A stretch of 64,000 nucleotides of DNA from Acidimicrobiaceae bacterium (GTDB lineage: Bacteria; Actinomycetota; Acidimicrobiia; Acidimicrobiales; Aldehydirespiratoraceae): assembly GCA_009843735.1 (NCBI GenBank), contig VYCW01000087.1:7589-71588 (forward strand), given 5' to 3'. Both the position numbers and the translations under genes were made by a program. Every line of letters starts with the position of its first letter. Positions within the stretch are counted from its first letter, which is position 1. Under the pieces are notes generated by a model that saw nothing but the letters and a program-made list of their open reading frames with translations, ran no database searches and was not told the DNA's origin. This document shows positions 1 through 64,000 of this stretch, one piece after another.

Positions 1-918
1 GTCCACATCCTGGAAGCCGGGGAACTTGTTGGGTATGGCCCCCATGTCGCCGCCGCCCTGAACGTTGTTCTGGCCCCGGAGGGGGCAAAGACCCGAGCCC
101 CAGCGGCCCACGTGGCCGGTGAGCAGAGCCAGATTGCACAGCGACACCACATTGTCGACGGCGTTGTGGTGCTCGGTGATGCCGAGGGTCCACAGGATCT
201 GGGCCTTGTCCGCGGTGGCGTAGGCGTGGGCCATCTCGCGGATGGCCTCGGCGGGAACTCCGGTCTGCTCTTCGGCCCAGTCGAGGGTGTAGGACTCGAC
301 GTGGGCGGCGTAGGCCTCGAATCCCTGCGTGGAGTGGGCGATGAAGTCGGGATCGTGCAACCCGGCGTGGATGATCTCGCGCCCCATGGCGTTGGCCAGC
401 GCGATGTCGGTTCCCACCGACAGGCCCAGCCAGCGGTCGGCGAACTTGGCCGAGGACGTGCGGCGGGGATCGATGGCGTACATGCGGGACCCGTTGCCGA
501 GGCCCTTGAGGACGTGGTGGAAGAAGATCGGGTGGGCCTCACGGGCGTTGGAGCCCCACAGCAGGACGACGTCGGCCTCCTCGACCTCGGCGTAGGACGA
601 GGTTCCGCCTCCTGCTCCGAACACTGTCGCCAGACCGACGACGGAGGGAGCGTGTCAAGTTCGGTTGCAGGAGTCGATGTTGTTCGACCCGATTGCCGTG
701 CGGATGAACTTCTGGGCGGCGTAGTTCATCTCGTTGGTTGCCTTCGAGCAGCTGAACATGCCGAAGCCGTCCGGTCCGTGGCGGTCGAGGACGGCTCGGA
801 AGCCGTCGGTGGCCCGGTCGAGGGCCTCGTCCCAGGTGGCTGGACGCAGCCTCCCGTTGTCGCGCACCATCGGAGTGGTCAGCCGCGGCAGCCGCTTGTC
901 GCGTGATCGTCCGCCCAT
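1..918 (-). CDS. Formate dehydrogenase H-type molybdopterin oxidoreductase, selenocysteine-containing (3' end outside window)
   Basis: Tracked ORF 655..951 ends ...GSNNIDSCNRT at TGA 655..657. The same frame stays open to nt 1 and reads HAPSVVGLATVFGAGGGTSSYAEVEEADVVLLWGSNAREAHPIFF..., collinear with E. coli FdhF ...NNVDCCARV-U-HGPSVAGL.... ATG at 918 is preceded by AGGAGG. Confidence 0.8.
626..642 (-). other. Putative bacterial SECIS apical hairpin (GUCGUC-GGUCU-GGCGAC)
   Basis: Starts 12 nt 3' of UGA 655..657. It has a 6-bp stem (one G-U pair) and a GGUCU loop. The GGUCUG sits at the same codon offset (+7/+8) as in the E. coli fdhF SECIS. Confidence 0.55.
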
Positions 919-962
919 TTGCCCCTTTCCTCCTTGCTGTTCCCTCAGCACAGCCTCACGCG

Positions 963-1844
963 TCAGCCCAGTGACAGAGTCTCGCGGGCCTGATCCGGAG
1001 ACTGGATTCTGCCCCCCATTGACTCCACTACCTCACGGGCCCGGTGCACCAGATCCGCGTTCGACGCGAACACGCCCCGAGCGAGGTACAGGTTGTCCTC
1101 CAAGCCCACCCTGATGTGCCCGCCGAGCAGCATGGACTGGGCCACCCAGGGGATCTGGTTGGCCGACAGCGCGAAACTGGTGAACTCGGCGCCGGCCGGC
1201 AGCAGGCGGACCAGCGCGGCCAGCAGGCCCACATCGGTGGGCGTGCCGTAGGGGATGCCGGTGCACAGCTGGACCCACGGCGGATCGGCGATCAGGCCCT
1301 CGTCCACCAGCGTGTTGGCCAGCCACAGGTGGCCGGTGTCGAAGATCTCCAGCTCGGGCTTGACCCCGATCTCCCGCACTCTCTTGGCCATGTCGCGGAT
1401 CATGTTCGGGGTACTCACGTACACCTGGTGGCCCTCGCCGAAGTTGAGCGTGCCGCAGTCGATGCTGCACATGTCGGGCTTGAGGGCCTCCACGTGGGCG
1501 AGGCGCTCCAGGCCGCTCACCAGGTCGGTGCCGTCGGACCCGAAGTCGAAGGGGTCGGGATCGCCGATCAGCAGGTCACCGCCCATGCCGGCGGTGGTGT
1601 TGATGATCACGTCACCGTTGGCCGCCCTCACCTGCTCGAGCACCTGGCGGTACAGGTCCACGTCGCGGGTGCCCTTGCCGGTGGAGGGATCGCGCACGTG
1701 GATGTGCACGATGGCCGCGCCCGCATCGGCTGCCTCCAGCGCGGCCGTCGCGATCTGAGAGGGCGTTATCGGCAGGTCGGGATGCTTGCCGGCGGTGTCG
1801 CCCGCACCGGTCACCGCGCAGGTGATGATCGGGTTGCGATTCAC
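963..1844 (-). CDS. 3-keto-5-aminohexanoate cleavage enzyme family protein (BKACE/DUF849)
   Basis: 293 aa. N-terminal PIIITCAVTGAG..., HIHVRD and GHIRVGLEDN motifs are typical of BKACE TIM-barrel enzymes. GTG start. Confidence 0.85.
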   Translation of the reverse strand: MNRNPIITCAVTGAGDTAGKHPDLPITPSQIATAALEAADAGAAIVHIHVRDPSTGKGTRDVDLYRQVLEQVRAANGDVIINTTAGMGGDLLIGDPDPFDFGSDGTDLVSGLERLAHVEALKPDMCSIDCGTLNFGEGHQVYVSTPNMIRDMAKRVREIGVKPELEIFDTGHLWLANTLVDEGLIADPPWVQLCTGIPYGTPTDVGLLAALVRLLPAGAEFTSFALSANQIPWVAQSMLLGGHIRVGLEDNLYLARGVFASNADLVHRAREVVESMGGRIQSPDQARETLSLG

Positions 1845-1941
1845 TGCCGGAACCCTACCGCTCTCGACGCGTTAGGGCAGCCCGTGGACGGCGCGAATCA
1901 AGCGCGTCCGCGCGCCCGACAGTAGATACGGTGACGGAGCC

Positions 1942-3651
1942 ATGAGATGGTCGAGACTGTTCATCCCGACACTGCGCGACGCGCCCGCCGACGCCGAGGC
2001 GGCCAGCCACAAGCTGCTGGTGCGCGGCGGCTTCATACGACAACTCCACGCCGGCCACTACTCGCTGCTGCCTCTGGGGCTGCGGGTGCACGACAAGGTC
2101 GAGAGCATCGTGCGCCAGGGCATGGAGGAGATCGGCGCCCAGGAGTTCCTGCTGCCGGCCATGCACCCGGCGTCGATCTGGCAGCGCTCGGGGCGCTGGG
2201 ACTCGGTCGGCCCCGAGATGTTCCGGCTCCAGGACCGCAAGGAGGCCGACCTCGCCCTCGGCATGACCCACGAGGAGGTGTTCAGCGAGATCGCCAGGGA
2301 GATCACCTCGTACCGGTCGCTGCCCCAGATCTGGTACCAGATCCAGTGGAAGTTCCGCGACGAGCCCCGGCCCAAGTCGGGCCTGCTGCGGGTGCGCGAG
2401 TTCGCCATGAAGGACAGCTACTCGTTCGACCTCGACGACGCCGGGCTGGACCACAGCTTCGGGATCCACCGCGAGGCCTACGCCCGCATCTTCGAGCGGC
2501 TGTCGCTCGACGCCATCGCGGTGCAGGCGTCGTCGGGGATGATGGGCGGCACCGGGTCGGTCGAGTTCATGGTGGCCTCCCCCGCCGGCGAGGACGACAT
2601 CGCCCGCTGCTCGGGCTGCGGCTACGCGGCCAACGTGGAGCGGGCCACCTCCACCCTGGCGCCCGTCGACGACGGCGAGTCCAGCGGCGAACTCACCCGG
2701 TTCCCGACCCCGGGAGTGCGCACCATCGCCGCGCTGGAGACGGTGGAGGGCGGCGCGCCGGCCCGCCGCCAGATCAAGACCATGGTGATGGTGCTGGACG
2801 GTGCGATGACGCTGGCCCTGGTGCGGGGCGACCACCAACTCAACCTCCAGAAGCTCGCCGACGGAACCCGGGCCACCGAGATCCGCCCGGCCGAGCCGGC
2901 AGAGACGCTGGAACGTCTGGGCGCTCACCCCGGTTCACTCGGAGCGGTGGGAGTGAAGGACCTGCCGATCGTGGCCGACCACTCGCTGCGGGGGCGGCGC
3001 AACCTGGCCACCGGCGCCAACACCGACGACTGGCACTACTCGGGCGTGGACATCGACCGCGACATCGCGGTGGACGAGTGGCTCGACCTGCGAGAGGTGT
3101 CGGCCGGGGAGCCGTGCGTGAACTGCGGCCAGCCCCTGGAAGTGATCCGCTGCATCGAGACCGGCCACATCTTCAAGCTGGGCCGGCGCTACGCCGAGGC
3201 CATGGGGGCCACCGTGCTGGACGCCGACGGGGTGGAGCGCCCCATCACCATGGGCTCCTACGGCATCGGCATCGGTCGGGCCATGGCCGCGGTGGCCGAG
3301 GTGCACCACGACGACAGGGGGCTTGTCTGGCCGGTGGCGGTGGCGCCCTACGAGACGGTGATCACGGTGGCCAGCATGCGCGATGACGGCGCGGTGGCCG
3401 TCGCCGAGCAGCTGTACGTCGAGCTTCAGGGTCTGGGCGTGGAGGTGCTCCTGGACGACCGCGACGCCCGGGCCGGTGTGAAGTTCGCCGACGCGGAGCT
3501 GGTCGGCATCCCCTGGCGGATCACCGCGGGACGGGCGGTGGCCGACGGCGAGGTCGAGCTGACCGACCGGGCGACGGGCGACACTCAGCGGGTCGGCATT
3601 CCAGATGCGGCGGCCCAGGTAGCCGCTCTGCTCGACAGCGCCCGATCCTGA
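1942..3651 (+). CDS. proS: Proline--tRNA ligase (bacterial type)
   Basis: 569 aa. [30 protein letters not shown]... and class II aaRS motifs. Full-length ORF. Confidence 0.95.
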   Translation: [569 protein letters not shown]

Positions 3652-3679
3652 CGGGCCTGGCGGGCCGCCGGGCGGGCTT

Positions 3680-4423
3680 TCAGTCGGACAGCTGCATCGA
3701 GAGGCGGCTGGCCGCCTCGATCACGGCCATCCCATGATCGTGGGTGTCGTCCGGGTCGGGGAACCGGTACGCGGGACCGTGGACGTGCAGGGCCGCCTCC
3801 ACGCTGCCGTCGCTCTCGAAGACGGGAGCAGCCACTGAGTTGAGCTCCTCAGCGAACTCCTCGTACACCCAGGCATAGCCGATGCTGCGCACCTGCTCCA
3901 GACGGTCCCGGAGCTCGTCGGGGTCGGTCATAGTCCACGACGTGCACTGCGCCAGCGGAGCGGCCAGGTACTCCTCGATGAAGCGCTCAGGCTGGTGGGC
4001 CAGGATCACCAGCCCCGACGGCACCGCGTGCAGGGGTGCGTACTCGCCGGTCCAGTCCCGAACCTGGATGTTGGAGGAGGACTCGGTCTGGTCGAGGTAG
4101 TAGACCTGTCCGCCGTCGATGATCGAGAGTCCGGCGACCTCGTCGATGCTCTCGGCCAGCTCGAGCAGGTGGGGCCGGGCGGTGGCTACGAGGTTCCGGC
4201 CCCGGGGGGCCGAGCCGGCCAGGTCGATCAGGCCGGGGCCCAGCCTGTACTCGCCGCCCGCCTCGGTCTGCTCGACGGCCTGCTCCTCCTCCAGGGAGGC
4301 CAGCAGCCGCGCCACCGTGCTCTTGGGCAGGTCGACGCGCTCGGCCAGTTCGGTGACACCCACCGGACCCAGTGCGAGAGCTCGGAGCAGCGCGAACGAC
4401 CTCTTGATCGACTGGACGGTCAC
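3680..4423 (-). CDS. IclR family transcriptional regulator
   Basis: 247 aa. N-terminal winged HTH (SIKRSFALLRALA-GP-GVTELAERVDLPKSTVARLL) plus a C-terminal IclR effector domain. Last gene of the dmgdh-etfBA transcription unit. Confidence 0.9.
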   Translation of the reverse strand: MTVQSIKRSFALLRALALGPVGVTELAERVDLPKSTVARLLASLEEEQAVEQTEAGGEYRLGPGLIDLAGSAPRGRNLVATARPHLLELAESIDEVAGLSIIDGGQVYYLDQTESSSNIQVRDWTGEYAPLHAVPSGLVILAHQPERFIEEYLAAPLAQCTSWTMTDPDELRDRLEQVRSIGYAWVYEEFAEELNSVAAPVFESDGSVEAALHVHGPAYRFPDPDDTHDHGMAVIEAASRLSMQLSD

Positions 4424-4466
4424 ATCGACAGCCTACGGTTCGACCGCTGGAGCACCGGAGCGGCTC

Positions 4467-5474
4467 TCATGACCACCGGCGGCGGATCTCGGCGCTGATG
4501 GCCGGGATGACCTGGTGCAGGTCGCCTATCACCGCCCAGTCAGCCTTGACCACCATGTTGGCCTCCGGGTCGATGTTGACGGCCAGGATGTGCTTGGAGC
4601 CCATGGCGCCCACCCAGTGCTGGATGGCGCCGGAGATACCGGATGCGATGTAGATCTCCGGGGCGATGCGGGTGCCAGTCTGGCCGACCTGGTCCGAATG
4701 GGGTCGCCAGCCGTTGTTGGTGACCGCCCGGCTGCAACCGACCCGCCCGCCGAGAAGCTCGGCCAGCTCCTCGAGGGGAGCGAACCCCTCGGCGGAGCCG
4801 ACGCCGCGGCCGCCGCCCACCACGACGGGCGCGGTGGGAAGGGTGACTCCGGCCTCCAGGACGACACGCTCCTTCACGACAGTTCGGGCCAGTTCGGGCG
4901 GCAGGTCGACGTCGATGGCCTCGACCGGGGGCGGGGCGCTGGGCGGCGGCTTGACCGGCGACGACGCCACCGTGTGGAGGGCGCAGGTGAGCAGAGCCGG
5001 TCCGGCCGTGCTCAAGGTGGCGTCCTCCAGGAGCGAGCCTCCCCACTGCACCCGGATCATCGACCACTCCGCTCCGTCGCCGCCCGGCGGGGTGATATCG
5101 GTGCAGTTGGCCACCATCGGTGCGTCCAGGCGTACCGCGGCCTGGGCAATGACCTCGTTGCCCCGCTCGCTGCCACAGGCCAGGACCGCATCGGGGGCCA
5201 GGAGGCCGGTGACCCGGGCGATGGACTCGCCCCATGCCTCCGGCCCGAAGTCGCTGAGCACGCCGTCGTCCACGGTGTACACCCGCACCGCGCCGTGATC
5301 GCCGGCTTCGGCTGCGATGGCGTCGGGTCCGGCCGCTTCGGGTGCGCCGGCACCGATTACGGCTGCGTGCATCTCGGCGCCCATCTTGGCGGCCAGCGTC
5401 CGGCCGAAGGTGAGCGCCTCCCGGCCGGCCTCGCCGAGCGTGCCCCGGTCGTGCTCCAGCACCACCAGCAGCAT
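4467..5474 (-). CDS. etfA: Electron transfer flavoprotein subunit alpha
   Basis: Real start is the internal ATG at 5474 (MLLVVLEHDRG...), which overlaps the etfB stop (TGATG). C-terminal FAD motif IYIASGISGAIQH. The upstream part of the 550-aa tracked ORF is out-of-frame read-through of etfB. Confidence 0.9.
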   Translation of the reverse strand: MLLVVLEHDRGTLGEAGREALTFGRTLAAKMGAEMHAAVIGAGAPEAAGPDAIAAEAGDHGAVRVYTVDDGVLSDFGPEAWGESIARVTGLLAPDAVLACGSERGNEVIAQAAVRLDAPMVANCTDITPPGGDGAEWSMIRVQWGGSLLEDATLSTAGPALLTCALHTVASSPVKPPPSAPPPVEAIDVDLPPELARTVVKERVVLEAGVTLPTAPVVVGGGRGVGSAEGFAPLEELAELLGGRVGCSRAVTNNGWRPHSDQVGQTGTRIAPEIYIASGISGAIQHWVGAMGSKHILAVNIDPEANMVVKADWAVIGDLHQVIPAISAEIRRRWS

Positions 5475-6238
5475 CACAGCACCCCCAGCTCCTCGAGCAC
5501 GTCTACCACCGCGGGGGCGGCCTCGGGACCGTGGCCCAGGATGGTCGTCTGCGACAGGGTCTCGGCAGGCCGATGCAAACGCACCAGGGCCTGACCCCCC
5601 GCCTCGGCGTCGATCTCCATGGTGGTGATGGCCAGCTTCTTGGACGCCAGGCGGCCTCGCATGGTCGGGTACCGGGGCAGGTTGATGCCCTCCTTCACGC
5701 CGAGGGCGGCGGGCATCGCCAGTTCGTAGACCTCGAAGCCGCCGTCGATCTCGCGGCGGGCCCGCAGGGTCGAACCGTTGATCTCGATCCCCTTGATGCC
5801 GTTGACGATGGGCCGTCCAAGGGAGTAGCACACCCGCACCCCCACCTGGAATCCGCCCGAGTCGGCCGACTCGTTGCCGAACAGGATCAGGTCGAAAGGA
5901 CCGCCGGACTCCTCCAGCGCTTCGATGGCCGCCGTGAGGGCCCGGGCGGTGCGCTCGGGATCCCAGGCCGCGCCGTCGGTCTGGATCAGCACACCGTGGT
6001 GGGCGCCCACCGACGCCGCGTAGCGCAACTGCTCGGCGGCCTCGGCCGGACCCAGGGTCAGCACGGTCACCTCGCCGCCGGTGCGTTCGGTAATCTGCAC
6101 CGCTTCCTCGACGCCGCACTCCTCGTGCGGGCTGGTGGTGAAGCCGAGGTGGGCGGCGTCAACGGCCAGGCCGTCGGCGGTGACGTTGATACGGGCGCCC
6201 GGCGCCGGCACCCGCTTCACGCAGCACAGGATCCTCAT
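5474..6238 (-). CDS. etfB: Electron transfer flavoprotein subunit beta
   Basis: 254 aa. MRILCCVKRVP... typical EtfB N-terminus. Coupled to etfA. Confidence 0.9.
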   Translation of the reverse strand: MRILCCVKRVPAPGARINVTADGLAVDAAHLGFTTSPHEECGVEEAVQITERTGGEVTVLTLGPAEAAEQLRYAASVGAHHGVLIQTDGAAWDPERTARALTAAIEALEESGGPFDLILFGNESADSGGFQVGVRVCYSLGRPIVNGIKGIEINGSTLRARREIDGGFEVYELAMPAALGVKEGINLPRYPTMRGRLASKKLAITTMEIDAEAGGQALVRLHRPAETLSQTTILGHGPEAAPAVVDVLEELGVL

Positions 6239-6257
6239 CGTTCGCCGCTCGGGCCTC

Positions 6258-8792
6258 TCAGCTCTTCATGCGGGAGTCATCGGGGTCGAACACCGCGCCG
6301 GTTCCGGCCACCCGCACCGGGAACAACTCGTTCATGTACATCACCTGGAGGTCGGTGCCCGGCACGGCCAGCTCGGCCGGCAGGTACCCCATCAGCAGGT
6401 GCTTGCCCAGCGACGGGCCCGGTCCTGCGGTGGTGACCCTCGAGACCCGGCCGTGGGAGTCGACGATGCGCTCGCCGTCGGAGGTGAGGATGGGCTCGTT
6501 GCCGCCCTGCATGTAGCGCTTGCGGCCCCGGCTGTCGTGCAGGTCCTCCACGGTGAGCACGCACATCTGAACTTCGGGGTCTCCGGCCTCACGGGCGGCC
6601 AGGTAGGCCTCCTTGCCGATGAAGTCGGCCGCCTTCACCCGGGGACGAGCCAGACCGGCCTCCAGCGGGTTGTACTCGCTCTCCAGCTCGGCCCCCATGA
6701 GCCGGTAGCCCTTCTCGAGGCGGCCGGAGGTGCCGTACACGCCGCCGCCGGTGGGCCGCAGGCCGTAGTCGGCGCCGACCCGCATCAGGGCGTCCCACAC
6801 CGCGGGGCCGTCGTCCCAGGCCAGGTAAATCTCCCAGCCGGTGTCGCCCACGTAGGAGATGCGGAACAGGGTGGCCGCCACCGGCCGGCCCGTGCCGCCT
6901 TCGAGCTCCACGTCGACCAGCGAGCCGTAGGGCGAGCCGGCCTGGCTCAGGTCGGCCTCGCACACGGCGCCGAGCACCGCCGGGGCGTTGGGCCCCCACA
7001 GACCCAGGGTGGTGATGTGGTCGGTGACGTTGGCGAAGCTCACCGACCCGTCGGTCGGCATGTGGCGGCGGACCCAGAACTCGTCGCGCCCGCCGTCGAA
7101 CACGCCGGTCACGACCCTCACCCTCTCGGTGCCGAGACGCATCATGGTCAGGTCGGAGTGGAAGCCGCCGTCGGGGGTGAGCCACGGCGTGTAGATGGAG
7201 CGGCCTACGGGCACGTCGATCTTGTTGACCGCGAGGCGGTCGGCGAAGGCGACCGCGCCCGGCCCGGCGAGCTCGTAGATCTGGAACGCACTGAGATCGA
7301 CCAGCCCGCAGTTGTCCCGCAGGTTGAGGTGCTCGGCGTTGGTGATCGGGCTCCACCAGCGGTTGTCCCACTCGACCTCCCGCTCCCCCAGCCCGTAGCG
7401 CTCCACCAGGTCGGCGTTGGACTCGAACCACTGGGGCCGCTCCCAGGTGCGGGCCTGGAAGAAGAAGGCGCCCAGGTCCTGCTGGCGCGAGAAGTAGGGC
7501 CCGACCCGCAGGTTGCGGCGGCTCTCCCACTGCTCGGCCGGGTGGACGATGCCGTAGGTCTTGTTGAAGTGCTCGGCGGAGCGGGCCCAGATGTGCTCGT
7601 CGGGACGCTCCTCGGGATAGAAGCGGGAGATGTCGGCGCCGTGGGCGTCGATCACCCGGGGGTAGCCGTAGGTCATCCACTCGGCTACCACCTGGGCCAT
7701 GCCCGGCCCTTCCTTGACCCACACCGCGGCGGCCGACCATAGGTTGCGGACCTCGGGGACCTCGCCCAGGCACGGCATGGCGTCGGGGGTGAGCGAGAGC
7801 AGGCCGTTGATGGCGTACTTGATCTCGGCGTCGCCCAGCATGTCCATCAACTCGATGGCCTGCTCCATCTGGGGGTCGAAGTCGTCGGGGGTGAACGGCA
7901 TCTCAGTGGGCGAGAGCGCGGCCTCCTCGTTGGAGGGGATCTCGTCGGGGTGGTGGAAGATGGGGCGGTGGGCGTAGGAGCCCACCTCCATCGAGCCGGC
8001 GGTCTGGCGCTCGTAGCAGAACGTGTCCATGTCCCGCACGATCGGGTAGCCGATCTCGTTGCCGGTCTCGGCGAGGATGTCCATCGGGCCCACGTCGGCC
8101 ATCTGGTGCACGGCGGGGACCAGCGGGATGGTGGCGCCGGCCATGTTGGCCAGCCGGTTGGACCACACGCCGCAGGCGATCACCACATAATCGGTCTCGA
8201 TGGTGCCGGCGTCGGTCACCACGGCCTTGACGGTGTGGTCGCCCGGGTTGGGGCCGGGTTCGGCGACGATGTCGAGCACCTCTGTGTTGGCCAGCACCCG
8301 GCACCCGTTGTCGGTGGCCAGGCGGCGCATGACGGTGCCGGTCTCCAGAGAGTCCACCACCGACACCGTCGGGCAGTAGAAGCCTCCCAGAATGACCTCG
8401 GTGTTGACGAAGGGGACCAGCTCGGCCACCTCTTCGGGGGTGAGCAGGTGGGCCTCCACTCCCCAGGCGGTGGCCGACGTCATGCGCCTCTGCAGCTCGT
8501 CCATCCGCTCTTGGGTGCGGGCCACTTCGATCCCGCCTGAGTCGACCGACAGGTCGAGGTCCCGGTACTGGTTGGCGCTCTGCACGCCGAGCAGGCACAT
8601 CTCCTTGTTGTGGTCCACCGGGAAGATGAAGTTCGATGCGTGACCGGTCGACCCGCCGGGGTTGGGCAGGGGCCCCTTGTCGAGGAGCACCAAGTCGTTC
8701 CAGCCGAGCTTGGTCAAGTGGCCTACGAGACAGTTGCCGACGATGCCGGCCCCGATCACCACGCACTTGGCGCTGGCGGGGAACTCGCTCAC
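6258..8792 (-). CDS. Dimethylglycine/sarcosine dehydrogenase family protein (FAD oxidoreductase fused to GcvT-like folate-binding domain)
   Basis: KCVVIGAGIVGNCLVGHL dinucleotide fold, STGHASNF, and a C-terminal aminomethyltransferase-like domain. Preferred GTG start at 8792 lies behind AGGAGGA. Alternative ATG at 8837. Tracked ORF extends to 9041. Confidence 0.85.
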   Translation of the reverse strand: MSEFPASAKCVVIGAGIVGNCLVGHLTKLGWNDLVLLDKGPLPNPGGSTGHASNFIFPVDHNKEMCLLGVQSANQYRDLDLSVDSGGIEVARTQERMDELQRRMTSATAWGVEAHLLTPEEVAELVPFVNTEVILGGFYCPTVSVVDSLETGTVMRRLATDNGCRVLANTEVLDIVAEPGPNPGDHTVKAVVTDAGTIETDYVVIACGVWSNRLANMAGATIPLVPAVHQMADVGPMDILAETGNEIGYPIVRDMDTFCYERQTAGSMEVGSYAHRPIFHHPDEIPSNEEAALSPTEMPFTPDDFDPQMEQAIELMDMLGDAEIKYAINGLLSLTPDAMPCLGEVPEVRNLWSAAAVWVKEGPGMAQVVAEWMTYGYPRVIDAHGADISRFYPEERPDEHIWARSAEHFNKTYGIVHPAEQWESRRNLRVGPYFSRQQDLGAFFFQARTWERPQWFESNADLVERYGLGEREVEWDNRWWSPITNAEHLNLRDNCGLVDLSAFQIYELAGPGAVAFADRLAVNKIDVPVGRSIYTPWLTPDGGFHSDLTMMRLGTERVRVVTGVFDGGRDEFWVRRHMPTDGSVSFANVTDHITTLGLWGPNAPAVLGAVCEADLSQAGSPYGSLVDVELEGGTGRPVAATLFRISYVGDTGWEIYLAWDDGPAVWDALMRVGADYGLRPTGGGVYGTSGRLEKGYRLMGAELESEYNPLEAGLARPRVKAADFIGKEAYLAAREAGDPEVQMCVLTVEDLHDSRGRKRYMQGGNEPILTSDGERIVDSHGRVSRVTTAGPGPSLGKHLLMGYLPAELAVPGTDLQVMYMNELFPVRVAGTGAVFDPDDSRMKS

Positions 8793-8888
8793 AACCAATC
8801 CTCCTGTGCTGCCGTGCCAGCGGGACGAGGTTCTCATGTAGTCTGCGGCGTCCGCCTTGGGGGCAGGCACCACAGCCTGTTCTGTAAT

Positions 8889-8913
8889 GCGGAATCGTTC
8901 CGCGATACGGAAC
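8889..8913. promoter_or_regulatory. Candidate operator: three alternating CGGAA/TTCCG half-sites (GCGGAA-TCG-TTCCG-CGATA-CGGAAC)
   Basis: Two overlapping perfect palindromes in the divergent dmgdh/fhs intergenic region. The same GTTCCG-N5-CGGAAC core recurs at 14653..14669. Confidence 0.5.
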
Positions 8914-9000
8914 GACAAGCTACCCTCGGGGGCGGTGCCGCGCCAACTCCCCGGCCGGTGCTCGCAACCGCGCAAGACTGCTGCGAAAGGATCCGCATCG

Positions 9001-10704
9001 ATGCCGTTTCCGACCGATCTGGAGATCGCCTCCCAGGCCAATCTGAAGCCTCTCGGAGAGATCGCCGCCGACGCCGGAATCCCGGCGGAGATGCTGGAGC
9101 CCTACGGCGCGGGCGCGGCCAAAGTGAGCCTCGACGCGGTCGAGGCCATGGCCGACGCCGGTCGGCCGCGGGCCCGCTACGTGGTGGTGTCGGCCATCAC
9201 CCCGACCCCGCTCGGCGAGGGCAAGACCACCACCACCGTCGGACTCGGCCAAGCCTTCCAGCACATCGGGCGCAGTGCCACCATCGCCATCCGCCAGCCG
9301 TCGATGGGCCCGACCTTCGGGATCAAGGGCGGCGCCGCGGGCGGCGGCTACAGCCAGGTAGTGCCGATGGAGTTGTTCAACCTCCATCTCACCGGTGACA
9401 TGCACGCCGTGACCGCGGCCCACAACCTGTGCTCGGCCATGGTCGACGCCCACCTCTATCACGGCAACGAGGCCGGCCTCGACATCCACAACATCACCTG
9501 GCGCCGGGTGCTCGACGTCAACGACCGGGCTCTGCGCAACATCACCCTGGGACTGGGCGGACGGCTCGACGGCGTGCCCCGGGAGTCCGGCTTCGACATC
9601 ACCGCCGCGTCGGAGGTCATGGCCGCGCTGGCGCTGTGTACCGGTCTCCACGACCTTCGGGCCCGACTGGGGCGGATCGTGGTGGGATACACCAAGGCCG
9701 GGACGCCGGTTACCGCCGAGGAGATCGGGGTGGCCGGCTCGATGGCCGTGATCCTGCGCGAGGCCATCAAGCCCAACCTGATGCAGACCCTTGAGAACAC
9801 GCCTGCGCTGGTGCACACCGGGCCGTTCGGCAACATCGCCACCGGCAACTCCTCCATCGTGGCCGACCAGGTGGGCATCCGCACATCGGACTTCCTGCTC
9901 ACCGAGGCCGGTTTCGGCGCCGACATGGGCGCCGAGCGGTTCTTCAACATCAAGTGCCGCTACTCGGGCATCGCTCCCGACGCGGCCGTGCTGGTGGCCA
10001 CCGTGCGCGGCCTGAAGGCCCATTCGGGCAAGCACAAGATCGTTGCCGGCCGTCCGCTGCCGGAGGCAATCCTGGCCGAGAACCCCGACGAGGTGCACGC
10101 GGGCGGCGACAACCTGCGCAAGCAACTCGAGAACATGCGTATCCACGGCTGCACGCCGGTGGTGGCCATCAACGTGTTCCCCGAGGACCACCCGGCCGAC
10201 ATCGCCGCCATCGGCGAGATCGCGGCCGAGTACGACGCCCGCTCGGCGGTGACAACCCACTTCGCCGACGGCGGTCGGGGCGCGGCCACCCTCGCCGAGG
10301 CGGTGGCCGAAGCGGCCGAGGAGCCCAGCGACTTCCAGGTGCTGTACCCCGACGACGCCTCCCTCAAGACCAAGATCGAGACGGTCGCCACGCGGGTCTA
10401 TGGCGCCGACGGGGTCGAGTACTCCAGCACTGCCGACAAGCAGTTGGCCACCTATACGGAGGCCGGGTTCGGGAACCTGCCGGTGTGCATCGCCAAGACC
10501 CACCTGTCGATCTCGTCGGATCCGACGCTGAAGGGCGCCCCGACTGGGTGGACGCTGCCGGTACGGGAGGTGCGGGCATCGGTTGGCGCCGGGTTCGTGT
10601 ACCCCATCTGCGGCGACATGCGCACCATGCCGGGCCTGGGCCGGGTGCCGGCGGCGGTGGGGATCGACATCGACGCTGACGGCAACATCGTCGGCCTGAG
10701 CTGA
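9001..10704 (+). CDS. fhs: Formate--tetrahydrofolate ligase
   Basis: Start at internal ATG 9001 (MPFPTDLEIA...). TPTPLGEGKTTTTVGL P-loop. About 567 aa. Confidence 0.95.
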   Translation: MPFPTDLEIASQANLKPLGEIAADAGIPAEMLEPYGAGAAKVSLDAVEAMADAGRPRARYVVVSAITPTPLGEGKTTTTVGLGQAFQHIGRSATIAIRQPSMGPTFGIKGGAAGGGYSQVVPMELFNLHLTGDMHAVTAAHNLCSAMVDAHLYHGNEAGLDIHNITWRRVLDVNDRALRNITLGLGGRLDGVPRESGFDITAASEVMAALALCTGLHDLRARLGRIVVGYTKAGTPVTAEEIGVAGSMAVILREAIKPNLMQTLENTPALVHTGPFGNIATGNSSIVADQVGIRTSDFLLTEAGFGADMGAERFFNIKCRYSGIAPDAAVLVATVRGLKAHSGKHKIVAGRPLPEAILAENPDEVHAGGDNLRKQLENMRIHGCTPVVAINVFPEDHPADIAAIGEIAAEYDARSAVTTHFADGGRGAATLAEAVAEAAEEPSDFQVLYPDDASLKTKIETVATRVYGADGVEYSSTADKQLATYTEAGFGNLPVCIAKTHLSISSDPTLKGAPTGWTLPVREVRASVGAGFVYPICGDMRTMPGLGRVPAAVGIDIDADGNIVGLS

Positions 10705-10716
10705 CCTGCGACGGAG

Positions 10717-11592
10717 ATGCTGTCGAAGCTGCGGCGCGCCCCGCTGTCTGGGGAGACTCTCGGAGCCCGCCACTACCGGCTGCACCTCGTTAGGGATCTG
10801 ACCTTCGAGGTAATCCCGCTCAAGAGCCTCGACGCGGCGATCGAGGCTCTCCCCGCTGGTTCCCGGGTCTCGGTGACCGCGTCCCCGGTGAAGGGCCAGG
10901 ACGCCACCTGCGAGATCACCGAGCGGTTGATGGAGCTGGGCCATGAGGCCATCCCGCACGTCTCCGCCCGGATGGTGACCGATCGGGCCCGGGTGTCCGA
11001 GCTGGCCGGCTGGTTCCGCTCGGCCGGGGTGTCGACGATGTTCCTCGTCGGCGGCGATGTGGAGTCGCCAGGCGCCTACTCGGACGCGGCGTCGTTCCTG
11101 CGGGACCTGCTGGAATGCGACCACGGGCTGAGCACGATCGGCGTGACCGCCTATCCGCACGGCCACCCGCTCATCGCGGAGGAAGTGCTCCATGAGGCCC
11201 TGCACACCAAGCAGGCACTGCTGGCGGAGGCCGGCGTGGAGGGCTACTGCAGCACGCAGATGTGCTTCGACCCGGCGCTGATCGAGGGCTGGCTGCGGGG
11301 CGAGCGGGCCGCGGGGATGACGCTCCCCGTGCATCTCGGACTGTCGGGGGTGTTGGATCGGGCCAAGCTGCTCACTATGGGCGCTCGCCTGGGCGTGGGG
11401 CCGTCACTGCGGTATCTCCGCAAGAACCGGGCCGCCATCACGAAGCTGATGACCTCACCCAACTACGACCCCGACCACATCCTGATGGCCCTGAGCCCGT
11501 CTTTGGACGACCTCGGCGTGACCGGCCTGCACGTGTTCACCTTCAACCAGGTAGCCACCACCGTCACCTGGCAGTCTTCCCACCACGGCTAG
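10717..11592 (+). CDS. metF: Methylenetetrahydrofolate reductase family protein
   Basis: 291 aa MTHFR-like TIM barrel (FEVIPLK..., VGGD..., TQMCFD). Lies 12 nt downstream of fhs. Confidence 0.7.
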   Translation: MLSKLRRAPLSGETLGARHYRLHLVRDLTFEVIPLKSLDAAIEALPAGSRVSVTASPVKGQDATCEITERLMELGHEAIPHVSARMVTDRARVSELAGWFRSAGVSTMFLVGGDVESPGAYSDAASFLRDLLECDHGLSTIGVTAYPHGHPLIAEEVLHEALHTKQALLAEAGVEGYCSTQMCFDPALIEGWLRGERAAGMTLPVHLGLSGVLDRAKLLTMGARLGVGPSLRYLRKNRAAITKLMTSPNYDPDHILMALSPSLDDLGVTGLHVFTFNQVATTVTWQSSHHG

Positions 11593-11671
11593 CCATCTAC
11601 AAGCGGCGGCCTCCGACCATTCCTGATGTAGTCATACCGTTCTAGTTTGAATAAAAAGCATTGATATAGCA

Positions 11672-12823
11672 TCAACCAACAAGGCGTATCGGTTCGGTCT
11701 CCAGTTCCTCACGATTGTCGGAGTTCAAGGCGTTCGACTCGCGAAGGTGCTCGATCTTGCCAAGCTGCTTGTCCATCATCCTGCGACGGGTTCCCCCCGG
11801 CATGAGCTCGTCAACTCCCCTTCTGAGCAAGTCAGCGCGATTCGACACAGTCGTTATCGCCTCCGTGAACTTGTCCCACTGGGTCTCGAACGCGCCGAGC
11901 ACACCCAGGATCTCCTGGGCTGAGCGCTCGAGAGCGAACGTGTCCATGGCCTTGCGCACGATGACCAGCACAGCTAGCAGTGTGGAGGGCGAGCAGATCA
12001 GAACGCCCTTCTCCAGCGCCTTGTCGGTCTCATCCCTGCACCTCTCGTGAATTGATGCATACAAGCCGTCGTTTGGGATGAACATCAGGACGCAACCGAC
12101 GGTCTCTTGGGTATCGAGATAGCCATCCCGTCCGACTAGGCCGTTGACATGGCTTCGTACGGCCAGTCTCAGCCTCTTCGTGGCCTCGCGCCTCTCGCTC
12201 TCAGAGGCTGCCTCCACGTACTCGGAATGGGCGGCCAAAGGGAACTTCACGTCCATGTGAAGCCTCTCGTCCTTGGGCAACAGGAACGTGTAGTCAGGAA
12301 TCTTGCCTGTGGGAAGCTTGGTTTGCTTCAAGTAGTTGACGTTCTCCTTCATTCCCGCGACACGGAGAACATCCTCAGCCATCCGCTCACCCCACTTGCC
12401 GCGGGCGGTGGGGTTGGACAGCACGTCCTTGAGTTGGCCCGTGGTCTTGGTTAGTTCGGAAGTCCCTCTGGCAGCTTCGCTGAGTTGCTCCGCGATGGTG
12501 CCGTGCTGCTTCGCTGCGTCAGTCTGCATCGATGTCAGAGCATCACGCATCGTCTTGACCTCGGCCTTGAACCCTTGAACCTGCTCATCGATGGCCCTGT
12601 GTCGCTGCTCCAGTTCTGTCTTGCCTGTTGAGAGGCGCGAATCAAATGCCTCGCGCGCCTCGCCCACCACGCTGGCGATGGCTGCCTCGACGGCGTCCTG
12701 TACCGAGTCGTCCCGGCGCCGGACGGCCGCGACCACGGCAAACCCAACCATGATGACTGCGACGACGATGATGATTACGGCGGTGAGATCCATGACATCC
12801 ACTGTAGGAAGGGGGTGTGACAC
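11672..12823 (-). CDS. rmuC: DNA recombination protein RmuC
   Basis: 383 aa. N-terminal TM helix, coiled coil, and an RmuC nuclease-like C-terminal domain (PDYTFLLP...DVKFPL...MFIPNDGLY). Visibly lower GC than its neighbours. Alternative ATG at 12793. Confidence 0.85.
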   Translation of the reverse strand: MSHPLPTVDVMDLTAVIIIVVAVIMVGFAVVAAVRRRDDSVQDAVEAAIASVVGEAREAFDSRLSTGKTELEQRHRAIDEQVQGFKAEVKTMRDALTSMQTDAAKQHGTIAEQLSEAARGTSELTKTTGQLKDVLSNPTARGKWGERMAEDVLRVAGMKENVNYLKQTKLPTGKIPDYTFLLPKDERLHMDVKFPLAAHSEYVEAASESERREATKRLRLAVRSHVNGLVGRDGYLDTQETVGCVLMFIPNDGLYASIHERCRDETDKALEKGVLICSPSTLLAVLVIVRKAMDTFALERSAQEILGVLGAFETQWDKFTEAITTVSNRADLLRRGVDELMPGGTRRRMMDKQLGKIEHLRESNALNSDNREELETEPIRLVG

Positions 12824-12882
12824 GAGGGTGGAGGCTCGCTGATCGTGCTTGACTGCCCGGCGGGGGGTGGTGGCAGAATGGG

Positions 12883-13641
12883 GTGATGACTGGGTCGAGT
12901 CATGGATGGCCGGCGGTGGAGCCGGTGCTGGAGGATCCTGTCGCTGAGCGGGCCCGGCTCCTGGACGATCTGGCCACCGCCTACAGGCTCTTCGGGACGC
13001 TGCGCTGGGCCGAGCTGGGCGACGGCCACATCACCTGCCGCGACACCGAGAAGCTCGATCACATGTGGCTGCTCCGCCATCGCGTCCCCTTCGAGCGGGC
13101 CGGGCCCACCGACCTCGTGCTGGTCGCGCCCGACGGCAGTGCCGCCGACCAGGACGGGCGCCCCGCCCGCATCAACAACTCCGCCTACCACATCCACCAC
13201 CCCATCCACGAGGCCCGGCCCGACGTGGTGGCCGCGGCGCACGTGCACACCCACTGGGGCACCCCGTTCGCGGCCGAGCGACGCATGATCGAGCCCATCA
13301 GCCAGGAATCGGCGCTGTTCTACGGCGATCACTCCCTGTTCGACGACGAGGAGATACAGATCCTGTCCTGCGACGGCGGCAAGCGGATCGCAGCCGCTCT
13401 CGGCGAGCACCGGGCCGTGATCCTGGCCAACCACGGACTCCTCACCGTCGGATCCAGCCCCGCCGACGCCGTCGGCTGGTTCGTGCTGATGGAGCGGGTC
13501 GCCGAGGTCCAGATGAAGGCCCGCCACGGGATCCCGGTGTCGCCCGAGGCAGCTCGGGACGCCCAGGCCGACATCGTCGTCGAGGGCTACGGCTGGGACC
13601 TATACAACTGGGCCATCCGCCGTCACCTGGACGTCGTCTAG
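12883..13641 (+). CDS. Class II aldolase/adducin family protein
   Basis: 252 aa. HIHHPIH...AAAHVHTHWG...ANHGLLTVG metal-binding His pattern of class II aldolases. Confidence 0.75.
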   Translation: MMTGSSHGWPAVEPVLEDPVAERARLLDDLATAYRLFGTLRWAELGDGHITCRDTEKLDHMWLLRHRVPFERAGPTDLVLVAPDGSAADQDGRPARINNSAYHIHHPIHEARPDVVAAAHVHTHWGTPFAAERRMIEPISQESALFYGDHSLFDDEEIQILSCDGGKRIAAALGEHRAVILANHGLLTVGSSPADAVGWFVLMERVAEVQMKARHGIPVSPEAARDAQADIVVEGYGWDLYNWAIRRHLDVV

Positions 13642-13667
13642 CCCGGGAGGGACCGGCGCCCCGGAGG

Positions 13668-14567
13668 CTAGGCCGGGAAGGCTCCCAGCATCCGGGCCCC
13701 GGCCAGGGTGTTCTGCAGCAGGCAGGCGATGGTCATGGGACCGGTGCCGCCGGGCATGGGCGTGACCGCGCCGGCCACCTCCTGGACCGCATCGAAGTCC
13801 ACGTCACCGACGATGCCGTCGGCCGTGCGCGAGATCCCCACGTCGATCACCGCGGCGCCAGGCTTCACGAAATCGGCGGTGACCAGCCGGGCCATGCCGG
13901 CCGCGGCTACCAGGATGTCGGCCTGCCGGCAGACGGCCTGGAGCTCGGGCGTGCGGCTGTGGGCCAGGGTGGGTGTGGCGTCCACGCCCTTGCGGCCCAG
14001 CAGCAGGATCTGAGGGAGCCCCACCAGAGTCGAGCGGCCGATCACCACGGCCCGCGTGCCCGAAGTCGGCACCCCGTAGCGATCCAGCAGGCGCATGACC
14101 CCCAGCGGCGTGCACGGCACGTGCCCGGACTGACCGCGCACCAGGCGGCCCATCGACCGGGGCGTCAACCCGTCCACATCCTTCTGCGGCGGGATCAGCT
14201 CCAGCACAGCGTCGGCGTCGAGACCCTCGGGCAGGGGGAGCTGCACCAGGATCCCGTGGACGCCGGGATCGGAAGCCAGGTTCCGGACCGCCTCCTCCAC
14301 CTCGCCCTGGGCCGCGTCGGCACCCAGCTCGACATGGCGCGACACCATGGCCGCCTCCGCAGCCTTGCGCTGCTTGTTCCGCACGTAGATCCGGCTCGGC
14401 TTGTCGTCGCCCACCAGCACCGTGGCCAGGCAGACCTCAGGACTCCCGGCCGCAGTGATCTCCGCGTTGAGCTCAGCAACGATCTCGTCCCGCAGCCGGT
14501 TGCCGTCCATCAGAACCGCCCCACCCCCGGTCCTCTCGAAGTCGTCCAGATGGGAATGCTCGGTCAT
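13668..14567 (-). CDS. folD: Bifunctional methylenetetrahydrofolate dehydrogenase/methenyltetrahydrofolate cyclohydrolase
   Basis: 299 aa. YVRNKQKAA, GILVQLPLP and GGTGPMTIA motifs. AGGAGG directly upstream of the ATG. Confidence 0.95.
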   Translation of the reverse strand: MTEHSHLDDFERTGGGAVLMDGNRLRDEIVAELNAEITAAGSPEVCLATVLVGDDKPSRIYVRNKQRKAAEAAMVSRHVELGADAAQGEVEEAVRNLASDPGVHGILVQLPLPEGLDADAVLELIPPQKDVDGLTPRSMGRLVRGQSGHVPCTPLGVMRLLDRYGVPTSGTRAVVIGRSTLVGLPQILLLGRKGVDATPTLAHSRTPELQAVCRQADILVAAAGMARLVTADFVKPGAAVIDVGISRTADGIVGDVDFDAVQEVAGAVTPMPGGTGPMTIACLLQNTLAGARMLGAFPA

Positions 14568-14652
14568 CGTCCTCCTGTCGGGGGGTGAAAAATCGTCGAT
14601 TCTTGTCGTTAGACGGTCTCGACAGGGTAGACACCGCGGGCCTACGATGGCC

Positions 14653-14675
14653 GTTCCGGCATACGGAACTGTTCC
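14653..14675. promoter_or_regulatory. Candidate operator: GTTCCG-GCATA-CGGAAC-T-GTTCC (three alternating half-sites)
   Basis: Lies in the divergent folD/serA-like intergenic region. Same half-site and 5-nt spacer as 8897..8913. Confidence 0.5.
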
Positions 14676-14734
14676 AAAACAGCGCGTCTCAAGTTCGAAT
14701 CGCGCCGTTTGAGAGATTCCGAGGTGGGAGCAGC

Positions 14735-15937
14735 ATGAGGATCCTGTTCGCCGACGGCCTGTCCGACGCCGCCGTTGAACGGCTGCGCGCCGGCGGCGAC
14801 GCCTGCACGCTGCGACCCTCCCTCACTGCCGAGGAACTGCCCGCCCACGTCGCCGGCTTCGACGTGCTCGTGGTGCGCAGCACCCGGGTGACCGGCGAGG
14901 CCATCGAGGCCGGCACCGACCTAGGACTGGTGGTGCGCGCCGGCGCAGGCACCAACACCATCGACTGCGAGCGCGCCTCGGAACTCGGCGTGTTCGTGTG
15001 CAACGTCCCGGGGCGCAACGCCATCGCGGTCGCCGAGCTGACCCTGGGACTGATGTTCGCCATCGACCGCCACATCGCCGACGCGGCCGCGGACGTGCGG
15101 GCCGGCCAGTGGAACAAGAAGGCCTACAGCAAGGCCCGGGGCCTGCACGGCGCCACCTTGGGCATCATCGGGATGGGCGCCATCGGGCTGGAGGTGGCCC
15201 GGCGAGCCGCCGCCTGCGGGCTGACCGTCGTCACCGAGGACAAGCCGAGACCCCACGACGTGCGCCAGCGCATGAGCGACATCGGGGTGCGGGCCCTCCC
15301 CGATCAGGCCTCGGTGCTCGCCGCCAGCGACATCGTGTCGCTGCACGTGCCCGGCGGACCCGCGACCACCGGGATCGTCGACGCCGAGTTCCTCGCTGCC
15401 ATGAAGCCGGACTCGGTGCTGATCAACACATCCAGGGGCGAGGTCGTAGACGAGGACGCCCTGCTGGCCGCACTCAACTCGACCGACATGAGGGCCGGTG
15501 TGGACGTGTTCGCGGACGAGCCCGCGGGCGGGGCCGGCATCGTCGACTCCGCGCTGGCCCAGCACCCCAAGGTGATCGCCACCCACCACATCGGAGCCTC
15601 TACCCGCCAGGCCCAGGAGGCGGTGGCCGAGGGCACGGCCGAGGTGATCGAGGCGTACCGCAGCGGCTCGGTTCTCAACTGCGTGAATCTCGAGCAGACT
15701 CCCACCCGCACCGCCACTCTCAGTATCCGGCACTACGACCGGGTGGGCGTGCTGGCCGCCGTGCTGGAGGAGCTCCGCCGCGGGCACCTCAACGTCGCCA
15801 CCATGCAGAACCGGATCTTTGCGGGCTCGGTGGCCGCGGCCGCCACCATCGACGTGGCCGGCGCCATCGACGACAGCCTCCTCGACGCGGTCCGGGCCCT
15901 CCCCGACGTGATCCAGGTATCGGTGTTCGAGGCATGA
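14735..15937 (+). CDS. serA: D-3-phosphoglycerate dehydrogenase-like 2-hydroxyacid dehydrogenase with C-terminal ACT domain
   Basis: Start at ATG 14735 (MRILFADG...) behind GAGGTGGGAG. GIIGMGAIG NAD fold. About 400 aa. Confidence 0.75.
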   Translation: MRILFADGLSDAAVERLRAGGDACTLRPSLTAEELPAHVAGFDVLVVRSTRVTGEAIEAGTDLGLVVRAGAGTNTIDCERASELGVFVCNVPGRNAIAVAELTLGLMFAIDRHIADAAADVRAGQWNKKAYSKARGLHGATLGIIGMGAIGLEVARRAAACGLTVVTEDKPRPHDVRQRMSDIGVRALPDQASVLAASDIVSLHVPGGPATTGIVDAEFLAAMKPDSVLINTSRGEVVDEDALLAALNSTDMRAGVDVFADEPAGGAGIVDSALAQHPKVIATHHIGASTRQAQEAVAEGTAEVIEAYRSGSVLNCVNLEQTPTRTATLSIRHYDRVGVLAAVLEELRRGHLNVATMQNRIFAGSVAAAATIDVAGAIDDSLLDAVRALPDVIQVSVFEA

Positions 15938-17211
15938 GCTGGGCGGAGCCGATGCTGGCGCCCTTCGCGGGATGGCTGGTCAAGCCGGAGTGGGCCGGCC
16001 GGGTGATCAGCCGCGCCTACGACAACCTCACTCCGGGTCAGCGCCGCTCCATCGTCAGGGAGAACCCGTACAGCTACGTCAACGTCACCCGCAGCAGCGA
16101 GGACCTGCTCGAAAACGAGGATCTGTCCCTCGACAGGCTCGTTACGCAGGGCGCGGCCGCCCTGACCCGCCTGCTCGACGCGGAGGTCTTCGCCCCGACC
16201 GGGCGCCGCGCCCTGTACCTGTACCGCCTGACCCACGCCCGGGGCTCCCAGACCGGCCTCATCTGCACGGTGGCGGTGAACGGCTTCGACGAGGGCCGCA
16301 TCCGAATACACGAGGGCGTGAGGCAGGATCGCACCGAACTGCTGACCGATCATCTGATGGGGGTGGGCGCCACGTCGCACCCTGTGGCGCTCGCGGTCAG
16401 GGCGTGGGCGGACTCCGAGTACGCGGCGCTGCTGGACGAGGCCGCCCACGCCGCAATACCCGACCTGGAGTTCGGCTCGGAGCTGGTCCGTCACCAGATC
16501 TGGACGGTTCCGGCCAACCTGACCGACAAGCTCCTGGAGTCGCTGGCCGGCAAGGTCCTGTATGTGACCGACGGTCATCATCGCTCGGCCGCGGCCCAGC
16601 GGGCCCTGACCCGTGATCCGGACAACCCTGTGCTGGCCCGCACGCTGGCTGCGGTCTTCCCGCACAGCCAACTGCACGTCGAGGCGTACCACCGGGTCGT
16701 CGCCGACCAGAACCACGAAAGCCACGACGACTGCCTGTGGGCCGTTCGCTCCAGGGTCAGCTACATGGGGGGCGAGCTGGAGCGCGTACCGAGCGCGGAG
16801 GACGCCCGGCCCCGGCACCGGGGCGAGGTGGGCGTGTACGCGACGGGAACCTGGCACCGGCTGACGCTGCCACCGCCGGACTCCGAGGCGGGGGCCCTCG
16901 ACGCGCTCGACGTCGACCGGCTGCGCCGGCTGGTGCTGGACCCGGTGCTGGGCGCCGAGGAACTGGCGGCCACCGGCACCGTGGACTACGTCCCGGACAC
17001 CGCGGGCCTCGACGAGCTGATCAGACGCTGCGAGGACTCCGACAGGATCGGCTTCGTGATGTACCCGCTGTCGGTGGACGAACTGCTGGCCGTGGCCGAC
17101 GAGAGCAGCAAGATGCCGCCCAAGTCGAGCTTCTTCTACCCGAAGCCCCGGGCCGGCGCGTTCCTGCGGGTGCTCGGTCGGGGCGCCACCGCCCACTTGG
17201 ACCCGTCTTAG
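15934..17211 (+). CDS. DUF1015 family protein
   Basis: ATG 15934 overlaps the serA-like stop (ATGA). MSWAEPMLAPFAGW...VTDGHHRSAAA... is typical of DUF1015, a family often linked to serA. Confidence 0.75.
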   Translation: MSWAEPMLAPFAGWLVKPEWAGRVISRAYDNLTPGQRRSIVRENPYSYVNVTRSSEDLLENEDLSLDRLVTQGAAALTRLLDAEVFAPTGRRALYLYRLTHARGSQTGLICTVAVNGFDEGRIRIHEGVRQDRTELLTDHLMGVGATSHPVALAVRAWADSEYAALLDEAAHAAIPDLEFGSELVRHQIWTVPANLTDKLLESLAGKVLYVTDGHHRSAAAQRALTRDPDNPVLARTLAAVFPHSQLHVEAYHRVVADQNHESHDDCLWAVRSRVSYMGGELERVPSAEDARPRHRGEVGVYATGTWHRLTLPPPDSEAGALDALDVDRLRRLVLDPVLGAEELAATGTVDYVPDTAGLDELIRRCEDSDRIGFVMYPLSVDELLAVADESSKMPPKSSFFYPKPRAGAFLRVLGRGATAHLDPS

Positions 17212-17248
17212 CGGCTGCGACGGGTAGGGCCGGGCTGAGCCGGGCAGC

Positions 17249-19522
17249 CTACTGGCGGGCCATCTCGGCGCGGGCTGTGTTGGCGTCGTCCTGTGCGGTC
17301 CGGGGGGCCAGCTGGATCTCCACCTCGTGCAGGGTGCCGGTGAACGGGAACGGCCCCTGGTAGCGGTCCGAGACCGCGGAGCCGTGGTCGCGGCCGATGC
17401 TGGCCCCGACCGCGGAGACGATCCCCATGAACACCGGCAGGTCGCGCCGCCCGCACCCGGCACCGTCGATGGCGACTTCCGCCGTCCCGGTAGTACGGCT
17501 GACGCGCTCAAGGCGCACCGACAGCGTGCAGTCGCCCTCAGGCACCGCCGCGCTGGACTCCAGGATGGTGTGGTCGCCGTAGGCGTTGTAGTCCACGACC
17601 AGCCGGTCGCCCTGCACGAATAGCGAGACCCCAGCGCTGGCCGTGCCGGTCGCCCAGATGACGCCCTCGTCGCCGGAGGCGCGGGTCACCCGGGCATCGA
17701 GGTGGAACCTCCGACCGCCCGGACCGGGGGCAGCCTGCACCGCGATGGGCGACATCGGCAGGCGGTACCGGTAGCGGCGGCTGGTGGGGTGGGGCGAGCG
17801 GTCGTTGAGGCGGGGCCTGAACATCCCGACGAAGCTGTCGTCGAGGGGCAGCACGCCGTTGCGCTCGGCCTCGCTCCACCACAGCTCGATCAGCTCGGCG
17901 AGCTTGTCGGGCTGCCGCGTCGCGAGGTCGTCGCATTCCGAGGCGTCCGCCGACAGGTCATACAGCTCCCACTGATCGGCGTCGAAGTCGGTGCCGTGGA
18001 TGTGTCGGCACACCGCCTTCCAATGGCCGGCCACCAGCGCCCGCGAGCCGGCCATCTCGAAGTACTGGAGGGTGTTGGTGGCCGGATGGCCGGCGTCGGC
18101 CATCACCGGCGCGAACGAGTGGCCCGTGACCGGCATCTGCTCGAATCCGTTGAGCACTTCGGGCGGGGTGATGCCCAGCAGTTCGTAGATCGTGGGCACG
18201 ACATCGGAGACGTTGGTGAACTGGTGCCGCATCGTTCCCCGCTCGGAGGCGCCTATTCCCTCGGGCCAGTGGACGATCAGGGGCACATGAACCCCACCCT
18301 CGTGGGTGTTCTGCTTGTACCACTTGAACGGGCTGTTGCCGCACTGGGCCCAGCCCCACGGGTAGTTGACGTAGCTGCGGGGCCCGCCGATCTCGTCGAG
18401 CCGGGCGACCGCCTCCTCCGGTATCTCCGGTATGCCGTTGAACCACTTCATCTCGTGCATCACCCCGAACGGGCCGCCCTCCTGCGACGCCCCGTTGTCT
18501 GAGAGCACCACCAGGATCGTGTTGTCGAGTTGGCCCAGCCGGTCGAGGCCACCGACCAGCCGCCCGATCTGGTCGTCGGTGTGGTCGAGGAAGGCCGCGA
18601 AGGCCTCCTGGAGGCGGGCTGCGAACCGCTGGTGGCTCTCGGGGAGCGTGTCCCACGGCTCCACGCCCGGGTTGCGGGGCGCCAGCCGGGTGCCCTCGGG
18701 GATCACCCCGAGTTCGAGCTGGCGCCGGTACCAGCGCTCCCGCACGATGTCCCAGCCCTCGTCGTAGCGTCCCCGGTACTTGGCCAGGTAGCCGGCGGGC
18801 GCCTGATGGGGGGCGTGGGTGGCGCCGAAGGGCAGGTAGGCGAAGAAGGGCCGGTCGGGCCGCACCCCCTTGCTGTCGCTGATCATCAGCAGCAGCTGAT
18901 CGACGAGATCCTCGCTGAGGTGGTAGCCGTCGTCGGGCCCGGCCGGGGGGTCGGCCCGGTGGTTGTCGATCACCAGCTCGGGGTGGAACTGGTCGGTCTC
19001 GCCTTCGAGGAACCCGTAGAACCGGTCGAAGCCGCGGCCCAGCGGCCACTGGTCGAAGGGACCGGCGGCCGAGCTGTCCTGGGTGTGGCCCAGATGCCAC
19101 TTGCCCGCGCAGAAGGTGGCGTAGCCGATGGCGCTCAGGACCTCGGCGACGGTGGCCGCATGGTTGGAGACATGGCCGAGCTGGTTCGGGAAGCCGCTCC
19201 TGAAGTTGGCCAGCGTGCGCATGCCCACCGCGTGCTGGGAGCGTCCGGTGAGCAGCGCGGCCCGGGTGGGCGAGCACAGCGGGGTGACGTGGAAGTTGGT
19301 GAACTGGAGCCCGCCCGCGGCCAGCCGGTCGACGTTGGCGGTGTCGATGTCCGAGCCGTAGCAGCCGAACTGGGCGAAGCCGGTGTCGTCGAGCAGGATG
19401 ATCACCACGTTGGGGGCGTCCTCGCCGGGGTGCGGGGGCTCGCTGAAGCAGGGTTCGGACTCAGCGCGGGTCCGACCGATGCGCCCCCCGAAGGTCGGGA
19501 TCGGGATGCTCGGTTGGGTCAT
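17249..19522 (-). CDS. Arylsulfatase (long AtsA-type, formylglycine-dependent)
   Basis: Start ATG 19522 (MTQPSIPIP...). LCSPTRAALLTGR C-x-P-x-R motif, DDTGFAQ, GKWHLG. 757 aa. The rest of the 1269-aa tracked ORF is read-through. Confidence 0.9.
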   Translation of the reverse strand: MTQPSIPIPTFGGRIGRTRAESEPCFSEPPHPGEDAPNVVIILLDDTGFAQFGCYGSDIDTANVDRLAAGGLQFTNFHVTPLCSPTRAALLTGRSQHAVGMRTLANFRSGFPNQLGHVSNHAATVAEVLSAIGYATFCAGKWHLGHTQDSSAAGPFDQWPLGRGFDRFYGFLEGETDQFHPELVIDNHRADPPAGPDDGYHLSEDLVDQLLLMISDSKGVRPDRPFFAYLPFGATHAPHQAPAGYLAKYRGRYDEGWDIVRERWYRRQLELGVIPEGTRLAPRNPGVEPWDTLPESHQRFAARLQEAFAAFLDHTDDQIGRLVGGLDRLGQLDNTILVVLSDNGASQEGGPFGVMHEMKWFNGIPEIPEEAVARLDEIGGPRSYVNYPWGWAQCGNSPFKWYKQNTHEGGVHVPLIVHWPEGIGASERGTMRHQFTNVSDVVPTIYELLGITPPEVLNGFEQMPVTGHSFAPVMADAGHPATNTLQYFEMAGSRALVAGHWKAVCRHIHGTDFDADQWELYDLSADASECDDLATRQPDKLAELIELWWSEAERNGVLPLDDSFVGMFRPRLNDRSPHPTSRRYRYRLPMSPIAVQAAPGPGGRRFHLDARVTRASGDEGVIWATGTASAGVSLFVQGDRLVVDYNAYGDHTILESSAAVPEGDCTLSVRLERVSRTTGTAEVAIDGAGCGRRDLPVFMGIVSAVGASIGRDHGSAVSDRYQGPFPFTGTLHEVEIQLAPRTAQDDANTARAEMARQ

Positions 19523-20811
19523 GTGTCGGCGGCGGCTAGCGCGTCGACGATCGCGGCTGCGCCCTCGTCGATCTCGGCCTCGGCCACGTTGAGCATCGGG
19601 GTGATCCGGATCACGTTGCCGTAGAGGCCGCCCTTGCCGACGAGCAGGCCCCGCCGGCGGCACTCCTCGAGCACCCGCCCGGCCCGGGCCGCATCGGGCT
19701 CGATCGAGCCGGGATGCACGAACTCCATGGCCTGCATCAGTCCCCGGCCCCGGAGCTCGGCCACGAAGTCGGCCCGGTCCACCGCCGGGGTCAGCGTGTC
19801 GACCAGGCGCCGTCCCATGGCCAGCGCGTTGGCCTGGAGGTCGTCCTCCAGCACCCGCCGCAGCGTGGCCCGACCGGCGGCGGCCGACAGCGGGTTGCCG
19901 CCGAAGGTTGAGAACTGGAGCGCGCCGATGGAGTCGAAGATCTCGGCCCGTCCCACCACGCCGGCCAGGGTGATGCCGTTGCCGACCCCTTTGGCGAAGG
20001 TGAGCATGTCGGGCACGATCCCGTGGGCCTCGTAGCCCCAGAAGTGCTCGCCGGTGCGGCCCCAGCCGGTCTGCACCTCGTCGGAGATGAACAGGATGCC
20101 GTGGGACGACAGCACCTTTCCCATGGCCCCGAAGAAGCCGTCGGGGGGAACCGCGAACCCGCCCACGCCCTGGATGGGCTCGGCGATCATGGCGGCCACG
20201 TCCCCCGAGGTGGTCATGTCGATGAGCTGCACGAGGTCGTCGACGCACGCTGTGGTGTATGCGTCGTCGTCGAGGTGGCGGAACGGGCTTCGCAGCCGGT
20301 AGCCGCCCTGGACAAAGGTGACGTTGAGCCCGGTGAGGCTGGTCGACGACCAGCTGCGGTGGGCGGTGATGGCCTGAGCCGAGAAGGTGCGCCCGTGGTA
20401 GCTGTTGCGCATGGCCAGGATCTGGTTGGAGCCGCGGTGCACGGTCGCCATGAGCAGGGCGGCGTCGTTGGCCTCGCTGCCCGAGGGCGTGAAGAACACC
20501 CGGGCGTCGTCGATTCCCGACACCCGGGCCACGTCCTCGGCGAAGGCGATCATCGGCTCGCTCAGGTACAGCGTGGAGGTGTGCATCACCTTGGCCGCCT
20601 GCTCCTGAACCGCGGCCACCACGCTGGGCTCGGCGTGGCCGATCATGGTGGTGAGCACCCCGCCGAAGAAGTCGAGGTAGCGACGGCCCTCGACGTCCCA
20701 GACGTAGCTGCCCTCGCCCCTGTCGATCGACACCGGCTCGTCGTGGAGCAGGTGCAGGAAGCTGGGCAGCGCCGAGCCGTAGCGCTCGGCCAGTTCGGCG
20801 TTGTTGGTCAT
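19519..20811 (-). CDS. Class III pyridoxal-phosphate-dependent aminotransferase
   Basis: 430 aa. SGSEANDAAL, DEVQTGWGRTG and TFAKG (PLP lysine). Its stop overlaps the sulfatase ATG (ATGA). Confidence 0.9.
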   Translation of the reverse strand: MTNNAELAERYGSALPSFLHLLHDEPVSIDRGEGSYVWDVEGRRYLDFFGGVLTTMIGHAEPSVVAAVQEQAAKVMHTSTLYLSEPMIAFAEDVARVSGIDDARVFFTPSGSEANDAALLMATVHRGSNQILAMRNSYHGRTFSAQAITAHRSWSSTSLTGLNVTFVQGGYRLRSPFRHLDDDAYTTACVDDLVQLIDMTTSGDVAAMIAEPIQGVGGFAVPPDGFFGAMGKVLSSHGILFISDEVQTGWGRTGEHFWGYEAHGIVPDMLTFAKGVGNGITLAGVVGRAEIFDSIGALQFSTFGGNPLSAAAGRATLRRVLEDDLQANALAMGRRLVDTLTPAVDRADFVAELRGRGLMQAMEFVHPGSIEPDAARAGRVLEECRRRGLLVGKGGLYGNVIRITPMLNVAEAEIDEGAAAIVDALAAADT

Positions 20812-20895
20812 AGCGCAGTTTATGTCCGAGCCGAACCGCCGTGCCCTGCGGTCGCGGGCTGGTGTCGGGGGTCTGGTGCGGGTGCCGACGCCCGG

Positions 20896-22296
20896 TCAGT
20901 CGTTGCGGATCTTGCGGGCTAGGGCTACTGCGGTTCTGGCTTCGCGGTTGGTGCGGTACTCGTAGATGTCGGCACCGGCCAGCATCCAGCGGCTGCCCCG
21001 CACCCCCAGCCAGCGCAGCGGCTCGGGCTCCCAGCGGCGGTGGCGCACGCCGACCCACGGCAGGTCGATCCGTTCGGAGTCGGCTCCGGTGATCAGGTCG
21101 GCCAGGGTGCGCCCGGCCAGGTTCGACGGCGCAACCCCCTCCCCCACGTACCCGCCCGCGCCGGCGGTGCCCGCGGCCCGGTCGAAGTGCACGAACGGGG
21201 TCCAGTTGCGGGGCACGGCGAGCACGCCGCCCCAGCGGTGCGTGATCCGGGCGCCCGACAGCGCGGGGAACAGGTCCACCAGGGTGCGGTGGATCCGCTC
21301 GTGGGAGCGATGGTGGCGCTCGATCGACGGGCTGATCCGAGATCCGTACAGGTAGGGCACCCCCCGGCCCCCGAAGGCGATCCGGTCATCGGCGGTGCGC
21401 TGGCCGTAGATCACCATGTAGCGGTCGTCGGCGAAGGTGGGCCGGTCGGCCAGGCCGATCTCGTCGAACACCGACTGGGGAAGCGGCTCGGTGCCGATCA
21501 TCAGCGAGTAGACGGGCAGCAGTTGGCGCCGACGGCCCCGCAGGTCCCGGGTGTAGGCCTCGGTGGCCCTCACCACCACCTCGGCCCGCACCGTTCCCCG
21601 GTCGGTCAGCACCCGGCCGGGCTCGATGGCGAGGGCAGCCGTCTGCTCGACGATGGTCGCACCCCGCCGCTCCACCGCCTCGGCCAGTCCCCGCACCAGC
21701 CGGGCCGGGTCCACCGCCGCACACGGGGCATAGAAGATGCCGCTGAGCACGCCGGTGGCGTTGGCGTGAGCCCGTGCTTCATCCGCGGTCAGCAGCCGGA
21801 TCTCGTCGGCGGTGAGACCGAGTTCGTGGTGATGGGCTGTCTCGGCGGCCTGGCGCTCCGCCTGGGGGCGGTTGCGAGCGAAGCGAATCACCCCGCCCTT
21901 GTGATAGCCGCAGTCGATGCTCTCGGCCGCAGCCACCCGACCGATCTCGTCGACGCTGTCGAGGACGGCCCGGGCGAGGCGCAGCGACGCAGGCAGGTCC
22001 GCGAGGGCCGCGTACTTCCCGATGCCCGCGGCCAGTTCGCCCACCACCCAGCCGCCGTTGCGCCCGGAGGCACCGAAGCCGCATATGTCGCGTTCGATCA
22101 CCGTCACCCGGAGCGTCGGGTCGAGGCCGAGCAGGTAGTAGGCGGTCCACAGGCCGGTGAACCCGCCGCCCACGATGGCCACATCGGCGTCGGTTTCGCC
22201 GTCCAGCGCCGGGCGGGGGGCGAGAGAGCCGGGGAAGGTGTCGAGCCACATCGACCGCTCGCGGTATCGCGCTTCCGGGCTCGGGCCGGGGGGCAT
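20896..22296 (-). CDS. FAD-dependent oxidoreductase (DAO family, PuuB-like)
   Basis: DVAIVGGGFTGLWTAYYL Rossmann motif. ATG 22296 chosen, alternative ATG at 22251. The N-terminal 47 codons of the tracked ORF run through the repeat element. Confidence 0.8.
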   Translation of the reverse strand: MPPGPSPEARYRERSMWLDTFPGSLAPRPALDGETDADVAIVGGGFTGLWTAYYLLGLDPTLRVTVIERDICGFGASGRNGGWVVGELAAGIGKYAALADLPASLRLARAVLDSVDEIGRVAAAESIDCGYHKGGVIRFARNRPQAERQAAETAHHHELGLTADEIRLLTADEARAHANATGVLSGIFYAPCAAVDPARLVRGLAEAVERRGATIVEQTAALAIEPGRVLTDRGTVRAEVVVRATEAYTRDLRGRRRQLLPVYSLMIGTEPLPQSVFDEIGLADRPTFADDRYMVIYGQRTADDRIAFGGRGVPYLYGSRISPSIERHHRSHERIHRTLVDLFPALSGARITHRWGGVLAVPRNWTPFVHFDRAAGTAGAGGYVGEGVAPSNLAGRTLADLITGADSERIDLPWVGVRHRRWEPEPLRWLGVRGSRWMLAGADIYEYRTNREARTAVALARKIRND

Positions 22297-22320
22297 CTCG
22301 CCAATGTACGCCCGCCACGT

Positions 22321-22452
22321 CCGACCACACCGCGAATTGGCAGCACAATGCACGCCATCCGTGCACAACGCTGCCAATTCCCCAGCAACGCCGGACCGCA
22401 CCGCGAATTGGCAGCACGACGCACGACATCCGTGCACAACGCTGCCAATTCC
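22321..22452. repeat. Tandem duplication (period 71 bp) of a ~61-bp palindromic unit: GAATTGGCAGC-N25-GCTGCCAATTC
   Basis: Copy 1 is 22321..22381, with arms at 22334..22344 and 22370..22380 and an inner TGCACG-CCATC-CGTGCA. Copy 2 is 22391..22452, with arms at 22405..22415 and 22441..22451. Only a few substitutions and one 1-nt indel separate the copies. Confidence 0.9.
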
Positions 22453-22463
22453 TTACCGGAGGG

Positions 22464-22832
22464 TCAGCGGATCTGGACTATCCGGCCCGACTGGCCCCAG
22501 GACTTGTCGGCAGTGAACACCTTGGCGTCGAGGCGCTCGGCCAGGGCCAGGCAGAGCCGGTCGGCGAGCGAGAGACCCTCGCCTTGACGCCAGCGACGAG
22601 CCGCCCACTCGGCGTCCTTGCGGACCACCGGCTCCACCCGCATGGCGTACCTCGCCAGCAGGGCTTGGGCCAGGTGCCAGTCGCGGCCGGCGCTCATGAC
22701 CCGCCGAGCCACTTCCGACCAGTTTGCTGCGCCGCACCTGGGATCGTCGGCCAGCGCTCCCTCGACGATTTCAGCACCGTCCTCGCCCAGCAGGAACGCG
22801 AGGACCGCTGACGCGTCGAGCACCGAAGTCAC
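22464..22832 (-). CDS. vapC: Type II toxin VapC (PIN-domain ribonuclease)
   Basis: 122 aa. N-terminal LDASAV acidic motif and PIN-like layout. 4-nt overlap with the upstream antitoxin gene. Confidence 0.8.
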   Translation of the reverse strand: MTSVLDASAVLAFLLGEDGAEIVEGALADDPRCGAANWSEVARRVMSAGRDWHLAQALLARYAMRVEPVVRKDAEWAARRWRQGEGLSLADRLCLALAERLDAKVFTADKSWGQSGRIVQIR

Positions 22833-23089
22833 CCGGCATCCCCGCTCGCTGCGTCCTCGATCGCGGCCGCTCTGCGCCGGTCGGCCAGGAGTTCGTTCAC
22901 CAGGTCCAACCCCGCCAAGTCCTTGCGGACCCGATCCCGAAGCTGCTCACGAGTCAGCAGGACCAGGCCGTCCGGCGACTCCAGAAGCACCATCGGCGAC
23001 CCGGCAACCAGCCCGGCGCGCTCCCGGACGGCGGCCGGCACCACGATCCTGCCGCGGTCTCCCATTGCAACCATGTGGGTCCCACTCAT
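22829..23089 (-). CDS. vapB: AbrB/MazE/SpoVT-type antitoxin (VapB)
   Basis: GDRGRIVVPAAVRERAGL swapped-hairpin motif. Start set to ATG 23089 because a TACTAT -10 box lies 6 nt upstream (leaderless candidate). Tracked ORF starts at 23134. Confidence 0.7.
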   Translation of the reverse strand: MSGTHMVAMGDRGRIVVPAAVRERAGLVAGSPMVLLESPDGLVLLTREQLRDRVRKDLAGLDLVNELLADRRRAAAIEDAASGDAG

Positions 23090-23095
23090 GTATCT

Positions 23096-23101
23096 ATAGT
23101 A
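23096..23101 (-). promoter_or_regulatory. Candidate -10 box (TACTAT) for a leaderless vapBC transcript
   Basis: TTCCCA-N18-TACTAT-N6-ATG on the minus strand, in an AT-rich patch of an otherwise GC-rich region. Confidence 0.4.
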
Positions 23102-23204
23102 CCACTCACCCCATAGATCTGGGAAGAGTCGCATCTCTCTGATTGCCGCTTGACACGACCGGTCAGGAACTTCGGCAGCATGGTGCCAGCGCTAGCCTGC
23201 GGGT

Positions 23205-24311
23205 ATGCGACGGCCGCCGATCAGGCACCTCGAGTTGGCCGGGTCGCCCGAGGCCATGGGCGACGCCCACGGACGGGCCCACGCAGAGGAGATCCGGCGA
23301 TACGCCCACGAACGGGTGGAACTGGTCGCCGAGGGGCTCTGGAGCGGTGGACCGCTGGAGCGGGGCGCGGTGCTGGAGCTGGCCGAGGCGTGCTTGCCCG
23401 CCCATGAGGCGTTCTCGCCCCGGCTGCACGCCGAGATGCTGGCCATGGCCGGCGCGGCCGGCATCACCCCGGCCGAAGCGGTGGTGGTGGGCGGCTTCAC
23501 CGACTTCGTGGACACGGTTCGAGCGGTCACAGCCGGACCTCATCCGGTGTCGGTGACCGAGGACGACTGCACCGCCTTCTTGGTGCCCGACGCCCGGGCC
23601 GACGGCGCCGGGATGATCGGGCAGACCTGGGACATGCATGACACCGCCACCGACCATGTGGTGCTGGCCCGCCTGCGCCCCGACACCGGGCCCGACGTGC
23701 TGGTGTTCACCACCGTCGGGTGCCTGGGCCAGATCGGCATGAACTCTGCCGGAGTCTGCGTGGGCATCAACAACCTCACCGGCAACGACGGCCGCTTCGG
23801 GGTGATGTGGCCCACCGTCATCCGCGAGATGCTGGCTCAGGCCACAGCGGCCGACGCTTTGGACGTGCTGCTGGGAGCCGACCTGGCCGGCGCCCACAAC
23901 TACCTGATCCTCGACGCCGACGGCCGGGGGTTCAACGTGGAGGCCATGCCGTCGGCCCGGCCGATCGATGTGCTGGCCGACAAGCCGCTGGCGCACACCA
24001 ACCACGTCACGCATGCCGCGGCCGAGCCCTTCGAGGGCGAGAGGGACGCAGAGGTCATGGCCAACTCGCGCCTCCGGTTGGAACTGGCCGACGCCATGCT
24101 GTCCGACGCGGGCCTGCCGATCGACGCCGAGCGGCTGATGGAGGTCACCCGGGAGCCGACAGCCATCTGCCGCTGGCCCGACCCCAAGTACCGCGTCGAG
24201 TCGAGCGGCGCAGTGATCATGCGACCCCGCACCGGCGACTTCTGGGCCTGCTGGGGCCAGCCCGCCGACAACGACTACCGGCACTTCTCGCTGGCCCCCG
24301 CCGCGGCCTAG
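23205..24311 (+). CDS. Peptidase C45 family (acyl-CoA:6-aminopenicillanic-acid acyltransferase-like Ntn hydrolase)
   Basis: 368 aa. L-GSP-EMG--HG N-terminus, DDCTAF nucleophile-Cys context, QTWD and NHYLI-like motifs. Confidence 0.7.
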   Translation: MRRPPIRHLELAGSPEAMGDAHGRAHAEEIRRYAHERVELVAEGLWSGGPLERGAVLELAEACLPAHEAFSPRLHAEMLAMAGAAGITPAEAVVVGGFTDFVDTVRAVTAGPHPVSVTEDDCTAFLVPDARADGAGMIGQTWDMHDTATDHVVLARLRPDTGPDVLVFTTVGCLGQIGMNSAGVCVGINNLTGNDGRFGVMWPTVIREMLAQATAADALDVLLGADLAGAHNYLILDADGRGFNVEAMPSARPIDVLADKPLAHTNHVTHAAAEPFEGERDAEVMANSRLRLELADAMLSDAGLPIDAERLMEVTREPTAICRWPDPKYRVESSGAVIMRPRTGDFWACWGQPADNDYRHFSLAPAAA

Positions 24312-24344
24312 GGCACCGCCCTCCCGTAAGAACCGGTCTACAAG

Positions 24345-24366
24345 CACAGATTTTCAAGCATCTGTG
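24345..24366. terminator. Hairpin CACAGAT-TTTCAAGC-ATCTGTG between convergent genes
   Basis: 7-bp perfect stem in the 79-nt gap between the C45 peptidase and the second vapC. No clear U-tract. Confidence 0.35.
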
Positions 24367-24390
24367 GCACTCAGGTTCGCCGTCCGCGGC

Positions 24391-24786
24391 TCAGGCGGCG
24401 GTTGTGCCCAGGACTTCGAGGCCGCGGTCGGCGGCCCGAGCGGCCAGTTGCTCGTCGAAGGTGGCGACCGCTCGGGCGACCTGGTGGAGGGCGGTGTCGA
24501 GCACGATGGCATCGGGAAGCCGCAGTCCGGTCGCAGCCCGCAGCCGAGCCCACCGCAGCGGGGCGTCAGGATCGACATAGACCACGTCGAACGAGGCCCG
24601 AAGCCCAGCGGAGGCCTCCTCCAGCACTCCGAGCCTCGCCGGTGCAACCAGGCACTCAGCGAGAGTCACCGGGTGCAGCACCGCATCCTCGTCGGCAATC
24701 TCGCGGGACGTCTCCACCGCTCGGCGGTGATGGTCGTCGCCAGGGTCTCGCAGAGCCACGACCCAACTGGTGTCGACCACGATCAC
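24391..24786 (-). CDS. vapC: Type II toxin VapC (PIN domain)
   Basis: 131 aa. MIVVDTSWVVAL N-terminus is typical of PIN toxins. 4-nt overlap with the upstream small gene. Confidence 0.8.
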   Translation of the reverse strand: MIVVDTSWVVALRDPGDDHHRRAVETSREIADEDAVLHPVTLAECLVAPARLGVLEEASAGLRASFDVVYVDPDAPLRWARLRAATGLRLPDAIVLDTALHQVARAVATFDEQLAARAADRGLEVLGTTAA

Positions 24787-25028
24787 GCCGGCCAGTCCTC
24801 GGCACGGTCATAGATGTCCGAAGAGCCCGGCAGCGAGCCGACCAGGCCCTCTCGGGCCCGAGCACGAGACGACGGCGACCGGCCACCCTCGGCCCAGTCC
24901 TGCATGACAAGGAGAATGAGCCTGGCCCTGGGCACACCGGACCATCGCCTCGACGCCTCATCTAGGATCTCGCTGATCTCATCGGTCTCCGTCACAGCGT
25001 GTCGGGGGCGCGTAGTCGGCATGGCCAT
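24783..25028 (-). CDS. Putative VapB-type antitoxin
   Basis: 81 aa ORF translationally coupled (4-nt overlap) to the PIN toxin. Fold not recognised. Confidence 0.55.
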   Translation of the reverse strand: MAMPTTRPRHAVTETDEISEILDEASRRWSGVPRARLILLVMQDWAEGGRSPSSRARAREGLVGSLPGSSDIYDRAEDWPA

Positions 25029-25088
25029 CAGTGTACTACCAGGTGTAACACCATGTCGAGTGGATCAGGCGAAATATATCGACGTATA

Positions 25089-25730
25089 ATGACTTCCATG
25101 GGCGAGCTCACCTACACGAGCATCCGGGCCGAGTGGGCCGAGGCGCTCCAGCACATCGAACACACCGCGTTCCCGACCGCGGACACCGAAGACCTCTACT
25201 GGGCCGACGAGCTACGGGCCCTGGCCCTCGAGTTCCCCGAGGGCGGGGTGGTCGTGCTCGACGGTGACACGCCGGTGGCCATGGGCCTGGGCATCCGGGT
25301 GGACTTCGACTTCAGCCACACCCAGCACTCGATCCGTGACCTAGTGGGGGTCGACGGCGGCACCGGTCACGTGCCCGACGGCGCCTGGTACTACGGGACC
25401 AGCATCGCGGTGCTGCCCGAATACCGCCGCCGGGGCATCGGCAAGCGGCTCTACGACATGCGCAAGCAGATCTGCCGCGACCTCAACCTGGCCGGCATCG
25501 TGGCCGGCGGGGTGATCCCCGGCTACGCCGACCACAAGGACGAGATGTCGGCCGCCGACTACGTGGCCAAGGTCTCGGCCGGCGAGCTGTACGACGCCAC
25601 CCTCACCATGCAGATCGCTAACGGCTTCGAGGCCCGGGGAGTAATCGCCGACTACATCACCGACCCGGCGGTCGACAGCTGGGCGTCCCTGATCGTCTGG
25701 AACAACCCCGACTACACCCCCGGATCCTGA
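25089..25730 (+). CDS. GNAT family N-acetyltransferase
   Basis: Start ATG 25089 (MTSMGEL...). The Q/R-x-x-G-x-G/A-type motif YRRRGIGKRLY is present. Confidence 0.75.
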   Translation: MTSMGELTYTSIRAEWAEALQHIEHTAFPTADTEDLYWADELRALALEFPEGGVVVLDGDTPVAMGLGIRVDFDFSHTQHSIRDLVGVDGGTGHVPDGAWYYGTSIAVLPEYRRRGIGKRLYDMRKQICRDLNLAGIVAGGVIPGYADHKDEMSAADYVAKVSAGELYDATLTMQIANGFEARGVIADYITDPAVDSWASLIVWNNPDYTPGS

Positions 25731-26932
25731 CGCTCGGCGGCTTGCCGGGTCAACGGGATCAGGTCGCGCTGGGCGATGCTGCCTCCTATGCGGCTGACCG
25801 CGGAACCCAGGCCGTCTACGAGCCGCACGAAGCGGGCGCTACCGCCCTCACCGTAGCTGCGGAAGGCCTCCACCAGCGGCGCGACCACCTCAGCGAACGT
25901 GGTGTCGTTCTCGCTGGCGCCGGCCTCGCGCTCCGCCAGGCCCTCGAACCAGAGCCGGGCCCCAGGGTGTTGGGGCCTGCGGGCGAATGCCACCGCGGCG
26001 TGCACGTCCAGGAAGCCGCAGGTGTGGCGCTCGGCCACCCCGTCCCAGCGGTCGGCCAGCCCGTCCCAGCGGTCGCCGGCGTTGCAGCCGCCCAGCTCCA
26101 GGCGCCACAGCAGCGATGTCTGGTCGCAGAGCTGGAATGCGGTCTTGGCATGCGGCCGGCGCTCGTCGAAGACCGCCAGCGCACCGGCGGCGTCCCCGGC
26201 CGCCAGCAGGCGCAGGGCCAGGTGCCACCAGATGTGGGTGGCGAACAGCTCCTGGGCGTTCCACCGTTCGACCGATCCCTCCAGCAGCTCGCGGGCTGCC
26301 GGCGTGTCGTCGGTGGACTCGTAGACGTGGGCCAAGGCGTGCCTGGCCCAGAGGTCGTCGGGATCGAGGCTCAGAGCCTGCCGGCCCAGGTCCTCGGCCT
26401 CGTCGTAGCGTCCGACCTCCTCCAGGGCGAAGGCGTGCTGGCCGGCCACGAACCCCCACCCCGGTTCGCCTCGCCAGGCCTCGACGGCGCGGGAGCTCGA
26501 GGCCAAGCGCGCGTCGGCCTCCCCGACGTGCAGATAGACATCGTGGGCGAAGCGCACCGCCGCGAAGTCCTGCTCGCCGGCCGCGATCTCCTCCCAGGAC
26601 CGGGTCGCAGCAGTGAACTCCCCGGCGACGAGAAGCTCCAGCGCCCGCGCGTGGACCCGTTCGCGGTCAGCCGACCCACCGGCCCTCTCGCGGACTCGGG
26701 CCGCGTCCTCGGCCAGGGCGGGCGAGCCGACCGGAGTCCCCGCCAAGACCCGGTAGACCGAGGCAAACACCGGTCCCATGACGAACGACTCGTCGCGCTC
26801 CCCCGCCTCCGACATCACGGCCACGGGATCGCCGCGGTAGTGCAGGTACTGCTCCCAGCCTCTCGCCCAGGCTTCGACGCTGGCCGGCTCGCCCCGCACC
26901 GGCCCGAGATCGGGCAGGCCGGCTGCGCTCAC
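25712..26932 (-). CDS. Tetratricopeptide repeat protein (TTC38-like)
   Basis: 406 aa helical-repeat protein with TPR-like periodicity. Resembles the TTC38 family. Confidence 0.55.
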   Translation of the reverse strand: MSAAGLPDLGPVRGEPASVEAWARGWEQYLHYRGDPVAVMSEAGERDESFVMGPVFASVYRVLAGTPVGSPALAEDAARVRERAGGSADRERVHARALELLVAGEFTAATRSWEEIAAGEQDFAAVRFAHDVYLHVGEADARLASSSRAVEAWRGEPGWGFVAGQHAFALEEVGRYDEAEDLGRQALSLDPDDLWARHALAHVYESTDDTPAARELLEGSVERWNAQELFATHIWWHLALRLLAAGDAAGALAVFDERRPHAKTAFQLCDQTSLLWRLELGGCNAGDRWDGLADRWDGVAERHTCGFLDVHAAVAFARRPQHPGARLWFEGLAEREAGASENDTTFAEVVAPLVEAFRSYGEGGSARFVRLVDGLGSAVSRIGGSIAQRDLIPLTRQAAERQDPGV

Positions 26933-27540
26933 GGTTCGCCGGTCAGCAACCCCAGGAGATCGTCGTAGTCGGTGCAGGAGGGGTACTGCGGATACTCGGA
27001 CCGCACGTTGGCCGGCGCCCGGAACAGCACCCCGGCGTCGGCTGCGGCCAGCATGGTCATGTCGTTGTAGGAGTCACCGACCGCCACCACCCGGTAGTTG
27101 AGCGAGCGGAAGGCGTCGACGGCCTTCGCCTTCTGGTCGGGAAGCCGCAGCCGGTAGTCGGCGAGGCGGTCGTCCTCCACCACCAGCGTGTGGCACAGCA
27201 GCAGCGGCCAGCCCAGCTGGGCCATCAGCGGTCGGCCGAACTGCTCGAAGGTGTCCGAGAGAAGCACCACCGGCATGCGCGACTGGAGTTCCCGCAGGAA
27301 GTCGAGCGCGCCGTCGAGCGGGACCAGGCCCTCGACCACGTCCATGATCGTGGTCATCCTGACGCCGGCCGCGTCGAGGGCCTCGATCCGGCCCTTCATC
27401 AACACGTCGTAGTCGGGCTCGTCCCGGGTGGTGCGGCGCAGGAAGTCGATGCCGGTGCGCTCGGCCACCGCGATCCACACCTCGGGTGTGAGCACGCCCT
27501 CCACGTCGAGCACGGCCAGAGACTGGCGGGGGGAGGGCAC
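26929..27540 (-). CDS. thrH: Phosphoserine phosphatase/homoserine phosphotransferase ThrH-like HAD hydrolase
   Basis: 203 aa, collinear with P. aeruginosa ThrH (LDVEGVL-PE-WIA-AE-TGI...DYDVLM...GDSYND). Confidence 0.8.
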   Translation of the reverse strand: MPSPRQSLAVLDVEGVLTPEVWIAVAERTGIDFLRRTTRDEPDYDVLMKGRIEALDAAGVRMTTIMDVVEGLVPLDGALDFLRELQSRMPVVLLSDTFEQFGRPLMAQLGWPLLLCHTLVVEDDRLADYRLRLPDQKAKAVDAFRSLNYRVVAVGDSYNDMTMLAAADAGVLFRAPANVRSEYPQYPSCTDYDDLLGLLTGEP

Positions 27541-28004
27541 TAGTGCTCGGACCCCTCCATCATCGCGGCGGCGCGGCGGTCGAGCTCTTCGTCGTCCACG
27601 TCCTCAATATGGGTGTGCACGCTCCACTTGTGGCCCCATGGGTCGAGGAACTGGCCCATGCGGTCACCGTAGAACTGATCCTCGACAGGGCTCAGCTCCG
27701 TGGCCCCGGCCTCCAGGGCGGCTGCGAAGACCGCGTCGCAGTCTTCAACGTTCACCGCCATCGACACCGGCGTACCGCCGAGGGTCTTGGGGCCGACCAC
27801 GCCCATTTCGGGCCACTCGTCGGACAGCATCACCAGCGAGTCTCCGAGGCGCAGCTCGCAATGGCCGATGCGACCGGCGAAGGTCATGCGGCGGCTCTCG
27901 GTGAGGCCGAGTACGCGTGTGTAGAAATCGATTGCCTCGGCGGCACCATCAACGCACAGGTACACGCTGATCCTCGGATAGTCGTCGGGGATGGGCTTGA
28001 CCAT
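27540..28004 (-). CDS. VOC (glyoxalase/bleomycin-resistance) family protein, PhnB-like
   Basis: 154 aa. AIDFY--VLG...GDRMGQF-DPWGH-W pattern. Confidence 0.8.
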   Translation of the reverse strand: MVKPIPDDYPRISVYLCVDGAAEAIDFYTRVLGLTESRRMTFAGRIGHCELRLGDSLVMLSDEWPEMGVVGPKTLGGTPVSMAVNVEDCDAVFAAALEAGATELSPVEDQFYGDRMGQFLDPWGHKWSVHTHIEDVDDEELDRRAAAMMEGSEH

Positions 28005-28127
28005 GGAACTATTCCTTCCCGGTGGGCGAGCGGTAGGAACCTGGCGGGTCCATCCGTCCGTGTCGGCACTGCATTATCGCGGGGCGGCGGCCGACTCGCC
28101 CACCTCCAACCCCGGAGGCAGGGCGCC

Positions 28128-28460
28128 TCAGGCCTCCACCATGGCGATCAGCTCTTCGTCGCTGGGGATCTCGACGCCGGGCACGTAGTAGGTGTAGAGG
28201 CTGGCGATCACCTCGCCGAGCCCCGAGTCGTCGCCGGTGGCCAGCTCGGCGGTGATCACCGAGCCGTGCATGTGGATCGACGACAGCTTGCCGGTGGCCA
28301 GCATCCGGCGGGCCAGCTCATCGGAGGGGCGGTCGCCGAGGATCTCCTCGCCGGCCCGGTAGCGCTCGTGACCCATACCGGTGAGGGTCCGGTTCAGCTC
28401 GAACCGCACGAGCCCGGGCCGGGGCGACGAGGTGCGCAGGAAGGTGACGGGCTGGCCCAT
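28128..28460 (-). CDS. Hypothetical protein (possibly Nfu_N-like fold)
   Basis: 110 aa with coding-like composition and clean boundaries. Only a weak resemblance to NifU N-terminal-like domains. Confidence 0.45.
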   Translation of the reverse strand: MGQPVTFLRTSSPRPGLVRFELNRTLTGMGHERYRAGEEILGDRPSDELARRMLATGKLSSIHMHGSVITAELATGDDSGLGEVIASLYTYYVPGVEIPSDEELIAMVEA

Positions 28461-28472
28461 GGCGACTGAAGG

Positions 28473-29282
28473 CTACAGCCGACCGTTCGCCGCGGCTGCA
28501 CCCCCGAGCGGAGCGTCGAACAGCCGGGGCTGGGCGTCCTCCGGCGGCGGCATCAACCGTGGGACTCCGCTCCAGCGCAGATCGTCCATGAACACCCAAC
28601 GCCGGCGGTGGATGGCGCTCGGGCCCCAGGCGGCCAGCGCGGCTATGTGGCGGGGGCACGGGTAGCCCTTGTTGGACGCGAACCAGTAGGCCGGATAGCG
28701 CTGGGCAGCCTCGACCATCAGGCGGTCGCGGGTGACCTTGGCGACCACCGACGCGGCCGCGATGGAGAGGCTCGACGCGTCACCCCTCACGATGGTGGTC
28801 ACGTCCGGTCCGTCGCCGCGGTCCGCTGCGGCTCCGCCCGGCTCATCGGGGCCGTCGGGGCGCGGCTTCAGGAAGTTCCAGGACCCGTCCACCAGGACAT
28901 GGTCGACATCCAAGCCCAGACCATCGACGGCCCGGCGGGCCGCGAGGCGCTGGGCGTCGGCCATGCCCAGCTCGGCGCACTCGGCCACGGTGGCGTGGCC
29001 CACCGACACGGCCCGGGCCCATCCGATGATGCGGTCGTGCAGCACCTCGCGCTCGGAGGCGTTGAGCATCTTGGAGTCGCGCACCTTGTAGATCCGGGTG
29101 CCGGGATCGGCGACCACGGCCGCCACCGTGAGCGGCCCGGCCCACGATCCCCGGCCCACCTCGTCCACTCCGGCCACGACGTCGGCGCCGTCCGACCACA
29201 GACTGCGCTCCACCCGCAGCCCCGGGGCGCGTCCCCGTAGGGCGCGCCGCAGCGGGGCGGCGGCGGAGGCAGTGTTGGCCAT
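28473..29282 (-). CDS. rnhB: Ribonuclease HII
   Basis: VAGVDEVGRGSWAGPL and DSK-L motifs. 269 aa. Confidence 0.9.
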   Translation of the reverse strand: MANTASAAAPLRRALRGRAPGLRVERSLWSDGADVVAGVDEVGRGSWAGPLTVAAVVADPGTRIYKVRDSKMLNASEREVLHDRIIGWARAVSVGHATVAECAELGMADAQRLAARRAVDGLGLDVDHVLVDGSWNFLKPRPDGPDEPGGAAADRGDGPDVTTIVRGDASSLSIAAASVVAKVTRDRLMVEAAQRYPAYWFASNKGYPCPRHIAALAAWGPSAIHRRRWVFMDDLRWSGVPRLMPPPEDAQPRLFDAPLGGAAAANGRL

Positions 29283-29319
29283 CGGCGCGACCGTAGCCGC
29301 GCCGAGTCAGCTCAAAGAG

Positions 29320-29808
29320 CTAGAGGGTCCAGGTGGAGAGGACCAGGGCCCTGTCGCGCCAGGCCTGGATGTTGGCGTCGAGGACGTCGAGCGGGTTGAA
29401 GGGGGTCACGCCCTCCATCACGTCGTCCTCGCGCATACCGTAGAGCGCGCCCATGGCGAAGCGGCAGCAGTACACCGTCGCGCCCTCGTTGATGAGGGTC
29501 TGGAGCTGGCGGTTGTACCCGAGGTTGCCGGGGAAGCCCTCCTGGCCCACCGCCGGGTAGCCCCGGGCAGCGTTGGCCATGAGCACGGCCGGGCCGTACA
29601 GCACGAACGTGAGCTTGAAGCCCTTGCGCTGCAGGCGGGTGGCGGTGAGCATGTTCACCAGGCCGACCGAGCCCTCGAAGGGCACGGTGTGCATGAACAC
29701 GTACGCCTGATCGCCCTCCTCAGCCTTGTAATCGGGGAAGACCTTCTCCTCGATGTTGTGCATGACGTCGCCCTCTTGGGGCGGCGGGATGGTCACTGTC
29801 TTTGGCAT
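29320..29808 (-). CDS. Hypothetical protein, proposed MSMEG_0572/Sll0783-family (Nit1C 'Hp1') member
   Basis: 162 aa. Assigned from size and conserved gene order (flavoprotein, small protein, ~160-aa protein) as in the MSMEG_0569-0570-0572 arrangement. Family identity not verified. Confidence 0.5.
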   Translation of the reverse strand: MPKTVTIPPPQEGDVMHNIEEKVFPDYKAEEGDQAYVFMHTVPFEGSVGLVNMLTATRLQRKGFKLTFVLYGPAVLMANAARGYPAVGQEGFPGNLGYNRQLQTLINEGATVYCCRFAMGALYGMREDDVMEGVTPFNPLDVLDANIQAWRDRALVLSTWTL

Positions 29809-29859
29809 TTCGCCTCCTTGTTGTCGATGTTGTCGATGTCTGGATCGGTTGCGGAAGGG

Positions 29860-30120
29860 TCAGACAGCCGGTCCCCGGGGCCGGCCCGACCGGATAGGCC
29901 AGTCCCTCCGGTGAGAGCCCGGCAGGATAGCGATGACGCGGCGCCGGATGCCCCACGGAAGCAGGCGGTACACCGGCGTGAACACGTGCCTCCAGAAGAT
30001 CTCCCGAGCGCCTCGCGCCTTCTGGGGAGCCCGGGCGCCGTAACGGGCCCCGACACGCCGCTGAGCGTCGATGGCCAGGTAGCGCTCGGAGTTCGAGCGG
30101 AGCCAGTGAGCGAAACTCAT
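29860..30120 (-). CDS. Small hypothetical protein, proposed MSMEG_0570-family (Nit1C 'Hp2') member
   Basis: 86 aa, 18 nt downstream of the flavoprotein gene. Assignment by position and size only. Confidence 0.45.
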   Translation of the reverse strand: MSFAHWLRSNSERYLAIDAQRRVGARYGARAPQKARGAREIFWRHVFTPVYRLLPWGIRRRVIAILPGSHRRDWPIRSGRPRGPAV

Positions 30121-30138
30121 GAGCGAGTCTGCCGGCCC

Positions 30139-31461
30139 CTACAGCCCGGCCAGGAGGTTCTGCGCGGCCACCGAGATCGGCTCGTTGAGGGCGCCGATGG
30201 CGGGCGAGTAGACGTTCTCCATCGTGGCCAGCTCCTCAACGGTGAGCCCGACCCGCACCGCCATGGCCAGGAAGTCGGCCCGCTCCTTGATGCCCTCGCC
30301 GCCCACCATCTGCGCGCCGATCAACCGGAGCGACCCCGGCTCGGCCAGCAGCTTCACGGTGATGGGCCTCACGCCCGGGTAGTAGCGGGCCCGGGTGATG
30401 CCCTGGGCCTTGCCCACCACGTGCTGGATGCCCAACGCGGTGGCCAGCGTCTCGCCGAAGGACACCCCGCCGATCATCCACTCTCCGGCCAGCAGGCCCC
30501 ACGGCACGAACACCGGCCGGTAGTGGCGGGTGCCGCCCGCCGCGTTGGTGCCGGCCGTCTTGCCCTGGGCGTAGGCGTGGGAACCGGTCAGCCCCTGGAT
30601 CGGGATGTCGGTGACGCCGTGCGGGATCTCGGTGCAGTCGCCGGCCGCGTAGATGTTCGGATCGGAGGTCTGCATCCTGGAGTCGACGACCAGCCCGCCG
30701 GTCGTACCCAGCTGCAGACCGGCGGCCTCGGCCAGCGGGTTGTTGGGCACCTTGTGAGTGCCGATGATGACGATGTCGGTGTCGATGTCGCCCTGCTCGG
30801 TCTCGACCCGACTCACAGCGCCATCGCCCCTGAAGGCGGTGACCCAGTTGCCCCACTGCATGTCGACATCGGCGTCCTCCCAGGCCTGGCGGACGGGCTC
30901 GACGATGTCGGGATCGAGCACATCGGCCATCGGCCAGGGGGCCCGGTCGACGACGGTCACCTTGATCCCCCGGTGCAGCAGGGCCGCGACCATCTCCATG
31001 GCCACCAGACCGGCCTCGACGATCACCGCCGACTTGCAGGAGTCGAGGCGCTTGTCCCAGTCCATGGCCGCCCGGATGTACTTGACCTCGTAGATCCCGT
31101 CGAGGTCGGCCCCATCGACATCCACCTTGGCGTAGTTCCAGCCGGCGCCGATGATGAGCCGGTCATAGGACACCACGCCCTCACCCGCGACGGTGAGGGT
31201 GCGCGCCTTCGCGTCGATGGCCTCGACGGTGGTCTCGTAGTGGACGTCGATCCCGGTGTTTACGTACTGCTCCTTGGTGGCCAGGAAGAGCCGCTCGAAT
31301 GAGTCGATCTCGCGCCCGTGGACGTAGGGGATCCCGCAGGGGCTGTAGGCCACATCAGTGTCGGCGGTGTAGACCACCACCTCCGCGCTGGGATCGACCG
31401 CCTTGGCCGCGCCGGCGGCACCCAGTCCTGCGGCGCCTCCGCCGATCACTGCGATCCGCAT
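30139..31461 (-). CDS. Pyridine nucleotide-disulfide oxidoreductase (NADH oxidase/CoA-disulfide reductase-like); proposed MSMEG_0569-family flavoprotein
   Basis: 440 aa. MRIAVIGGGAAG, single redox Cys in YSPCGIPY, and a second Rossmann fold. Confidence 0.8.
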   Translation of the reverse strand: MRIAVIGGGAAGLGAAGAAKAVDPSAEVVVYTADTDVAYSPCGIPYVHGREIDSFERLFLATKEQYVNTGIDVHYETTVEAIDAKARTLTVAGEGVVSYDRLIIGAGWNYAKVDVDGADLDGIYEVKYIRAAMDWDKRLDSCKSAVIVEAGLVAMEMVAALLHRGIKVTVVDRAPWPMADVLDPDIVEPVRQAWEDADVDMQWGNWVTAFRGDGAVSRVETEQGDIDTDIVIIGTHKVPNNPLAEAAGLQLGTTGGLVVDSRMQTSDPNIYAAGDCTEIPHGVTDIPIQGLTGSHAYAQGKTAGTNAAGGTRHYRPVFVPWGLLAGEWMIGGVSFGETLATALGIQHVVGKAQGITRARYYPGVRPITVKLLAEPGSLRLIGAQMVGGEGIKERADFLAMAVRVGLTVEELATMENVYSPAIGALNEPISVAAQNLLAGL

Positions 31462-31503
31462 TGTCTTCCTCTCGTCACTCCGAACCGTCTCCCGGCCCGC
31501 TCA

Positions 31504-31565
31504 CCGACGTGTCGGATGAGATATCTACGTATCGGAACCTAAAGCCGCCACCGCTCGGGTGTCAA
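31504..31565 (-). promoter_or_regulatory. Promoter TTGACA-N18-TAGGTT plus conserved +5..+25 box (ATATCTCATCCGACACGTCGG)
   Basis: -35 at 31560..31565 and -10 at 31536..31541, with the box at 31504..31524. 31/43 identity with 36666..36708, in the same register relative to the -10. Confidence 0.6.
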
Positions 31566-31592
31566 GCCCGCGGAGCCTCCACAGTGCGGGCA

Positions 31593-32048
31593 TCAAACGG
31601 CCACCACCGACAGCTCGGGGGTGTTGCGGATGGTGTTGCTCACGTAGCACACCCGGGCCGCGGCCTCCACCAGCGCGGCCTTGACGGACTCCTCGCAGCC
31701 GGCGTCGACCCGTATCTCCAGCGCCGAGAACCGGGGCCCGTCGTAGGTGCCGGTCACCTCCACATCGACATGGGACAGCTCGATGCCGCGCTTGCCGGCC
31801 GCGTGGGCCACCGCCAGCGTGAAGCAGGACGACAGCGCGGCCAGGAGCAGCTCGGTCGGCTGGGGCCCCTCGTTGGTGCCGCCCACGCTCTCGGGCTCGT
31901 CCACCGGGATCGTGAAGTCGCCGGCGGTGACATCGCAGCGGTATGCACCCAGCCACCGGGCCGAGACTGTGCGGGTAAGCGAACTCACGAAGAAGTCGTC
32001 CTTCAGGCGGTGGCTCAGCCCGTCAACTATACGACGCCCCCCGATCAC
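31593..32048 (-). CDS. OsmC/Ohr family peroxiredoxin-like protein
   Basis: GGTNEGPQPTELLLAALSSC and VCYVSNT motifs. Alternative GTG start at 31988. Confidence 0.8.
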   Translation of the reverse strand: MIGGRRIVDGLSHRLKDDFFVSSLTRTVSARWLGAYRCDVTAGDFTIPVDEPESVGGTNEGPQPTELLLAALSSCFTLAVAHAAGKRGIELSHVDVEVTGTYDGPRFSALEIRVDAGCEESVKAALVEAAARVCYVSNTIRNTPELSVVAV

Positions 32049-32081
32049 AAGCGAAAGACGGCCGTCTAGGATTCACGCCCT

Positions 32082-32720
32082 ATGCGCCGCGAGACCGGCA
32101 ACGGCAACGGAGGAGACGGCTCGGAGACACCGCCGAGCCCGACGCACGGCGAGGACCTGAGCGCGGTCGTGAACTCGATCGGACCCAAGGTCCGCCACCT
32201 TCGCAAGCAGTGGAACCTGTCGCTGCAGCAGCTCGCCGACCGGTCCAACGTCTCGACCGCAGCCATCCACAAGGTCGAGCAGGGCGCGATGGTGCCGACC
32301 ATCACGACGCTGCTGAAGCTGGCTGCGGCCCTGGAACAGCCGGTGTCGTACTTCGTGGAGGAGGACCAGGAGCCGCCGCTGTACGCGGTCTTCACACCCG
32401 CCGCCGAGCGCCGGTCGATCTACACGCCCCATGAGGGTCTCTCCCTGGGCGGCATCTCGGGCCCCTACGGGCAGTACTTCGTGGCGACCGCCATCGCCGA
32501 GGTCGAGCCGGGGGCCGACAGCGGCGAGAACCCTCTGCGCCACGCCGGCGAGGAGCTCATCCACATGCTGTCGGGGCGGCTCGACGTCGATGTCGGCGAC
32601 CAGTCGTTCCAGCTGCGCCGGGGCGACTCGATCCACTTCCGGACCGACCAGGAGCACCGCTGGCACAACCCGTACCGGCACACCGCACGGGCGGTGTGGA
32701 CCGCCCTGAGACCCACCTGA
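32082..32720 (+). CDS. XRE-family HTH transcriptional regulator with C-terminal cupin domain (PuuR-like architecture)
   Basis: IGPKVRHLRKQWNLSLQQLADRSNVSTAAIHKVEQG HTH, followed by a cupin (GEELIHMLSGRL...GDSIHF). Confidence 0.85.
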   Translation: MRRETGNGNGGDGSETPPSPTHGEDLSAVVNSIGPKVRHLRKQWNLSLQQLADRSNVSTAAIHKVEQGAMVPTITTLLKLAAALEQPVSYFVEEDQEPPLYAVFTPAAERRSIYTPHEGLSLGGISGPYGQYFVATAIAEVEPGADSGENPLRHAGEELIHMLSGRLDVDVGDQSFQLRRGDSIHFRTDQEHRWHNPYRHTARAVWTALRPT

Positions 32721-32744
32721 GCGGACCCGCGCCCGCGCTTGCTC

Positions 32745-34160
32745 TCAGTCCTGTGACAGCCGCTGGTCGAGGTCGAGGAGGGCCTGCATGAAGCACTCGG
32801 CGGGGGCGCGGGCCACTCCGGCGCCCACCTGGCCGGACCCGTCGGAGACGTGGAGGATCCCGGTGTTGACCGCCGGGGTGATGGAGGTCTCGACCACCCG
32901 GCGGACATCGACCCCGAGGGGGGTTCCGGCGTTGTCGAGCACCGGTAGACGGAACCGGCTGCTGGTGCTGGCGCAGATGCGGCTCATCGCCGCCGTGACG
33001 GCTGCCGCATCGGCCATACGGCCCCCGAGGAAGCCGGCCACCGCCGGAGAGTTGGCCGCGGCCGGGCCACCCAGCCCCACCAGTTCCAGCACGGCGCTGT
33101 CACCGATGTCGGGGGCGCTGGTGTCGGGACCCTGATCCGGGTAGTACAGGGCGTCCTGCACAGGGGGCGCCTCCGCGATGAACCAGTTCTCGGGCCGGCC
33201 GGCCAGGCGGATGCCGTAGGTGGTGCCGTTGCGGCACATGGTGGTGACGATGCTCGAGTCCGGCACCTGGCCGGCCCACTCGACCAGAGCGCGGGCACCG
33301 GCCATGACCACGTTGAGGAACATCAGGTGGTTGGTGCTCAGGAAGTCGGCCACCTCGCCGATCCGGGCGACATCCGAGCGGACTAGTTGCGGGAGCAGGT
33401 CGCGCAGCAGCAGGTTGGTGGTGGCCTGGACCCGCATGTGCACGTCGTCGCCCATGGTGATGCCCTGAGCGGCCAGTGAGAACACATCGACCGGTCCGGT
33501 CCCGTCGAGAGCCCGGGCCAGGGCCGGACCGAGCGCGTCCCGCAGGAACCGGAGGCGCTCGATGGCCGCGTCGGAGTCGACCCCGAACCAGGCGACCTCC
33601 CCGGAGCCCTGGTTCAGGCTGGAATAGGCGGTGGTGCCGCCAGCATCGACCGAAACCACGTAGACCGGCGCGCTGGGACCGATCGCGGTGGCCATCGGCA
33701 CCACCGTGCAGTGCTCATTAGCCGGCTCCAGGCCGATCTCACCGGCCTGCACCATGCGGTCGGCGGCATCGCTGTTGGAGGCCCAGCCCTCGGCCACGAC
33801 CGCGGCCCTGACCGAGCGCCGGAGCGGGTCGCACATGTCGGCCCAGGCGATCCGCGGCCCGCAGTGCAGGATCGTCGCTTCGTCCAGGCCGCCGATCACC
33901 GAGCCCGCCGTGTCCACGCCCTGCAGCATGGGCACACCGCGGTCCAGGCGGCTGATCACCTCCGCGTTGGCCGCGTCCACCCGGTCCGAGGCCGGGCCCA
34001 GCAGCCGGGCCAGCGCCGCCACCGCGTCGAGGTCGCCGCCGGCGGGGATGCGCCAGTCCACGCCGACCGCGGGGGCGCCCTGGTCGCGTACCGCGGTCTC
34101 GAACCGCTCCAGGCCGATGTTGACGACTTCCACCCTGTCGGGCAACTCGATGGCGCCCAT
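32745..34160 (-). CDS. DUF1116 family protein (YlbE/AllG-like)
   Basis: 471 aa. Resembles the E. coli YlbE family that partners FdrA and YlbF. Confidence 0.65.
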   Translation of the reverse strand: MGAIELPDRVEVVNIGLERFETAVRDQGAPAVGVDWRIPAGGDLDAVAALARLLGPASDRVDAANAEVISRLDRGVPMLQGVDTAGSVIGGLDEATILHCGPRIAWADMCDPLRRSVRAAVVAEGWASNSDAADRMVQAGEIGLEPANEHCTVVPMATAIGPSAPVYVVSVDAGGTTAYSSLNQGSGEVAWFGVDSDAAIERLRFLRDALGPALARALDGTGPVDVFSLAAQGITMGDDVHMRVQATTNLLLRDLLPQLVRSDVARIGEVADFLSTNHLMFLNVVMAGARALVEWAGQVPDSSIVTTMCRNGTTYGIRLAGRPENWFIAEAPPVQDALYYPDQGPDTSAPDIGDSAVLELVGLGGPAAANSPAVAGFLGGRMADAAAVTAAMSRICASTSSRFRLPVLDNAGTPLGVDVRRVVETSITPAVNTGILHVSDGSGQVGAGVARAPAECFMQALLDLDQRLSQD

Positions 34161-34335
34161 CGCAGCCGGTGTGCGTATCCGTTCCGCCCGAGGCCCCTAG
34201 AGGCCCCGCGGATTGACGAGCAAACCCGGTCCACACGGGCGGGGCCGTGGCCCGAGCGGCCCGTGAGCGCAGCGAACAAGAGCGGGAATGACCCCGCCGC
34301 ATCGCGATCGACTGCCGAGCAATCCGCGCACGCTC

Positions 34336-34881
34336 TTACGACATCGTGACGAGCAGGGCGCTCGGCGTGTCGCGGGCGGCGGGCAGTCGCAGGTGGGCGT
34401 CCTCCGGGATGTCGGCTTCGACCAGCCTCCGGGCCTCAGCCAGCCGGAAGATCATCGGCTGGTGGGGCAAGCCGTAGTAGGGCACGGGCGGCCCGTTGTG
34501 CTCCCATCCGATGCGCTCGAAGAAGGTGACGTTCTGGAGTTGCACGAAGGCGTCCATCACAGTGCCTCCGGCTTCAGCGGCAGTCGACACCGCGAAACGG
34601 ACGAGCCTGATCCCGACGATTCCCGCCCGGTAGCCGGGCAGCACGGCCAGGCGGTCGCCCTTCCAGCGGCCGGCGTCGTCGGTGCGGTACAGGCGGACCG
34701 TGCCGATCACCTCCGGTCCCCGGCCGGCGACCACGTGGATCGTGTCGGGGTCGGCGTCCCAGTCGTCGACGTCGGTGAGGGGAATGACCCGCTGCTCCTC
34801 CACGAACACCCGGTGCCGGATGCGCATGTGCCAACTCCGGGCCTCCGGGGAGACAGCCCGCCAGCATTCGATGCGCTCCAC
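34336..34881 (-). CDS. GNAT N-acetyltransferase, proposed MSMEG_0567/Sll0786 family
   Basis: 181 aa. RHRVFVEEQ... GNAT core. 13 nt downstream of the radical SAM gene, as in Nit1C clusters. Confidence 0.7.
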   Translation of the reverse strand: MERIECWRAVSPEARSWHMRIRHRVFVEEQRVIPLTDVDDWDADPDTIHVVAGRGPEVIGTVRLYRTDDAGRWKGDRLAVLPGYRAGIVGIRLVRFAVSTAAEAGGTVMDAFVQLQNVTFFERIGWEHNGPPVPYYGLPHQPMIFRLAEARRLVEADIPEDAHLRLPAARDTPSALLVTMS

Positions 34882-34894
34882 TGCCGCCTCGCTG

Positions 34895-36013
34895 TCAGCC
34901 CAGGGCCTTCACGGGGATCAGCTTGCGCCCATTGGACCCCTGCAGTTCCCGCTCCATCGCTCCCACCGGCGAGCAGGCCTGGCAGCGGGCGCATCCGGCC
35001 GCGACCTTGTCCGCGGTCAGTCCCCGCTCCACCAGGTACGGCGCAACCTTCCGGGCGACCTGATCGACGTAGCCGGCGGCCGGCGGCGTCCAGTCGCCCA
35101 TCAGCGAGCCCGGGACCGGCCGCAGGGGCACGACGAAGGGGTACACGCCTATGTCGGCGGCCCGCCGGCAGCCCTCGACGATGAGGTCCGGGTCCTCTCC
35201 CATGCCCAGGATCACATAGGTGGAGACCTGGCCCTCGCCGAAGCGCTCCACGGCGTACTCCCAGGTCTCGAAGTAGCGGTCGATGCCGGTGCGGTACTTG
35301 GGGGGAGCGACCCACCGCAGCACCTCCGGATCGAAGGTCTCCACATGGATGCCCACCGAGTCGATGCCCCGTGCGGCCACTTGGTCGATCACACTGAGGT
35401 CGTCGGGCGGCTCGAACTGGACTTCGACAGGAAGGCCCGAGGCCTCCTTCATCGCCTGGCCGCACTTGGCCACGTAGAGGGCGCCCTTGTCGCGGCCGTA
35501 GGTGGAGCCTGTGGTCAAGGTGATGTCCACGGCGCCGTCGAGTTCCTTGGCCGCCACCGCCACCTCGGCCAGCTGCGCGGGGCGCTTCACCAGCACGGTG
35601 CTGCCGGAGTCCAGCGACACCCCGATCCCGCAGAAGCGGCACTGATCCTCGTTGCCCCAGTAGGCGCAGGTCTGCAGAACGGTGCTGGCCAGCGAGTCGA
35701 GGTGCATGAGGGCCAGGTGCCAGTAGGGGACGCCGTCGTCGGTGGTGAGACCGTAGAACCGGGGCCGGTCGGCGGGAGCCGCGCCGGCCAGCCGGACGCC
35801 GTCAGCGTAGATCCCGAACCCGACGTCCTCAGGCTCCAGCGAGTAGGGGGAGTCGGCCACGAATCCAGCGTCCACCGGCACCGTCACCGCAGTGCCCTCG
35901 ATCCAGACCATGCCCGCGTCCGACGGCCCGGCACCGCCCGGCCGTCGCTCGAAGGGGGCGTTTATCCGCAGACCCTTGAACTGGAGGTCAATGATGAGTT
36001 CGGCCAGGGACAC
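34895..36013 (-). CDS. Radical SAM protein, proposed MSMEG_0568 family
   Basis: 372 aa. Cys triad C116-X8-C125-X2-C128 (CAYWGNEDQCRFC), TIM-barrel-like core, and a C-terminal CARCQAC. Confidence 0.75.
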   Translation of the reverse strand: MSLAELIIDLQFKGLRINAPFERRPGGAGPSDAGMVWIEGTAVTVPVDAGFVADSPYSLEPEDVGFGIYADGVRLAGAAPADRPRFYGLTTDDGVPYWHLALMHLDSLASTVLQTCAYWGNEDQCRFCGIGVSLDSGSTVLVKRPAQLAEVAVAAKELDGAVDITLTTGSTYGRDKGALYVAKCGQAMKEASGLPVEVQFEPPDDLSVIDQVAARGIDSVGIHVETFDPEVLRWVAPPKYRTGIDRYFETWEYAVERFGEGQVSTYVILGMGEDPDLIVEGCRRAADIGVYPFVVPLRPVPGSLMGDWTPPAAGYVDQVARKVAPYLVERGLTADKVAAGCARCQACSPVGAMERELQGSNGRKLIPVKALG

Positions 36014-36115
36014 TAGACAATTCCTACCACCGGATTGTCGGCTTCGTCGTGTCCGGCGCGGTTCGCCCGACCGTTGTCGCGATCTAGAGCCGGGAGAGCC
36101 CGGATGCTGTCGCGG

Positions 36116-36643
36116 TTAGGGGATCTCGTTCCCCGTGGCGAGGATCAGAGCCGGCACCCAGAACGTGTAGATCGCGGTTCCGGCCAGGACCAGGCCCAGG
36201 AGCTTGGCTTCGAGCTTGCCGTAGGTGGTGAGGGCCACCGACCCGAACGCGACCAGCCACACGATAAGGATCGACTGGAACATCCAGCTGCCGTCGAAGA
36301 AGTCCCACCAGAACATCGGGAGGATGGCCGTCGGCACGGCGAGGTTCCCCACCACGCGCAGGTCCCATCCATTGGCCTCTGTCTTGCCGAGAACCACGAA
36401 GAACAGGCCGTAGAACGTGACCAGTCCGGCGAGGACGACCGACGCGTCGTCCAGCGGCCGGGCCCACATGATGTAGACGGCCTGGACCAGGTTCAGCAGA
36501 CCCACGATCAGGCTGGCGTGCCCGATGCTGACAAGCGGGTTCGTTCCCCCCTCCTTCTGATCGGCGCCCACGCCGAGGAAGTAGAGGGCGTTCAGCCACA
36601 CGATTAGGCCGGTGGCAATGAACACGATGGTTATGGGAGGCAT
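36116..36643 (-). CDS. AmiS/UreI family amide/urea channel
   Basis: 175 aa with six predicted TM helices. Size and W/F-rich pattern are typical of AmiS/UreI. Confidence 0.65.
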   Translation of the reverse strand: MPPITIVFIATGLIVWLNALYFLGVGADQKEGGTNPLVSIGHASLIVGLLNLVQAVYIMWARPLDDASVVLAGLVTFYGLFFVVLGKTEANGWDLRVVGNLAVPTAILPMFWWDFFDGSWMFQSILIVWLVAFGSVALTTYGKLEAKLLGLVLAGTAIYTFWVPALILATGNEIP

Positions 36644-36665
36644 GACAAGCCCCTTCCTGCCCCAC

Positions 36666-36726
36666 CCGACATTTCGGATGAGACATAGTTATTTCCCAAC
36701 CTAAACCCTGGGCGATCAGGCGTCAA
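36666..36726 (-). promoter_or_regulatory. Promoter TTGACG-N17-TAGGTT plus conserved +5..+25 box (ATGTCTCATCCGAAATGTCGG)
   Basis: -35 at 36721..36726 and -10 at 36698..36703, with the box at 36666..36686. Paralogous to 31504..31565. Confidence 0.6.
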
Positions 36727-36779
36727 ACCTGGCGCGGCAACACTCCGGATCCGGGGCCGGCTAACGCCCCGGCGCCATC

Positions 36780-37148
36780 TCAGTGATCGTGATGATGGTC
36801 GTGATCGCCGTGGTCGTGATCGCCGTGGTCGTGGCCCGGTGGGCGGGCCGCGTAGGCCGCGGCCAGCGCGTCCACCTCGGGCTCCGAGACGATCGCCCGC
36901 TCCTCCACGATCCACTCGAGGGCCTCCTGCCAGCGCTCGTAGTAGCGGTACTCCCCCACCGGATCCGACTCCCAGCGCTGCACGGCCGCGATCAGATGGT
37001 CGCGGAAGTCATCCCAGGTGAAGTGGCCACCCTCCACCAGAGCCATGGCCATGGCGAAGCTGCGCCCCTCCCAGGGCGCGTCGAATACCAGCTCACCGTT
37101 GAGCCGGGGCGGAGCGGCCGGGCCTTCGATGTCGAGGGTGAGAGCCAC
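36780..37148 (-). CDS. Nitrile hydratase accessory (activator/metallochaperone) protein with His-rich tail
   Basis: 122 aa. Beta-subunit-like N-terminal region (FDAPWEGRSFAMA) and a C-terminal HDHGDHDHGDHDHHHDH. Confidence 0.8.
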   Translation of the reverse strand: MALTLDIEGPAAPPRLNGELVFDAPWEGRSFAMAMALVEGGHFTWDDFRDHLIAAVQRWESDPVGEYRYYERWQEALEWIVEERAIVSEPEVDALAAAYAARPPGHDHGDHDHGDHDHHHDH

Positions 37149-37158
37149 CGGCGCCCGT

Positions 37159-37755
37159 TCAGCCTGCGCTGACCTTGGCCACCCCCACCATGGCGTCGCG
37201 GGTCACCAGCGCAGCCAGCTCGTCCTCGCCGAGGTCGTCGGTGCCTTCGGGGCGCTGGGGAAGGACCAGGTAGCGGTTCTCGGCGCTGGAGTCCCACACC
37301 CGGACCTCCACATCGTCGTCGAGGTCCAGGCCCATCTCGCTCAGCAGCGTGCGGGGCTCGCGCACCATGCGACTGCGGTAGGCGGGGTCCTTGTACCACT
37401 CCGGCGGCAGGCCCAGTACCGGCCACGGGTAGCACGAGCACAGCGTGCACACCACCACGTTGTGCACGTCGTCGGAGTTCTCGACCACCACGATGTGCTC
37501 GCCCTGGGGTCCGGCGAAGCCCAGCTCCTTGATGGCGCCGGTGCCGTCGGCCAGCAGGTGCTGGCGGTAGTCGGGGTCGGTCCACGCCTTGGCCACCACC
37601 TTGGCGCCGTTCATGGGGCCGACGTCGTTGACGAAACGGTTGATGAAGCCGTCGAGCACCTCGGACTTGACCAGGCCGCGCTCGGTCAGCAGGGACTCCA
37701 GCGCCTCGGTCCGCACCGCGGGCGGGAGCCGGTCGGTGGTGTTGGTGTCAGCCAT
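37159..37755 (-). CDS. nthA: Nitrile hydratase subunit alpha (cobalt type)
   Basis: 198 aa. Metal site [10 protein letters not shown] (Thr and Tyr, as in Co-type enzymes) encoded at 37432..37449. Confidence 0.92.
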
Positions 37756-38415
37756 CTAGGTCGCCTCCAGGTAGCTCTCGAACAGGTCGATGCGCAGCGT
37801 GGCCGCCTCCGCGTCCGGGCCCCACAGCTCGGCGGAGTCGAACTCCACGGTGTACACGTGCTGGGGGTTCTCGCCCTCGAAGTGGGCGTTGGTGTCGGGC
37901 AGCAGCGCGGCGGGGCGCAGCGCGTGGACGGTGCCGGTGCGGCCCCGGATGTAGCCGGGCATCCGGGTGTGGCCGCCGGTGCGAATGTCCTTGGCCCGCA
38001 CCCGGTCAGCCGGTGAGAAGGCGGGCTCGTCGTCGATCTCGCGCAGCGAGCCGGCGCCGCCTCGCTCGTAGACGGGCTTGTTCTCCTCGACGTCGGCGGG
38101 CTCGTCGACCGTCTCCCCCGTCAGGTTCCGGGCCCTGGCCTCCACCGCTCCGGGCGCGAGCACGCCGCTGTCGACCAGCAGCGTCTCGGCGCAGGCCAGC
38201 CAGCGCCCGTAGTAGCCGTCGACCAGGTAGTCGTAGGGATGCAGGCGTTCCAGGCCGTGGCGGAAGGCGTCGAGGTTGGTGCCCGACAGACCCATCGACA
38301 TGGCCCCCATGGCGAAAGCCCGGCCGTGCCAGGGCTCCCGGAAGACCGGCTCGTCGGGGTCGATGGCCACCGTGCCCCAGCCCTGCATTCCGCCCATGTC
38401 GTGGATGCCGTCCAT
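37756..38415 (-). CDS. nthB: Nitrile hydratase subunit beta
   Basis: 219 aa. MDGIHDMGGMQGWG N-terminus. Its stop abuts the nthA ATG. Confidence 0.9.
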   Translation of the reverse strand: MDGIHDMGGMQGWGTVAIDPDEPVFREPWHGRAFAMGAMSMGLSGTNLDAFRHGLERLHPYDYLVDGYYGRWLACAETLLVDSGVLAPGAVEARARNLTGETVDEPADVEENKPVYERGGAGSLREIDDEPAFSPADRVRAKDIRTGGHTRMPGYIRGRTGTVHALRPAALLPDTNAHFEGENPQHVYTVEFDSAELWGPDAEAATLRIDLFESYLEAT

Positions 38416-38463
38416 CGGAGCCTCCCGTTTGCTGGATTCCTCGGTCGCTGACCCGGCGTGTCA

Positions 38464-38469
38464 ACTATA
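38464..38469 (-). promoter_or_regulatory. Candidate -10 box TATAGT upstream of nthB
   Basis: TCTTATAGT on the minus strand, 49 nt upstream of the ATG. The same 9-mer recurs at 45674..45682. No good -35. Confidence 0.3.
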
Positions 38470-38506
38470 AGACAGCGACTCGTCGCAAGAGAAACGCGAG
38501 CGCCCC

Positions 38507-40027
38507 TTACACCAATCCGGCGAGAGTTCGGGCCTGCGCCAGCAGCGCCTCCTCGGCGTGGGCGTAGCGCTCCTGCTCCTCGACGGCCCGGGCCCGCAGC
38601 TGGGCGGCCCGGGCGGTGAACTCCTCGGCCATCGACTTGACCTCGCCGGGGGACGCTCCGCCAGTCGCCCTGCGGGTGGCCACGATACGGCGCGGGTCCA
38701 GGGCGTCGGCCAGGGCGGCCGGGTCGAGCCCGAGCCGCCGACCGCAGACCTCGGAGGCCGCGTCGTCCAGCATCTGCGGTGTGATGTCGAGGCCGGTGAG
38801 CCCCTGGCGGCTGGCTGCTCGCACCGTCCTTCCCACCACGTTGTAGGCCGTGCGGTAGTCGACGCCGCCGGCCACCATCACGTACTCGGCGAGGTCGGTG
38901 GCCTGGGCGAAGCCGCGCTCCAGTTCAGACCACATGCGCTCGGCGTTGACGCTCAGGGTTCTCACCACTCCGGTGGTGAGGGCGCTCACCCGAATGGTGA
39001 AGTCGAGGGCCCTGGGGATCTCGCCGTAGGCGAAGATCAGGTTGTCGCTGCGAGCCGACGGGCTCTTGACCACGGCCAGGAAGCCGCTCATCCGGCCGAT
39101 CAGCACCCCGCTGGCTCCCCGGATGATCGACAGTGCGTAGGGGTTGCGCTTCTGGGGCATCAGCACCGAGGCCCGGGTGAACGGTCCGGCCAGGTCGACG
39201 TAGTCGAACTCCTGGCTGGACCAGATCTCGAGGTCCTCGGCCAGCTTGGCCTGGTTGGCGATCATGCTGGCCGAAGTGGCCAGCAGGTCGATGAAGACGT
39301 CGGTCTGCCACATGGCGTCGCGGGTGTGGGCGATCACGCCGTCGAACCCGAGCGCGTCGGCGATGGCGCCCCTGTCGTCGAGCAGCCGGCTGCCGTTGAC
39401 GCAGCCCGCGCCGCCGGGGCTGGTGTTCACCTGGTCGAGGGCGGCCGAGAACCGCTCACCGTCACGCAGCGCGGGTGGAACGAACGCGAGGAGGTAGTGC
39501 CCGAATGTCGACGGCTGGGCCTGCTGGAGGTAGGTCTGGTCGCCCATGAAGGTCTCAGCGTGGTCGGCGGCGACCGCAGAGGCCGCCGACGCGAAGTCGG
39601 CCCCCACCTCGATGAGGTGTGCCGTCTGGGACCGCAGCAGCAGCCTCAGCGCTACCCGGGCCGCCTCCCGCCGGGGACGACCAGCATGGAGCCACCCGGC
39701 GGAGTCGCCGATGCGTTGCGCGAAGTGGCGCTCCCGCGAGTTGTAGACCTCCCCGGTGGCGGCGTCGTACGGGAAGTCGGCGGGGTCGGTGCGGTGGGCT
39801 TCCAGCAGCACGCCCAGCAGCGCGGCCGCGGCCGGCTCGGGAATGAGGCTCCGGGCCCGTAGGTCGAGCACGTGACCCAGGTCGGCCAGGTTCAGACCGT
39901 GGTGCAGCAGCGGTGCGTCGGCGATCTCCCAGGCGAACCCGGCGTCGACCAGTTCCCGGGCCGGCGCCTCCGACGACGGCCCGGCGAGCCGCGGCACCGG
40001 GTTTGATCCCTTCGGGTCCACACTCAC
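38507..40027 (-). CDS. Argininosuccinate lyase-like fumarate-lyase superfamily protein
   Basis: 506 aa. ArgH-like layout with the signature region SVLMPQKRNP. Confidence 0.75.
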   Translation of the reverse strand: MSVDPKGSNPVPRLAGPSSEAPARELVDAGFAWEIADAPLLHHGLNLADLGHVLDLRARSLIPEPAAAALLGVLLEAHRTDPADFPYDAATGEVYNSRERHFAQRIGDSAGWLHAGRPRREAARVALRLLLRSQTAHLIEVGADFASAASAVAADHAETFMGDQTYLQQAQPSTFGHYLLAFVPPALRDGERFSAALDQVNTSPGGAGCVNGSRLLDDRGAIADALGFDGVIAHTRDAMWQTDVFIDLLATSASMIANQAKLAEDLEIWSSQEFDYVDLAGPFTRASVLMPQKRNPYALSIIRGASGVLIGRMSGFLAVVKSPSARSDNLIFAYGEIPRALDFTIRVSALTTGVVRTLSVNAERMWSELERGFAQATDLAEYVMVAGGVDYRTAYNVVGRTVRAASRQGLTGLDITPQMLDDAASEVCGRRLGLDPAALADALDPRRIVATRRATGGASPGEVKSMAEEFTARAAQLRARAVEEQERYAHAEEALLAQARTLAGLV

Positions 40028-40030
40028 CGG

Positions 40031-41380
40031 TTAGGCCCACTCATCGGTCTCGGCGGATCGGCGGCCGGAGGCGGCGGCTACGACCGCGTCGACCATCGCC
40101 GAGGCTGCGCCGGTCTCGGGCCGGTCCAGACCCTCCAGGTCGGCCGGCGACGCGACATGCTCCAGGACCTCCGTCAGCGGGCGGCCGCTGAGCCGGGCGG
40201 TCCGGTAGGCCTGCTGGAGCTCGTCATTGGCCCGGTGCTTGCCCAGGCGGGCCGACAGGCGCCTCAGCAGTTCCTGGGACCCGAAGTCGCCCATGGTCTC
40301 CAGGTTGGCCGCCATCGCCTCGGCATCCACCTCGATGCTCGCCGCGAGGCCGCGGGCCAGGCCCAGTTGGGCCAGCAAGTAGTGGCCAATCTCCGGCAGC
40401 AGCACCCACTCGGTCTTCCAGGTGCGGCCGTCGCGCTCGTGGTCGCCGACCATGGTCTCGGTGAGCACACCCGAGGCCGAGCGCACCAGCCGGGCGAGGG
40501 TCACGATCTGCTCGCTGCGCTCCGGGTTGCGCTTGTGGGGCATGGTGATGCTGCCCATGGTGGCCTCGGACGCCGCCTCCGCGACCTCGCCGATCTCGCG
40601 CCGCTGGAGGTTGTACACCTCGTTGGCCATCCGGGCCATGGTCGCCGAGACCAGAGCCGAGTTGTTGGCGAACTCGGCGATCCGGTCCCGGGCCGTGAGC
40701 CAAGAGACGGTCGGCTCCCCCAGTTCGAGGCGTTGGCAGAAGCGGCGGCGCAGTTCGGGTCCGAGCTCTCCGTAGAAGCCCAGGGCCCCGACCGCCCCGG
40801 CCAGCTGGCCCACCACGAGGCGGGGACGGCTCTGGCGCCAGCGCTCCAGATGGCGGGCCGTCTCATCGGCCCATGAGGCTGCCTTGAGCCCGAAGGTCAC
40901 CGGAGCGCCCGGCTGGCCGTGGGTGCGGCCCAGCATGGGCGTGTCGCGGTGGCGCCCGGCCAGATCGAGCAGCGAGGCCTCCACCGCCCGCAGGTCTCGC
41001 CACACGATGGCGCCGACGTCGCGCATCTCCAGCGCGGCGGCGGTGTCGGTGACGTCCTGCACGGTGGCGCCGTAGTAGACGTGCTCGCGGGCCTCGGCGG
41101 GCAGCAGGGCTTGCAGCTCGCGCACCAGCCCGATGGTGGAGTGGGACGTCCGGCGGGTCTCCGCGCCCACCGCGGCCGGGTCCAGCCGGCTCGCGTCGAG
41201 GTCTTCTATCGCCGCGGCGGAAGCGGCAGGGATGATCTCGAGGTCGGCCTGCGCGGCGGCCAGAGCCTTGAGCACCCGCACCCAGCGGGACAGGCGGGCG
41301 CGCTCGGAGAACAGGGCCAGCGACTCCGAGGTGGACCACCCGTGGCCGTAGATGGCCGAGTCGATCAGGTGGGCGTCCAC
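40031..41380 (-). CDS. Adenylosuccinate lyase / 3-carboxy-cis,cis-muconate cycloisomerase-like fumarate-lyase superfamily protein
   Basis: GTG 41380 (VDAHLIDSAIYG...) overlaps the upstream gene by 16 nt. GRTHGQPGAP and GSITMPHKRNP signature. 449 aa. Confidence 0.8.
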   Translation of the reverse strand: MDAHLIDSAIYGHGWSTSESLALFSERARLSRWVRVLKALAAAQADLEIIPAASAAAIEDLDASRLDPAAVGAETRRTSHSTIGLVRELQALLPAEAREHVYYGATVQDVTDTAAALEMRDVGAIVWRDLRAVEASLLDLAGRHRDTPMLGRTHGQPGAPVTFGLKAASWADETARHLERWRQSRPRLVVGQLAGAVGALGFYGELGPELRRRFCQRLELGEPTVSWLTARDRIAEFANNSALVSATMARMANEVYNLQRREIGEVAEAASEATMGSITMPHKRNPERSEQIVTLARLVRSASGVLTETMVGDHERDGRTWKTEWVLLPEIGHYLLAQLGLARGLAASIEVDAEAMAANLETMGDFGSQELLRRLSARLGKHRANDELQQAYRTARLSGRPLTEVLEHVASPADLEGLDRPETGAASAMVDAVVAAASGRRSAETDEWA

Positions 41381-42312
41381 GCGCCGTCCTCGGTCCCGGC
41401 CAGCGTGTGGAGGGCGGTGCGCACCTCTTCGAGGGTCGCACCCCACGGCACCATGACGGTGTCGCCGTGCCGCTCCATTCCCTCGTCCAGCATGCAGCAG
41501 CGGCTCAGGACGAGTCCCGCGCCGGCCGCGTCGCCGGCGGCGTCCATGAGCCGGCGGGGGCACCAATCGATGGTGCGGGGAGCGTCGGTCCCGTAGAACC
41601 AGCGGTGGATCTGCTGGGAGCGCTCGCAGCCGAGCAGGGTCGAACCGGCGAAGGACGGGCGCTCGTCGAGGTGCGACACCGAGACCCCCTCGAGTTCGAT
41701 CCCCCCGCCACGGCAGGGAACGATCAGACCCTCCGACGGTTGCGAACCGGCCTCGGCCACCAGCGAGCGGCTGTCGACGATCCACTCGCTCACCGAGATG
41801 GGCGGCAGGTCCTCGGCCGAGTCCAGGACCCTGGCGACCTGGTCAGCCAGCTTGGAGGGCTCCGGTGGCACGACATCCATCACCGTCACCCGGACGGGGT
41901 CGGCGTTGAGCAGGAAGCTCACATGGCGGTACCGGCCCTCCACCACCACGCACCGGTGATCGGGGCGCTGGGCCGCGGCCCGGGCCAGGTGCGATCCGAC
42001 GCCCAGGTCGAGGCTGTCGTCGCGCACGTAGGCGCATTCGGCGGCCGTTGCCAGCACACGGGCGGCGACCGCCTCGGAGAACAGGTCGTCGCTGCCGTCG
42101 CGGGCCAACTCCACCAGCGCGCAGCGTTCGGGGTCGCCATCCAGGCGGGCGATCACGAATCTGGTCCGGTGGTACGCCTCGCGTCCGGTGAAGCGGGCCA
42201 CCAGATCGTCGGGCGACAGGCTGGGAACCGATGCCACCGACACCTGCCGGTAACGGGCCGGCATCACGTTGGGCGCGGCCGGATCTAGCTCGAACACGGC
42301 CTCATGGTCCAC
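41365..42312 (-). CDS. Cys-rich hypothetical protein (family not recognised)
   Basis: About 300-315 aa (GTG 42312 or ATG 42264) with coding-like composition. C-terminal Cys pattern VPCRGGG...GCERSQ...WCPRR...SRCCMLD. Overlaps both neighbours. Confidence 0.6.
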   Translation of the reverse strand: MDHEAVFELDPAAPNVMPARYRQVSVASVPSLSPDDLVARFTGREAYHRTRFVIARLDGDPERCALVELARDGSDDLFSEAVAARVLATAAECAYVRDDSLDLGVGSHLARAAAQRPDHRCVVVEGRYRHVSFLLNADPVRVTVMDVVPPEPSKLADQVARVLDSAEDLPPISVSEWIVDSRSLVAEAGSQPSEGLIVPCRGGGIELEGVSVSHLDERPSFAGSTLLGCERSQQIHRWFYGTDAPRTIDWCPRRLMDAAGDAAGAGLVLSRCCMLDEGMERHGDTVMVPWGATLEEVRTALHTLAGTEDGAWTPT

Positions 42313-43105
42313 CGAGCGACCCCGCGGTGTGGGTGGGAAGGCTGGTCCTGAGGGTGTCGGAGCGCAGCCCGCGCCGGAGCGCCTCCACGCCGAGCACCTC
42401 AGCCGGAGCGATGTTGGCCAGGTTGACGTTCGCGCCCAAGTGGTTGATGAGCCAGGCCTGCTGCTGGCGCCGCGGCGCCTCGTAGACGACCGGCGCGTCC
42501 TCGCCGAGGCGTCCCAGGGCCTCCACCAGGTCGGTGCGAACCGACCCGTCGGCGCCATAGAGGCCCACCGTCCCGCTCTCGCGGCCCTCGGCCACCAGCC
42601 ACGCCGCGCCGCAGTCCAGGTCGCTGCGGGCCTCGTCGAGCCATTCCGACGGCAGGGCCGGCTCATGGGGATCCTTGCTGCCCACCTCCGAGAACACTTC
42701 GAAGCCGTGGCCGCGGGCCGCACCGATCAGTTCGCGCTTGGAAGAGGCCGGCAGGCCGGTAGCGCCCCGCGAGACCTCCACGCAGCCGAAGCCGAGACGG
42801 CGGGACCAGTCGAAGAACTCGGCGCTGCGGCCCTGCCACCACGCTGCTTCCAGCAGGGTCCCGCCCGGACAGGCCTTGACGCCGTGGGTCTCCAGCAACT
42901 CGATCTTGGCTCCGACCGTGCTGTCGATGTAGGCGGTGCCGAAGCCGAACTTCCAGACATCCACGAACGCGCCGTGGGCCTCGAGCAGTTCGCCCATGCT
43001 CTCCAACGGCGTGCCCTTGTCGATTATGTGGGTGATCCCCCGGCGGCGCGGCTTGGTCGTCCGAGCGGCAGTCTCAAGGAACCGGGGAGGCTCGGAGATG
43101 GGCAT
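42302..43105 (-). CDS. Phosphosulfolactate synthase (ComA) family protein
   Basis: KPRRRGITHIIDKG and DVWKFGFGT motifs of the ComA TIM barrel. ATG 43105 lies behind AGGAGA. Tracked TTG start at 43135. Confidence 0.75.
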   Translation of the reverse strand: MPISEPPRFLETAARTTKPRRRGITHIIDKGTPLESMGELLEAHGAFVDVWKFGFGTAYIDSTVGAKIELLETHGVKACPGGTLLEAAWWQGRSAEFFDWSRRLGFGCVEVSRGATGLPASSKRELIGAARGHGFEVFSEVGSKDPHEPALPSEWLDEARSDLDCGAAWLVAEGRESGTVGLYGADGSVRTDLVEALGRLGEDAPVVYEAPRRQQQAWLINHLGANVNLANIAPAEVLGVEALRRGLRSDTLRTSLPTHTAGSLGGP

Positions 43106-43127
43106 CGGGATGATCTCCTGACCGGCG

Positions 43128-43964
43128 TCACCCAACGGCGGGCCGAGACACCATTGTACGGGTCACGTCAGTACGGGGCAGTTCGGTGGCGGCCAGAGCG
43201 AGGCCGGCGGTGAGCGCCCGGCCCGAGGTCGCGCCCACTGCGGCCAGCGACTGGGCGGCCCGCACCATTGCGTCGCCGTCGCCGGATCCTGCCGCGTCCA
43301 GCAAGGCGTGGGCGGGCTGGATGCTCTGGCCGGCCGCGGCCCACCTCAGGTAGGCGCGGCTGAGCGTGGTCGTGCGGGCCGTGCGGGCCAAGCGCCCCAG
43401 GGCTACGCGGCGTGCCGAGTCCGTGGCGCACGCCAGCAGGATCCCGGCGAGCACGTCGTCGCCGCTCGGCGTGAGCCCGGGGCCACGCCCCGCAAGCCGA
43501 CCGAACACCGCGGCCAGGTCCCCGCGCCGAAGGTCATGTTTCACCGCTTCCCAAACGGGTGCCAGATCGACGTCCACTCCGGCCGCGAGACCATGCCAAG
43601 CCTCCGGGTCTGCCTTGAGGCGCTCGGGCAGGCTCGGTGCCCAGCGACGGCATCCGTCGAGCAGTACGGCGACCGGGCCGGCCACAAGGGTGCCGTCGGA
43701 GACACGCACTCTCTCGTGAACCGCAGGTAGTTCAGCCATCTCGCCGACGACGAGGTGCAGGGGCCCCGGCCAGTGTCGGGGACCCACTACCGCGAAGATC
43801 TCCTCGGAGGGGCCTGAGACATAGAAGCCGTCGTCGAAGGCGCCCTGCACCCGGCCGACGAATCCGGGACAGGCCGCTTCGAGAACCCCGGCACCGCACC
43901 AGAGCACCGGGACGGGCTCCGCTACTGCTGTACCGTGCGGCCGTGGCCCCGCCCGAGTCATCAT
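43128..43964 (-). CDS. DUF2877 family protein (YlbF/AllH-like)
   Basis: GRGPGLTPSGDDVLAG motif. ATG 43964 (MMTRAG...). The upstream part of the tracked ORF is Arg-rich, non-coding-like sequence. Confidence 0.65.
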   Translation of the reverse strand: MMTRAGPRPHGTAVAEPVPVLWCGAGVLEAACPGFVGRVQGAFDDGFYVSGPSEEIFAVVGPRHWPGPLHLVVGEMAELPAVHERVRVSDGTLVAGPVAVLLDGCRRWAPSLPERLKADPEAWHGLAAGVDVDLAPVWEAVKHDLRRGDLAAVFGRLAGRGPGLTPSGDDVLAGILLACATDSARRVALGRLARTARTTTLSRAYLRWAAAGQSIQPAHALLDAAGSGDGDAMVRAAQSLAAVGATSGRALTAGLALAATELPRTDVTRTMVSRPAVG

Positions 43965-43978
43965 CGCTGGACCGGCTG

Positions 43979-44902
43979 GTGGACGCGGTCCGCACCCATG
44001 GAGGCTTGCGGGCCAAGCGGGCGATCGGAGCTGTCCGGCGCGTCCTCGGTGCCGCCGATCCGCTGAGCGGTCCCGGCGACGACGGCGCCGCGGTGGAGAT
44101 GTCCACCGCCGGCTCGGTGATCGTGTGCGGCGAAGCGCTCCTTCCCGGCTTCGTGGCATCGGATCCCCGGGGCGCGGGGATCGCGGCGGTGCTCGCCAAC
44201 GTCAACGACCTCGCGGCCATGGGAGCGGTCCCCAGAGCGATCGTGAACACTGTCGTAGCGACGGCACCAGTGGCGGCTGAGGCTCTGGGAGGCATGGCCG
44301 AGGCCGCGGCCCTCTACGACGTGCCCATTGTGGGCGGTCACCTGACCGAGCACCAGGGCGAACCGGCGCTGTCGGCGTTCGCGGTCGGCGACGCCGACCG
44401 GGTCCTGTCGGCCGACCGAGCCCGTGCAGGCCAGCATCTCGTGTTCGCCTGCTGCCTCGACGGCAGGATGCGGACCGACTTCGACTTCTTCACCACCCTC
44501 GAATCGCAGGGACCCCGCCTGGCTGCTGATGTGCGTCTGCTGGCCCGGGCGGCCAGCGAGGGTCTCGCTTCGGCGGCCAAGGATGTCAGCATGGCCGGAG
44601 CGATCGGTTCGCTGGCGATGCTGCTTGAACCCGGACGCCTCGGTGCCGAGATCGACCTGCACACGCTGCCGGGGCCTGAGGGGGTGGCCCTGGACCGCTG
44701 GCTGGTCTGCTTCCCGACTTACGCCTTCTGGCTGGCCACGGGCAGACCCGAAGCCTGTGTGGACCTGTTCCGGTCGGCGGGACTGGCCGCCAGCGTCGTC
44801 GGGACCGTCACCGACAGCGGCGTTCTGGCGCTCCGGCAGGGCACCGAGAGCCGGGATGTGATCGATCTCAGACGAGAACCCGTCACCGGTCTCTGGGATT
44901 GA
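43979..44902 (+). CDS. AIR synthase-related (PurM/ThiL/HypE-like) protein, proposed sll0787 family
   Basis: GPGDDGAAVE ATP/Mg motif, NVNDLAAMGA, and the C-terminal PurM_C-like half. Start uncertain (GTG 43979 or CTG 43967). Confidence 0.7.
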   Translation: MDAVRTHGGLRAKRAIGAVRRVLGAADPLSGPGDDGAAVEMSTAGSVIVCGEALLPGFVASDPRGAGIAAVLANVNDLAAMGAVPRAIVNTVVATAPVAAEALGGMAEAAALYDVPIVGGHLTEHQGEPALSAFAVGDADRVLSADRARAGQHLVFACCLDGRMRTDFDFFTTLESQGPRLAADVRLLARAASEGLASAAKDVSMAGAIGSLAMLLEPGRLGAEIDLHTLPGPEGVALDRWLVCFPTYAFWLATGRPEACVDLFRSAGLAASVVGTVTDSGVLALRQGTESRDVIDLRREPVTGLWD

Positions 44903-44933
44903 CCACACCGGCTCGCCCGGCTGCGCCCCCATG

Positions 44934-45593
44934 TCAGGCTCCGGCCGCCTCGATCCGGCTCTTCATGGTCAGCCGGTGATCCTCGAAGAGTTCAGGGTCG
45001 CCGGTCTCCACGTCCCCGAAGGACGCCGCATCCAGCTCAGCCGTCCGGCCGTGCTCGTCGCCCAGCGCGGCCACCATCACCACATAGGTGGGCGCCATCG
45101 TCGAGGGATCGGGCTCGACGGTGCTGACCACCGCCAGCCCGGTGGCCAGATGCAGCTCGATGCGCTGGTAGGGATCGACGAGGCCGGCACCCAGGTCGCC
45201 CTGCTCGTGGACCACCGCCCACGCCTCTCCGGCCTCGCGGGCCGCGGCGATGCGGTCCCGGCGCTCCCGCTCGGCCCGCTCGGCCAGCAGCTCGCGGCGG
45301 CGAATCGCGAACCCAGCCCCGGCGATCTCCGCCTCGGGTAGCCGGTACCCGGCGATGTCGCCGGACGCCCGCAGCGCCCCGTCCACCAGATCGAACCGGC
45401 GCTCCCACCACTCCGCCAGCCCGTCCAGGTCCTCGACCTCCGCCAGGGCGTCGGCCACCGCTCTCACCAGCCTCACCGCGGACTGGTATGCGTCCGGGTT
45501 GGTGGTGGCCACCGGATAGAGCCGGCGCTCACTCTCGTCCCAATGGGCGGCCAGCACCGCAGTGGGGTCTGTGGCCGGAGAGCGGTCGCTCAT
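44934..45593 (-). CDS. Hypothetical protein
   Basis: 219 aa from ATG 45593 with an acidic, coding-like composition. No recognised family. Confidence 0.5.
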   Translation of the reverse strand: MSDRSPATDPTAVLAAHWDESERRLYPVATTNPDAYQSAVRLVRAVADALAEVEDLDGLAEWWERRFDLVDGALRASGDIAGYRLPEAEIAGAGFAIRRRELLAERAERERRDRIAAAREAGEAWAVVHEQGDLGAGLVDPYQRIELHLATGLAVVSTVEPDPSTMAPTYVVMVAALGDEHGRTAELDAASFGDVETGDPELFEDHRLTMKSRIEAAGA

Positions 45594-45673
45594 GGTGCCG
45601 ACTCCTCGTCGTGGGCGCACCCGTCGTTCAGCACGAGACATTGTGGCTTGGCAGGGCCTTGAACGCGTCATCT

Positions 45674-45679
45674 ACTATA
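45674..45679 (-). promoter_or_regulatory. Candidate -10 box TATAGT
   Basis: TCTTATAGT on the minus strand in the divergent 45594..45764 region. Shared with 38464..38472. Confidence 0.25.
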
Positions 45680-45764
45680 AGAAAGTCGGTTCTGCTATCG
45701 GCAGGTCCGCCAACTGGGGCCGGCTCCGCCGGACCCGATCAGGCCTGACGAGAGGGAGTGCGCC

Positions 45765-46745
45765 TTGGCCGAGACCGCAGTCCTCGCTCTCGGTGGCAAC
45801 GCGCTGATCCGCGAGGACCAGCGGGGCACCCTGGAGGAGCAGTACGCCAACGCGCTGGCCATGGCCCTGTCGGTCCGCTCGCTGATCCGCAAGGGCTGGA
45901 ACGTGGTCATCGTGCACGGCAACGGCCCCCAGGTCGGCAACCTGGCCATCCAGCACGAGGGCTCGATCGATCTCGTCCCCGCCCTGCCCCTGTTCACGCT
46001 CGGAGCCATGACCCAGGGGCAGCTGGGAAGCCTGATCTGCCTCGCCCTCAACGAGGTGTGCAAGCAGGAGATCGCCGGGGCGGTGTCCATCATCACCCAC
46101 GTCGAGGTTGACTCGGGCGATCCCAGACTGTCCGAGCCCACCAAGCCGATCGGCCCGTTCTTCGACCAGTCCGAGGCCGAGTCCCTGGCGGCCAATAGGG
46201 GCTGGACAATGGCCGAGGACGCCGGACGCGGCTACCGGCGGGTGGTGCCGTCACCGCGGCCGATGGCACCCATCGAGGCCGACGCCATCTCGGCGCTCAT
46301 CGATCTGGGGTACATCGTGGTGGCCGGCGGCGGGGGCGGGATCCCCGTGGCCCGGTCCGCCGACGGCGCCTACCGGGGTGTCGATGCGGTCATCGACAAG
46401 GACTTCGCGGCCGAGCGCATCGCGGACGCGGTGGCGGCCCAGGCTCTGGTTATGGTCACCGGTGTGGCCGCGGTTCAACTCCATTTCGGCACTCCCCGGC
46501 AGCAGGCGGTGACCGAGATGACGGCCACCGAGGCCCGGCGCCATCTGGCCGACGGCCAGTTCCCTCCAGGAAGCATGGGACCCAAGGTCGAGGCGGCGAT
46601 CGAGTTCGTGGAAGCTCCGGGACGGATCTCGGCCATCACCACTCCCGAATTGGTGTACGGGACCCTCGACGAGCCTGCCGGTGTGATAGCAGGCCCGCGG
46701 GGCACCCGGATAGTGCCCGATCCGGTTCCCGCGCTGATCTCCTGA
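45765..46745 (+). CDS. arcC: Carbamate kinase
   Basis: 326 aa. LALGGNAL, VIVHGNGPQVG and GGGGIPV motifs. TTG start behind AGGGAG. Confidence 0.9.
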   Translation: MAETAVLALGGNALIREDQRGTLEEQYANALAMALSVRSLIRKGWNVVIVHGNGPQVGNLAIQHEGSIDLVPALPLFTLGAMTQGQLGSLICLALNEVCKQEIAGAVSIITHVEVDSGDPRLSEPTKPIGPFFDQSEAESLAANRGWTMAEDAGRGYRRVVPSPRPMAPIEADAISALIDLGYIVVAGGGGGIPVARSADGAYRGVDAVIDKDFAAERIADAVAAQALVMVTGVAAVQLHFGTPRQQAVTEMTATEARRHLADGQFPPGSMGPKVEAAIEFVEAPGRISAITTPELVYGTLDEPAGVIAGPRGTRIVPDPVPALIS

Positions 46746-46757
46746 CGGATCCAGGCC

Positions 46758-48308
46758 ATGACCGCCACAGCCAAGGTCGTCGCAGACTGCTACGTCGACA
46801 GTGTGCGACTGCTCGAGGCAACCCGCGCCATGCGCGAGGCTCCCGGTGTCGACTGGGCCTGGGCGCTCATGGCCACGCCGGCCAACCTGGAGGTCCTCTT
46901 CGACGAGGGAGTGACCGAAGGGCTCGACGGCGCCGCGGCCAACGACCTCGTCCTGGCGGTCAAGGGCACCGACGAGAACTTGCCGGCAGCCCTGTTGAGA
47001 GCCTGGGCGGTGCTGTTCGAGGAGACCGGTTCAGCCGGTACCGGCGCCCCGCCTGACGCACGCCCCGCCGGCCTGGACGACGCTCTGGTCTCGGCACCGG
47101 AGGCCAACGTCGCCATCGTCTCCGTGCCCGGCCCGTACGCAGCCCTCGAGGCCCACAAGGCCCTCACCCGCGGTCTCGACGTGCTGCTGTTCAGCGACAA
47201 CGTGGACTTGGCCGACGAGATCGATCTGAAGCGCCGGGCCCGCTCTATCGGTCGCCTGGTCATGGGACCGGGCGCGGGCACGGCGGTGCTGGCCGGTGTG
47301 GGCCTCGGCTTCTCGAACCGGGTGGCTCGCGGCCCGGTGGGGGTGGTGGCCGCGGCCGGCACCGGCGCTCAGGAAGTGATGACGTTGCTCGACCGTTGGG
47401 GATCGGGCGTGTCCCATGTCATCGGGGTGGGCGGCCGGGACCTCTCGGCCGCGGTCGGAGGGGCCATGGCCGGGGCGGCCATCGAGGCGCTCGACCGCCA
47501 CGAAGGGACCGAGTTGACGCTCCTGGTGTCCAAGCCGCCCGCAGCCGAGGTCGCCGAGCGCCTGCTGGGCGCTTCCCGCAGCAAGCCGCTGGTGGCCGCA
47601 TTGATCGGGTTGGACCGGCCGGTGAACGCAGCGCCCGGCGTCACGGTGTGCGGCACGCTCGAGGAGGGAGCCGTGGCCGCGCTGAGCGCGCTCGGTTCGG
47701 CGGAACCCGACCCGGTCGGCTCCCTCGACGCCGAGGTCGCCAGGCTCACCACCGCCCTCAGCCCATCCCGCAGGCGCATGGTCGGGCTGTTCAGCGGGGG
47801 CACGCTGGCCTACGAGGCCATGGTCGTCGCCAGTCGCCACATCGGGCCGGTGTACTCGAACACGCCGCTCGAGCCCTCCTGGGGGCTGCCCGGTCCCGGA
47901 GATGGTCACGTGTGCCTGGACCTCGGCGAGGAGGAGTACACGCAGGGCAGGCCCCACCCCATGATCGACCCCGAGGCCAGGGTCGAGCTGCTGCGCCAGC
48001 AGGCCTCGGATCCGAGCGTGGGCGTCGTGCTGCTCGATGTGGTCATCGGCGACGGGGCCCACCCCGACCCCGCAGCGGTGCTGGCTCCGGTCGTCGCGGA
48101 GCTGGTGGCGACGGGCGCGGCCGTGGTGGCCTACGTCCTGGGCACCGACCGCGACCCGCAGGGCTTCGAGCGCCAGCGCGACGTGATGCGCCAGGCCGGC
48201 TGCGTCGTCGCCGACACCAGCGCCCGGGCGGCCCTGGCCGCGGCCGCTCTCATCAACCGCGACGCTGCCCTCCTCCACTACGACCTGTCGGCGCACCTGG
48301 CGACGTGA
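46758..48308 (+). CDS. fdrA: FdrA family protein (succinyl-CoA-synthetase-alpha-like; AllF-like)
   Basis: 516 aa. YVDSVRLL N-terminus and CoA-ligase-like GPGAGTA / GTGAQE segments. Confidence 0.75.
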   Translation: MTATAKVVADCYVDSVRLLEATRAMREAPGVDWAWALMATPANLEVLFDEGVTEGLDGAAANDLVLAVKGTDENLPAALLRAWAVLFEETGSAGTGAPPDARPAGLDDALVSAPEANVAIVSVPGPYAALEAHKALTRGLDVLLFSDNVDLADEIDLKRRARSIGRLVMGPGAGTAVLAGVGLGFSNRVARGPVGVVAAAGTGAQEVMTLLDRWGSGVSHVIGVGGRDLSAAVGGAMAGAAIEALDRHEGTELTLLVSKPPAAEVAERLLGASRSKPLVAALIGLDRPVNAAPGVTVCGTLEEGAVAALSALGSAEPDPVGSLDAEVARLTTALSPSRRRMVGLFSGGTLAYEAMVVASRHIGPVYSNTPLEPSWGLPGPGDGHVCLDLGEEEYTQGRPHPMIDPEARVELLRQQASDPSVGVVLLDVVIGDGAHPDPAAVLAPVVAELVATGAAVVAYVLGTDRDPQGFERQRDVMRQAGCVVADTSARAALAAAALINRDAALLHYDLSAHLAT

Positions 48309-49456
48309 GGCGACCGGACCGGATCGCGATCGTCACCTTCTCGGTCAAGCCTCGCGGCGGCGCCGTGCACAGCGTGGAACTGGCGGAGGCTCTGGCCGCC
48401 GAAGGCGTCGACGTGACCCTCATCGCCCTGGGCGATCCGGCGGAGGGGTTCTTCAGGGCCGCGACGGTGCCGGTGCACATCATCGAAGCCCCCCGGCGTG
48501 CCCCGACGCTGACCGAGCGGGTCTTCTCGCACATCGACGCCCTCGAGTCGGGCCTCGGGGACCTGCGGGGCCGGTTCGACATCGTGCACACCCAGGACTG
48601 CATATCGGCCCGGGCCGCGGCCCGGGTACGGGACCGCGGCGGCGGCTTCCGGCTCTTCCGGACGGTTCACCACATAGACGACTTCACCACGCCCGCGCTT
48701 GTCGAGTGCCAGGACGCGGCCATCCTGGAGCCGGACCGGGTGCTGGTGGTTAGCGAGCCCTGGAGGCGGCGCCTTCTCGACGAGTACGGCGTGGAGGCGG
48801 CGGTGGTCACCAACGGGGTGAGGGTCGAGCGGTTCGCGGGCGCAAGGCCACCCGGCGAACGGGACCGGCTACGAACCCGGATCGGCGCCGCCGACCGCCA
48901 CGTGTTCCTGACGGTGGGAGGGATCGAGCCCCGCAAGGGCTCGCAGTACCTGGTCGAGGCGCTGGGCCTGCTCAAGGCCATGCCGGGACAGGCCCCGATG
49001 CTGGCGGTGGTGGGCGGGCACTCCTTCCAGGACTATCGGGCCTACCGGGACGACGTGCTCGACTCGCTGGGGTCCCACGGCCTGCGGCTCGACGACGACG
49101 TGGCGCTGATCGGGACGGTTCCCGACGCCGAGCTGCCCGGCTGGTTCGGTGCTGCCGACAGCTTCGTGTTCCCGTCGGTCAGCGAGGGCTGGGGCCTGGC
49201 GGTGCTGGAGGCCCTGGCCGCAGGGCTGCCGGTGGTGACCTCCGACATCGAGGTCTTCAAGGAGTTCCTGACCCACGAAGTCGATGTGGTAATGACCGAG
49301 ACGGCCAACCCGGCCTCGCTGGCCGCCGGCATGGCCAGGGTGAGAGACGAACCCGACCTAGTGCAACGGCTGCGGGCCAACGGCGCGGCCACGGCCGGCC
49401 GCTACTCGTGGTCGAGCACGGCCCGGCGCCACCTGGAGCTCTACACCGGGGATTGA
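48305..49456 (+). CDS. GT4 glycosyltransferase, proposed MSMEG_0565 family
   Basis: GTG 48305 overlaps the fdrA stop (GTGA). PSVSEGWGLAVLEALAAGLPVV E-x7-E motif. 383 aa. Confidence 0.8.
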   Translation: MRRPDRIAIVTFSVKPRGGAVHSVELAEALAAEGVDVTLIALGDPAEGFFRAATVPVHIIEAPRRAPTLTERVFSHIDALESGLGDLRGRFDIVHTQDCISARAAARVRDRGGGFRLFRTVHHIDDFTTPALVECQDAAILEPDRVLVVSEPWRRRLLDEYGVEAAVVTNGVRVERFAGARPPGERDRLRTRIGAADRHVFLTVGGIEPRKGSQYLVEALGLLKAMPGQAPMLAVVGGHSFQDYRAYRDDVLDSLGSHGLRLDDDVALIGTVPDAELPGWFGAADSFVFPSVSEGWGLAVLEALAAGLPVVTSDIEVFKEFLTHEVDVVMTETANPASLAAGMARVRDEPDLVQRLRANGAATAGRYSWSSTARRHLELYTGD

Positions 49457-50160
49457 GCGTCGCTCGAGTCTCGGGCCGGCGCACGCGACAGCAGCGTGCC
49501 GGTCGCGAGGGCCATCACGGCCCATGCCACCGCCAGCGCGCCCAGGGAGGCCAGCCGGAAACGCCACACGAGGTCGGCGGGGGCCTCGACGGTGTCGGGA
49601 CTGGCCGGCAGGGCCAGGAAGATCACGGCCAGGCCCGCGGCGTAGAGCACGGCCGTCGCCCAGGTCTGCGCCGCCGGGGGCAGCCGGACGGCCCGATGGA
49701 ACCTCCAGACCGCCCACGCCAGCAGGATCGACAGCGCCAGCACCGCGAAGTACAGCATCGTGCGCTCGTTGACGGTGGAGGGATCGCCGACCGCCGGAGG
49801 GTTGGCCGGGTACTTGAGGAAGGGCACGACCACCACCGCCACGAACCCCACACATCCGAGCCGGACCGAAGCGGCCAGGGGCGTGGATGCGGCCAGCCGG
49901 GGCCCGACCGCGCCGAGCACCACCGCGAAGATCACGCCCAGAGCCAGCCCGAAGACGATCAGCCCGACCGCTCCGCCGATCTCCTGGGTGCCCCGGGTGA
50001 ACAGGTCCTCGTGATGGGCGCCGCTGGTGGCGTGGCTGAGGCTGTCCTCGAGGGCGATGGCGTCGCGGATCGGCCCGCGGCCCGCGGTCGCTGCGAACAG
50101 CGCCGAGGCAGCACCGGCGGCCAGCCCGGCCAGGCTGCCGGCGGCCAGTAGTCGCTTCAT
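49441..50160 (-). CDS. cbtA: Putative cobalt transporter subunit CbtA
   Basis: 239 aa multi-TM protein with a His-containing loop (SHATSGAHHED), located directly downstream of cbtB. Confidence 0.55.
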   Translation of the reverse strand: MKRLLAAGSLAGLAAGAASALFAATAGRGPIRDAIALEDSLSHATSGAHHEDLFTRGTQEIGGAVGLIVFGLALGVIFAVVLGAVGPRLAASTPLAASVRLGCVGFVAVVVVPFLKYPANPPAVGDPSTVNERTMLYFAVLALSILLAWAVWRFHRAVRLPPAAQTWATAVLYAAGLAVIFLALPASPDTVEAPADLVWRFRLASLGALAVAWAVMALATGTLLSRAPARDSSDAQSPV

Positions 50161-50229
50161 CGGCGCGGGATGGGAGCTAGCCCGCTCGCCGGCGCCGGTG
50201 CGGGCGGAACATCCGGCGGCCTCCGGGCG

Positions 50230-50436
50230 TCAGTGGCAGGGCACGCCAACGAAGTGCCGGCCGTCGTGGAAGAACTCGTGGAGGGTCTCTGCTGCGCCAC
50301 TGAGCACCGCGCCGTTCTCGAGCATCACGAAGTACGACACCAGAGCGGCCACCGCGACGAGAGCCCAGGCCCAAACCGGTATGTCGATCTCCTCGAATGC
50401 GGGGGCAGCCAGCGCGGGCAGAGCGTGAGTCTCCAT
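50230..50436 (-). CDS. cbtB: Putative cobalt transporter subunit CbtB
   Basis: About 68 aa from ATG 50436. One TM helix and the C-terminal HEFFHDGRHFVGVPCH motif characteristic of CbtB. Confidence 0.65.
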   Translation of the reverse strand: METHALPALAAPAFEEIDIPVWAWALVAVAALVSYFVMLENGAVLSGAAETLHEFFHDGRHFVGVPCH

Positions 50437-50495
50437 GCCAGCAGTGTCGCACACGCCCGACGCCAGCACCAATACCTACACCTGGCGCGGCACGT

Positions 50496-52001
50496 CTAGG
50501 CCACCGGACCGAGCAGAGCCTCACCCGTCGGACCGGACGCCGACCAGGACGGGTCGAGCCCGCAGCGCAGTTCCGCTCCAGCGGCGGGGCGGGCGGTGGC
50601 CGAGCGATCCGCGGGCGTCAAGTCCCAGAGCAGCGCCGGACGGGATCCATGCCAGCGCACCGAGAACGACAGCGTGCCGTGACGGGTCGCGATCGAGAGG
50701 GCGTCGGCCGATGCCCCCCGCCATACAGCGGGCAGGGCGGGCGCCATCACAATGTGATCAGCAGCCTCGGCCACCAAGCAGTCCATGAGGGCCTCGATCC
50801 CGGCCAAGCCGTCACCGCCGAAGACGACACTGTCCCGGACCAACGCGTGTACGCGATCATCGGAACCCTCGCTGCGGGTCACCGGCGCTCGTGAGGTGCT
50901 CTCGAAGAGCAGCCGGCGCGCGTCGCGGGCCGCCGCGGGCGCCTCCTGTTCCAGTGCAGCTGCGACCTGCTCCAGCGTGGAGGCGTCGAGACGGTCGCCG
51001 GCGGCGTCGACCAGGGGGCCGGCCCACTCGGCCAGACCCGACATCCGGCCGCTGCGCAGCCGGCGCGATGCCAGGGCCCGCAGGATCGCGGCCGCCTCAA
51101 CCGGTGACAGCCGCGAGCCCACCAACCCCCGCATGATCGCGTCCCATCCCCGGTCAGCCTCATCGGCGAGCCCCACCCGGTCGAGCACCACTGCGGCTCG
51201 GGATGCAGTCACGATGTCGGCTCCACCCGCGGCCAGGATGCAGGCCGCGATCCCTCGCCGCCATGCTCGCTCTGCCGACTCATCGGTCAGCGCCACCGAC
51301 GCAGCTCTCGACACAAGAGCCAGCCAGCCGGCCGCGACCTGCGCCGGTGGTCGGATCTCCACGGGGCTGCCGGCGACGGGCACGGTCACCCGAAGCGGTA
51401 CGCCCACGGCCAGCGGAACCAGCACCGCTGCGGCCGCCAGCCCCGACCGGCTGCGAGCCTCGCAGTCGCCCGCCGGCGGCCCGGACCGGACGGCTTCCCA
51501 TATGTCACCGTCGCTCACGGCCGCCGCGCCCCCCGGCGTCCGGTCGAGTTCCAGAGCGTTCCGGCCGTCGGCCAGCAGGCGCGATCCTTGTACCCGCGCG
51601 GTCGAGAGCGAGCCGGATACGGCCAGGGCCACGCTCACCGGCCCGGTGGACTCGTTCACGAACTCGACCACCACCGCCCGGCCGGCCCCGTCGGTGATCG
51701 CCGCCGCCCGCTGGACCACATCCCCGCCCGGCACCCTCATGGCCGTCGCCACCACGGGCATGTCGTCGACCAGACGGGCGCGGACCGCGGCCTCCTCGGC
51801 GGCGATGTGCCAGCGGTCCTCCGTCCCGACGGCCCAACTCACGCGCCACGGCGACCCCAGGGGCTCGACAGTGCCGCCTGCGCTCACCGCGGCGACCGGT
51901 CCCTCAAGGTCGCCGATGAGCTCTCGAGCCCCGCGGTCGGACGCCTCCGCCTCCCGCAGACCGGCATCCCTCCGGGTGGGTTCGGTCCGCCGGGACCTCA
52001 C
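50496..52001 (-). CDS. Hypothetical protein (Ala/Arg-rich, ~501 aa)
   Basis: GTG 52001 overlaps the gpsA stop (GTGA). No recognised domain. The upstream part of the 823-aa tracked ORF is out-of-frame gpsA. Confidence 0.5.
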   Translation of the reverse strand: MRSRRTEPTRRDAGLREAEASDRGARELIGDLEGPVAAVSAGGTVEPLGSPWRVSWAVGTEDRWHIAAEEAAVRARLVDDMPVVATAMRVPGGDVVQRAAAITDGAGRAVVVEFVNESTGPVSVALAVSGSLSTARVQGSRLLADGRNALELDRTPGGAAAVSDGDIWEAVRSGPPAGDCEARSRSGLAAAAVLVPLAVGVPLRVTVPVAGSPVEIRPPAQVAAGWLALVSRAASVALTDESAERAWRRGIAACILAAGGADIVTASRAAVVLDRVGLADEADRGWDAIMRGLVGSRLSPVEAAAILRALASRRLRSGRMSGLAEWAGPLVDAAGDRLDASTLEQVAAALEQEAPAAARDARRLLFESTSRAPVTRSEGSDDRVHALVRDSVVFGGDGLAGIEALMDCLVAEAADHIVMAPALPAVWRGASADALSIATRHGTLSFSVRWHGSRPALLWDLTPADRSATARPAAGAELRCGLDPSWSASGPTGEALLGPVA

Positions 52002-53002
52002 CTTCGGGTTTCGCTGGTGAGCGGTCGGTCGAGCAGCGCTCGGTAGGCCGCGGCGGCGGTGCGGCCGTCCTCGATCACGGCCCGCACCTCCTCTGTGATG
52101 GGCATGTCCACCGACAGCGAGCGGGCCAGCGACGCCACCACCGGGGTGGACTTCACGCCCTCGGCCACCTGGTCCATGGACGCCACGATCTCGTCGATGG
52201 TCTCTCCCCGGCCCAGACGCTCGCCCACATGGCGGTTGCGGCTCTGAGCGCTCACGCAGGTGGCCACGATGTCGCCGATGCCGGCCAGACCCGCGAAGGT
52301 GAGCGGCTCGCCGCCGAGGGCGACGCCCAGGCGGGTGACCTCGGCCAGGCCCCGGGTGATGAGCGTTGCCCGGGTGTTGTCCCCCGCACCGAGCCCGTCC
52401 GCGATGCCGGCCGCCAAGGCGATCACGTTCTTGGTGGCTCCGGCGATCTCGGCCCCGACGACATCGGTGTTGGTGTAGACGCGGAAGTCGTTGGCGCATA
52501 GCACGTCCCGGAGCATCTCGGCCGTCGGGGCGTCCGGGGGTGCCATGGCCAGGACGGCGGCGGCGGCGTGGCCGGCGAGGATCTCCTTGGCCAGGTTCGG
52601 CCCGGTGAGGACCCCGGCCGGCCGGCCGGGCAGTTCGTCGGCCACCACCTCGGTCATCCGCTTGCGACTCTGGGCTTCGAGACCCTTGGTCAGCGACACG
52701 ACAGGCGTCCGGTCCCCGATATGGGGACGCAGCTGTCGCAGCGTGTCGCGGAATCCGTGCGACGGCACCCCCATCACCACCGCGTCTGCGCCACCGGCCG
52801 CCTCGGCGATATCGGAGGTGGCCCGCAGGTCGGGATGCAGCCGCCGGCCGGGCAGGTAACGGCTGTTCTCGCCGGTTGTGTTCACCCCGCCGGCCACCGC
52901 CGAGTCGCGGGCGTAGAGCACCGTGGCAGTGTTGTGAGCGCACAGATGGGCGACGGTCGTGCCCCACGATCCGCCGCCGATCACCGCGACCCGGACGTTC
53001 AC
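51998..53002 (-). CDS. gpsA: NAD(P)H-dependent glycerol-3-phosphate dehydrogenase
   Basis: VAVIGGGSWGTT, GPNLA-E and KNV-A-A-G motifs. GTG start at 53002. Confidence 0.9.
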   Translation of the reverse strand: MNVRVAVIGGGSWGTTVAHLCAHNTATVLYARDSAVAGGVNTTGENSRYLPGRRLHPDLRATSDIAEAAGGADAVVMGVPSHGFRDTLRQLRPHIGDRTPVVSLTKGLEAQSRKRMTEVVADELPGRPAGVLTGPNLAKEILAGHAAAAVLAMAPPDAPTAEMLRDVLCANDFRVYTNTDVVGAEIAGATKNVIALAAGIADGLGAGDNTRATLITRGLAEVTRLGVALGGEPLTFAGLAGIGDIVATCVSAQSRNRHVGERLGRGETIDEIVASMDQVAEGVKSTPVVASLARSLSVDMPITEEVRAVIEDGRTAAAAYRALLDRPLTSETRR

Positions 53003-53057
53003 AGCCGCAACCCTAGACTCGGCCCAGCCCTCGAACTCCAATGCCCGGAGCCGCCCA

Positions 53058-53684
53058 GTGGCGTCGCCACCAGTCCCTGAAGAGCCCGCGACGGCGGTGA
53101 TCGTTCCCATCCGCTCCTTCGACGGCGCGCTGTCGCGGCTCGCGGGCATCCTCGGTGAGGCCCGCTGCCGCGACCTGATGCTCCTGATGGCCCACCGGGT
53201 GGTGGCCGCGGCCGAGCCGCTGCCCGTCCACATCGCCACCGACGACGCCGAGGTGGCGGCCTGGGCCACGGACCTGGGCGCGGCGGTCGTCGCGGCGGGA
53301 CGTCCCGGCCTGACCGTTGCCGTCACCACGGCCGTGGATCACCTGGCCGGCGCCGGAGTCGAGCGTGCCGTGGTGGCCCACGCCGATCTGGCCCTGGCCC
53401 GAACGCTGCGACCCGCGGTCGGTCCGGGGCTGACCATCGTCGGCGACCGCCGGCGGGACGGCTCCAACGTGGTGTGCGTGCCCACCGCGGCCGGTTTCCG
53501 GTTCTCGTACGGGCCTGGCTCCTTCGGACGGCACGTCGCCGAGGCTGAACGGCTCGGGCTCGAAGTGAACGTCGTCGACGACGCAAGCCTCTCGGTGGAC
53601 ATCGACCATCCCGAGGACCTGCGCCACCTGCCCGAAGACCTGCGCGGGGCGCTGGGGCTCGATGAGTTGGTGACGAGCCGGTGA
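53058..53684 (+). CDS. fbiD: 2-phospho-L-lactate/phosphoenolpyruvate guanylyltransferase (CofC/FbiD, F420 biosynthesis)
   Basis: VIVPIRSFDGALSRL N-terminal motif. Start uncertain (GTG 53058). Confidence 0.65.
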   Translation: MASPPVPEEPATAVIVPIRSFDGALSRLAGILGEARCRDLMLLMAHRVVAAAEPLPVHIATDDAEVAAWATDLGAAVVAAGRPGLTVAVTTAVDHLAGAGVERAVVAHADLALARTLRPAVGPGLTIVGDRRRDGSNVVCVPTAAGFRFSYGPGSFGRHVAEAERLGLEVNVVDDASLSVDIDHPEDLRHLPEDLRGALGLDELVTSR

Positions 53685-54412
53685 CCACTGTCGATGTGGC
53701 CGTTCCGGGCCGGGCGCTAGCCGTCGGCGCCCATCCCGACGACATCGAGTTCGGCTGCGGCGCGACCCTGGCCAAGTGGGCCGAGGCCGGCTGCGAAGCG
53801 AGCCTGCTGGTCTGCACCGACGGCTCCAAGGGCACCTGGGACGCCAACGCCGACATCGCCGCCCTGGTTGAGCGCCGCCAGGCGGAGCAGGCCGAGGCGG
53901 CCCGCAGGCTCGGCGCCACCGGCGAGGTGCGCTTCCTCGGCGAGGTGGACGGGGAGCTGGAGGTGACCATGGCCCTGCGCAGCCGGATGGCGAGGATCAT
54001 CAGGGAGCTGCGCCCCGACGTGGTGCTGGGCCACGACCCCTTCAAGCGCTGGAGGTTGCATCCCGATCACCGGGCGGCCGGGTTCTTGTGCATGGACGCG
54101 GTGGTGGCCGCCCGCGACCCCCATTTCTTCAAGGAGCACGGCGTGCCGCACCACCGGCCGGTCGAGCTGCTGCTGTTCGAGTGCGAGGACCCCGACCACG
54201 TCGAGCAGGTGGTCGAGGACCACATGGAGGCCAAGGTGAACGCCCTGCTCGCCCACCAGAGCCAGTTCCGCAGCACCCATGGCATAGGCCCCGACGACGA
54301 CGGCACGGACCGGGCCGCCTTCCGCTCCGGCGTCCTCGACAAGTGCCGGGCCGCCGGCCGCCGGGCCGGTCTGCCCTACGGCGAGGCCTTCAAGCGTGTC
54401 GAGCGGGTGTGA
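53681..54412 (+). CDS. PIG-L/LmbE family deacetylase
   Basis: AVGAHPDDIEFGCG and HPDH motifs. 4-nt overlap with fbiD. Confidence 0.85.
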   Translation: MTTVDVAVPGRALAVGAHPDDIEFGCGATLAKWAEAGCEASLLVCTDGSKGTWDANADIAALVERRQAEQAEAARRLGATGEVRFLGEVDGELEVTMALRSRMARIIRELRPDVVLGHDPFKRWRLHPDHRAAGFLCMDAVVAARDPHFFKEHGVPHHRPVELLLFECEDPDHVEQVVEDHMEAKVNALLAHQSQFRSTHGIGPDDDGTDRAAFRSGVLDKCRAAGRRAGLPYGEAFKRVERV

Positions 54413-54421
54413 CCAGCTCCG

Positions 54422-56857
54422 GTGACCGCCGATAGCCCCGATCCCACCCCCGCAGCCGGCATGCCCGATCAGACCACCGCGCCCCGGGGACTCAGCGCGG
54501 CCGAAGTGGACCAGCGCCGGCGCGACGGCCTCACCAACGACGTGCCCGACGCGCCGGTGCGCACGGTGGGCCAGATCGTGCGGGCCAACGTGCTCACCCC
54601 GGTCAACGCCATCATCGGCTCGATGTTCGCGCTCATCATGGTGGCGGGCTACCCGGCCGACGCCCTGTTCGCCGGGGTCGTGGTGTCCAACAGCGTCATC
54701 GGCATCGCCCAGGAGCTCAGGGCCCGCCGCACGCTGCACCGGCTGGCCGTGCTGTCGGCACCCCGGGCCCGGGTGGTGCGCGACGGCCGGGCGCTGGAGA
54801 TCGACACCAGCGAGGTGGTGGCCGACGATGTCCTGGAACTCCGGCCCGGCGACCAGGTGGTGGTGGACGGCGACGTCGTTGCGGCCCGGGGACTCGAGGT
54901 CGACGAGTCGCTGCTGACCGGCGAGAGCGACCCCGTCGACAAGGCCCCCGGCGACGGGGTGATGTCGGGGTCGTTCGTGAGCGCCGGCGCCGGCTGGTAC
55001 CGGGCCACCGCCATCGGCGCCGACTCCTACGCGGCCCGGCTGTCGGAGGAGGCCCGCCGCTTCAAGCTGGCCGGCAGCGAGCTCAAGGGCGGCGTCGACG
55101 TGATCCTGCGCCGCCTCACCTGGATCATCCCGCTGGCGACCGTGCTGCTGCTGGCGAGGCTTCTGGTCGCCGAGGACCGCTGGCAGGAAGCATTGCAGGG
55201 CACGGTCGCGGCGGCGGTGGCCATGGTGCCCGACGGGCTGGTGCTGCTGACAAGCCTGGCGTTCATCACGGGAGTCGTCGCCCTGGCCCGCCGTAAGGCG
55301 CTGGCCAAGGAGCTGGCGTCGGTGGAGCTGCTGGCCAGGGTGGACACGCTGTGCCTGGACAAGACCGGGACCATCACCACCGGCGACATCTCGTTCGGGC
55401 GAGCCGAGCCCGTGGGCCCGACGACCGAGTCCGAGACGACCGAGATGTTGGCCGCGCTGGCCTCGGCCGACCCGGCTCCCAACGCCACCTTGGCCGCCAT
55501 CGCAGCCGCGGTCGGCGACCGGCCCGACGGATGGGACCTGAGGAGCAGTGTGCCGTTCTCGTCGGCCCGCAAGTGGGCCGCGGCCAGTTTCGAGGGCCGG
55601 GGCACGTTCCACTTGGGTGCTCCCGACGTGCTGCTGGGTACCGGCGAGGCCAGCGACGCGGCCCGGGCCAGAGCAGCAGCCGCGTCCGCCGCGGGCGGCC
55701 GGGTGCTGGTGGTGACCCGCTCCGCTGCGACCGCATCTTCCGACGACAGCCTTCCCGAGGACCGGGAGCCGGTCTGCCTGGTGCACCTCGGCGACACGAT
55801 CCGCTCCGACGCACCGGAGATCTTCGCCTTCTTCCGCGATCAGGGCGTCGACCTAAAGGTCATCTCCGGTGACCACCCCGCCACGGTGGCTGCGGTGGCC
55901 CATCGAGCGGGAATCACCAGCGGCCCGGACGGCAACGGAGAGGGCCGGGTCGCTGCGCCTGCCTTCGACGCCCGCCGGCTTCCCTCCGAGCCCGAGGAGC
56001 TGGCCGACACGCTGGAGTCGAACACCGTGTTCGGTCGGGTCGACCCCCACCAGAAGCGGGCCATGGTTCACGCCCTGCAGTCACGGGGACGCACGGTGGC
56101 CATGACCGGCGACGGCGTGAACGACGTGCTGGCCCTGAAGGACGCCGACATGGGCATCGCCATGGGCACCGGATCCTCGGCAGCCAGGGCCGTAGCCCAA
56201 CTGGTACTTCTGGACAACCGGTTCGCAACCATGCCCCGGGTGCTGGCCGAGGGCCGCCGGGTGATCAACAACATCGAGCGGGTCGCCAACCTGTTCATCA
56301 CCAAGGCGGCTTACGCGGTGCTGCTCACCGTGCTCATCGGGATCGTGGGCTCGCCGTTCCCCTTCCTGCCCCGCCACCTGACTCTCATCGGAACGTTCTC
56401 CGTCGGCGTGCCCGGATTCTTCCTGGCCCTGGCCGCCGACGACCAGCTCGTGCGGCCCGGATTCCTGCGCCGGGTGCTGCGGTTCTCCCTTCCCGCGGGG
56501 ACGGCCGCCGCTGCGGTGACCTTCGCCCTCTACGAGGTCGTGCGCCGGCTCGACGGCATCAGCCTCTACGAGGCCCGCACCTCGGCCACCATGACCCTGC
56601 TGGGGATCGGCTTGGTCATCCTGGTGCTGATCAGCCGACCCCTCAGACCGTGGAAGGTGGGTCTGGCCGCATCCGGGGCCGCCTCCTACGGCGCGACGAT
56701 GGCCTTGCCCTTCGTCCGTGAGTTCTTCCAACTCGACAGCCCGTCACTGGTCGCGTGGCTATGGGTGCTGGGTGCGGTGGTGGTGGGCGGTGTCCTCGCC
56801 TGGGGTGCGGTCGAGGCGCAGGAACGGATCGGCGGAGCCGCAGCGGCGGACGCATGA
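54422..56857 (+). CDS. Cation-transporting P-type ATPase (HAD-IC)
   Basis: 811 aa. TGES, CLDKTGTITTG phosphorylation site and MTGDGVNDVLALK motifs. Confidence 0.92.
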   Translation: MTADSPDPTPAAGMPDQTTAPRGLSAAEVDQRRRDGLTNDVPDAPVRTVGQIVRANVLTPVNAIIGSMFALIMVAGYPADALFAGVVVSNSVIGIAQELRARRTLHRLAVLSAPRARVVRDGRALEIDTSEVVADDVLELRPGDQVVVDGDVVAARGLEVDESLLTGESDPVDKAPGDGVMSGSFVSAGAGWYRATAIGADSYAARLSEEARRFKLAGSELKGGVDVILRRLTWIIPLATVLLLARLLVAEDRWQEALQGTVAAAVAMVPDGLVLLTSLAFITGVVALARRKALAKELASVELLARVDTLCLDKTGTITTGDISFGRAEPVGPTTESETTEMLAALASADPAPNATLAAIAAAVGDRPDGWDLRSSVPFSSARKWAAASFEGRGTFHLGAPDVLLGTGEASDAARARAAAASAAGGRVLVVTRSAATASSDDSLPEDREPVCLVHLGDTIRSDAPEIFAFFRDQGVDLKVISGDHPATVAAVAHRAGITSGPDGNGEGRVAAPAFDARRLPSEPEELADTLESNTVFGRVDPHQKRAMVHALQSRGRTVAMTGDGVNDVLALKDADMGIAMGTGSSAARAVAQLVLLDNRFATMPRVLAEGRRVINNIERVANLFITKAAYAVLLTVLIGIVGSPFPFLPRHLTLIGTFSVGVPGFFLALAADDQLVRPGFLRRVLRFSLPAGTAAAAVTFALYEVVRRLDGISLYEARTSATMTLLGIGLVILVLISRPLRPWKVGLAASGAASYGATMALPFVREFFQLDSPSLVAWLWVLGAVVVGGVLAWGAVEAQERIGGAAAADA

Positions 56858-57522
56858 GTCGCGACATCCTCGTCGTCGGCGGAGACGACCCGGCCACCGC
56901 GCTGGCGTCGGAGTTGTCGGGGAACGTGCTGCACGTCGCGCCCGAAGCTGAAGAGGTCGACGACGGCTTCGTCGACGGCGTGCGACGCGCCGACGGCACC
57001 CCGGTCGACGGACTGGATCTGGTGGTCCATGCCCTCTACCCGCAGCAGAGCCGCACTCCCGCACGCATCGACGAGATGACGGAGAGCGAGTGGACCGCGG
57101 CCTGCGACGATCCGCTGGAGGCCGGCATCCGGCTGGCCCGCGGCGCCCACCGGCACCTGACCGCCCGGCAGGGGACGATCGTGTTCTGCGTGCCGCTGGT
57201 CGGCGCGGCCGGCGCGGCGAGCTTCGTGGCTCTGTCGGCTTTGGCCGAGGGGCTGCGAGTCCTGGCCAGGTCGCTGGCCAGGAGCTGGGGGTCGGAGCAG
57301 ATCCGGGCCCACGCCGTGACCCTTCACCCCTCGATGTTCCTGGCGCCGGAGGATGCAGCCGCAACCGCTGAGGCGACCGCATTGCACGACCCGGCGCTGG
57401 GCCGGCTGCCGTCGGCGGCCGAGATCGCCGCGGTGATCGACGCCCTGTCCGACAGCCGGATCACGGCCGGCCTCACCGGAGCGTCGCTGGTGATGGACGG
57501 CGGAACCTGGATGGCCGGATGA
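56854..57522 (+). CDS. Divergent SDR-like Rossmann-fold protein
   Basis: ATG 56854 overlaps the ATPase stop (ATGA). ILVVGGDD... N-terminus and an SDR-like C-terminus (TGASLVMDGG). The glycine motif is atypical. Confidence 0.5.
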   Translation: MSRDILVVGGDDPATALASELSGNVLHVAPEAEEVDDGFVDGVRRADGTPVDGLDLVVHALYPQQSRTPARIDEMTESEWTAACDDPLEAGIRLARGAHRHLTARQGTIVFCVPLVGAAGAASFVALSALAEGLRVLARSLARSWGSEQIRAHAVTLHPSMFLAPEDAAATAEATALHDPALGRLPSAAEIAAVIDALSDSRITAGLTGASLVMDGGTWMAG

Positions 57523-58298
57523 CCGGGGCGCACGGGGGCCGGGTGCTGGAGGGCCAGGTGGCGGTGGTCACCGGGGCCGGGCAGGGCGTCGGCGCCGGGA
57601 TCGCGTCGGCGCTGGCCGCCGCGGGCGCCGCGGTCGTGATCGCCACCCGTCGAGCCGCCAACGGCGAACCGGCGGCCGAGTCGATCCGGGCCGCCGGCCA
57701 CGAAGCTGTCTTCGTTCGCTGCGACGTCACCCAGGCCGGTGACGTGGAGGCCACGGTGGCTGCGGCGGTGGAGCGCTTCGGCGGTCTCGACATCATGGTC
57801 CACAACGCGGTGGCCCACGCGGGACGGCCCGGAGGGGTGCAGTTCACCCGCAGCGACATGATCCGGCCCCAGATCGCCACCGCCACCACCGCCAGCTTCC
57901 TGTGCGCCCGGGCGTCGCTGCCCCACCTGCGGCAACGGCCCGGGACGTTGATCCTGCTCACGTCGCCTGCCGGGGTGGAGGGATCGGCCAACCTGCCCGT
58001 CTACGCCGCGGTGAAGGCCACCCAGCGCGGGATCGTCAAGAGCCTGGCGCGGGAGTGGGGTCCCCACGGCGTGAGAGTCAACGCCATCGCCCCGGTGGCT
58101 CGTACCCCGGCCATGGACGCGGCCGTTTCCGCCAACCCCGACCTGGAGACCCGCCTCGTCGCCCGCACTCCGCTGGGCCGCATGGGCGACGCGGCCGCCG
58201 ACATCGGACCCGTCGCCGTGTTCCTGGCGTCCGACGGTGCCCGCTACGTCACCGGCCAGACCATCGTGGCCGACGGCGGAGGCTTCCTGGGCCTGTAG
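57519..58298 (+). CDS. SDR family oxidoreductase
   Basis: VVTGAGQGVGAG, NAV and Y-x3-K (YAAVKAT) motifs. 259 aa. Confidence 0.9.
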   Translation: MTGAHGGRVLEGQVAVVTGAGQGVGAGIASALAAAGAAVVIATRRAANGEPAAESIRAAGHEAVFVRCDVTQAGDVEATVAAAVERFGGLDIMVHNAVAHAGRPGGVQFTRSDMIRPQIATATTASFLCARASLPHLRQRPGTLILLTSPAGVEGSANLPVYAAVKATQRGIVKSLAREWGPHGVRVNAIAPVARTPAMDAAVSANPDLETRLVARTPLGRMGDAAADIGPVAVFLASDGARYVTGQTIVADGGGFLGL

Positions 58299-58369
58299 CT
58301 GCGACGATCTGACCGCAAGCGCGGTCTGCACGGTCGGGTGCTAGACCGGGCGGCGTGGGCGAGGTTCAC

Positions 58370-59230
58370 ATGCTGGTCAGCCCCCACGGGGGCCGGGGCC
58401 GGGCCGCGGCGGCGGCGCCGGTCGTTCGGCGGGTGATCGAGCAGGCCGGACACACGCCGGTGGACATCAGCGGGGACTCCGCGGAAGCGTCGGCCGAGGC
58501 GGCCCGGGCCGTGGTGGCCACCGGCGCGGAGCGGCTGATCGCGGTGGGCGGTGACGGAACCCTCCATCTGGCCGTGCAGGGGGTGGCCGGTTCCGGCACG
58601 GCCCTGGGCCTAGTGCCCGCAGGCACCGGCAACGACTTCGCCCGGGCTGTGGGACTGTTCGGCCTCAGCCCCGAGGAGGCAGCGGCCGCCGCACTAGGGC
58701 CGACCCGCCCGGTGGACGCCATCCGCACCGACCGGGCGAGGTGGGTGATATTGAGCATGACCGGCGGCTTCAGCGTGGACGTGAACGTCCGGGCCGATCG
58801 GATGAGCTTCCCCAAAGGGCCGAGCCGCTACACGGTGGCCACCCTGCTGACCATGCCCGGTCTGCGGCATCGCGAGCTCGTTGTCACCGTCGACGGGCAG
58901 CGCAGCGAGTTGCGCAGCGCTCTGTTCGCGGTGAACAACGCTTCGACGTTCGGGGGCGGCATGGCCATCTGCCCCGACGCCGACATCGCCGACGGGCTTA
59001 TCGACGTGTGCGCGGTGGGTCCGGCCAGCCGGACCACGATGCTGCGACTGCTGCCCAAGGTGTTTGAGGGAGGCCACGTCGGCCATCGCCACGTGCACAT
59101 GATGCAGGGCCGCTCCGTCACCATCGAGGGCGAGCCCATGGACCTCGTCGGCGACGGCGAGCCGATCGGAGCGACGCCGATCACGCTGGAGGTCGTTCCC
59201 GGAGCGGTCAACTTCGCCGCCGGCGGGTGA
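58370..59230 (+). CDS. Diacylglycerol kinase family lipid kinase (YegS/BmrU-like)
   Basis: IAVGGDGTLH and PAGTGNDFAR motifs. ATG 58370 preferred over the tracked GTG 58355. Confidence 0.85.
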   Translation: MLVSPHGGRGRAAAAAPVVRRVIEQAGHTPVDISGDSAEASAEAARAVVATGAERLIAVGGDGTLHLAVQGVAGSGTALGLVPAGTGNDFARAVGLFGLSPEEAAAAALGPTRPVDAIRTDRARWVILSMTGGFSVDVNVRADRMSFPKGPSRYTVATLLTMPGLRHRELVVTVDGQRSELRSALFAVNNASTFGGGMAICPDADIADGLIDVCAVGPASRTTMLRLLPKVFEGGHVGHRHVHMMQGRSVTIEGEPMDLVGDGEPIGATPITLEVVPGAVNFAAGG

Positions 59231-59969
59231 CCGGAGCGAGGGCCTCGAGCAGTTCGTCCGCGAAGTCGGGGCGGCAAATCACCAGGCCAGGCGTGTGCGG
59301 GCGGGTCTTATTGAATCGCAGGGGTGAACCGTCGACGCACGAGACGTGCAGGCCCGCAGCCAGCGCCACCGCGGCCGGGGCGCACGTGTCCCACTCGTAG
59401 AGCCCGCCGGCGTGCACGTAGGCGTCCACCTCGCCCCGCACGACCGCCATCGCCTTGACCCCGGCCGAGCCCATGGCCACCACGTCGGCGTCGAGGCGGT
59501 CGGCCAGCATGCGGCCGTCGCTGTAGCCCCGGGACCGGGCCACCACCACCCGGCGGCGCCCGACCCGGCACATCGTCGGCTCGGGAGGCGGATCGGTGGC
59601 GAATGTGGTGTCCCAGGCGGGCACGGCCACCGCCGCGGCGGTGGGCACGCCTCGCTCGCACAGCGCCACGTGCACCGACCATGCCCCGCTCACGCCGAAG
59701 TCGTAGGAACCGTCGATCGGGTCGACAATCCAGACGCGGTCGACATCAAGCCGCCGCCGGTCGTCGTGGCCCTCCTCCGACAACACCGCGTCGCCGGGGC
59801 GGTGACGGGCCAACTCCTGCGTCAGGAACTCATGAGCCTGCCGGTCGCCCGCATCTTCCAGGCCCCAGCCCTGTGGCGCCGACGGGTCACGGAGCAGGTC
59901 GAGCAGCCGCTGCCCGCATTCGTGGGCCAGCCGGGCCGCCAGAGCGTGATCGCCGCTGGCCGCGCTCAC
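59208..59969 (-). CDS. cysQ: Inositol monophosphatase family protein, CysQ-like 3'(2'),5'-bisphosphate nucleotidase
   Basis: SEEG, WIVDPIDGS and WDTCA motifs. 253 aa. Confidence 0.7.
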   Translation of the reverse strand: MSAASGDHALAARLAHECGQRLLDLLRDPSAPQGWGLEDAGDRQAHEFLTQELARHRPGDAVLSEEGHDDRRRLDVDRVWIVDPIDGSYDFGVSGAWSVHVALCERGVPTAAAVAVPAWDTTFATDPPPEPTMCRVGRRRVVVARSRGYSDGRMLADRLDADVVAMGSAGVKAMAVVRGEVDAYVHAGGLYEWDTCAPAAVALAAGLHVSCVDGSPLRFNKTRPHTPGLVICRPDFADELLEALAPVTRRRRS

Positions 59970-60649
59970 GCGGCCGGCGGGCGGCGGTGCACCGTCACCG
60001 CGTAGCTGCCGCCGTCGTAGGGCTCACGGTCCCAGGTGGTCCAGCGGTGCTCCAACTCGAGCCCGGCAGCAGCCGCGAACCGGTCGTAGTCGGCGAAGGT
60101 CAAAGGGGTGAGGCCCAACCGGAAACCCGACACGATCCGGCCGCCAACCGCGAGGTGCCGGGCCAAGTTGGCCACCACTGCCGCCTCGGTGCCGATCTCG
60201 ACGAACGCCATCACGTTGCCCGCCAGCACGACCACGTCGAACCCCCGGGTCGCATAGTCGCCGGGCCCGGCAACGGTTACATCGGTGAGATCGCCCAGGA
60301 TCCAGCGCACGTTCGGGGCCTTGCTGCGGGCTTCGGCCAGCATGCGCTTGTCCACGTCCACGCCCACGACGTCCAGGCCTCGACGGTCGAGTTCGATGGC
60401 GACCCGCCCGGTCCCGCAGCCGGCGTCCAGCACGGAGTCGGGCTCGAACCAGCACACCAGGTCGGCCTCGCCGTGGATCCATTCGCCCCTGGCCTCCATG
60501 CGCTTCCAGCGGTCGTCGTAGACATCGCCCTGGGACGCTCCACCGATCTCCCACCAACGGGTCACCCGATCGACCCTAACCGGGGCCGTCACCGCCCCGG
60601 CGCGGGCGGCCGGGTCCTCGATCACAGCCGCCGCCCACGACCGGGGCAC
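59966..60649 (-). CDS. Class I SAM-dependent methyltransferase
   Basis: VLDAGCGTGRVAIEL motif I. Start uncertain. Confidence 0.8.
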   Translation of the reverse strand: MPRSWAAAVIEDPAARAGAVTAPVRVDRVTRWWEIGGASQGDVYDDRWKRMEARGEWIHGEADLVCWFEPDSVLDAGCGTGRVAIELDRRGLDVVGVDVDKRMLAEARSKAPNVRWILGDLTDVTVAGPGDYATRGFDVVVLAGNVMAFVEIGTEAAVVANLARHLAVGGRIVSGFRLGLTPLTFADYDRFAAAAGLELEHRWTTWDREPYDGGSYAVTVHRRPPAA

Positions 60650-60710
60650 GGCCCGTTAGCCTCGGCTTCGACAGCCGCTTGCTCCGACCACGCACCACAA
60701 GGGAGGGCTC

Positions 60711-61925
60711 ATGGAGTTCGGGATCTTCCAGAACGGGTACATTCCCGGCCCTTCGGCGCACATACCGGAGCATGAACACCTGATGCTGATGCGGGAGGCG
60801 TCGTACCCGATCCTCGGCGACAAGCACAACTGGAAGTTCGCCTGGTTCGGCGAGCACCACTGCCTCACCGAGTACAGCCACATGTCCGCTCCCGAGGTGG
60901 TGATGGGCTGGGTCGCGGCCCAGACCGACTACATCCACCTGGGCACGGCCATCACCAGTCTGCCCACCACCAAGGAGCACCCGGTTCGCATCGCGGAGCG
61001 AGCCGCCATGCTCGACCACTTCTGCGAAGGCCGCTTCGAGTTCGGCACCGGACGGGGCGCGGGCAGCCACGAGGTGGCCACCTTCAACGGCACGGTTACA
61101 TCCGAGACCAAGGCGATGTGGAACGAGGCCATCGCCGAGATCCCCCGGATGTGGGCCCAGCGGGACTACTCCTACGAAGGCGAGCACTTCCGGGTGCCTC
61201 CCAACCACAACATCCTCCCCAAGCCCCTCAACGGCACCCACCCGCCGCTGTGGGTGGCCTGCGGCAACCTGGCCACCTTCGCCACCGCCGGGCAGATGGG
61301 CATCGGAGCGATCGCATTCAATTTCGAGCCGGCGCCCGCGCTCAAGGGTCGCATCGACAGCTACAAGGAGGCCATCGCGGAGTGCTCCGAGCCCCTCGGC
61401 TCGTACATGAACGACAACGTGATGATGACCAACTCGCTGATCTGCCTGGAGGACCGCGACCGGGCCCGGGAGATCGCCCTGATGCACGGCCGGGGCTACT
61501 TGTACTCGATGGTGTGCCTCTACCACGACACCATCCCCAAGCGCGAGGGCGCCCCCACCTGGCCCGAGCCCGCCCAGGGCATACCCGACGAGGCCACCCT
61601 CGACTTCGCAATCGACGCGGGCTACATGCTGTGCGGCACGCCCGAGGAGGTGTGCGAGCAACTGGAGAAGTCCTATGTGGCCGTGGGCACCGACCAGCTG
61701 GTGTTCGGCCTGCCCAACGAGGGCTTCGAGTACGAGGAGATCCTCGAGATGATCGAGATCTTCGGTGACCAGGTGATCCCCGAGTTCGACAAGGACAGGG
61801 TGCACTCCACCGAGAAGTACCGGGCCGGCGCGGTGCGCAAGTACCCGGAGTGGAACGCGCCGCCGCCCGACATCAAGACCAGCCTTCCGCCCAGCGCGTC
61901 GATGCCGATCCCCTACCACCACTGA
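60711..61925 (+). CDS. LLM-class flavin-dependent oxidoreductase (luciferase-like)
   Basis: 404 aa. MEFGIF... and EHH... pattern of luciferase-like monooxygenases. Confidence 0.8.
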   Translation: MEFGIFQNGYIPGPSAHIPEHEHLMLMREASYPILGDKHNWKFAWFGEHHCLTEYSHMSAPEVVMGWVAAQTDYIHLGTAITSLPTTKEHPVRIAERAAMLDHFCEGRFEFGTGRGAGSHEVATFNGTVTSETKAMWNEAIAEIPRMWAQRDYSYEGEHFRVPPNHNILPKPLNGTHPPLWVACGNLATFATAGQMGIGAIAFNFEPAPALKGRIDSYKEAIAECSEPLGSYMNDNVMMTNSLICLEDRDRAREIALMHGRGYLYSMVCLYHDTIPKREGAPTWPEPAQGIPDEATLDFAIDAGYMLCGTPEEVCEQLEKSYVAVGTDQLVFGLPNEGFEYEEILEMIEIFGDQVIPEFDKDRVHSTEKYRAGAVRKYPEWNAPPPDIKTSLPPSASMPIPYHH

Positions 61926-61942
61926 GCGACCGCATTGGCGGT

Positions 61943-62965
61943 TCAGCCTTTGACGAGCTCCACGGCCTGGCGGCACTCCTGCTCGGATCGGGCGGCCACG
62001 TTCAGCATGGTGACCGGAGAGTCCTCCCAGGCCTGGAGCCGTTCGCGAATCCGCTCGGCCGGCCCCACGAGGGAGATCTCGTCGGCGAACTGGAGGGGCA
62101 CGGCCGCGATCGCCTCATCCCTGCGTCCCTCCAGGAACAGCCGCTGGACCTCGTAGGCGGCCTCCTCGTATCCCATCCGGGCCATGAGCTGGGTGTGGTA
62201 GTTCTGGCCCTCGGCACCCATCCCGCCGATGTAGAAGCCGAGGCTGGCCCGCACCGGCCACAGAGCCTCCTCGATCCCATCGGGGTCGCACACCCGCAGC
62301 GTGGTGTGCACCGCGATCTCGAATCCATCGGGGGCGCCGGACAGCTGGGACGCGTAGACCTCGGGTCGCAGCGGCGAGTAGTACAGCGGCAGCCAGCCGT
62401 CGGCTATCTCGACGGTCTGGGCCACGTTGCGGGGCCCCTCGGCGCCGATCCAGATCGGGATCGGGCGCAGAGGATGGGTCATGATCTTGAGCGGCTTGCC
62501 GAGGCCCTCCGCCCCCTCGCCGGAGTAGGGATGCTGGAAGTGGTCGCCTTCGAAGGTGAGGTGGTCGGCGCGCTCGAACACCCGTCGCAGGACCTCCACG
62601 TACTCGCGGGTGCGGGCCAGGGGCCGGGCCGAGGGGCGGCCGTACCAGCCCTCCACCACCTGGGGCCCGGAGACGCCCAGCCCGAGGATGGCCCGCCCGC
62701 CGGAGATGTGGTCCAGGGTCACCGCGTGCATGGCTGTGGCCGTGGGCGTGCGGGCCGCGATCTGCGCCACGCCCGTTCCCAGCCGGATGCGCTCGGTGGC
62801 CGCCGCGATGAGGACGAGGGGCGAGAACGCGTCGGAGCCCCACGACTCGCCGGTCCACGCCGCGTCGAACCCGGCCCGCTCGGCTGCGGTGGCCAGCTCT
62901 ACCAGACCGTCGGGCATCGCCCGGCCCCAATATCCCAGCGTCAATCCGAGTTGCACGGACGGCAC
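61943..62965 (-). CDS. LLM-class F420-dependent oxidoreductase
   Basis: LGLTLGYW..., AAWTGESWGSDA and GLGVSGPQVVEGWYG patterns. Start uncertain (GTG 62965 or 62956; tracked 63028). Confidence 0.75.
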   Translation of the reverse strand: MPSVQLGLTLGYWGRAMPDGLVELATAAERAGFDAAWTGESWGSDAFSPLVLIAAATERIRLGTGVAQIAARTPTATAMHAVTLDHISGGRAILGLGVSGPQVVEGWYGRPSARPLARTREYVEVLRRVFERADHLTFEGDHFQHPYSGEGAEGLGKPLKIMTHPLRPIPIWIGAEGPRNVAQTVEIADGWLPLYYSPLRPEVYASQLSGAPDGFEIAVHTTLRVCDPDGIEEALWPVRASLGFYIGGMGAEGQNYHTQLMARMGYEEAAYEVQRLFLEGRRDEAIAAVPLQFADEISLVGPAERIRERLQAWEDSPVTMLNVAARSEQECRQAVELVKG

Positions 62966-63026
62966 GCTAACGCCGGTGGCCTGGGCTGGTAGCGTGTCCG
63001 CGGTTCTTGGCGGGCGGAAAACCACC

Positions 63027-64000
63027 ATGACTGTGAGATCCTCCCACCGCCGCTTCCCTGCGTTCTACCGGCGCCGCTTGGGCGTGCTCGGGCTCTTGCT
63101 CGCGATCGCGGTGGCGGCCGCATCGGGCCCGGCCGCCGCGCAGAGCGACGAGGAGATCATCGACCAGAGCAAGAGGATCATCGAGAGTCGAGAGGCCAAT
63201 CGCAAGGAGTTACAGCGGGTGGCCGAGGACGCGACCGAGAACCTCGATGCGGCCACGGCCGAGGCCGCGGATCTGATCGACGCGCTCAACAAGGCGCAGG
63301 CCGCGGTCGACGCCCAGCAAACCGCCCTCAACGAGGCCGAGCGGGCCGTGGCCGACGCCGAGACCATCGTGGCCGAGGCCGAGACCCGGATCGTCGAGCT
63401 CGAGGCGGAGCTGGTGTCCACCCAGGAGGGGCTGCTGAAGGCTGTGGTCGAGTCCTACGTCTCGTTCCAAGCCCCGACCGGCACGTTGAGCGTCCTCGGC
63501 GCCGATCCGTGGGAGAACGCCCGCGAGGAGGCCCTCGCCGGGTTCGCCACCGGCAGCGGGATCGACGACCTCGACGATCTGCGCCGGCTGGGCGAGGAAC
63601 TGGAGCGCTGGCGACTCCAGGTCACCGAGGCGGCCGCCGAGGCCGAGACTCGCCGCCGGGAAGCGAACCTCGTCCTGGCCGATCTGCTCGAGGCCGTCGA
63701 CCGCGAGGCCGCGCTGTCGGTGGAGGCCGAGGCGCGGGTCGACCGGCGCCTCGTGGAGGTTCAGCTGATCAGGCAGCAGGACGCCGAACTGGCCGCCGAG
63801 ATCGAGGCCGCCGAGCGCGAGATCGTCGAGGCCCTCGCCCGGCAGCGGGCCGCCGAGGAGGCTCGGCGGAGAGCCGAGGAGGAAGCCCGGCGCAAGGCGG
63901 AGGAGGAGGCCCGGCGCAGAGCCGAGGAAGCAGGCCGGGCGGAGGAGCCGGTCGCGACGGTGGGCCCCGATGGCGTCAACTTCACGCTCGTCTGGGTGCG
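63027..64000 (+). CDS. Secreted coiled-coil protein (5' part; probably the N-terminal region of a cell-wall hydrolase-type protein)
   Basis: Not in the ORF track because there is no stop in the window. ATG 63027 begins MTVRSSHRRFPAFYRRRLGVLGLLLAIAVAAASGPAAAQS (signal peptide), followed by long Ala/Glu-rich heptad-like sequence and an EEARR(R/K)AE x3 repeat. The frame is open to nt 64000. Confidence 0.7.
   Translation, partial: MTVRSSHRRFPAFYRRRLGVLGLLLAIAVAAASGPAAAQSDEEIIDQSKRIIESREANRKELQRVAEDATENLDAATAEAADLIDALNKAQAAVDAQQTALNEAERAVADAETIVAEAETRIVELEAELVSTQEGLLKAVVESYVSFQAPTGTLSVLGADPWENAREEALAGFATGSGIDDLDDLRRLGEELERWRLQVTEAAAEAETRRREANLVLADLLEAVDREAALSVEAEARVDRRLVEVQLIRQQDAELAAEIEAAEREIVEALARQRAAEEARRRAEEEARRKAEEEARRRAEEAGRAEEPVATVGPDGVNFTLVWV

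Follow-up and report, generated by a model that had tools for sequence, protein, structure and literature searches.

A separate clade of AllFGH-type subunits and carbamate kinase, probably dedicated to a Nit1C/Xcb-type gene cluster in sponge-associated Acidimicrobiia

Why should an uncultured sponge-associated actinobacterium keep all the proteins that E. coli uses to move a carbamoyl group between oxamate and phosphate, with their genes split among neighbors in which no allantoin gene was found? The organism is represented by an 85%-complete MAG of the Acidimicrobiia, "Ca. Aldehydirespirator", and the window, i.e., the whole stretch of 64,000 nucleotides analyzed here, has a GC content of 70%. 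HMM and PDB sequence matches reveal a complete set of AllF/AllG/AllH family subunits and carbamate kinase (CK) in the window; a genome-wide search of the MAG recovered one copy each of the AllG, AllH, CK and FdrA (AllF) genes, which are dispersed across 15.6 kb (32745-48308) on both strands. The cluster that holds them reads as follows:

29320-29808 (-): MSMEG_0572/Sll0783 protein; TIGR04044 above cut-off; travels with the cluster in relatives
30139-31461 (-): CoADR-like disulfide reductase; travels with the cluster in relatives
31593-32048 (-): OsmC; travels with the cluster in relatives
32082-32720 (+): PuuR-like HTH-cupin regulator; travels with the cluster in relatives
32745-34160 (-): AllG (DUF1116) subunit homologue, 471 aa; PF06545, E 2e-68, full-length domain
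34336-34881 (-): MSMEG_0567 GNAT; TIGR04045, 91 bits, above cut-off 68.45
34895-36013 (-): MSMEG_0568 radical SAM; TIGR04043, 362.8 bits, above cut-off 303.7
36116-36643 (-): AmiS/UreI-type channel; PF02293, 5e-6
36780-37148 (-): nitrile hydratase (NHase) accessory protein
37159-37755 (-): NHase alpha
37756-38415 (-): NHase beta; TIGR03888, TIGR01323 and TIGR03889 all above cut-off for the NHase locus, 36780-38415
38507-40027 (-): XcbC-like (ArgH-like) lyase; NF052535, 436 bits, below cut-off 575
40031-41380 (-): XcbD-like aspartase/fumarase-superfamily lyase; NF052536, 504 bits, below cut-off 600
41365-42312 (-): XcbA-family (DUF7714) protein; NF052538, 290.9 bits, above cut-off 150; PF24830, 1.6e-79
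42302-43135 (-): ComA/XcbB-type phosphosulfolactate synthase; PF02679, 4.8e-75; likely start ATG 43105
43128-43964 (-): AllH (DUF2877) subunit homologue, 278 aa; PF11392, E 1e-20
43979-44902 (+): sll0787-type AIR-synthase-like (PurM superfamily) protein; TIGR04049, 1.3e-72, 244.5 bits, below cut-off 321.3
44934-45593 (-): conserved protein without a family, 219 aa; divergent from CK; ORF reaches 45671
45765-46745 (+): CK (AllK/ArcC-like), 326 aa; TIGR00746, E 2.3e-97
46758-48308 (+): FdrA/AllF (CoA_binding/Ligase_CoA) subunit homologue, 516 aa; NF004760, E 1.5e-120
48305-49456 (+): MSMEG_0565-family GT4 glycosyltransferase (GT); TIGR04047, 367.7 bits, above cut-off 259.85
49441-50160 (-): CbtA cobalt-transporter subunit, at the cluster edge; PF09490, 2.8e-50

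The presence of the four families at these positions, which had been proposed in a sequence-only reading of this DNA, is borne out by the E values listed. Identity to the E. coli AllF, AllG and AllK proteins lies at 38-40%, with AllG at 40% to YlbE and CK at 38% to YbcF. The solved structure closest to AllG is 3CLQ (4e-76, sequence against PDB) and that nearest FdrA is E. coli FdrA, 3DMY (2e-73), with the GRPHPMIDP region kept; the 403.3 bits of FdrA against NF004760 are slightly under the curated cut-off of 433. CK, with its core motifs intact, exceeds the cut-off of NF009007 (316.8 bits against 266) and stays under that of TIGR00746 (325.8 bits against 358.25). In AllH, which has an alternative start at 43907, the Pfam model spans only the C-terminal ~100 aa, the C-terminus is 37% identical to its E. 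coli counterpart and the motif GRGxGLTPxGDDxLxG is invariant; its sequence had no match in the PDB, and a Foldseek search of the PDB with its AF2 model (pLDDT 87.7) returned none at E <= 0.001 and so gave no functional clue. The same holds for the 219-aa protein, whose AF2 model (pLDDT 89.2) likewise drew no PDB match at E <= 0.001, and which has no Pfam or NCBIfam match; by synteny it is found in every cluster type, with homologues of 218-219 aa. As to gene order, AllH opens the string AllH-ComA-XcbA-XcbD-XcbC, a gap of 12 nt separates CK from FdrA, and the FdrA stop overlaps the GT start in GTGA at 48305-48308. A long ORF on the opposite strand of the sll0787-type gene (43961-44932, -) is spurious, tblastx of the gap DNA against the window yielded only compositional noise at this GC content, and an AT-rich 9-mer is not claimed as an operator. 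The CbtA gene also borders clusters without NHase (Nocardioides, Kribbella).

The obvious point of reference is allFGHK of E. coli, which comprises the same four protein families with common core motifs and likewise has its CK gene adjoining FdrA. The contiguity of fdrA-ylbE-ylbF-ybcF in E. coli K-12, as given in the sequence-only reading, was confirmed; the word "proposed", used there for the function of these genes, is outdated: purified AllFGH catalyzes oxamate + carbamoyl phosphate <-> oxalurate + Pi (PMC11326118), and the carbamate kinase AllK works in catabolism (PMC9843812). However, the E. coli genes form one operon beside allECD, whereas those studied here are split, lack allECD neighbors and sit inside a Nit1C/Xcb-type cluster. 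One segment also sits on a different protein: residues 507-551 at the C-terminus of E. coli FdrA match aa 6-54 of the window AllG, i.e., its N-terminal ~50 aa.

Alignments and trees resolve how the two versions are related. FdrA, AllG and CK each have 58 invariant alignment columns common to the cluster-type, canonical and E. coli proteins, and their catalytic core is conserved across both clades. In the trees of all three, one change suffices to set the cluster-embedded copies apart from the contiguous canonical ones (SH-aLRT 99 for AllG, 100 for FdrA and 96 for CK), with the E. coli proteins falling outside the cluster-type clade. A handful of positions carry a different fixed residue in each clade; among them are R191W, E239D and N242M of AllG, which lie close to its invariant MGD motif, and D172G, S200A and D392E of FdrA. 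Within the same phylum the canonical copies are contiguous genes, and some members of the genus have an extra canonical FdrA-AllG pair.

The cluster-type clade is also defined by the company it keeps. The cluster is present at 17 of the 17 genus loci fetched, and co-location recurs in eight genomes of two other actinobacterial families (58-65% identity), two further Acidimicrobiia MAGs, Ilumatobacter, a 6.9-Mb contig, the cultured Nocardioides aquiterrae and Kribbella, Ruegeria sp. THAF57, a Silicimonas MAG and a Methylocystis plasmid, the compared genomes being phylogenetically non-independent. Of 401 genomes drawn evenly from the phylum, 11 carry XcbA, with cluster-type AllG adjoining in eight of those, and of the 11 genomes that possess cluster-type AllG, nine also encode the MSMEG_0568-type radical SAM; a sample of Alphaproteobacteria had the clade in 0 of 400 genomes. 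An absence of co-occurrence, named by the sequence-only reading as a refuting outcome, is clearly contradicted: over two phyla the four genes accompany the cluster and form their own clade. The Nit1C-type radical SAM, GNAT, AIR-synthase-like and GT genes are constant, and in most lineages ComA-XcbA-XcbD-(XcbE)-XcbC also accompany the clade. NHase, in contrast, is not constant: NHase and its accessory protein, with no amidase in the cluster, occur in the host genus, the two other Acidimicrobiia MAGs, Ruegeria, Silicimonas and locus L083, whereas the Methylocystis cluster combines a Nit6803-type nitrilase with the same AllF/G clade, families f35, f43 and f44 have an Amidohydro_2 protein in the NHase place, and the clusters of Nocardioides, Kribbella and Ilumatobacter, which hold SARP-type regulators, have none of the three. 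CK lies beside or overlaps FdrA in most lineages, and the clusters of Methylocystis, G161 and G360 have no CK; a search for AllH found none in Methylocystis, the type-B clusters, L051, L030/L034 or Ilumatobacter, and a Pfam search with hand-picked ORFs of the type-B locus L061 gave nothing useful. Hence, the four-gene unit is not strictly invariant, FdrA and AllG being its only invariant members; FdrA is nearby in the reduced, Nit1C-only cluster type too.

The remainder of the cluster is a composite of two known systems. From Nit1C (MSMEG_0565-0572 / sll0783-sll0787 / nitA-H) it shares the proteins that score above cut-off for TIGR04047, TIGR04045, TIGR04043 and TIGR04044, together with the sll0787-like AIR-synthase-like protein. 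In place of the Nit6803/sll0784-type nitrilase of Nit1C it has NHase alpha, beta and accessory genes, and the MSMEG_0569-type flavoprotein was not found in it. Beyond classical Nit1C, it adds AllF/G/H, CK and ComA/Xcb genes; the classical Nit1C genomes, which have the highest radical SAM scores in the sample, are without the cluster-type AllG clade. Nit1C clusters are induced by nitrogen starvation (PMC6039565), and this cluster has a PuuR-like regulator, both in favor of the role proposed below. The second system is the XcbA-E CoM pathway of Xanthobacter autotrophicus Py2 (PMC9457059), of which ComA/XcbB, XcbA-family, XcbD-like and XcbC-like genes are consecutive here. Their products are 36-51% identical to plasmid copies of CoM-dependent alkene oxidizers (36% for the XcbA-family protein to the Xanthobacter pXAUT01 copy, 48-51% for the XcbD-like lyase), and the plasmid matches of the XcbC-like lyase are to CoM-user plasmids and Methylocystis and no others. 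The XcbC-like and XcbD-like proteins fall under the NCBIfam 'exception' cut-offs, and ComA reaches 244.9 bits against a TIGR03849 cut-off of 280. No match to XcbE, a PALP-type PLP enzyme, was found in the window, the genus loci or the MAG at its 85% completeness; relatives have an XcbE-like PALP gene of ~1 kb between XcbD and XcbC. In contrast to Py2, no alkene or epoxide genes are present, and the linkage is instead to AllFGH/CK and Nit1C-type genes. The ComA, XcbA-family, XcbD-like, XcbC-like, NHase accessory and MSMEG_0572/Sll0783 genes had gone unnamed in the sequence-only reading, and we found no paper linking AllFGH/DUF1116 to Nit1C or Xcb genes.

The proteins were seen to belong to the expected families with their core motifs intact, to form a separate clade and to keep their co-location across phyla; on these grounds we consider it probable that these AllFGH and CK proteins are a separate, co-inherited paralogous set dedicated to the ~22-gene cluster. 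The occurrence of a separate enzyme clade in a conserved CoM-type sulfonate gene cluster points very strongly to a substrate other than the known one of purine breakdown. We accordingly favor, with reasonable though not strong confidence, an AllFGH-type enzyme linked with CK through carbamoyl phosphate and acting on a cluster-specific intermediate, likely derived from a sulfonate or thiol. Briefly, a phosphate-dependent carbamoyl transferase of the FdrA/succinyl-CoA-synthetase-like AllFGH family, co-evolving with the Nit1C-type genes and CoM pathway homologues, would catalyze carbamoyl-X + Pi <-> carbamoyl-P + X, with carbamoyl as the presumed transferred group. X would most likely be a sulfonate- or thiol-type metabolite supplied by the ComA/Xcb genes, or its amide, and CK would link carbamoyl phosphate to ATP, NH3 and CO2. 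The adjacency of CK and FdrA in most lineages is expected if carbamoyl phosphate is their shared metabolite. We lean towards a nitrogen-releasing direction under nitrogen limitation; however, the GT, GNAT, radical SAM, AIR-like and ComA/Xcb genes and the SARP-type regulators look biosynthetic, so the direction could be anabolic, with CK making carbamoyl phosphate.

Other readings of the same genes have to be weighed against this proposal. An ordinary oxamate transcarbamoylase with AllK for purine or allantoin catabolism, its genes dispersed among unrelated neighbors, would account for all four families with intact motifs, and an M20 (AllC-like) and one Ldh_2 (AllD-like) homologue do occur elsewhere in the MAG. 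This is highly improbable, and oxamate itself is an unlikely substrate: the clade is distinct from the contiguous canonical copies of the same phylum, its embedding is kept across phyla and the window is without allantoin genes. Further, AllD-like genes are patchy across the genus, with no match in the complete, cluster-bearing genomes G003, G011, G017 and G024, and the additional canonical pair of some members speaks against a canonical role for the window copy. The sequence-only reading had also suggested that the NHase product could serve the module as its acceptor or its product, replacing the missing amidase; by analogy with oxamate/oxalurate, the reaction would be R-CONH2 + carbamoyl-P <-> R-CO-NH-CONH2 + Pi. 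The E. coli enzyme does carbamoylate an amide nitrogen (PMC11326118), and both the NHase loci without an amidase and the AmiS/UreI-type channel would fit. Nevertheless, as a general rationale this fails: the AllF/G/CK clade occurs also with a nitrilase, with Amidohydro_2 or with neither, so NHase cannot be the reason for the module's presence, and we likewise reject the idea that it is there because NHase merely fills the nitrilase slot. Moreover, amide carbamoylation would spend ATP and free no nitrogen, while the reverse reaction would make an amide instead of consuming one. The idea has partial support, and an amide acceptor in the host genus is conceivable, but the reading as a whole seems unlikely.

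The resemblance of FdrA to the alpha subunit of succinyl-CoA synthetase, to which it is homologous by sequence, suggests a different use, in which the acyl group handled by FdrA and AllG would not be carbamoyl (acyl-S-X + Pi <-> acyl-P + HS-X, X being an Xcb-made CoM-like thiol). The conserved thiol-cofactor-type partners (ComA/Xcb, CoADR-like reductase, OsmC and Sll0783/DsrE-like protein) and the clusters that keep FdrA and AllG without CK and AllH would suit it. Yet the position of CK beside FdrA in most lineages, the core motifs in common with the canonical clade and the transfer of carbamoyl by the sole characterized family member (PMC11326118) leave it doubtful. The cluster can also be read, quite speculatively and with little expectation that all of it holds, as a four-step carrier-based route from a heteroatom-bound cyano group to ATP and ammonia. 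A CoM-like thiol made by ComA/Xcb might capture cyanide, e.g., by cyanolysis of its disulfide, which the CoADR-like reductase, OsmC and the Sll0783 protein would maintain; NHase would hydrate R-S-CN to the thiocarbamate R-S-CONH2; the succinyl-CoA-synthetase-like AllFGH would phosphorolyze the thioester-like bond to carbamoyl phosphate and free thiol, a step equivalent to the half-reaction of succinyl-CoA synthetase, carbamoyl replacing succinyl and the thiol replacing CoA; and CK would yield ATP, NH3 and CO2. On such a route nitrilase-type clusters would skip carbamoyl phosphate, which fits the absence of CK and AllH from the one nitrilase-type composite cluster seen, that of Methylocystis.

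That AllFGH is an enzyme was not recognized until 2024, and solely for allantoin fermentation in enterobacteria. If a second clade is co-inherited with a different, widely transferred cluster, the family would have at least one further substrate and role in physiology. For the long-unexplained Nit1C set, the cluster offers three handles: a link to carbamoyl phosphate, a CoM-type sulfonate/thiol module and a thiol-redox pair. With it, homologues of the CoM pathway also turn up in Acidimicrobiia from the sea and from sponges, in soil actinomycetes, in roseobacters and in a methanotroph, and none of these is, to our knowledge, an established CoM user. As the carriers include the cultured Ruegeria sp. 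THAF57, Nocardioides aquiterrae, Kribbella spp. and Methylocystis iwaonis, the proposed role of this second AllFGH clade is testable.

The sequence-only reading placed FdrA (AllF), a DUF1116 protein (AllG), a DUF2877 protein (AllH) and a carbamate kinase (CK) at scattered positions in the window, and HMM matches recovered all four families at the following coordinates. As the G+C content is ~70%, genes were called by third-position GC and HMMs.

32745-34160, minus strand: AllG/DUF1116; PF06545, 2e-68
43128-43964, minus strand: AllH/DUF2877; PF11392, 1e-20, C-terminal domain only
45765-46745, plus strand: CK; TIGR00746, 2.3e-97, and NF009007, above cut-off
46758-48308, plus strand: FdrA; NF004760, 1.5e-120, 403 bits (cut-off 433)

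Each is present in one copy in the metagenome-assembled genome (MAG; 3.43 Mb, 140 contigs, 84.6% complete), with identities to the E. coli proteins of 40% (AllG), 38% (FdrA), 38% (CK) and 37% over 110 residues (AllH). Structural matches are to E. coli FdrA (3DMY) for the window FdrA and to 3CLQ for AllG; AllH has a confident AF2 model without a solved structural relative. FdrA begins 12 nt after the end of CK, and the GTGA at 48305-48308 holds both its stop codon and the GTG start codon of the MSMEG_0565-type glycosyltransferase gene, bearing out the coupling of these two genes noticed earlier; AllG lies 175 nt from the GNAT gene. Residues 6-54 of AllG (window 34007-34145) align at 39% identity with codons 507-551 at the end of E. 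coli fdrA, and an NCBIfam match likewise relates the N-terminal ~50 residues of AllG to this C-terminal FdrA tail. By these alignments the FdrA-tail segment is shifted between subunits, though the AllG and FdrA genes stand 12.6 kb apart in the window.

In E. coli K-12, fdrA-ylbE-ylbF-ybcF are indeed contiguous, and sit downstream of allECD. Their function, which the sequence-only reading gave as a proposal, has since been demonstrated: purified AllF-AllG-AllH interconverts oxamate plus carbamoyl phosphate and oxalurate plus Pi (PMC11326118), and YbcF is the catabolic carbamate kinase (PMC9843812). Several observations argue against the canonical allantoin role here: the 64-kb window contains no allantoin genes; matches to E. 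coli AllD (Ldh_2) are patchy across the organism's genus ('Ca. Aldehydirespirator', sponge/marine Acidimicrobiia); and four complete genomes (G003, G011, G017 and G024) have the cluster and no AllD-like match. Some members of the genus have a canonical FdrA-AllG pair in addition, at 40% identity.

The cluster contains more genes than the sequence-only reading named. The minus-strand genes are transcribed in the order AllH, ComA, XcbA-family, XcbD-like, XcbC-like, nitrile hydratase (NHase) beta, alpha and accessory protein, followed by an AmiS/UreI-type channel, MSMEG_0568 radical SAM (rSAM), MSMEG_0567 GNAT and AllG. The Xcb-type members are:

ComA, minus strand, after AllH: PF02679
XcbA-family protein (DUF7714), minus strand: NF052538, above cut-off
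XcbD-like aspartase/fumarase-superfamily lyase, minus strand: 504 bits, below strict cut-off
XcbC-like aspartase/fumarase-superfamily lyase, minus strand: 436 bits, below strict cut-off

Bacterial coenzyme M (CoM) is synthesised by XcbA-E: phosphosulfolactate is made by XcbB/ComA, phosphate is eliminated by XcbC and cysteine is added by XcbD; XcbE and XcbA are, respectively, a PLP enzyme and a [2Fe-2S] reductase (PMC9457059). Beyond AllG lie a PuuR-like HTH-cupin regulator (plus strand), OsmC, a CoA-disulfide-reductase-like flavoprotein and an MSMEG_0572/Sll0783 protein. Divergent from CK is a conserved gene of 219-245 aa with no assigned family, whose product has a confident AF2 model without a solved structural relative. 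A minus-strand ORF at 43961-44932 (323 aa) was rejected as spurious, a plus-strand sll0787-type AIR-synthase-like gene occupying the same region; the strand was settled by homology only, codon-position GC being ambiguous (position 1 about equal to position 3).

The AT-rich 9-mer ACTATAAGA (one mismatch allowed) has only three sites in the 64 kb:

32026-32034: gap between OsmC and the regulator
38464-38472: upstream of NHase beta
45674-45682: gap between the 219-245 aa conserved gene and CK

Each site thus falls in a promoter-type gap within the cluster, a count of three was reached in 0/100 shuffles, and the reverse complement contains TATAGT; this hints at, and does not prove, common control.

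Within the genus, 20 of 24 genomes have AllG orthologues (80-92% identity), and gene order including NHase is identical in all 17 loci fetched; none of 16 other families of the order has an orthologue of that level. In an even draw of 401 phylum genomes, AllG matches are bimodal, with 8 at 58-65% and ~44 at 31-45% identity; as the genomes are related to one another, these counts describe a pattern and are not statistical tests. All copies in the 58-65% group stand beside XcbC/XcbD/XcbA/ComA and, contigs permitting, also AllH, FdrA, CK, the glycosyltransferase, rSAM, GNAT, AIR-like, the 219-245 aa conserved gene, OsmC, regulator and reductase. XcbA (PF24830) occurs in 11 of the 401, adjoined by cluster-type AllG in 8; of the 11 genomes that have cluster-type AllG, 9 have the MSMEG_0568-type rSAM, and the remaining two are fragmentary assemblies. 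The classical Nit1C rSAMs of highest score in this draw lack cluster-type AllG, and canonical copies in the phylum form contiguous CK..FdrA-AllG(-AllH) sets nearer E. coli. Ruegeria sp. THAF57 (AllG 72%, FdrA 57%, CK 66% identical to the window) and two further Acidimicrobiia MAGs have the full set as well; the arrangement is present in Nocardioides aquiterrae, Kribbella and Ilumatobacter, and parts of it are visible in a Silicimonas MAG and on a 6.9-Mb contig. Co-location of the four genes with the other cluster genes is strongly conserved in the genus, the phylum and beyond. Ruegeria aside, the clade was not found in 400 sampled Alphaproteobacteria, making its occurrence in that class sporadic.

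In IQ-TREE trees of AllG (40 rows), FdrA (31) and CK (25), the split between cluster-embedded and canonical copies is one change per tree (SH-aLRT 99, 100 and 96, respectively). The nesting of Rhodobacterales AllG copies within the Acidimicrobiia NHase-type clade is a sign of horizontal transfer. In each of FdrA, AllG and CK, 58 alignment columns are invariant over both clades, the GRPHPMIDP region of FdrA included; the enzymes are not decayed. Clade-fixed differences in AllG near the invariant MGD motif (R191W, E239D, N242M) and further on (I374V, V378L, V450A), in FdrA (D172G, S200A, D392E) and in CK (L61A) are candidates for an altered substrate pocket.

The invariant core comprises FdrA and AllG with the rSAM, GNAT, AIR-like, glycosyltransferase and 219-245 aa-type genes, accompanied by the ComA/Xcb set everywhere except in the reduced type B clusters (family f44). 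These have CK, the 219-245 aa-type gene, Amidohydro_2, rSAM, GNAT, AIR-like and AllG at 44% identity, with FdrA a few kb off and no Xcb genes seen. AllH was not found by a custom profile in Methylocystis, type B and the loci L051 and L030/L034, and the clusters of Methylocystis, G161 and G360 lack CK. In G360 the XcbA-family gene (G360:C1:1712235-1713069, locus L009) matched as two fragments that differ in frame and cover profile positions 1-69 and 68-274, pointing to a frameshift or an error in assembly. Two genus members, G005 (L030) and G007 (L034/L052), have a variant keeping XcbA, XcbD, NHase, FdrA, CK and AllG, with ComA, XcbC and AllH not found by tblastn and custom profile; G007 has a canonical FdrA-AllG-AllH set elsewhere (L037).

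An NHase product had been suggested as acceptor or product of the transcarbamoylase-like system. This interpretation is partly right: the families and their co-occurrence hold, but NHase, carried by the genus, the two other Acidimicrobiia MAGs, Ruegeria, Silicimonas and locus L083, is elsewhere replaced. Its place is taken by a classical Nit6803-type nitrilase on a Methylocystis iwaonis plasmid and in families f35, f43 and f44 by an Amidohydro_2 protein (PF04909; 66-82% identical among carriers) of a type absent from the window MAG; Nocardioides, Kribbella and Ilumatobacter have neither NHase nor a substitute of these kinds within 10 kb. CbtA/CbtB cobalt-transporter genes flank the Nocardioides (L080 1661-2623) and Kribbella (L081 1699-2659) clusters, so another cluster enzyme may need cobalt or nickel there, or NHase may be located elsewhere. 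Just past the Ruegeria cluster (L048/L055 14455-18755), an isochorismatase-family hydrolase, a RidA-like protein, an ABC transporter and a second NHase with its own accessory protein may form a separate nitrile/amide utilisation unit.

Most related clusters have an XcbE-like PALP (PLP) gene between the XcbD-like and XcbC-like genes (L080 18466-19467; L003 ~15932-16870). It is missing from the genus loci, where these two genes are 3 nt apart (window 38507-41380), nor did the window MAG yield a copy; in Ruegeria, AllH instead has a cystathionine-beta-lyase-like gene as its neighbour. The CoM-type pathway of the genus may be truncated, or finished by another C-S lyase. In alkene oxidisers, CoM synthesis genes are located with the CoM-using pathway, a precedent for a hybrid cluster with carrier synthesis genes beside the pathway using the carrier; by analogy, the Xcb genes may make a thiol/sulfonate carrier for other cluster enzymes.

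The AllF/G/H and CK set is complete, intact, co-inherited and part of the cluster. Given one characterised relative and the CK-FdrA adjacency, the AllFGH-type enzyme would exchange carbamoyl between phosphate and an acceptor specific to the cluster, with CK tying carbamoyl phosphate to ATP, NH3 and CO2. We lean towards nitrogen release as the direction, on the grounds of the induction of Nit1C clusters by nitrogen starvation (PMC6039565), the PuuR-like regulator, the amide/urea-type channel and the catabolic E. coli precedent. AllFGH and CK could instead run in the anabolic direction, for which speak the biosynthetic look of the cluster partners and the SARP-type regulators of some lineages. 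Specialised-metabolite clusters are the usual targets of such regulators; a large one of the SARP/BTAD-AAA kind, located between AllG(-AllH) and ComA (L080 12175-15351; L081 12188-15367; Ilumatobacter contig), replaces the PuuR-like regulator of the window in Ilumatobacter and the soil actinomycetes. One speculative and rather improbable scheme that still agrees with the results would have NHase convert R-S-CN to R-S-CONH2, AllFGH with Pi yield carbamoyl phosphate and R-SH, and CK produce ATP, NH3 and CO2. We found no paper tying AllFGH/DUF1116 to Nit1C or Xcb genes; the four genes represent a variant of the known AllFGH enzyme system, sited in a conserved cluster apparently undescribed so far.

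Follow-up and report, generated by a model that had tools for sequence, protein, structure and literature searches.

Gene content of the locus

The window, as we call the whole 64,000-nucleotide stretch of DNA analysed here, carries on its minus strand a block of genes for the beta and alpha subunits of a nitrile hydratase (NHase), an NHase accessory protein and an AmiS/UreI-like channel (36116-38415), directly upstream of a radical SAM gene and a GNAT gene. An initial annotation made from the sequence had named all of these genes, and each was recovered at the position given there, on the minus strand. Neighbouring genes of the NHase string lie on one strand and either overlap or are 10-175 bp apart, a spacing that is consistent with their co-transcription. 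The source of the window is a sponge-symbiont actinobacterium. The features of the locus are listed below, with model scores and cutoffs in brackets.

29320..29859, minus: MSMEG_0572/Sll0783-family protein, NitB counterpart (TIGR04044, 201 > 109.85)
29860..30120, minus: hyp86, conserved 86-aa protein
30139..31461, minus: pyridine-nucleotide disulfide oxidoreductase, CoA-disulfide-reductase-like (DSOR; Pfam Pyr_redox_2, Pyr_redox_dim)
31593..32048, minus: OsmC/Ohr-like peroxiredoxin (Pfam OsmC)
32082..32720, plus: XRE-HTH and cupin regulator, PuuR-like (Pfam HTH_31/HTH_3/Cupin_2)
32745..34160, minus: AllG/DUF1116-family protein (Pfam PF06545 on the 100%-identical gene of loci L007-L009)
34336..34881, minus: MSMEG_0567/Sll0786-family GNAT, NitE counterpart (TIGR04045, 91 > 68.45)
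34895..36013, minus: MSMEG_0568-family radical SAM protein, NitD counterpart (TIGR04043, 362.8 > 303.7)
36116..36643, minus: UreI/AmiS-fold six-helix channel, 175 aa, a variable accessory gene (PF02293)
36780..37148, minus: NHase accessory (activator) protein, 122 aa, His-rich C-terminus (TIGR03889)
37159..37755, minus: NHase alpha subunit, 198 aa, metal site VCTLCSCY (TIGR01323)
37756..38415, minus: NHase beta subunit, 219 aa (TIGR03888)
38507..40027, minus: XcbC-like lyase, argininosuccinate-lyase fold (NF052535, 436.3, below cutoff 575)
40031..41380, minus: XcbD-like lyase, adenylosuccinate-lyase fold (NF052536, 505.6, below cutoff 600)
41365..42300, minus: XcbA-family/DUF7714 protein (NF052538, 292.7 > 150; PF24830, 269.1)
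42302..43135, minus: phosphosulfolactate synthase (ComA/XcbB)-like protein (TIGR03849, 244.9, below cutoff 280)
43128..43901, minus: AllH/DUF2877-family protein, start codon uncertain (PF11392 on the 100%-identical gene of L007-L009)
43940..44902, plus: AIR-synthase-like protein, putative NitF counterpart, start codon uncertain (TIGR04049, 245.9, below cutoff 321.3; Pfam AIRS/AIRS_C)
44934..45671, minus: conserved protein of no known family, about 220-245 aa
45765..46745, plus: carbamate kinase (NF009007, 316.8 > 266)
46758..48308, plus: FdrA/AllF-family protein (NF004760, 403.3, slightly below cutoff 433)
48320..49456, plus: MSMEG_0565-family GT4 glycosyltransferase, true start a few codons upstream (TIGR04047, 370.4 > 259.85)
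49441..50160, minus: CbtA, putative cobalt transporter subunit (PF09490, 171.4)

That the 64 kb hold neither a nitrilase nor an amidase gene, as first claimed, was confirmed by Pfam scans and tblastn. Pfam was run on all ORFs with coding-type GC3 outside 26-47 kb, and precomputed Pfam calls from 100%-identical contigs were used within 26-47 kb; the ORFs so scanned across the window contain no CN_hydrolase, Amidase or FmdA/AmdA domain, and tblastn with a Rhizobium Nit6803-family nitrilase and with an amidase gave no match in it. No amidase adjoins any of about 170 related loci, and aldoxime dehydratase, a classic NHase partner, is absent from the window and from all related loci.

Several genes around the string recur in other lineages. 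The XRE-HTH/cupin regulator (67 bits with the PuuR model) is divergent from the DSOR/NHase module in many of them, and CbtA, which lies 11 kb from the NHase, has homologues at the same end of the cluster elsewhere. The protein at 44934..45671 matches nothing in Pfam or NCBIfam, and in Kribbella and Paraburkholderia homologues of it immediately precede the radical SAM gene.

Identity and metal type of the nitrile hydratase

Both subunits pass curated equivalog models (beta 207.8 against a cutoff of 152.2, E 2e-61; alpha 303.9 against 249.85, E 3.4e-91), and the accessory protein scores 67.3 against a cutoff of 46. The start codon of the alpha gene abuts the stop codon of the beta gene and the accessory gene begins 10 bp past the end of alpha; the accessory protein resembles the N-terminal domain of NHase beta and its translation ends in the tail PPGHDHGDHDHGDHDHHHDH. 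NHase alpha subunits carry a metal site of the general form C-(T/S)-L-C-S-C, which reads VCTLCSCY in cobalt (Co-type) enzymes and VCSLCSCT in iron (Fe-type) enzymes, and VCTLCSCY is directly legible in the translated alpha subunit (37159-37755, minus). Ranked against the PDB, alpha scores highest with Co-type chains (249-304 bits), followed by Fe-type (218) and thiocyanate hydrolase (SCNase; 160-166) chains, while the best solved relatives of beta are Co-type beta subunits (P. putida 3qxe_B, 162 bits). With what we take to be the Pseudonocardia thermophila sequence as reference, the window beta subunit keeps equivalents of betaL48, F51, R52, Y68, W72 and R157, and an invariant Arg stands in the cluster-linked beta subunits at what is presumably betaHis71 of that enzyme. 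These cluster-linked subunits have a 7-residue deletion in common and are 54-96% identical to the window beta, as against 31-46% for generic NHases.

Judged from its sequence, the window NHase is an intact cobalt type and not of the thiocyanate-hydrolase type. The metal type assigned initially is thus upheld by the curated alpha and beta models and the structural ranking, and among the solved relatives of alpha, for which a phylogeny with characterised NHases and thiocyanate hydrolases had been suggested as a check, Co-type NHases score highest and SCNase lowest.

The Nit1C core and the nitrilase slot

Nit1C (nitBCDEFGH; Sll0783-Sll0787; MSMEG_0565-0572) was first described by Podar et al. 2005 (PMC1199592), and its canonical form has been tied genetically to cyanide assimilation in Pseudomonas (PMC7815647). 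Four Nit1C family models score above curated cutoffs in the window, where the MSMEG_0572-family protein is 51% identical to its Rhizobium Nit1C counterpart; the AIR-synthase-like protein has TIGR04049 (sll0787 family) as its best model, at 245.9 against a cutoff of 321.3, and scores 179 with the methanogenesis marker 2 model. The radical SAM protein is 37-44% identical to those of canonical nitrilase clusters and 66-98% identical to a clade linked with FdrA/AllG/AllH, carbamate kinase and ComA/XcbA/XcbD/XcbC-like genes. In tblastn with Rhizobium queries, neither the window nor any NHase-type locus matched MSMEG_0570 (NitG), the MSMEG_0569 flavoprotein (NitH) or Pnap_2097. The cluster thus differs from canonical Nit1C by more than the exchange of a single gene: its radical SAM protein falls in a clade of its own, three Nit1C families are missing, and Xcb-like and AllFGH/K-like modules are added. 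The two added modules had been noticed only in part at first.

The position of the NHase is best seen in relatives. DSOR (best NCBIfam model CoA-disulfide reductase, 267.2, below its cutoff of 578.8) is kept upstream of MSMEG_0572 in NHase and nitrilase variants alike, with hyp86, which gives no match in Pfam or NCBIfam, between the two in every arrangement examined. The OsmC/Ohr-like gene, whose product falls below the cutoffs of OsmC-type NCBIfam models, is conserved beside the module, whether that carries NHase or nitrilase. The order DSOR, hyp86, MSMEG_0572, NHase beta, NHase alpha, accessory gene is found in loci L087, L184, L176, L171 and L163, and in Paraburkholderia elongata (L057) DSOR, hyp86 and MSMEG_0572 are followed by a Nit6803-type nitrilase. 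Since either enzyme directly follows the same three genes, NHase and nitrilase use the same slot. Relatives with the NHase after MSMEG_0572 include Pseudonocardia, Blastococcus and Acidimicrobiia. In the window itself the NHase is shifted to the side of the XcbC-like gene, 6.9 kb from MSMEG_0572. The initial proposal that the NHase occupies the slot of the Nit1C nitrilase therefore holds, as the five NHase loci set against L057 show, with the corrections that the window NHase is not adjacent to MSMEG_0572 and that the cluster is not an otherwise canonical Nit1C.

The NHase form was present within the captured range in 67 of the 119 genome groups sampled, and a nitrilase in 4; among genome groups covered by both scans, 39 of 40 had the NHase. 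It is spread over at least four phyla, in lineages that include Acidimicrobiia, Kribbella, Nocardioides, Pseudonocardia, Ruegeria, Hoeflea, Silicimonas and Chloroflexota. The larger set also has versions with a nitrilase, in Sphingomonas, Nitrobacter and Sphingobium (L146, L151, L154) and in Methylocystis (L256). In Streptomyces and Pseudonocardia, NHases of the same subfamily are encoded at sites that have no such cluster (L177-L183, L186; alpha 66-74% and beta 52-60% identical). The survey of how often NHase genes take the place of a nitrilase, called for at the outset, thus finds this to be common; the NHase form is the usual state of the window's radical SAM clade and not a rare oddity.

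Xcb-like, AllFGH-like and channel genes

The XcbC-like lyase is 38% identical to XcbC of X. autotrophicus Py2 and 66% identical to a Methylocystis iwaonis plasmid gene, and Pfam ComA is recorded on a gene identical to the window's ComA/XcbB-like gene. In many relatives a gene for an XcbE-like PLP enzyme separates XcbD from XcbC; the window gave no match in tblastn with such a protein, and its XcbD-like and XcbC-like genes abut (40031/40027) and so leave no room for one between them. The product of the module may be a sulfonate or thiol other than coenzyme M.

The carbamate kinase (TIGR00746 325.8, below its cutoff of 358) is encoded directly upstream of FdrA in the window. Its gene lies next to FdrA in 29 of 29 loci with NHase and in 0 of 2 with nitrilase, counted per locus with redundant loci kept. 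FdrA/AllF genes of relatives carry Pfam HMA_AllF_N and Ligase_CoA, the AllG/DUF1116 gene is kept in nearly all related loci, and the AllH/DUF2877 protein has no NCBIfam match. The association of the NHase with FdrA, DUF1116, DUF2877 and carbamate kinase genes that was first remarked on in the window is therefore a conserved one. FdrA and AllG are also found in nitrilase-type versions (L146, L151), and carbamate kinase with AllF/AllG in loci with no NHase within 10 kb (e.g. L155, L156, L160, L169), so that the module is not simply a handler of the amide.

The channel matches PF02293 by a small margin (27.1 against a gathering threshold of 25; residues 6-171 on model positions 4-165/166), and searches of the PDB with it by sequence and by profile gave no match. 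Its AF2 model has six helices (pLDDT 88.6), and Foldseek places it closest to H. pylori UreI (6nsj_A, TM 0.78; 3ux4_A, 0.71), with SatP at TM 0.64. The channel gene is absent from the close relatives L001-L006, whose NHase alpha is identical, and in Nocardioides cavernaquae a homologue adjoins a Nit1C of the nitrilase type. The channel is thus no dedicated outlet for amide made by the NHase. It may provide an optional path for a small neutral solute, either substrate or product.

Proposed role and alternative explanations

We consider it probable (about 0.6) that the NHase genes encode a functional Co-type enzyme that belongs as an integral, co-inherited component to a Nit1C-derived gene set, where it would carry out the step of the Nit6803-type nitrilase by non-orthologous displacement. 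This reading starts from what is observed, namely the gene identities, the intact catalytic motifs, the linkage across phyla and the presence of either nitrilase or NHase in one slot. The set would comprise a Nit1C core (Sll0783/MSMEG_0572, the nitrile enzyme, radical SAM, GNAT, AIR-synthase-like protein and GT4); a thiol/redox trio of CoA-disulfide-reductase-like enzyme, small conserved protein and OsmC; the ComA, XcbA, XcbD and XcbC genes resembling those of coenzyme M biosynthesis, which may yield a sulfonated thiol or sulfoacrylate adduct; AllF/AllG/AllH with carbamate kinase, known from oxalurate phosphorolysis; and the cobalt transporter subunit CbtA. The NHase would hydrate the nitrile of the cluster to a primary amide, which would be a carbamoyl group if the cyano group were borne on S or N. 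No amidase would act after this step, and we infer a pathway that stops at the amide, which may be the wanted end product or may undergo phosphorolysis by the AllFGH-like enzyme, giving carbamoyl phosphate from which carbamate kinase would produce ATP, NH3 and CO2.

Biosynthetic tailoring is a less likely explanation, though it fares best among the alternatives. The set would then build a nitrile-containing small molecule, the nitrile arising for example by AIR-synthase-like carboxamide dehydration, as in HypE, or through the radical SAM enzyme, and the NHase would mature it to the wanted amide. The chemistry of HypE and of the toyocamycin nitrile hydratase (ToyJKL) is established and provides a model. 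NCBI labels Nit1C families 'biosynthetic process'; GT4, GNAT, radical SAM and ATP-grasping AIRS-like enzymes are typical of biosynthesis; the lack of an amidase in the window and related loci fits; and a biosynthetic metabolon was held conceivable by the authors of PMC7815647. However, the alternation of an acid-making nitrilase and an amide-making NHase in one slot is hard to reconcile with a single defined end product, the genetic link of canonical Nit1C in Pseudomonas is to cyanide assimilation (PMC7815647), and HypE is not among the NCBIfam matches of the AIRS-like protein.

It is more doubtful still that the NHase is an independent scavenging enzyme for environmental or sponge nitriles, merely placed beside the radical SAM and GNAT genes and served by an amidase elsewhere in the genome. 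Streptomyces and Pseudonocardia do have near relatives of the enzyme with no cluster around them, the NHase/XcbC patch has signs of between-species exchange, and Aplysina sponges are known to show a nitrile hydratase activity on aeroplysinin-1 whose producer is unknown (PMC3766881). Yet the NHase stays linked to MSMEG_0572, DSOR, Xcb and radical SAM genes across at least four phyla, extending beyond sponge symbionts to free-living soil and marine bacteria; in relatives the enzyme sits in exactly the nitrilase's slot, in the window its genes are part of a string on one strand whose members overlap or are closely spaced, and the classic partners amidase and aldoxime dehydratase are missing from the window and all related loci.

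A thiocyanate hydrolase-type member of the family (SCN- to COS and NH3) is very improbable: alpha also matches the SCNase gamma model (E 6.9e-59) and sulfur-related ComA, Xcb-like and DSOR genes are close by, but that model (TIGR03887, 199) stays below its cutoff of 291.45 whereas the NHase alpha model passes its own, SCNase chains rank lowest among the solved relatives, and beta is a single 219-aa protein, the equivalent of which is split in two in SCNase, with a weak match of 29 bits to SCNase alpha.

The displacement reading, which we prefer, concerns a larger NHase-containing gene set that is apparently undescribed so far. The exchange of nitrilase for NHase recurs in dozens of bacterial species and gives new handles on the role of Nit1C.

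Comparison with known systems

The window shares with Nit1C the MSMEG_0572, MSMEG_0568, MSMEG_0567 and MSMEG_0565 families and, besides an AIR-synthase-like protein that is nearest to the sll0787 family but under its cutoff, a nitrile-converting enzyme, which in the window's relatives directly follows MSMEG_0572. In place of the sll0784/Nit6803 nitrilase it has a Co-type NHase with accessory protein; it lacks MSMEG_0570, the MSMEG_0569 flavoprotein and Pnap_2097, and adds Xcb-like, AllFGH/K-like, DSOR/OsmC and CbtA modules.

The beta-alpha-accessory order, the VCTLCSCY site and the beta Arg/Tyr/Trp residues are those of Co-type NHases with an activator (Pseudonocardia thermophila, Bacillus smithii / Geobacillus pallidus, Pseudomonas putida NRRL-18668), and these solved enzymes are also the strongest similarity. 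Co-type NHases usually have a partner amidase; the window encodes none, and its NHase is embedded in a gene set that does not look catabolic. The channel resembles the H. pylori urea channel and AmiS of the P. aeruginosa amidase operon in size, six transmembrane helices, Pfam match and fold, but belongs to a highly divergent subfamily with no sequence-level PDB match, present in some lineages only, and has no urease or amidase partner.

Like XcbABCDE of Xanthobacter autotrophicus Py2 (PMC9457059), the window has ComA/XcbB-, XcbA-, XcbD- and XcbC-like genes in one string, although it lacks XcbE and alkene/epoxide genes and its XcbB, XcbC and XcbD models stay under their cutoffs. E. coli AllFGH is an oxamic transcarbamylase and AllK a catabolic carbamate kinase, as Kim & Kim 2022/2024 are cited in PMC12625717. 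Unlike in E. coli, the window genes are split over two divergent strings, FdrA is under its curated cutoff and Pfam found no allantoin-pathway domains in the window. Homologues of all four E. coli proteins are present and conserved together, and the AllFGH reaction, which releases a primary amide (oxamate) and carbamoyl phosphate, ties amide and carbamoyl chemistry to ATP formation.

Nitrile hydratase and its gene neighbourhood

The beta and alpha subunits of a nitrile hydratase (NHase) and their accessory protein are encoded in tandem on the minus strand, in a window of about 70 % G+C. The window is most closely related to sponge-associated Acidimicrobiia known from metagenome-assembled genomes under the labels 'Candidatus Aldehydirespirator' or Acidimicrobiaceae. 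The genes around them form a set extending on both sides, in which upstream and downstream refer to the NHase genes.

Features of the window, with model scores and cutoffs where available
37756-38415, minus strand: NHase beta subunit (TIGR03888 207.8, cutoff 152.2)
37159-37755, minus strand: NHase alpha subunit (TIGR01323 303.9, cutoff 249.85), with an 11-residue motif
36780-37148, minus strand: NHase accessory protein (TIGR03889 67.3, cutoff 46), with a His-rich tail
36116-36643, minus strand: 175-aa membrane protein, predicted UreI/AmiS-fold channel (Pfam AmiS_UreI 27.1, gathering score 25, a narrow pass)
Upstream, minus strand: AllH/DUF2877 protein
Upstream, minus strand: ComA-like phosphosulfolactate synthase (244.9, cutoff 280)
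Upstream, minus strand: XcbA-family/DUF7714 protein (292.7, cutoff 150)
Upstream, minus strand: XcbD-like lyase (505.6, cutoff 600)
Upstream, minus strand: XcbC-like lyase (436.3, cutoff 575)
Downstream, minus strand: radical SAM protein (TIGR04043 362.8, cutoff 303.7)
Downstream, minus strand: GNAT protein (TIGR04045 91, cutoff 68.45)
Downstream, minus strand: AllG/DUF1116 protein
Past the XRE-cupin regulator: OsmC protein
Past the XRE-cupin regulator: CoA-disulfide-reductase-like flavoenzyme
29860-30120, minus strand, past the XRE-cupin regulator: 86-aa conserved protein (no Pfam/NCBIfam match)
Past the XRE-cupin regulator: MSMEG_0572/Sll0783-family protein (201, cutoff 109.85)
43940-44902, plus strand, divergent, other side: AIR-synthase-like protein (top match the sll0787 family, below its cutoff)
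44934-45671, minus strand, divergent side: conserved protein, about 220-245 aa (no Pfam/NCBIfam match)
Divergent, other side: carbamate kinase
Divergent, other side: FdrA/AllF
Divergent, other side: MSMEG_0565-family GT4 (370.4, cutoff 259.85)
49441-50160, minus strand, directly after the GT4 gene: CbtA cobalt-transporter subunit (PF09490, 171 bits)
963-1871: BKACE (one-carbon block)
ETF (one-carbon block)
6258-9101: DAO-GCV_T fusion, 948 aa (one-carbon block)
8842-10704: formate-THF ligase (one-carbon block)
MTHFR-like gene (one-carbon block)
13668-14822: FolD (one-carbon block)
17252-19519: sulfatase, after the one-carbon block

The initial annotation had described a cobalt-type NHase. Curated models and ranking against solved structures bear this out, and together with subunit architecture they led to rejection of a thiocyanate hydrolase reading: the alpha subunit scores 199 against the thiocyanate hydrolase model (cutoff 291.45), and its solved relatives rank as Co-type (249-304 bits), Fe-type (218) and thiocyanate hydrolase (166). 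Among solved structures, the beta subunit matches P. putida Co-type NHase best. Residues that probably correspond to P. thermophila betaL48, F51, R52, Y68, W72 and R157 are kept in the beta subunit, a point that serves as a lead only. The locus carries intact genes for a Co-type NHase and its activator, close to a gene for a cobalt transporter subunit.

In Kribbella and other Acidimicrobiia loci, CbtA homologues likewise stand at this end of the set. An 80-aa ORF upstream of CbtA (50230-50472, minus strand), which matched no family, is a possible small partner and at most a candidate CbtB. The second-best family of the AIR-synthase-like protein, 'methanogenesis marker 2' (179 bits), echoes the adjoining coenzyme-M-like genes. 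The disulfide reductase and MSMEG_0572 always flank the 86-aa protein, and in Kribbella and Paraburkholderia homologues of the protein of about 220-245 aa adjoin the radical SAM gene. Elsewhere in the window a block of one-carbon and methylated-amine genes spans 963-15937; such genes, like sulfatases, are traits often reported for sponge symbionts.

XcbA-E constitute the bacterial coenzyme M pathway (PMC9457059). Many relatives encode an XcbE-like PLP enzyme (NF052537 229, under the cutoff of 450) in the space separating XcbD from XcbC (loci L066, L069-L075, L079-L082, L126, L128-L130 and L147-L152); it is absent from the window (40027-40031), the sponge lineage, the alphaproteobacterial NHase-type sets and the loci L127 and L131, where the Xcb string is fused with the NHase genes. 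AllFGH is described as an oxamic transcarbamylase and AllK as a catabolic carbamate kinase (Kim & Kim, as cited in PMC12625717).

Absence of nitrilase and amidase

ORFs of the window were called by third-position G+C. All those outside 26-47 kb were scanned against Pfam, and within 26-47 kb precomputed Pfam calls were used from contigs 100 % identical in that stretch. No CN_hydrolase, Amidase or acetamidase/formamidase domain was found among these calls in the 64-kb window, and neither a Rhizobium Nit6803-family nitrilase nor an amidase used as tblastn queries had a match there, in line with the earlier statement that no such gene is visible in the 64 kb. The match in the related locus L168 is an AmiS homologue, not an amidase. 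A classic NHase operon can be dismissed, amidase and aldoxime dehydratase domains being absent from the window and from related loci.

Nitrile hydratase and nitrilase alternate in one slot

A second scan of loci, centred on the XcbC-like gene, found NHase beta, alpha and accessory genes with MSMEG_0572 downstream of XcbC in Kribbella, Nocardioides aquiterrae, Ilumatobacter and many Acidimicrobiales, and the same arrangement in the alphaproteobacteria Ruegeria, Hoeflea, Silicimonas and Denitrobaculum and in one Chloroflexota genome. A Nit6803-type nitrilase and a radical SAM gene of the type found in the canonical nitrilase gene cluster Nit1C lie beside the same Xcb genes in Sphingomonas pollutisoli, a Nitrobacter metagenome-assembled genome and Sphingobium chungbukense; the first two loci also carry FdrA, GT4, AllG, MSMEG_0572 and the disulfide reductase, and the Sphingobium locus (L154) has only Xcb genes within the captured range.

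The clearest evidence comes from synteny. Five loci (L087, L184, L176, L171 and L163) share the order XRE regulator / disulfide reductase, 86-aa protein, MSMEG_0572, NHase beta, NHase alpha, accessory protein and, optionally, OsmC, while Paraburkholderia elongata (L057) has OsmC, disulfide reductase, 86-aa protein, MSMEG_0572 and nitrilase, together with a radical SAM protein of the window type (75 % identical). NHase and nitrilase therefore take the same slot, as the initial annotation had proposed.

When loci from the same contigs were merged into genome groups (n = 119), 67 carried an NHase, 4 a nitrilase and 48 neither within the captured range, the last count including at least one coverage artefact (L069 is the contig of L176, its NHase lying just past the end of L069). 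Both scans reached 40 groups, and an NHase was present in 39 of these. Some compact clusters, among them L155, L156, L160 and L169, lack a nitrile enzyme in the surrounding 10 kb.

The idea of an NHase clade exclusive to the cluster was rejected by scanning in reverse, starting at NHase alpha, which recovered stand-alone NHases in Streptomyces and Pseudonocardia (L177-L183 and L186) with 66-74 % alpha and 52-60 % beta identity; beta subunits of generic NHases are only 31-46 % identical. The cluster-linked NHases thus belong to a subfamily that is usually, though not always, tied to the gene set.

On the plasmid pSS37A-Re-1 of Methylocystis iwaonis (L256, 1-15485), an annotated Nit6803 nitrilase-type Nit1C directly adjoins OsmC, phosphosulfolactate synthase (ComA), XcbA-like, XcbD-like, XcbE PLP enzyme and XcbC-like genes, the XcbC-like gene being 66 % identical to that of the window; this cultured methanotroph is a convenient experimental system.

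A mosaic patch over the nitrile hydratase genes

Between 26 and 46.6 kb the DNA of the window matches the related contigs L007 and L009 at 100 % identity outside one patch (approximately 37.0-39.5 kb against L009 and 37.0-40.5 kb against L007), where identity falls to 81-97 %. The patch spans the genes of both NHase subunits (alpha and beta) and XcbC, and runs into the start of XcbD (for L007). Within it, L093 and L001, which come from other Aldehydirespirator species, share 97-100 % identity with the window; elsewhere they reach only about 70-89 %. Either recombination between co-resident sponge symbiont species or an assembly chimera would produce it, and the gene content of the patch is the same in both cases.

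The channel gene

Sequence and profile searches of the PDB gave no match for the 175-aa membrane protein. Its AF2 model (pLDDT 88.6, six helices) superposes best on H. pylori UreI (TM 0.78), followed by SatP acetate channels (TM 0.64), and this confident model with its top match justifies the label of a predicted UreI/AmiS-fold channel, whose homologues form a divergent AmiS/UreI subfamily. Most Aldehydirespirator loci have a channel gene, the exceptions being L001-L006, L018, L025, L029, L032, L034, L035 and L037; in L001 the gap between the accessory and radical SAM genes is 28 bp. In Nocardioides cavernaquae the order is AmiS, MSMEG_0572-like, radical SAM, GNAT-AIRS and CN_hydrolase, with the channel directly upstream, and homologues in Streptomyces tremellae and a Dormibacteraeota metagenome-assembled genome have unrelated neighbours. 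The channel is a recurrent optional partner of both NHase and nitrilase variants. The AmiS/UreI type named in the initial annotation holds, but a role as outlet for the NHase amide is weakened by these absences and associations; because the channel lies beside both variants, movement of a shared small neutral solute fits better than export of an NHase-specific amide.

The Nocardioides cavernaquae cluster (L253, QYRP01000002.1, 7008-16027) is a Nit1C of the nitrilase type that has two CN_hydrolase genes and in which GNAT and AIRS are fused; it is preceded by an Amidohydro_2 gene as well as the channel homologue.

Fate of the amide

We infer that the NHase hydrates the gene set's own nitrile substrate to the amide. 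Carbamate kinase adjoins FdrA in 29 of 29 NHase loci compared with 0 of 2 nitrilase loci with FdrA (loci not de-duplicated, and very few of the nitrilase type), and in Paraburkholderia hospita too the kinase is missing from the position beside FdrA. This pattern would be compatible with phosphorolytic cleavage of a carbamoyl-type amide, yielding carbamoyl phosphate and then ATP. However, FdrA and AllG also accompany nitrilase, and carbamate kinase also occurs in loci with no NHase in range.

The whole set could be a thiol-cofactor-dependent route from a cyano group to ATP, NH3 and CO2 that needs no amidase, to which we give a probability of roughly one in ten. The Xcb-like enzymes would make a coenzyme-M-like sulfonated thiol; an S- or N-cyano adduct would form when cyanide or a cyano group is trapped by this thiol or by its disulfide, the latter being handled by the CoA-disulfide-reductase-like enzyme together with OsmC; the NHase would hydrate the adduct to a carbamoyl adduct, an AllFGH-like enzyme would phosphorolyse this to carbamoyl phosphate, and carbamate kinase would convert the latter to ATP, NH3 and CO2. 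Nitrilase-type versions would hydrolyse the adduct directly, so that carbamate kinase would be dispensable in them. If true, such a route would establish which class of substrate Nit1C handles physiologically.

In vitro, Nit6803 and Nit11764 act best on vinylic nitriles, fumaronitrile for instance, their physiological role being stated as unknown (PMC7815647). Sulfoacrylate, the predicted product of the Xcb-like module, is a further small planar unsaturated acid and may resemble them.

Comparison with known nitrilase clusters

Nit1C was described in 2005, is needed for growth of Pseudomonas on cyanide and, in cyanobacteria and mycobacteria, is responsive to nitrogen starvation, its substrate and chemistry still being unknown (PMC7815647). 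NHases hydrate only C≡N bonds, and their alternation with nitrilase in one slot argues that the physiological substrate is really a nitrile and that the amide is an acceptable product. Both variants adjoin coenzyme-M-like biosynthesis genes and the disulfide reductase/OsmC pair, and the oxamic-transcarbamylase-like set with carbamate kinase is most consistent in the NHase variant; these neighbours point to sulfonated-thiol and carbamoyl chemistry, not discussed for Nit1C in the literature searchable here. In the open-access literature, subscription journals lying outside the search, we found no report linking Nit1C with an NHase member, Xcb/coenzyme M or AllFGH, and none placing DUF1116, DUF2877 or FdrA with radical SAM or NHase in this arrangement. 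All parts belong to known families, and the combination and the NHase/nitrilase alternation appear undescribed. Cultured carriers (Kribbella, Nocardioides, Pseudonocardia hydrocarbonoxydans, Ruegeria sp. THAF57, Methylocystis iwaonis and Paraburkholderia elongata) make these ideas open to testing.

The canonical Nit1C of a Rhizobium plasmid comprises MSMEG_0572, Nit6803 nitrilase, radical SAM, GNAT, AIRS-like, GT4, MSMEG_0570, MSMEG_0569 and Pnap_2097. Although the shared slot of NHase and nitrilase stands, the initial view of a canonical Nit1C with one gene swapped does not, since three canonical genes are missing and the radical SAM protein of the window shares only 37-44 % identity with 514 plasmid-borne canonical ones. 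Its identity to proteins of Acidimicrobiia, Kribbella, Nocardioides, Streptomyces chiangmaiensis, Pseudonocardia and Paraburkholderia is 66-98 %, and FdrA, carbamate kinase, AIRS-like, AllG, ComA, XcbA, XcbD and XcbC recur around radical SAM genes of this type. This divergence and these recurrent neighbours show that the window belongs to a distinct, larger gene set sharing the Nit1C core.
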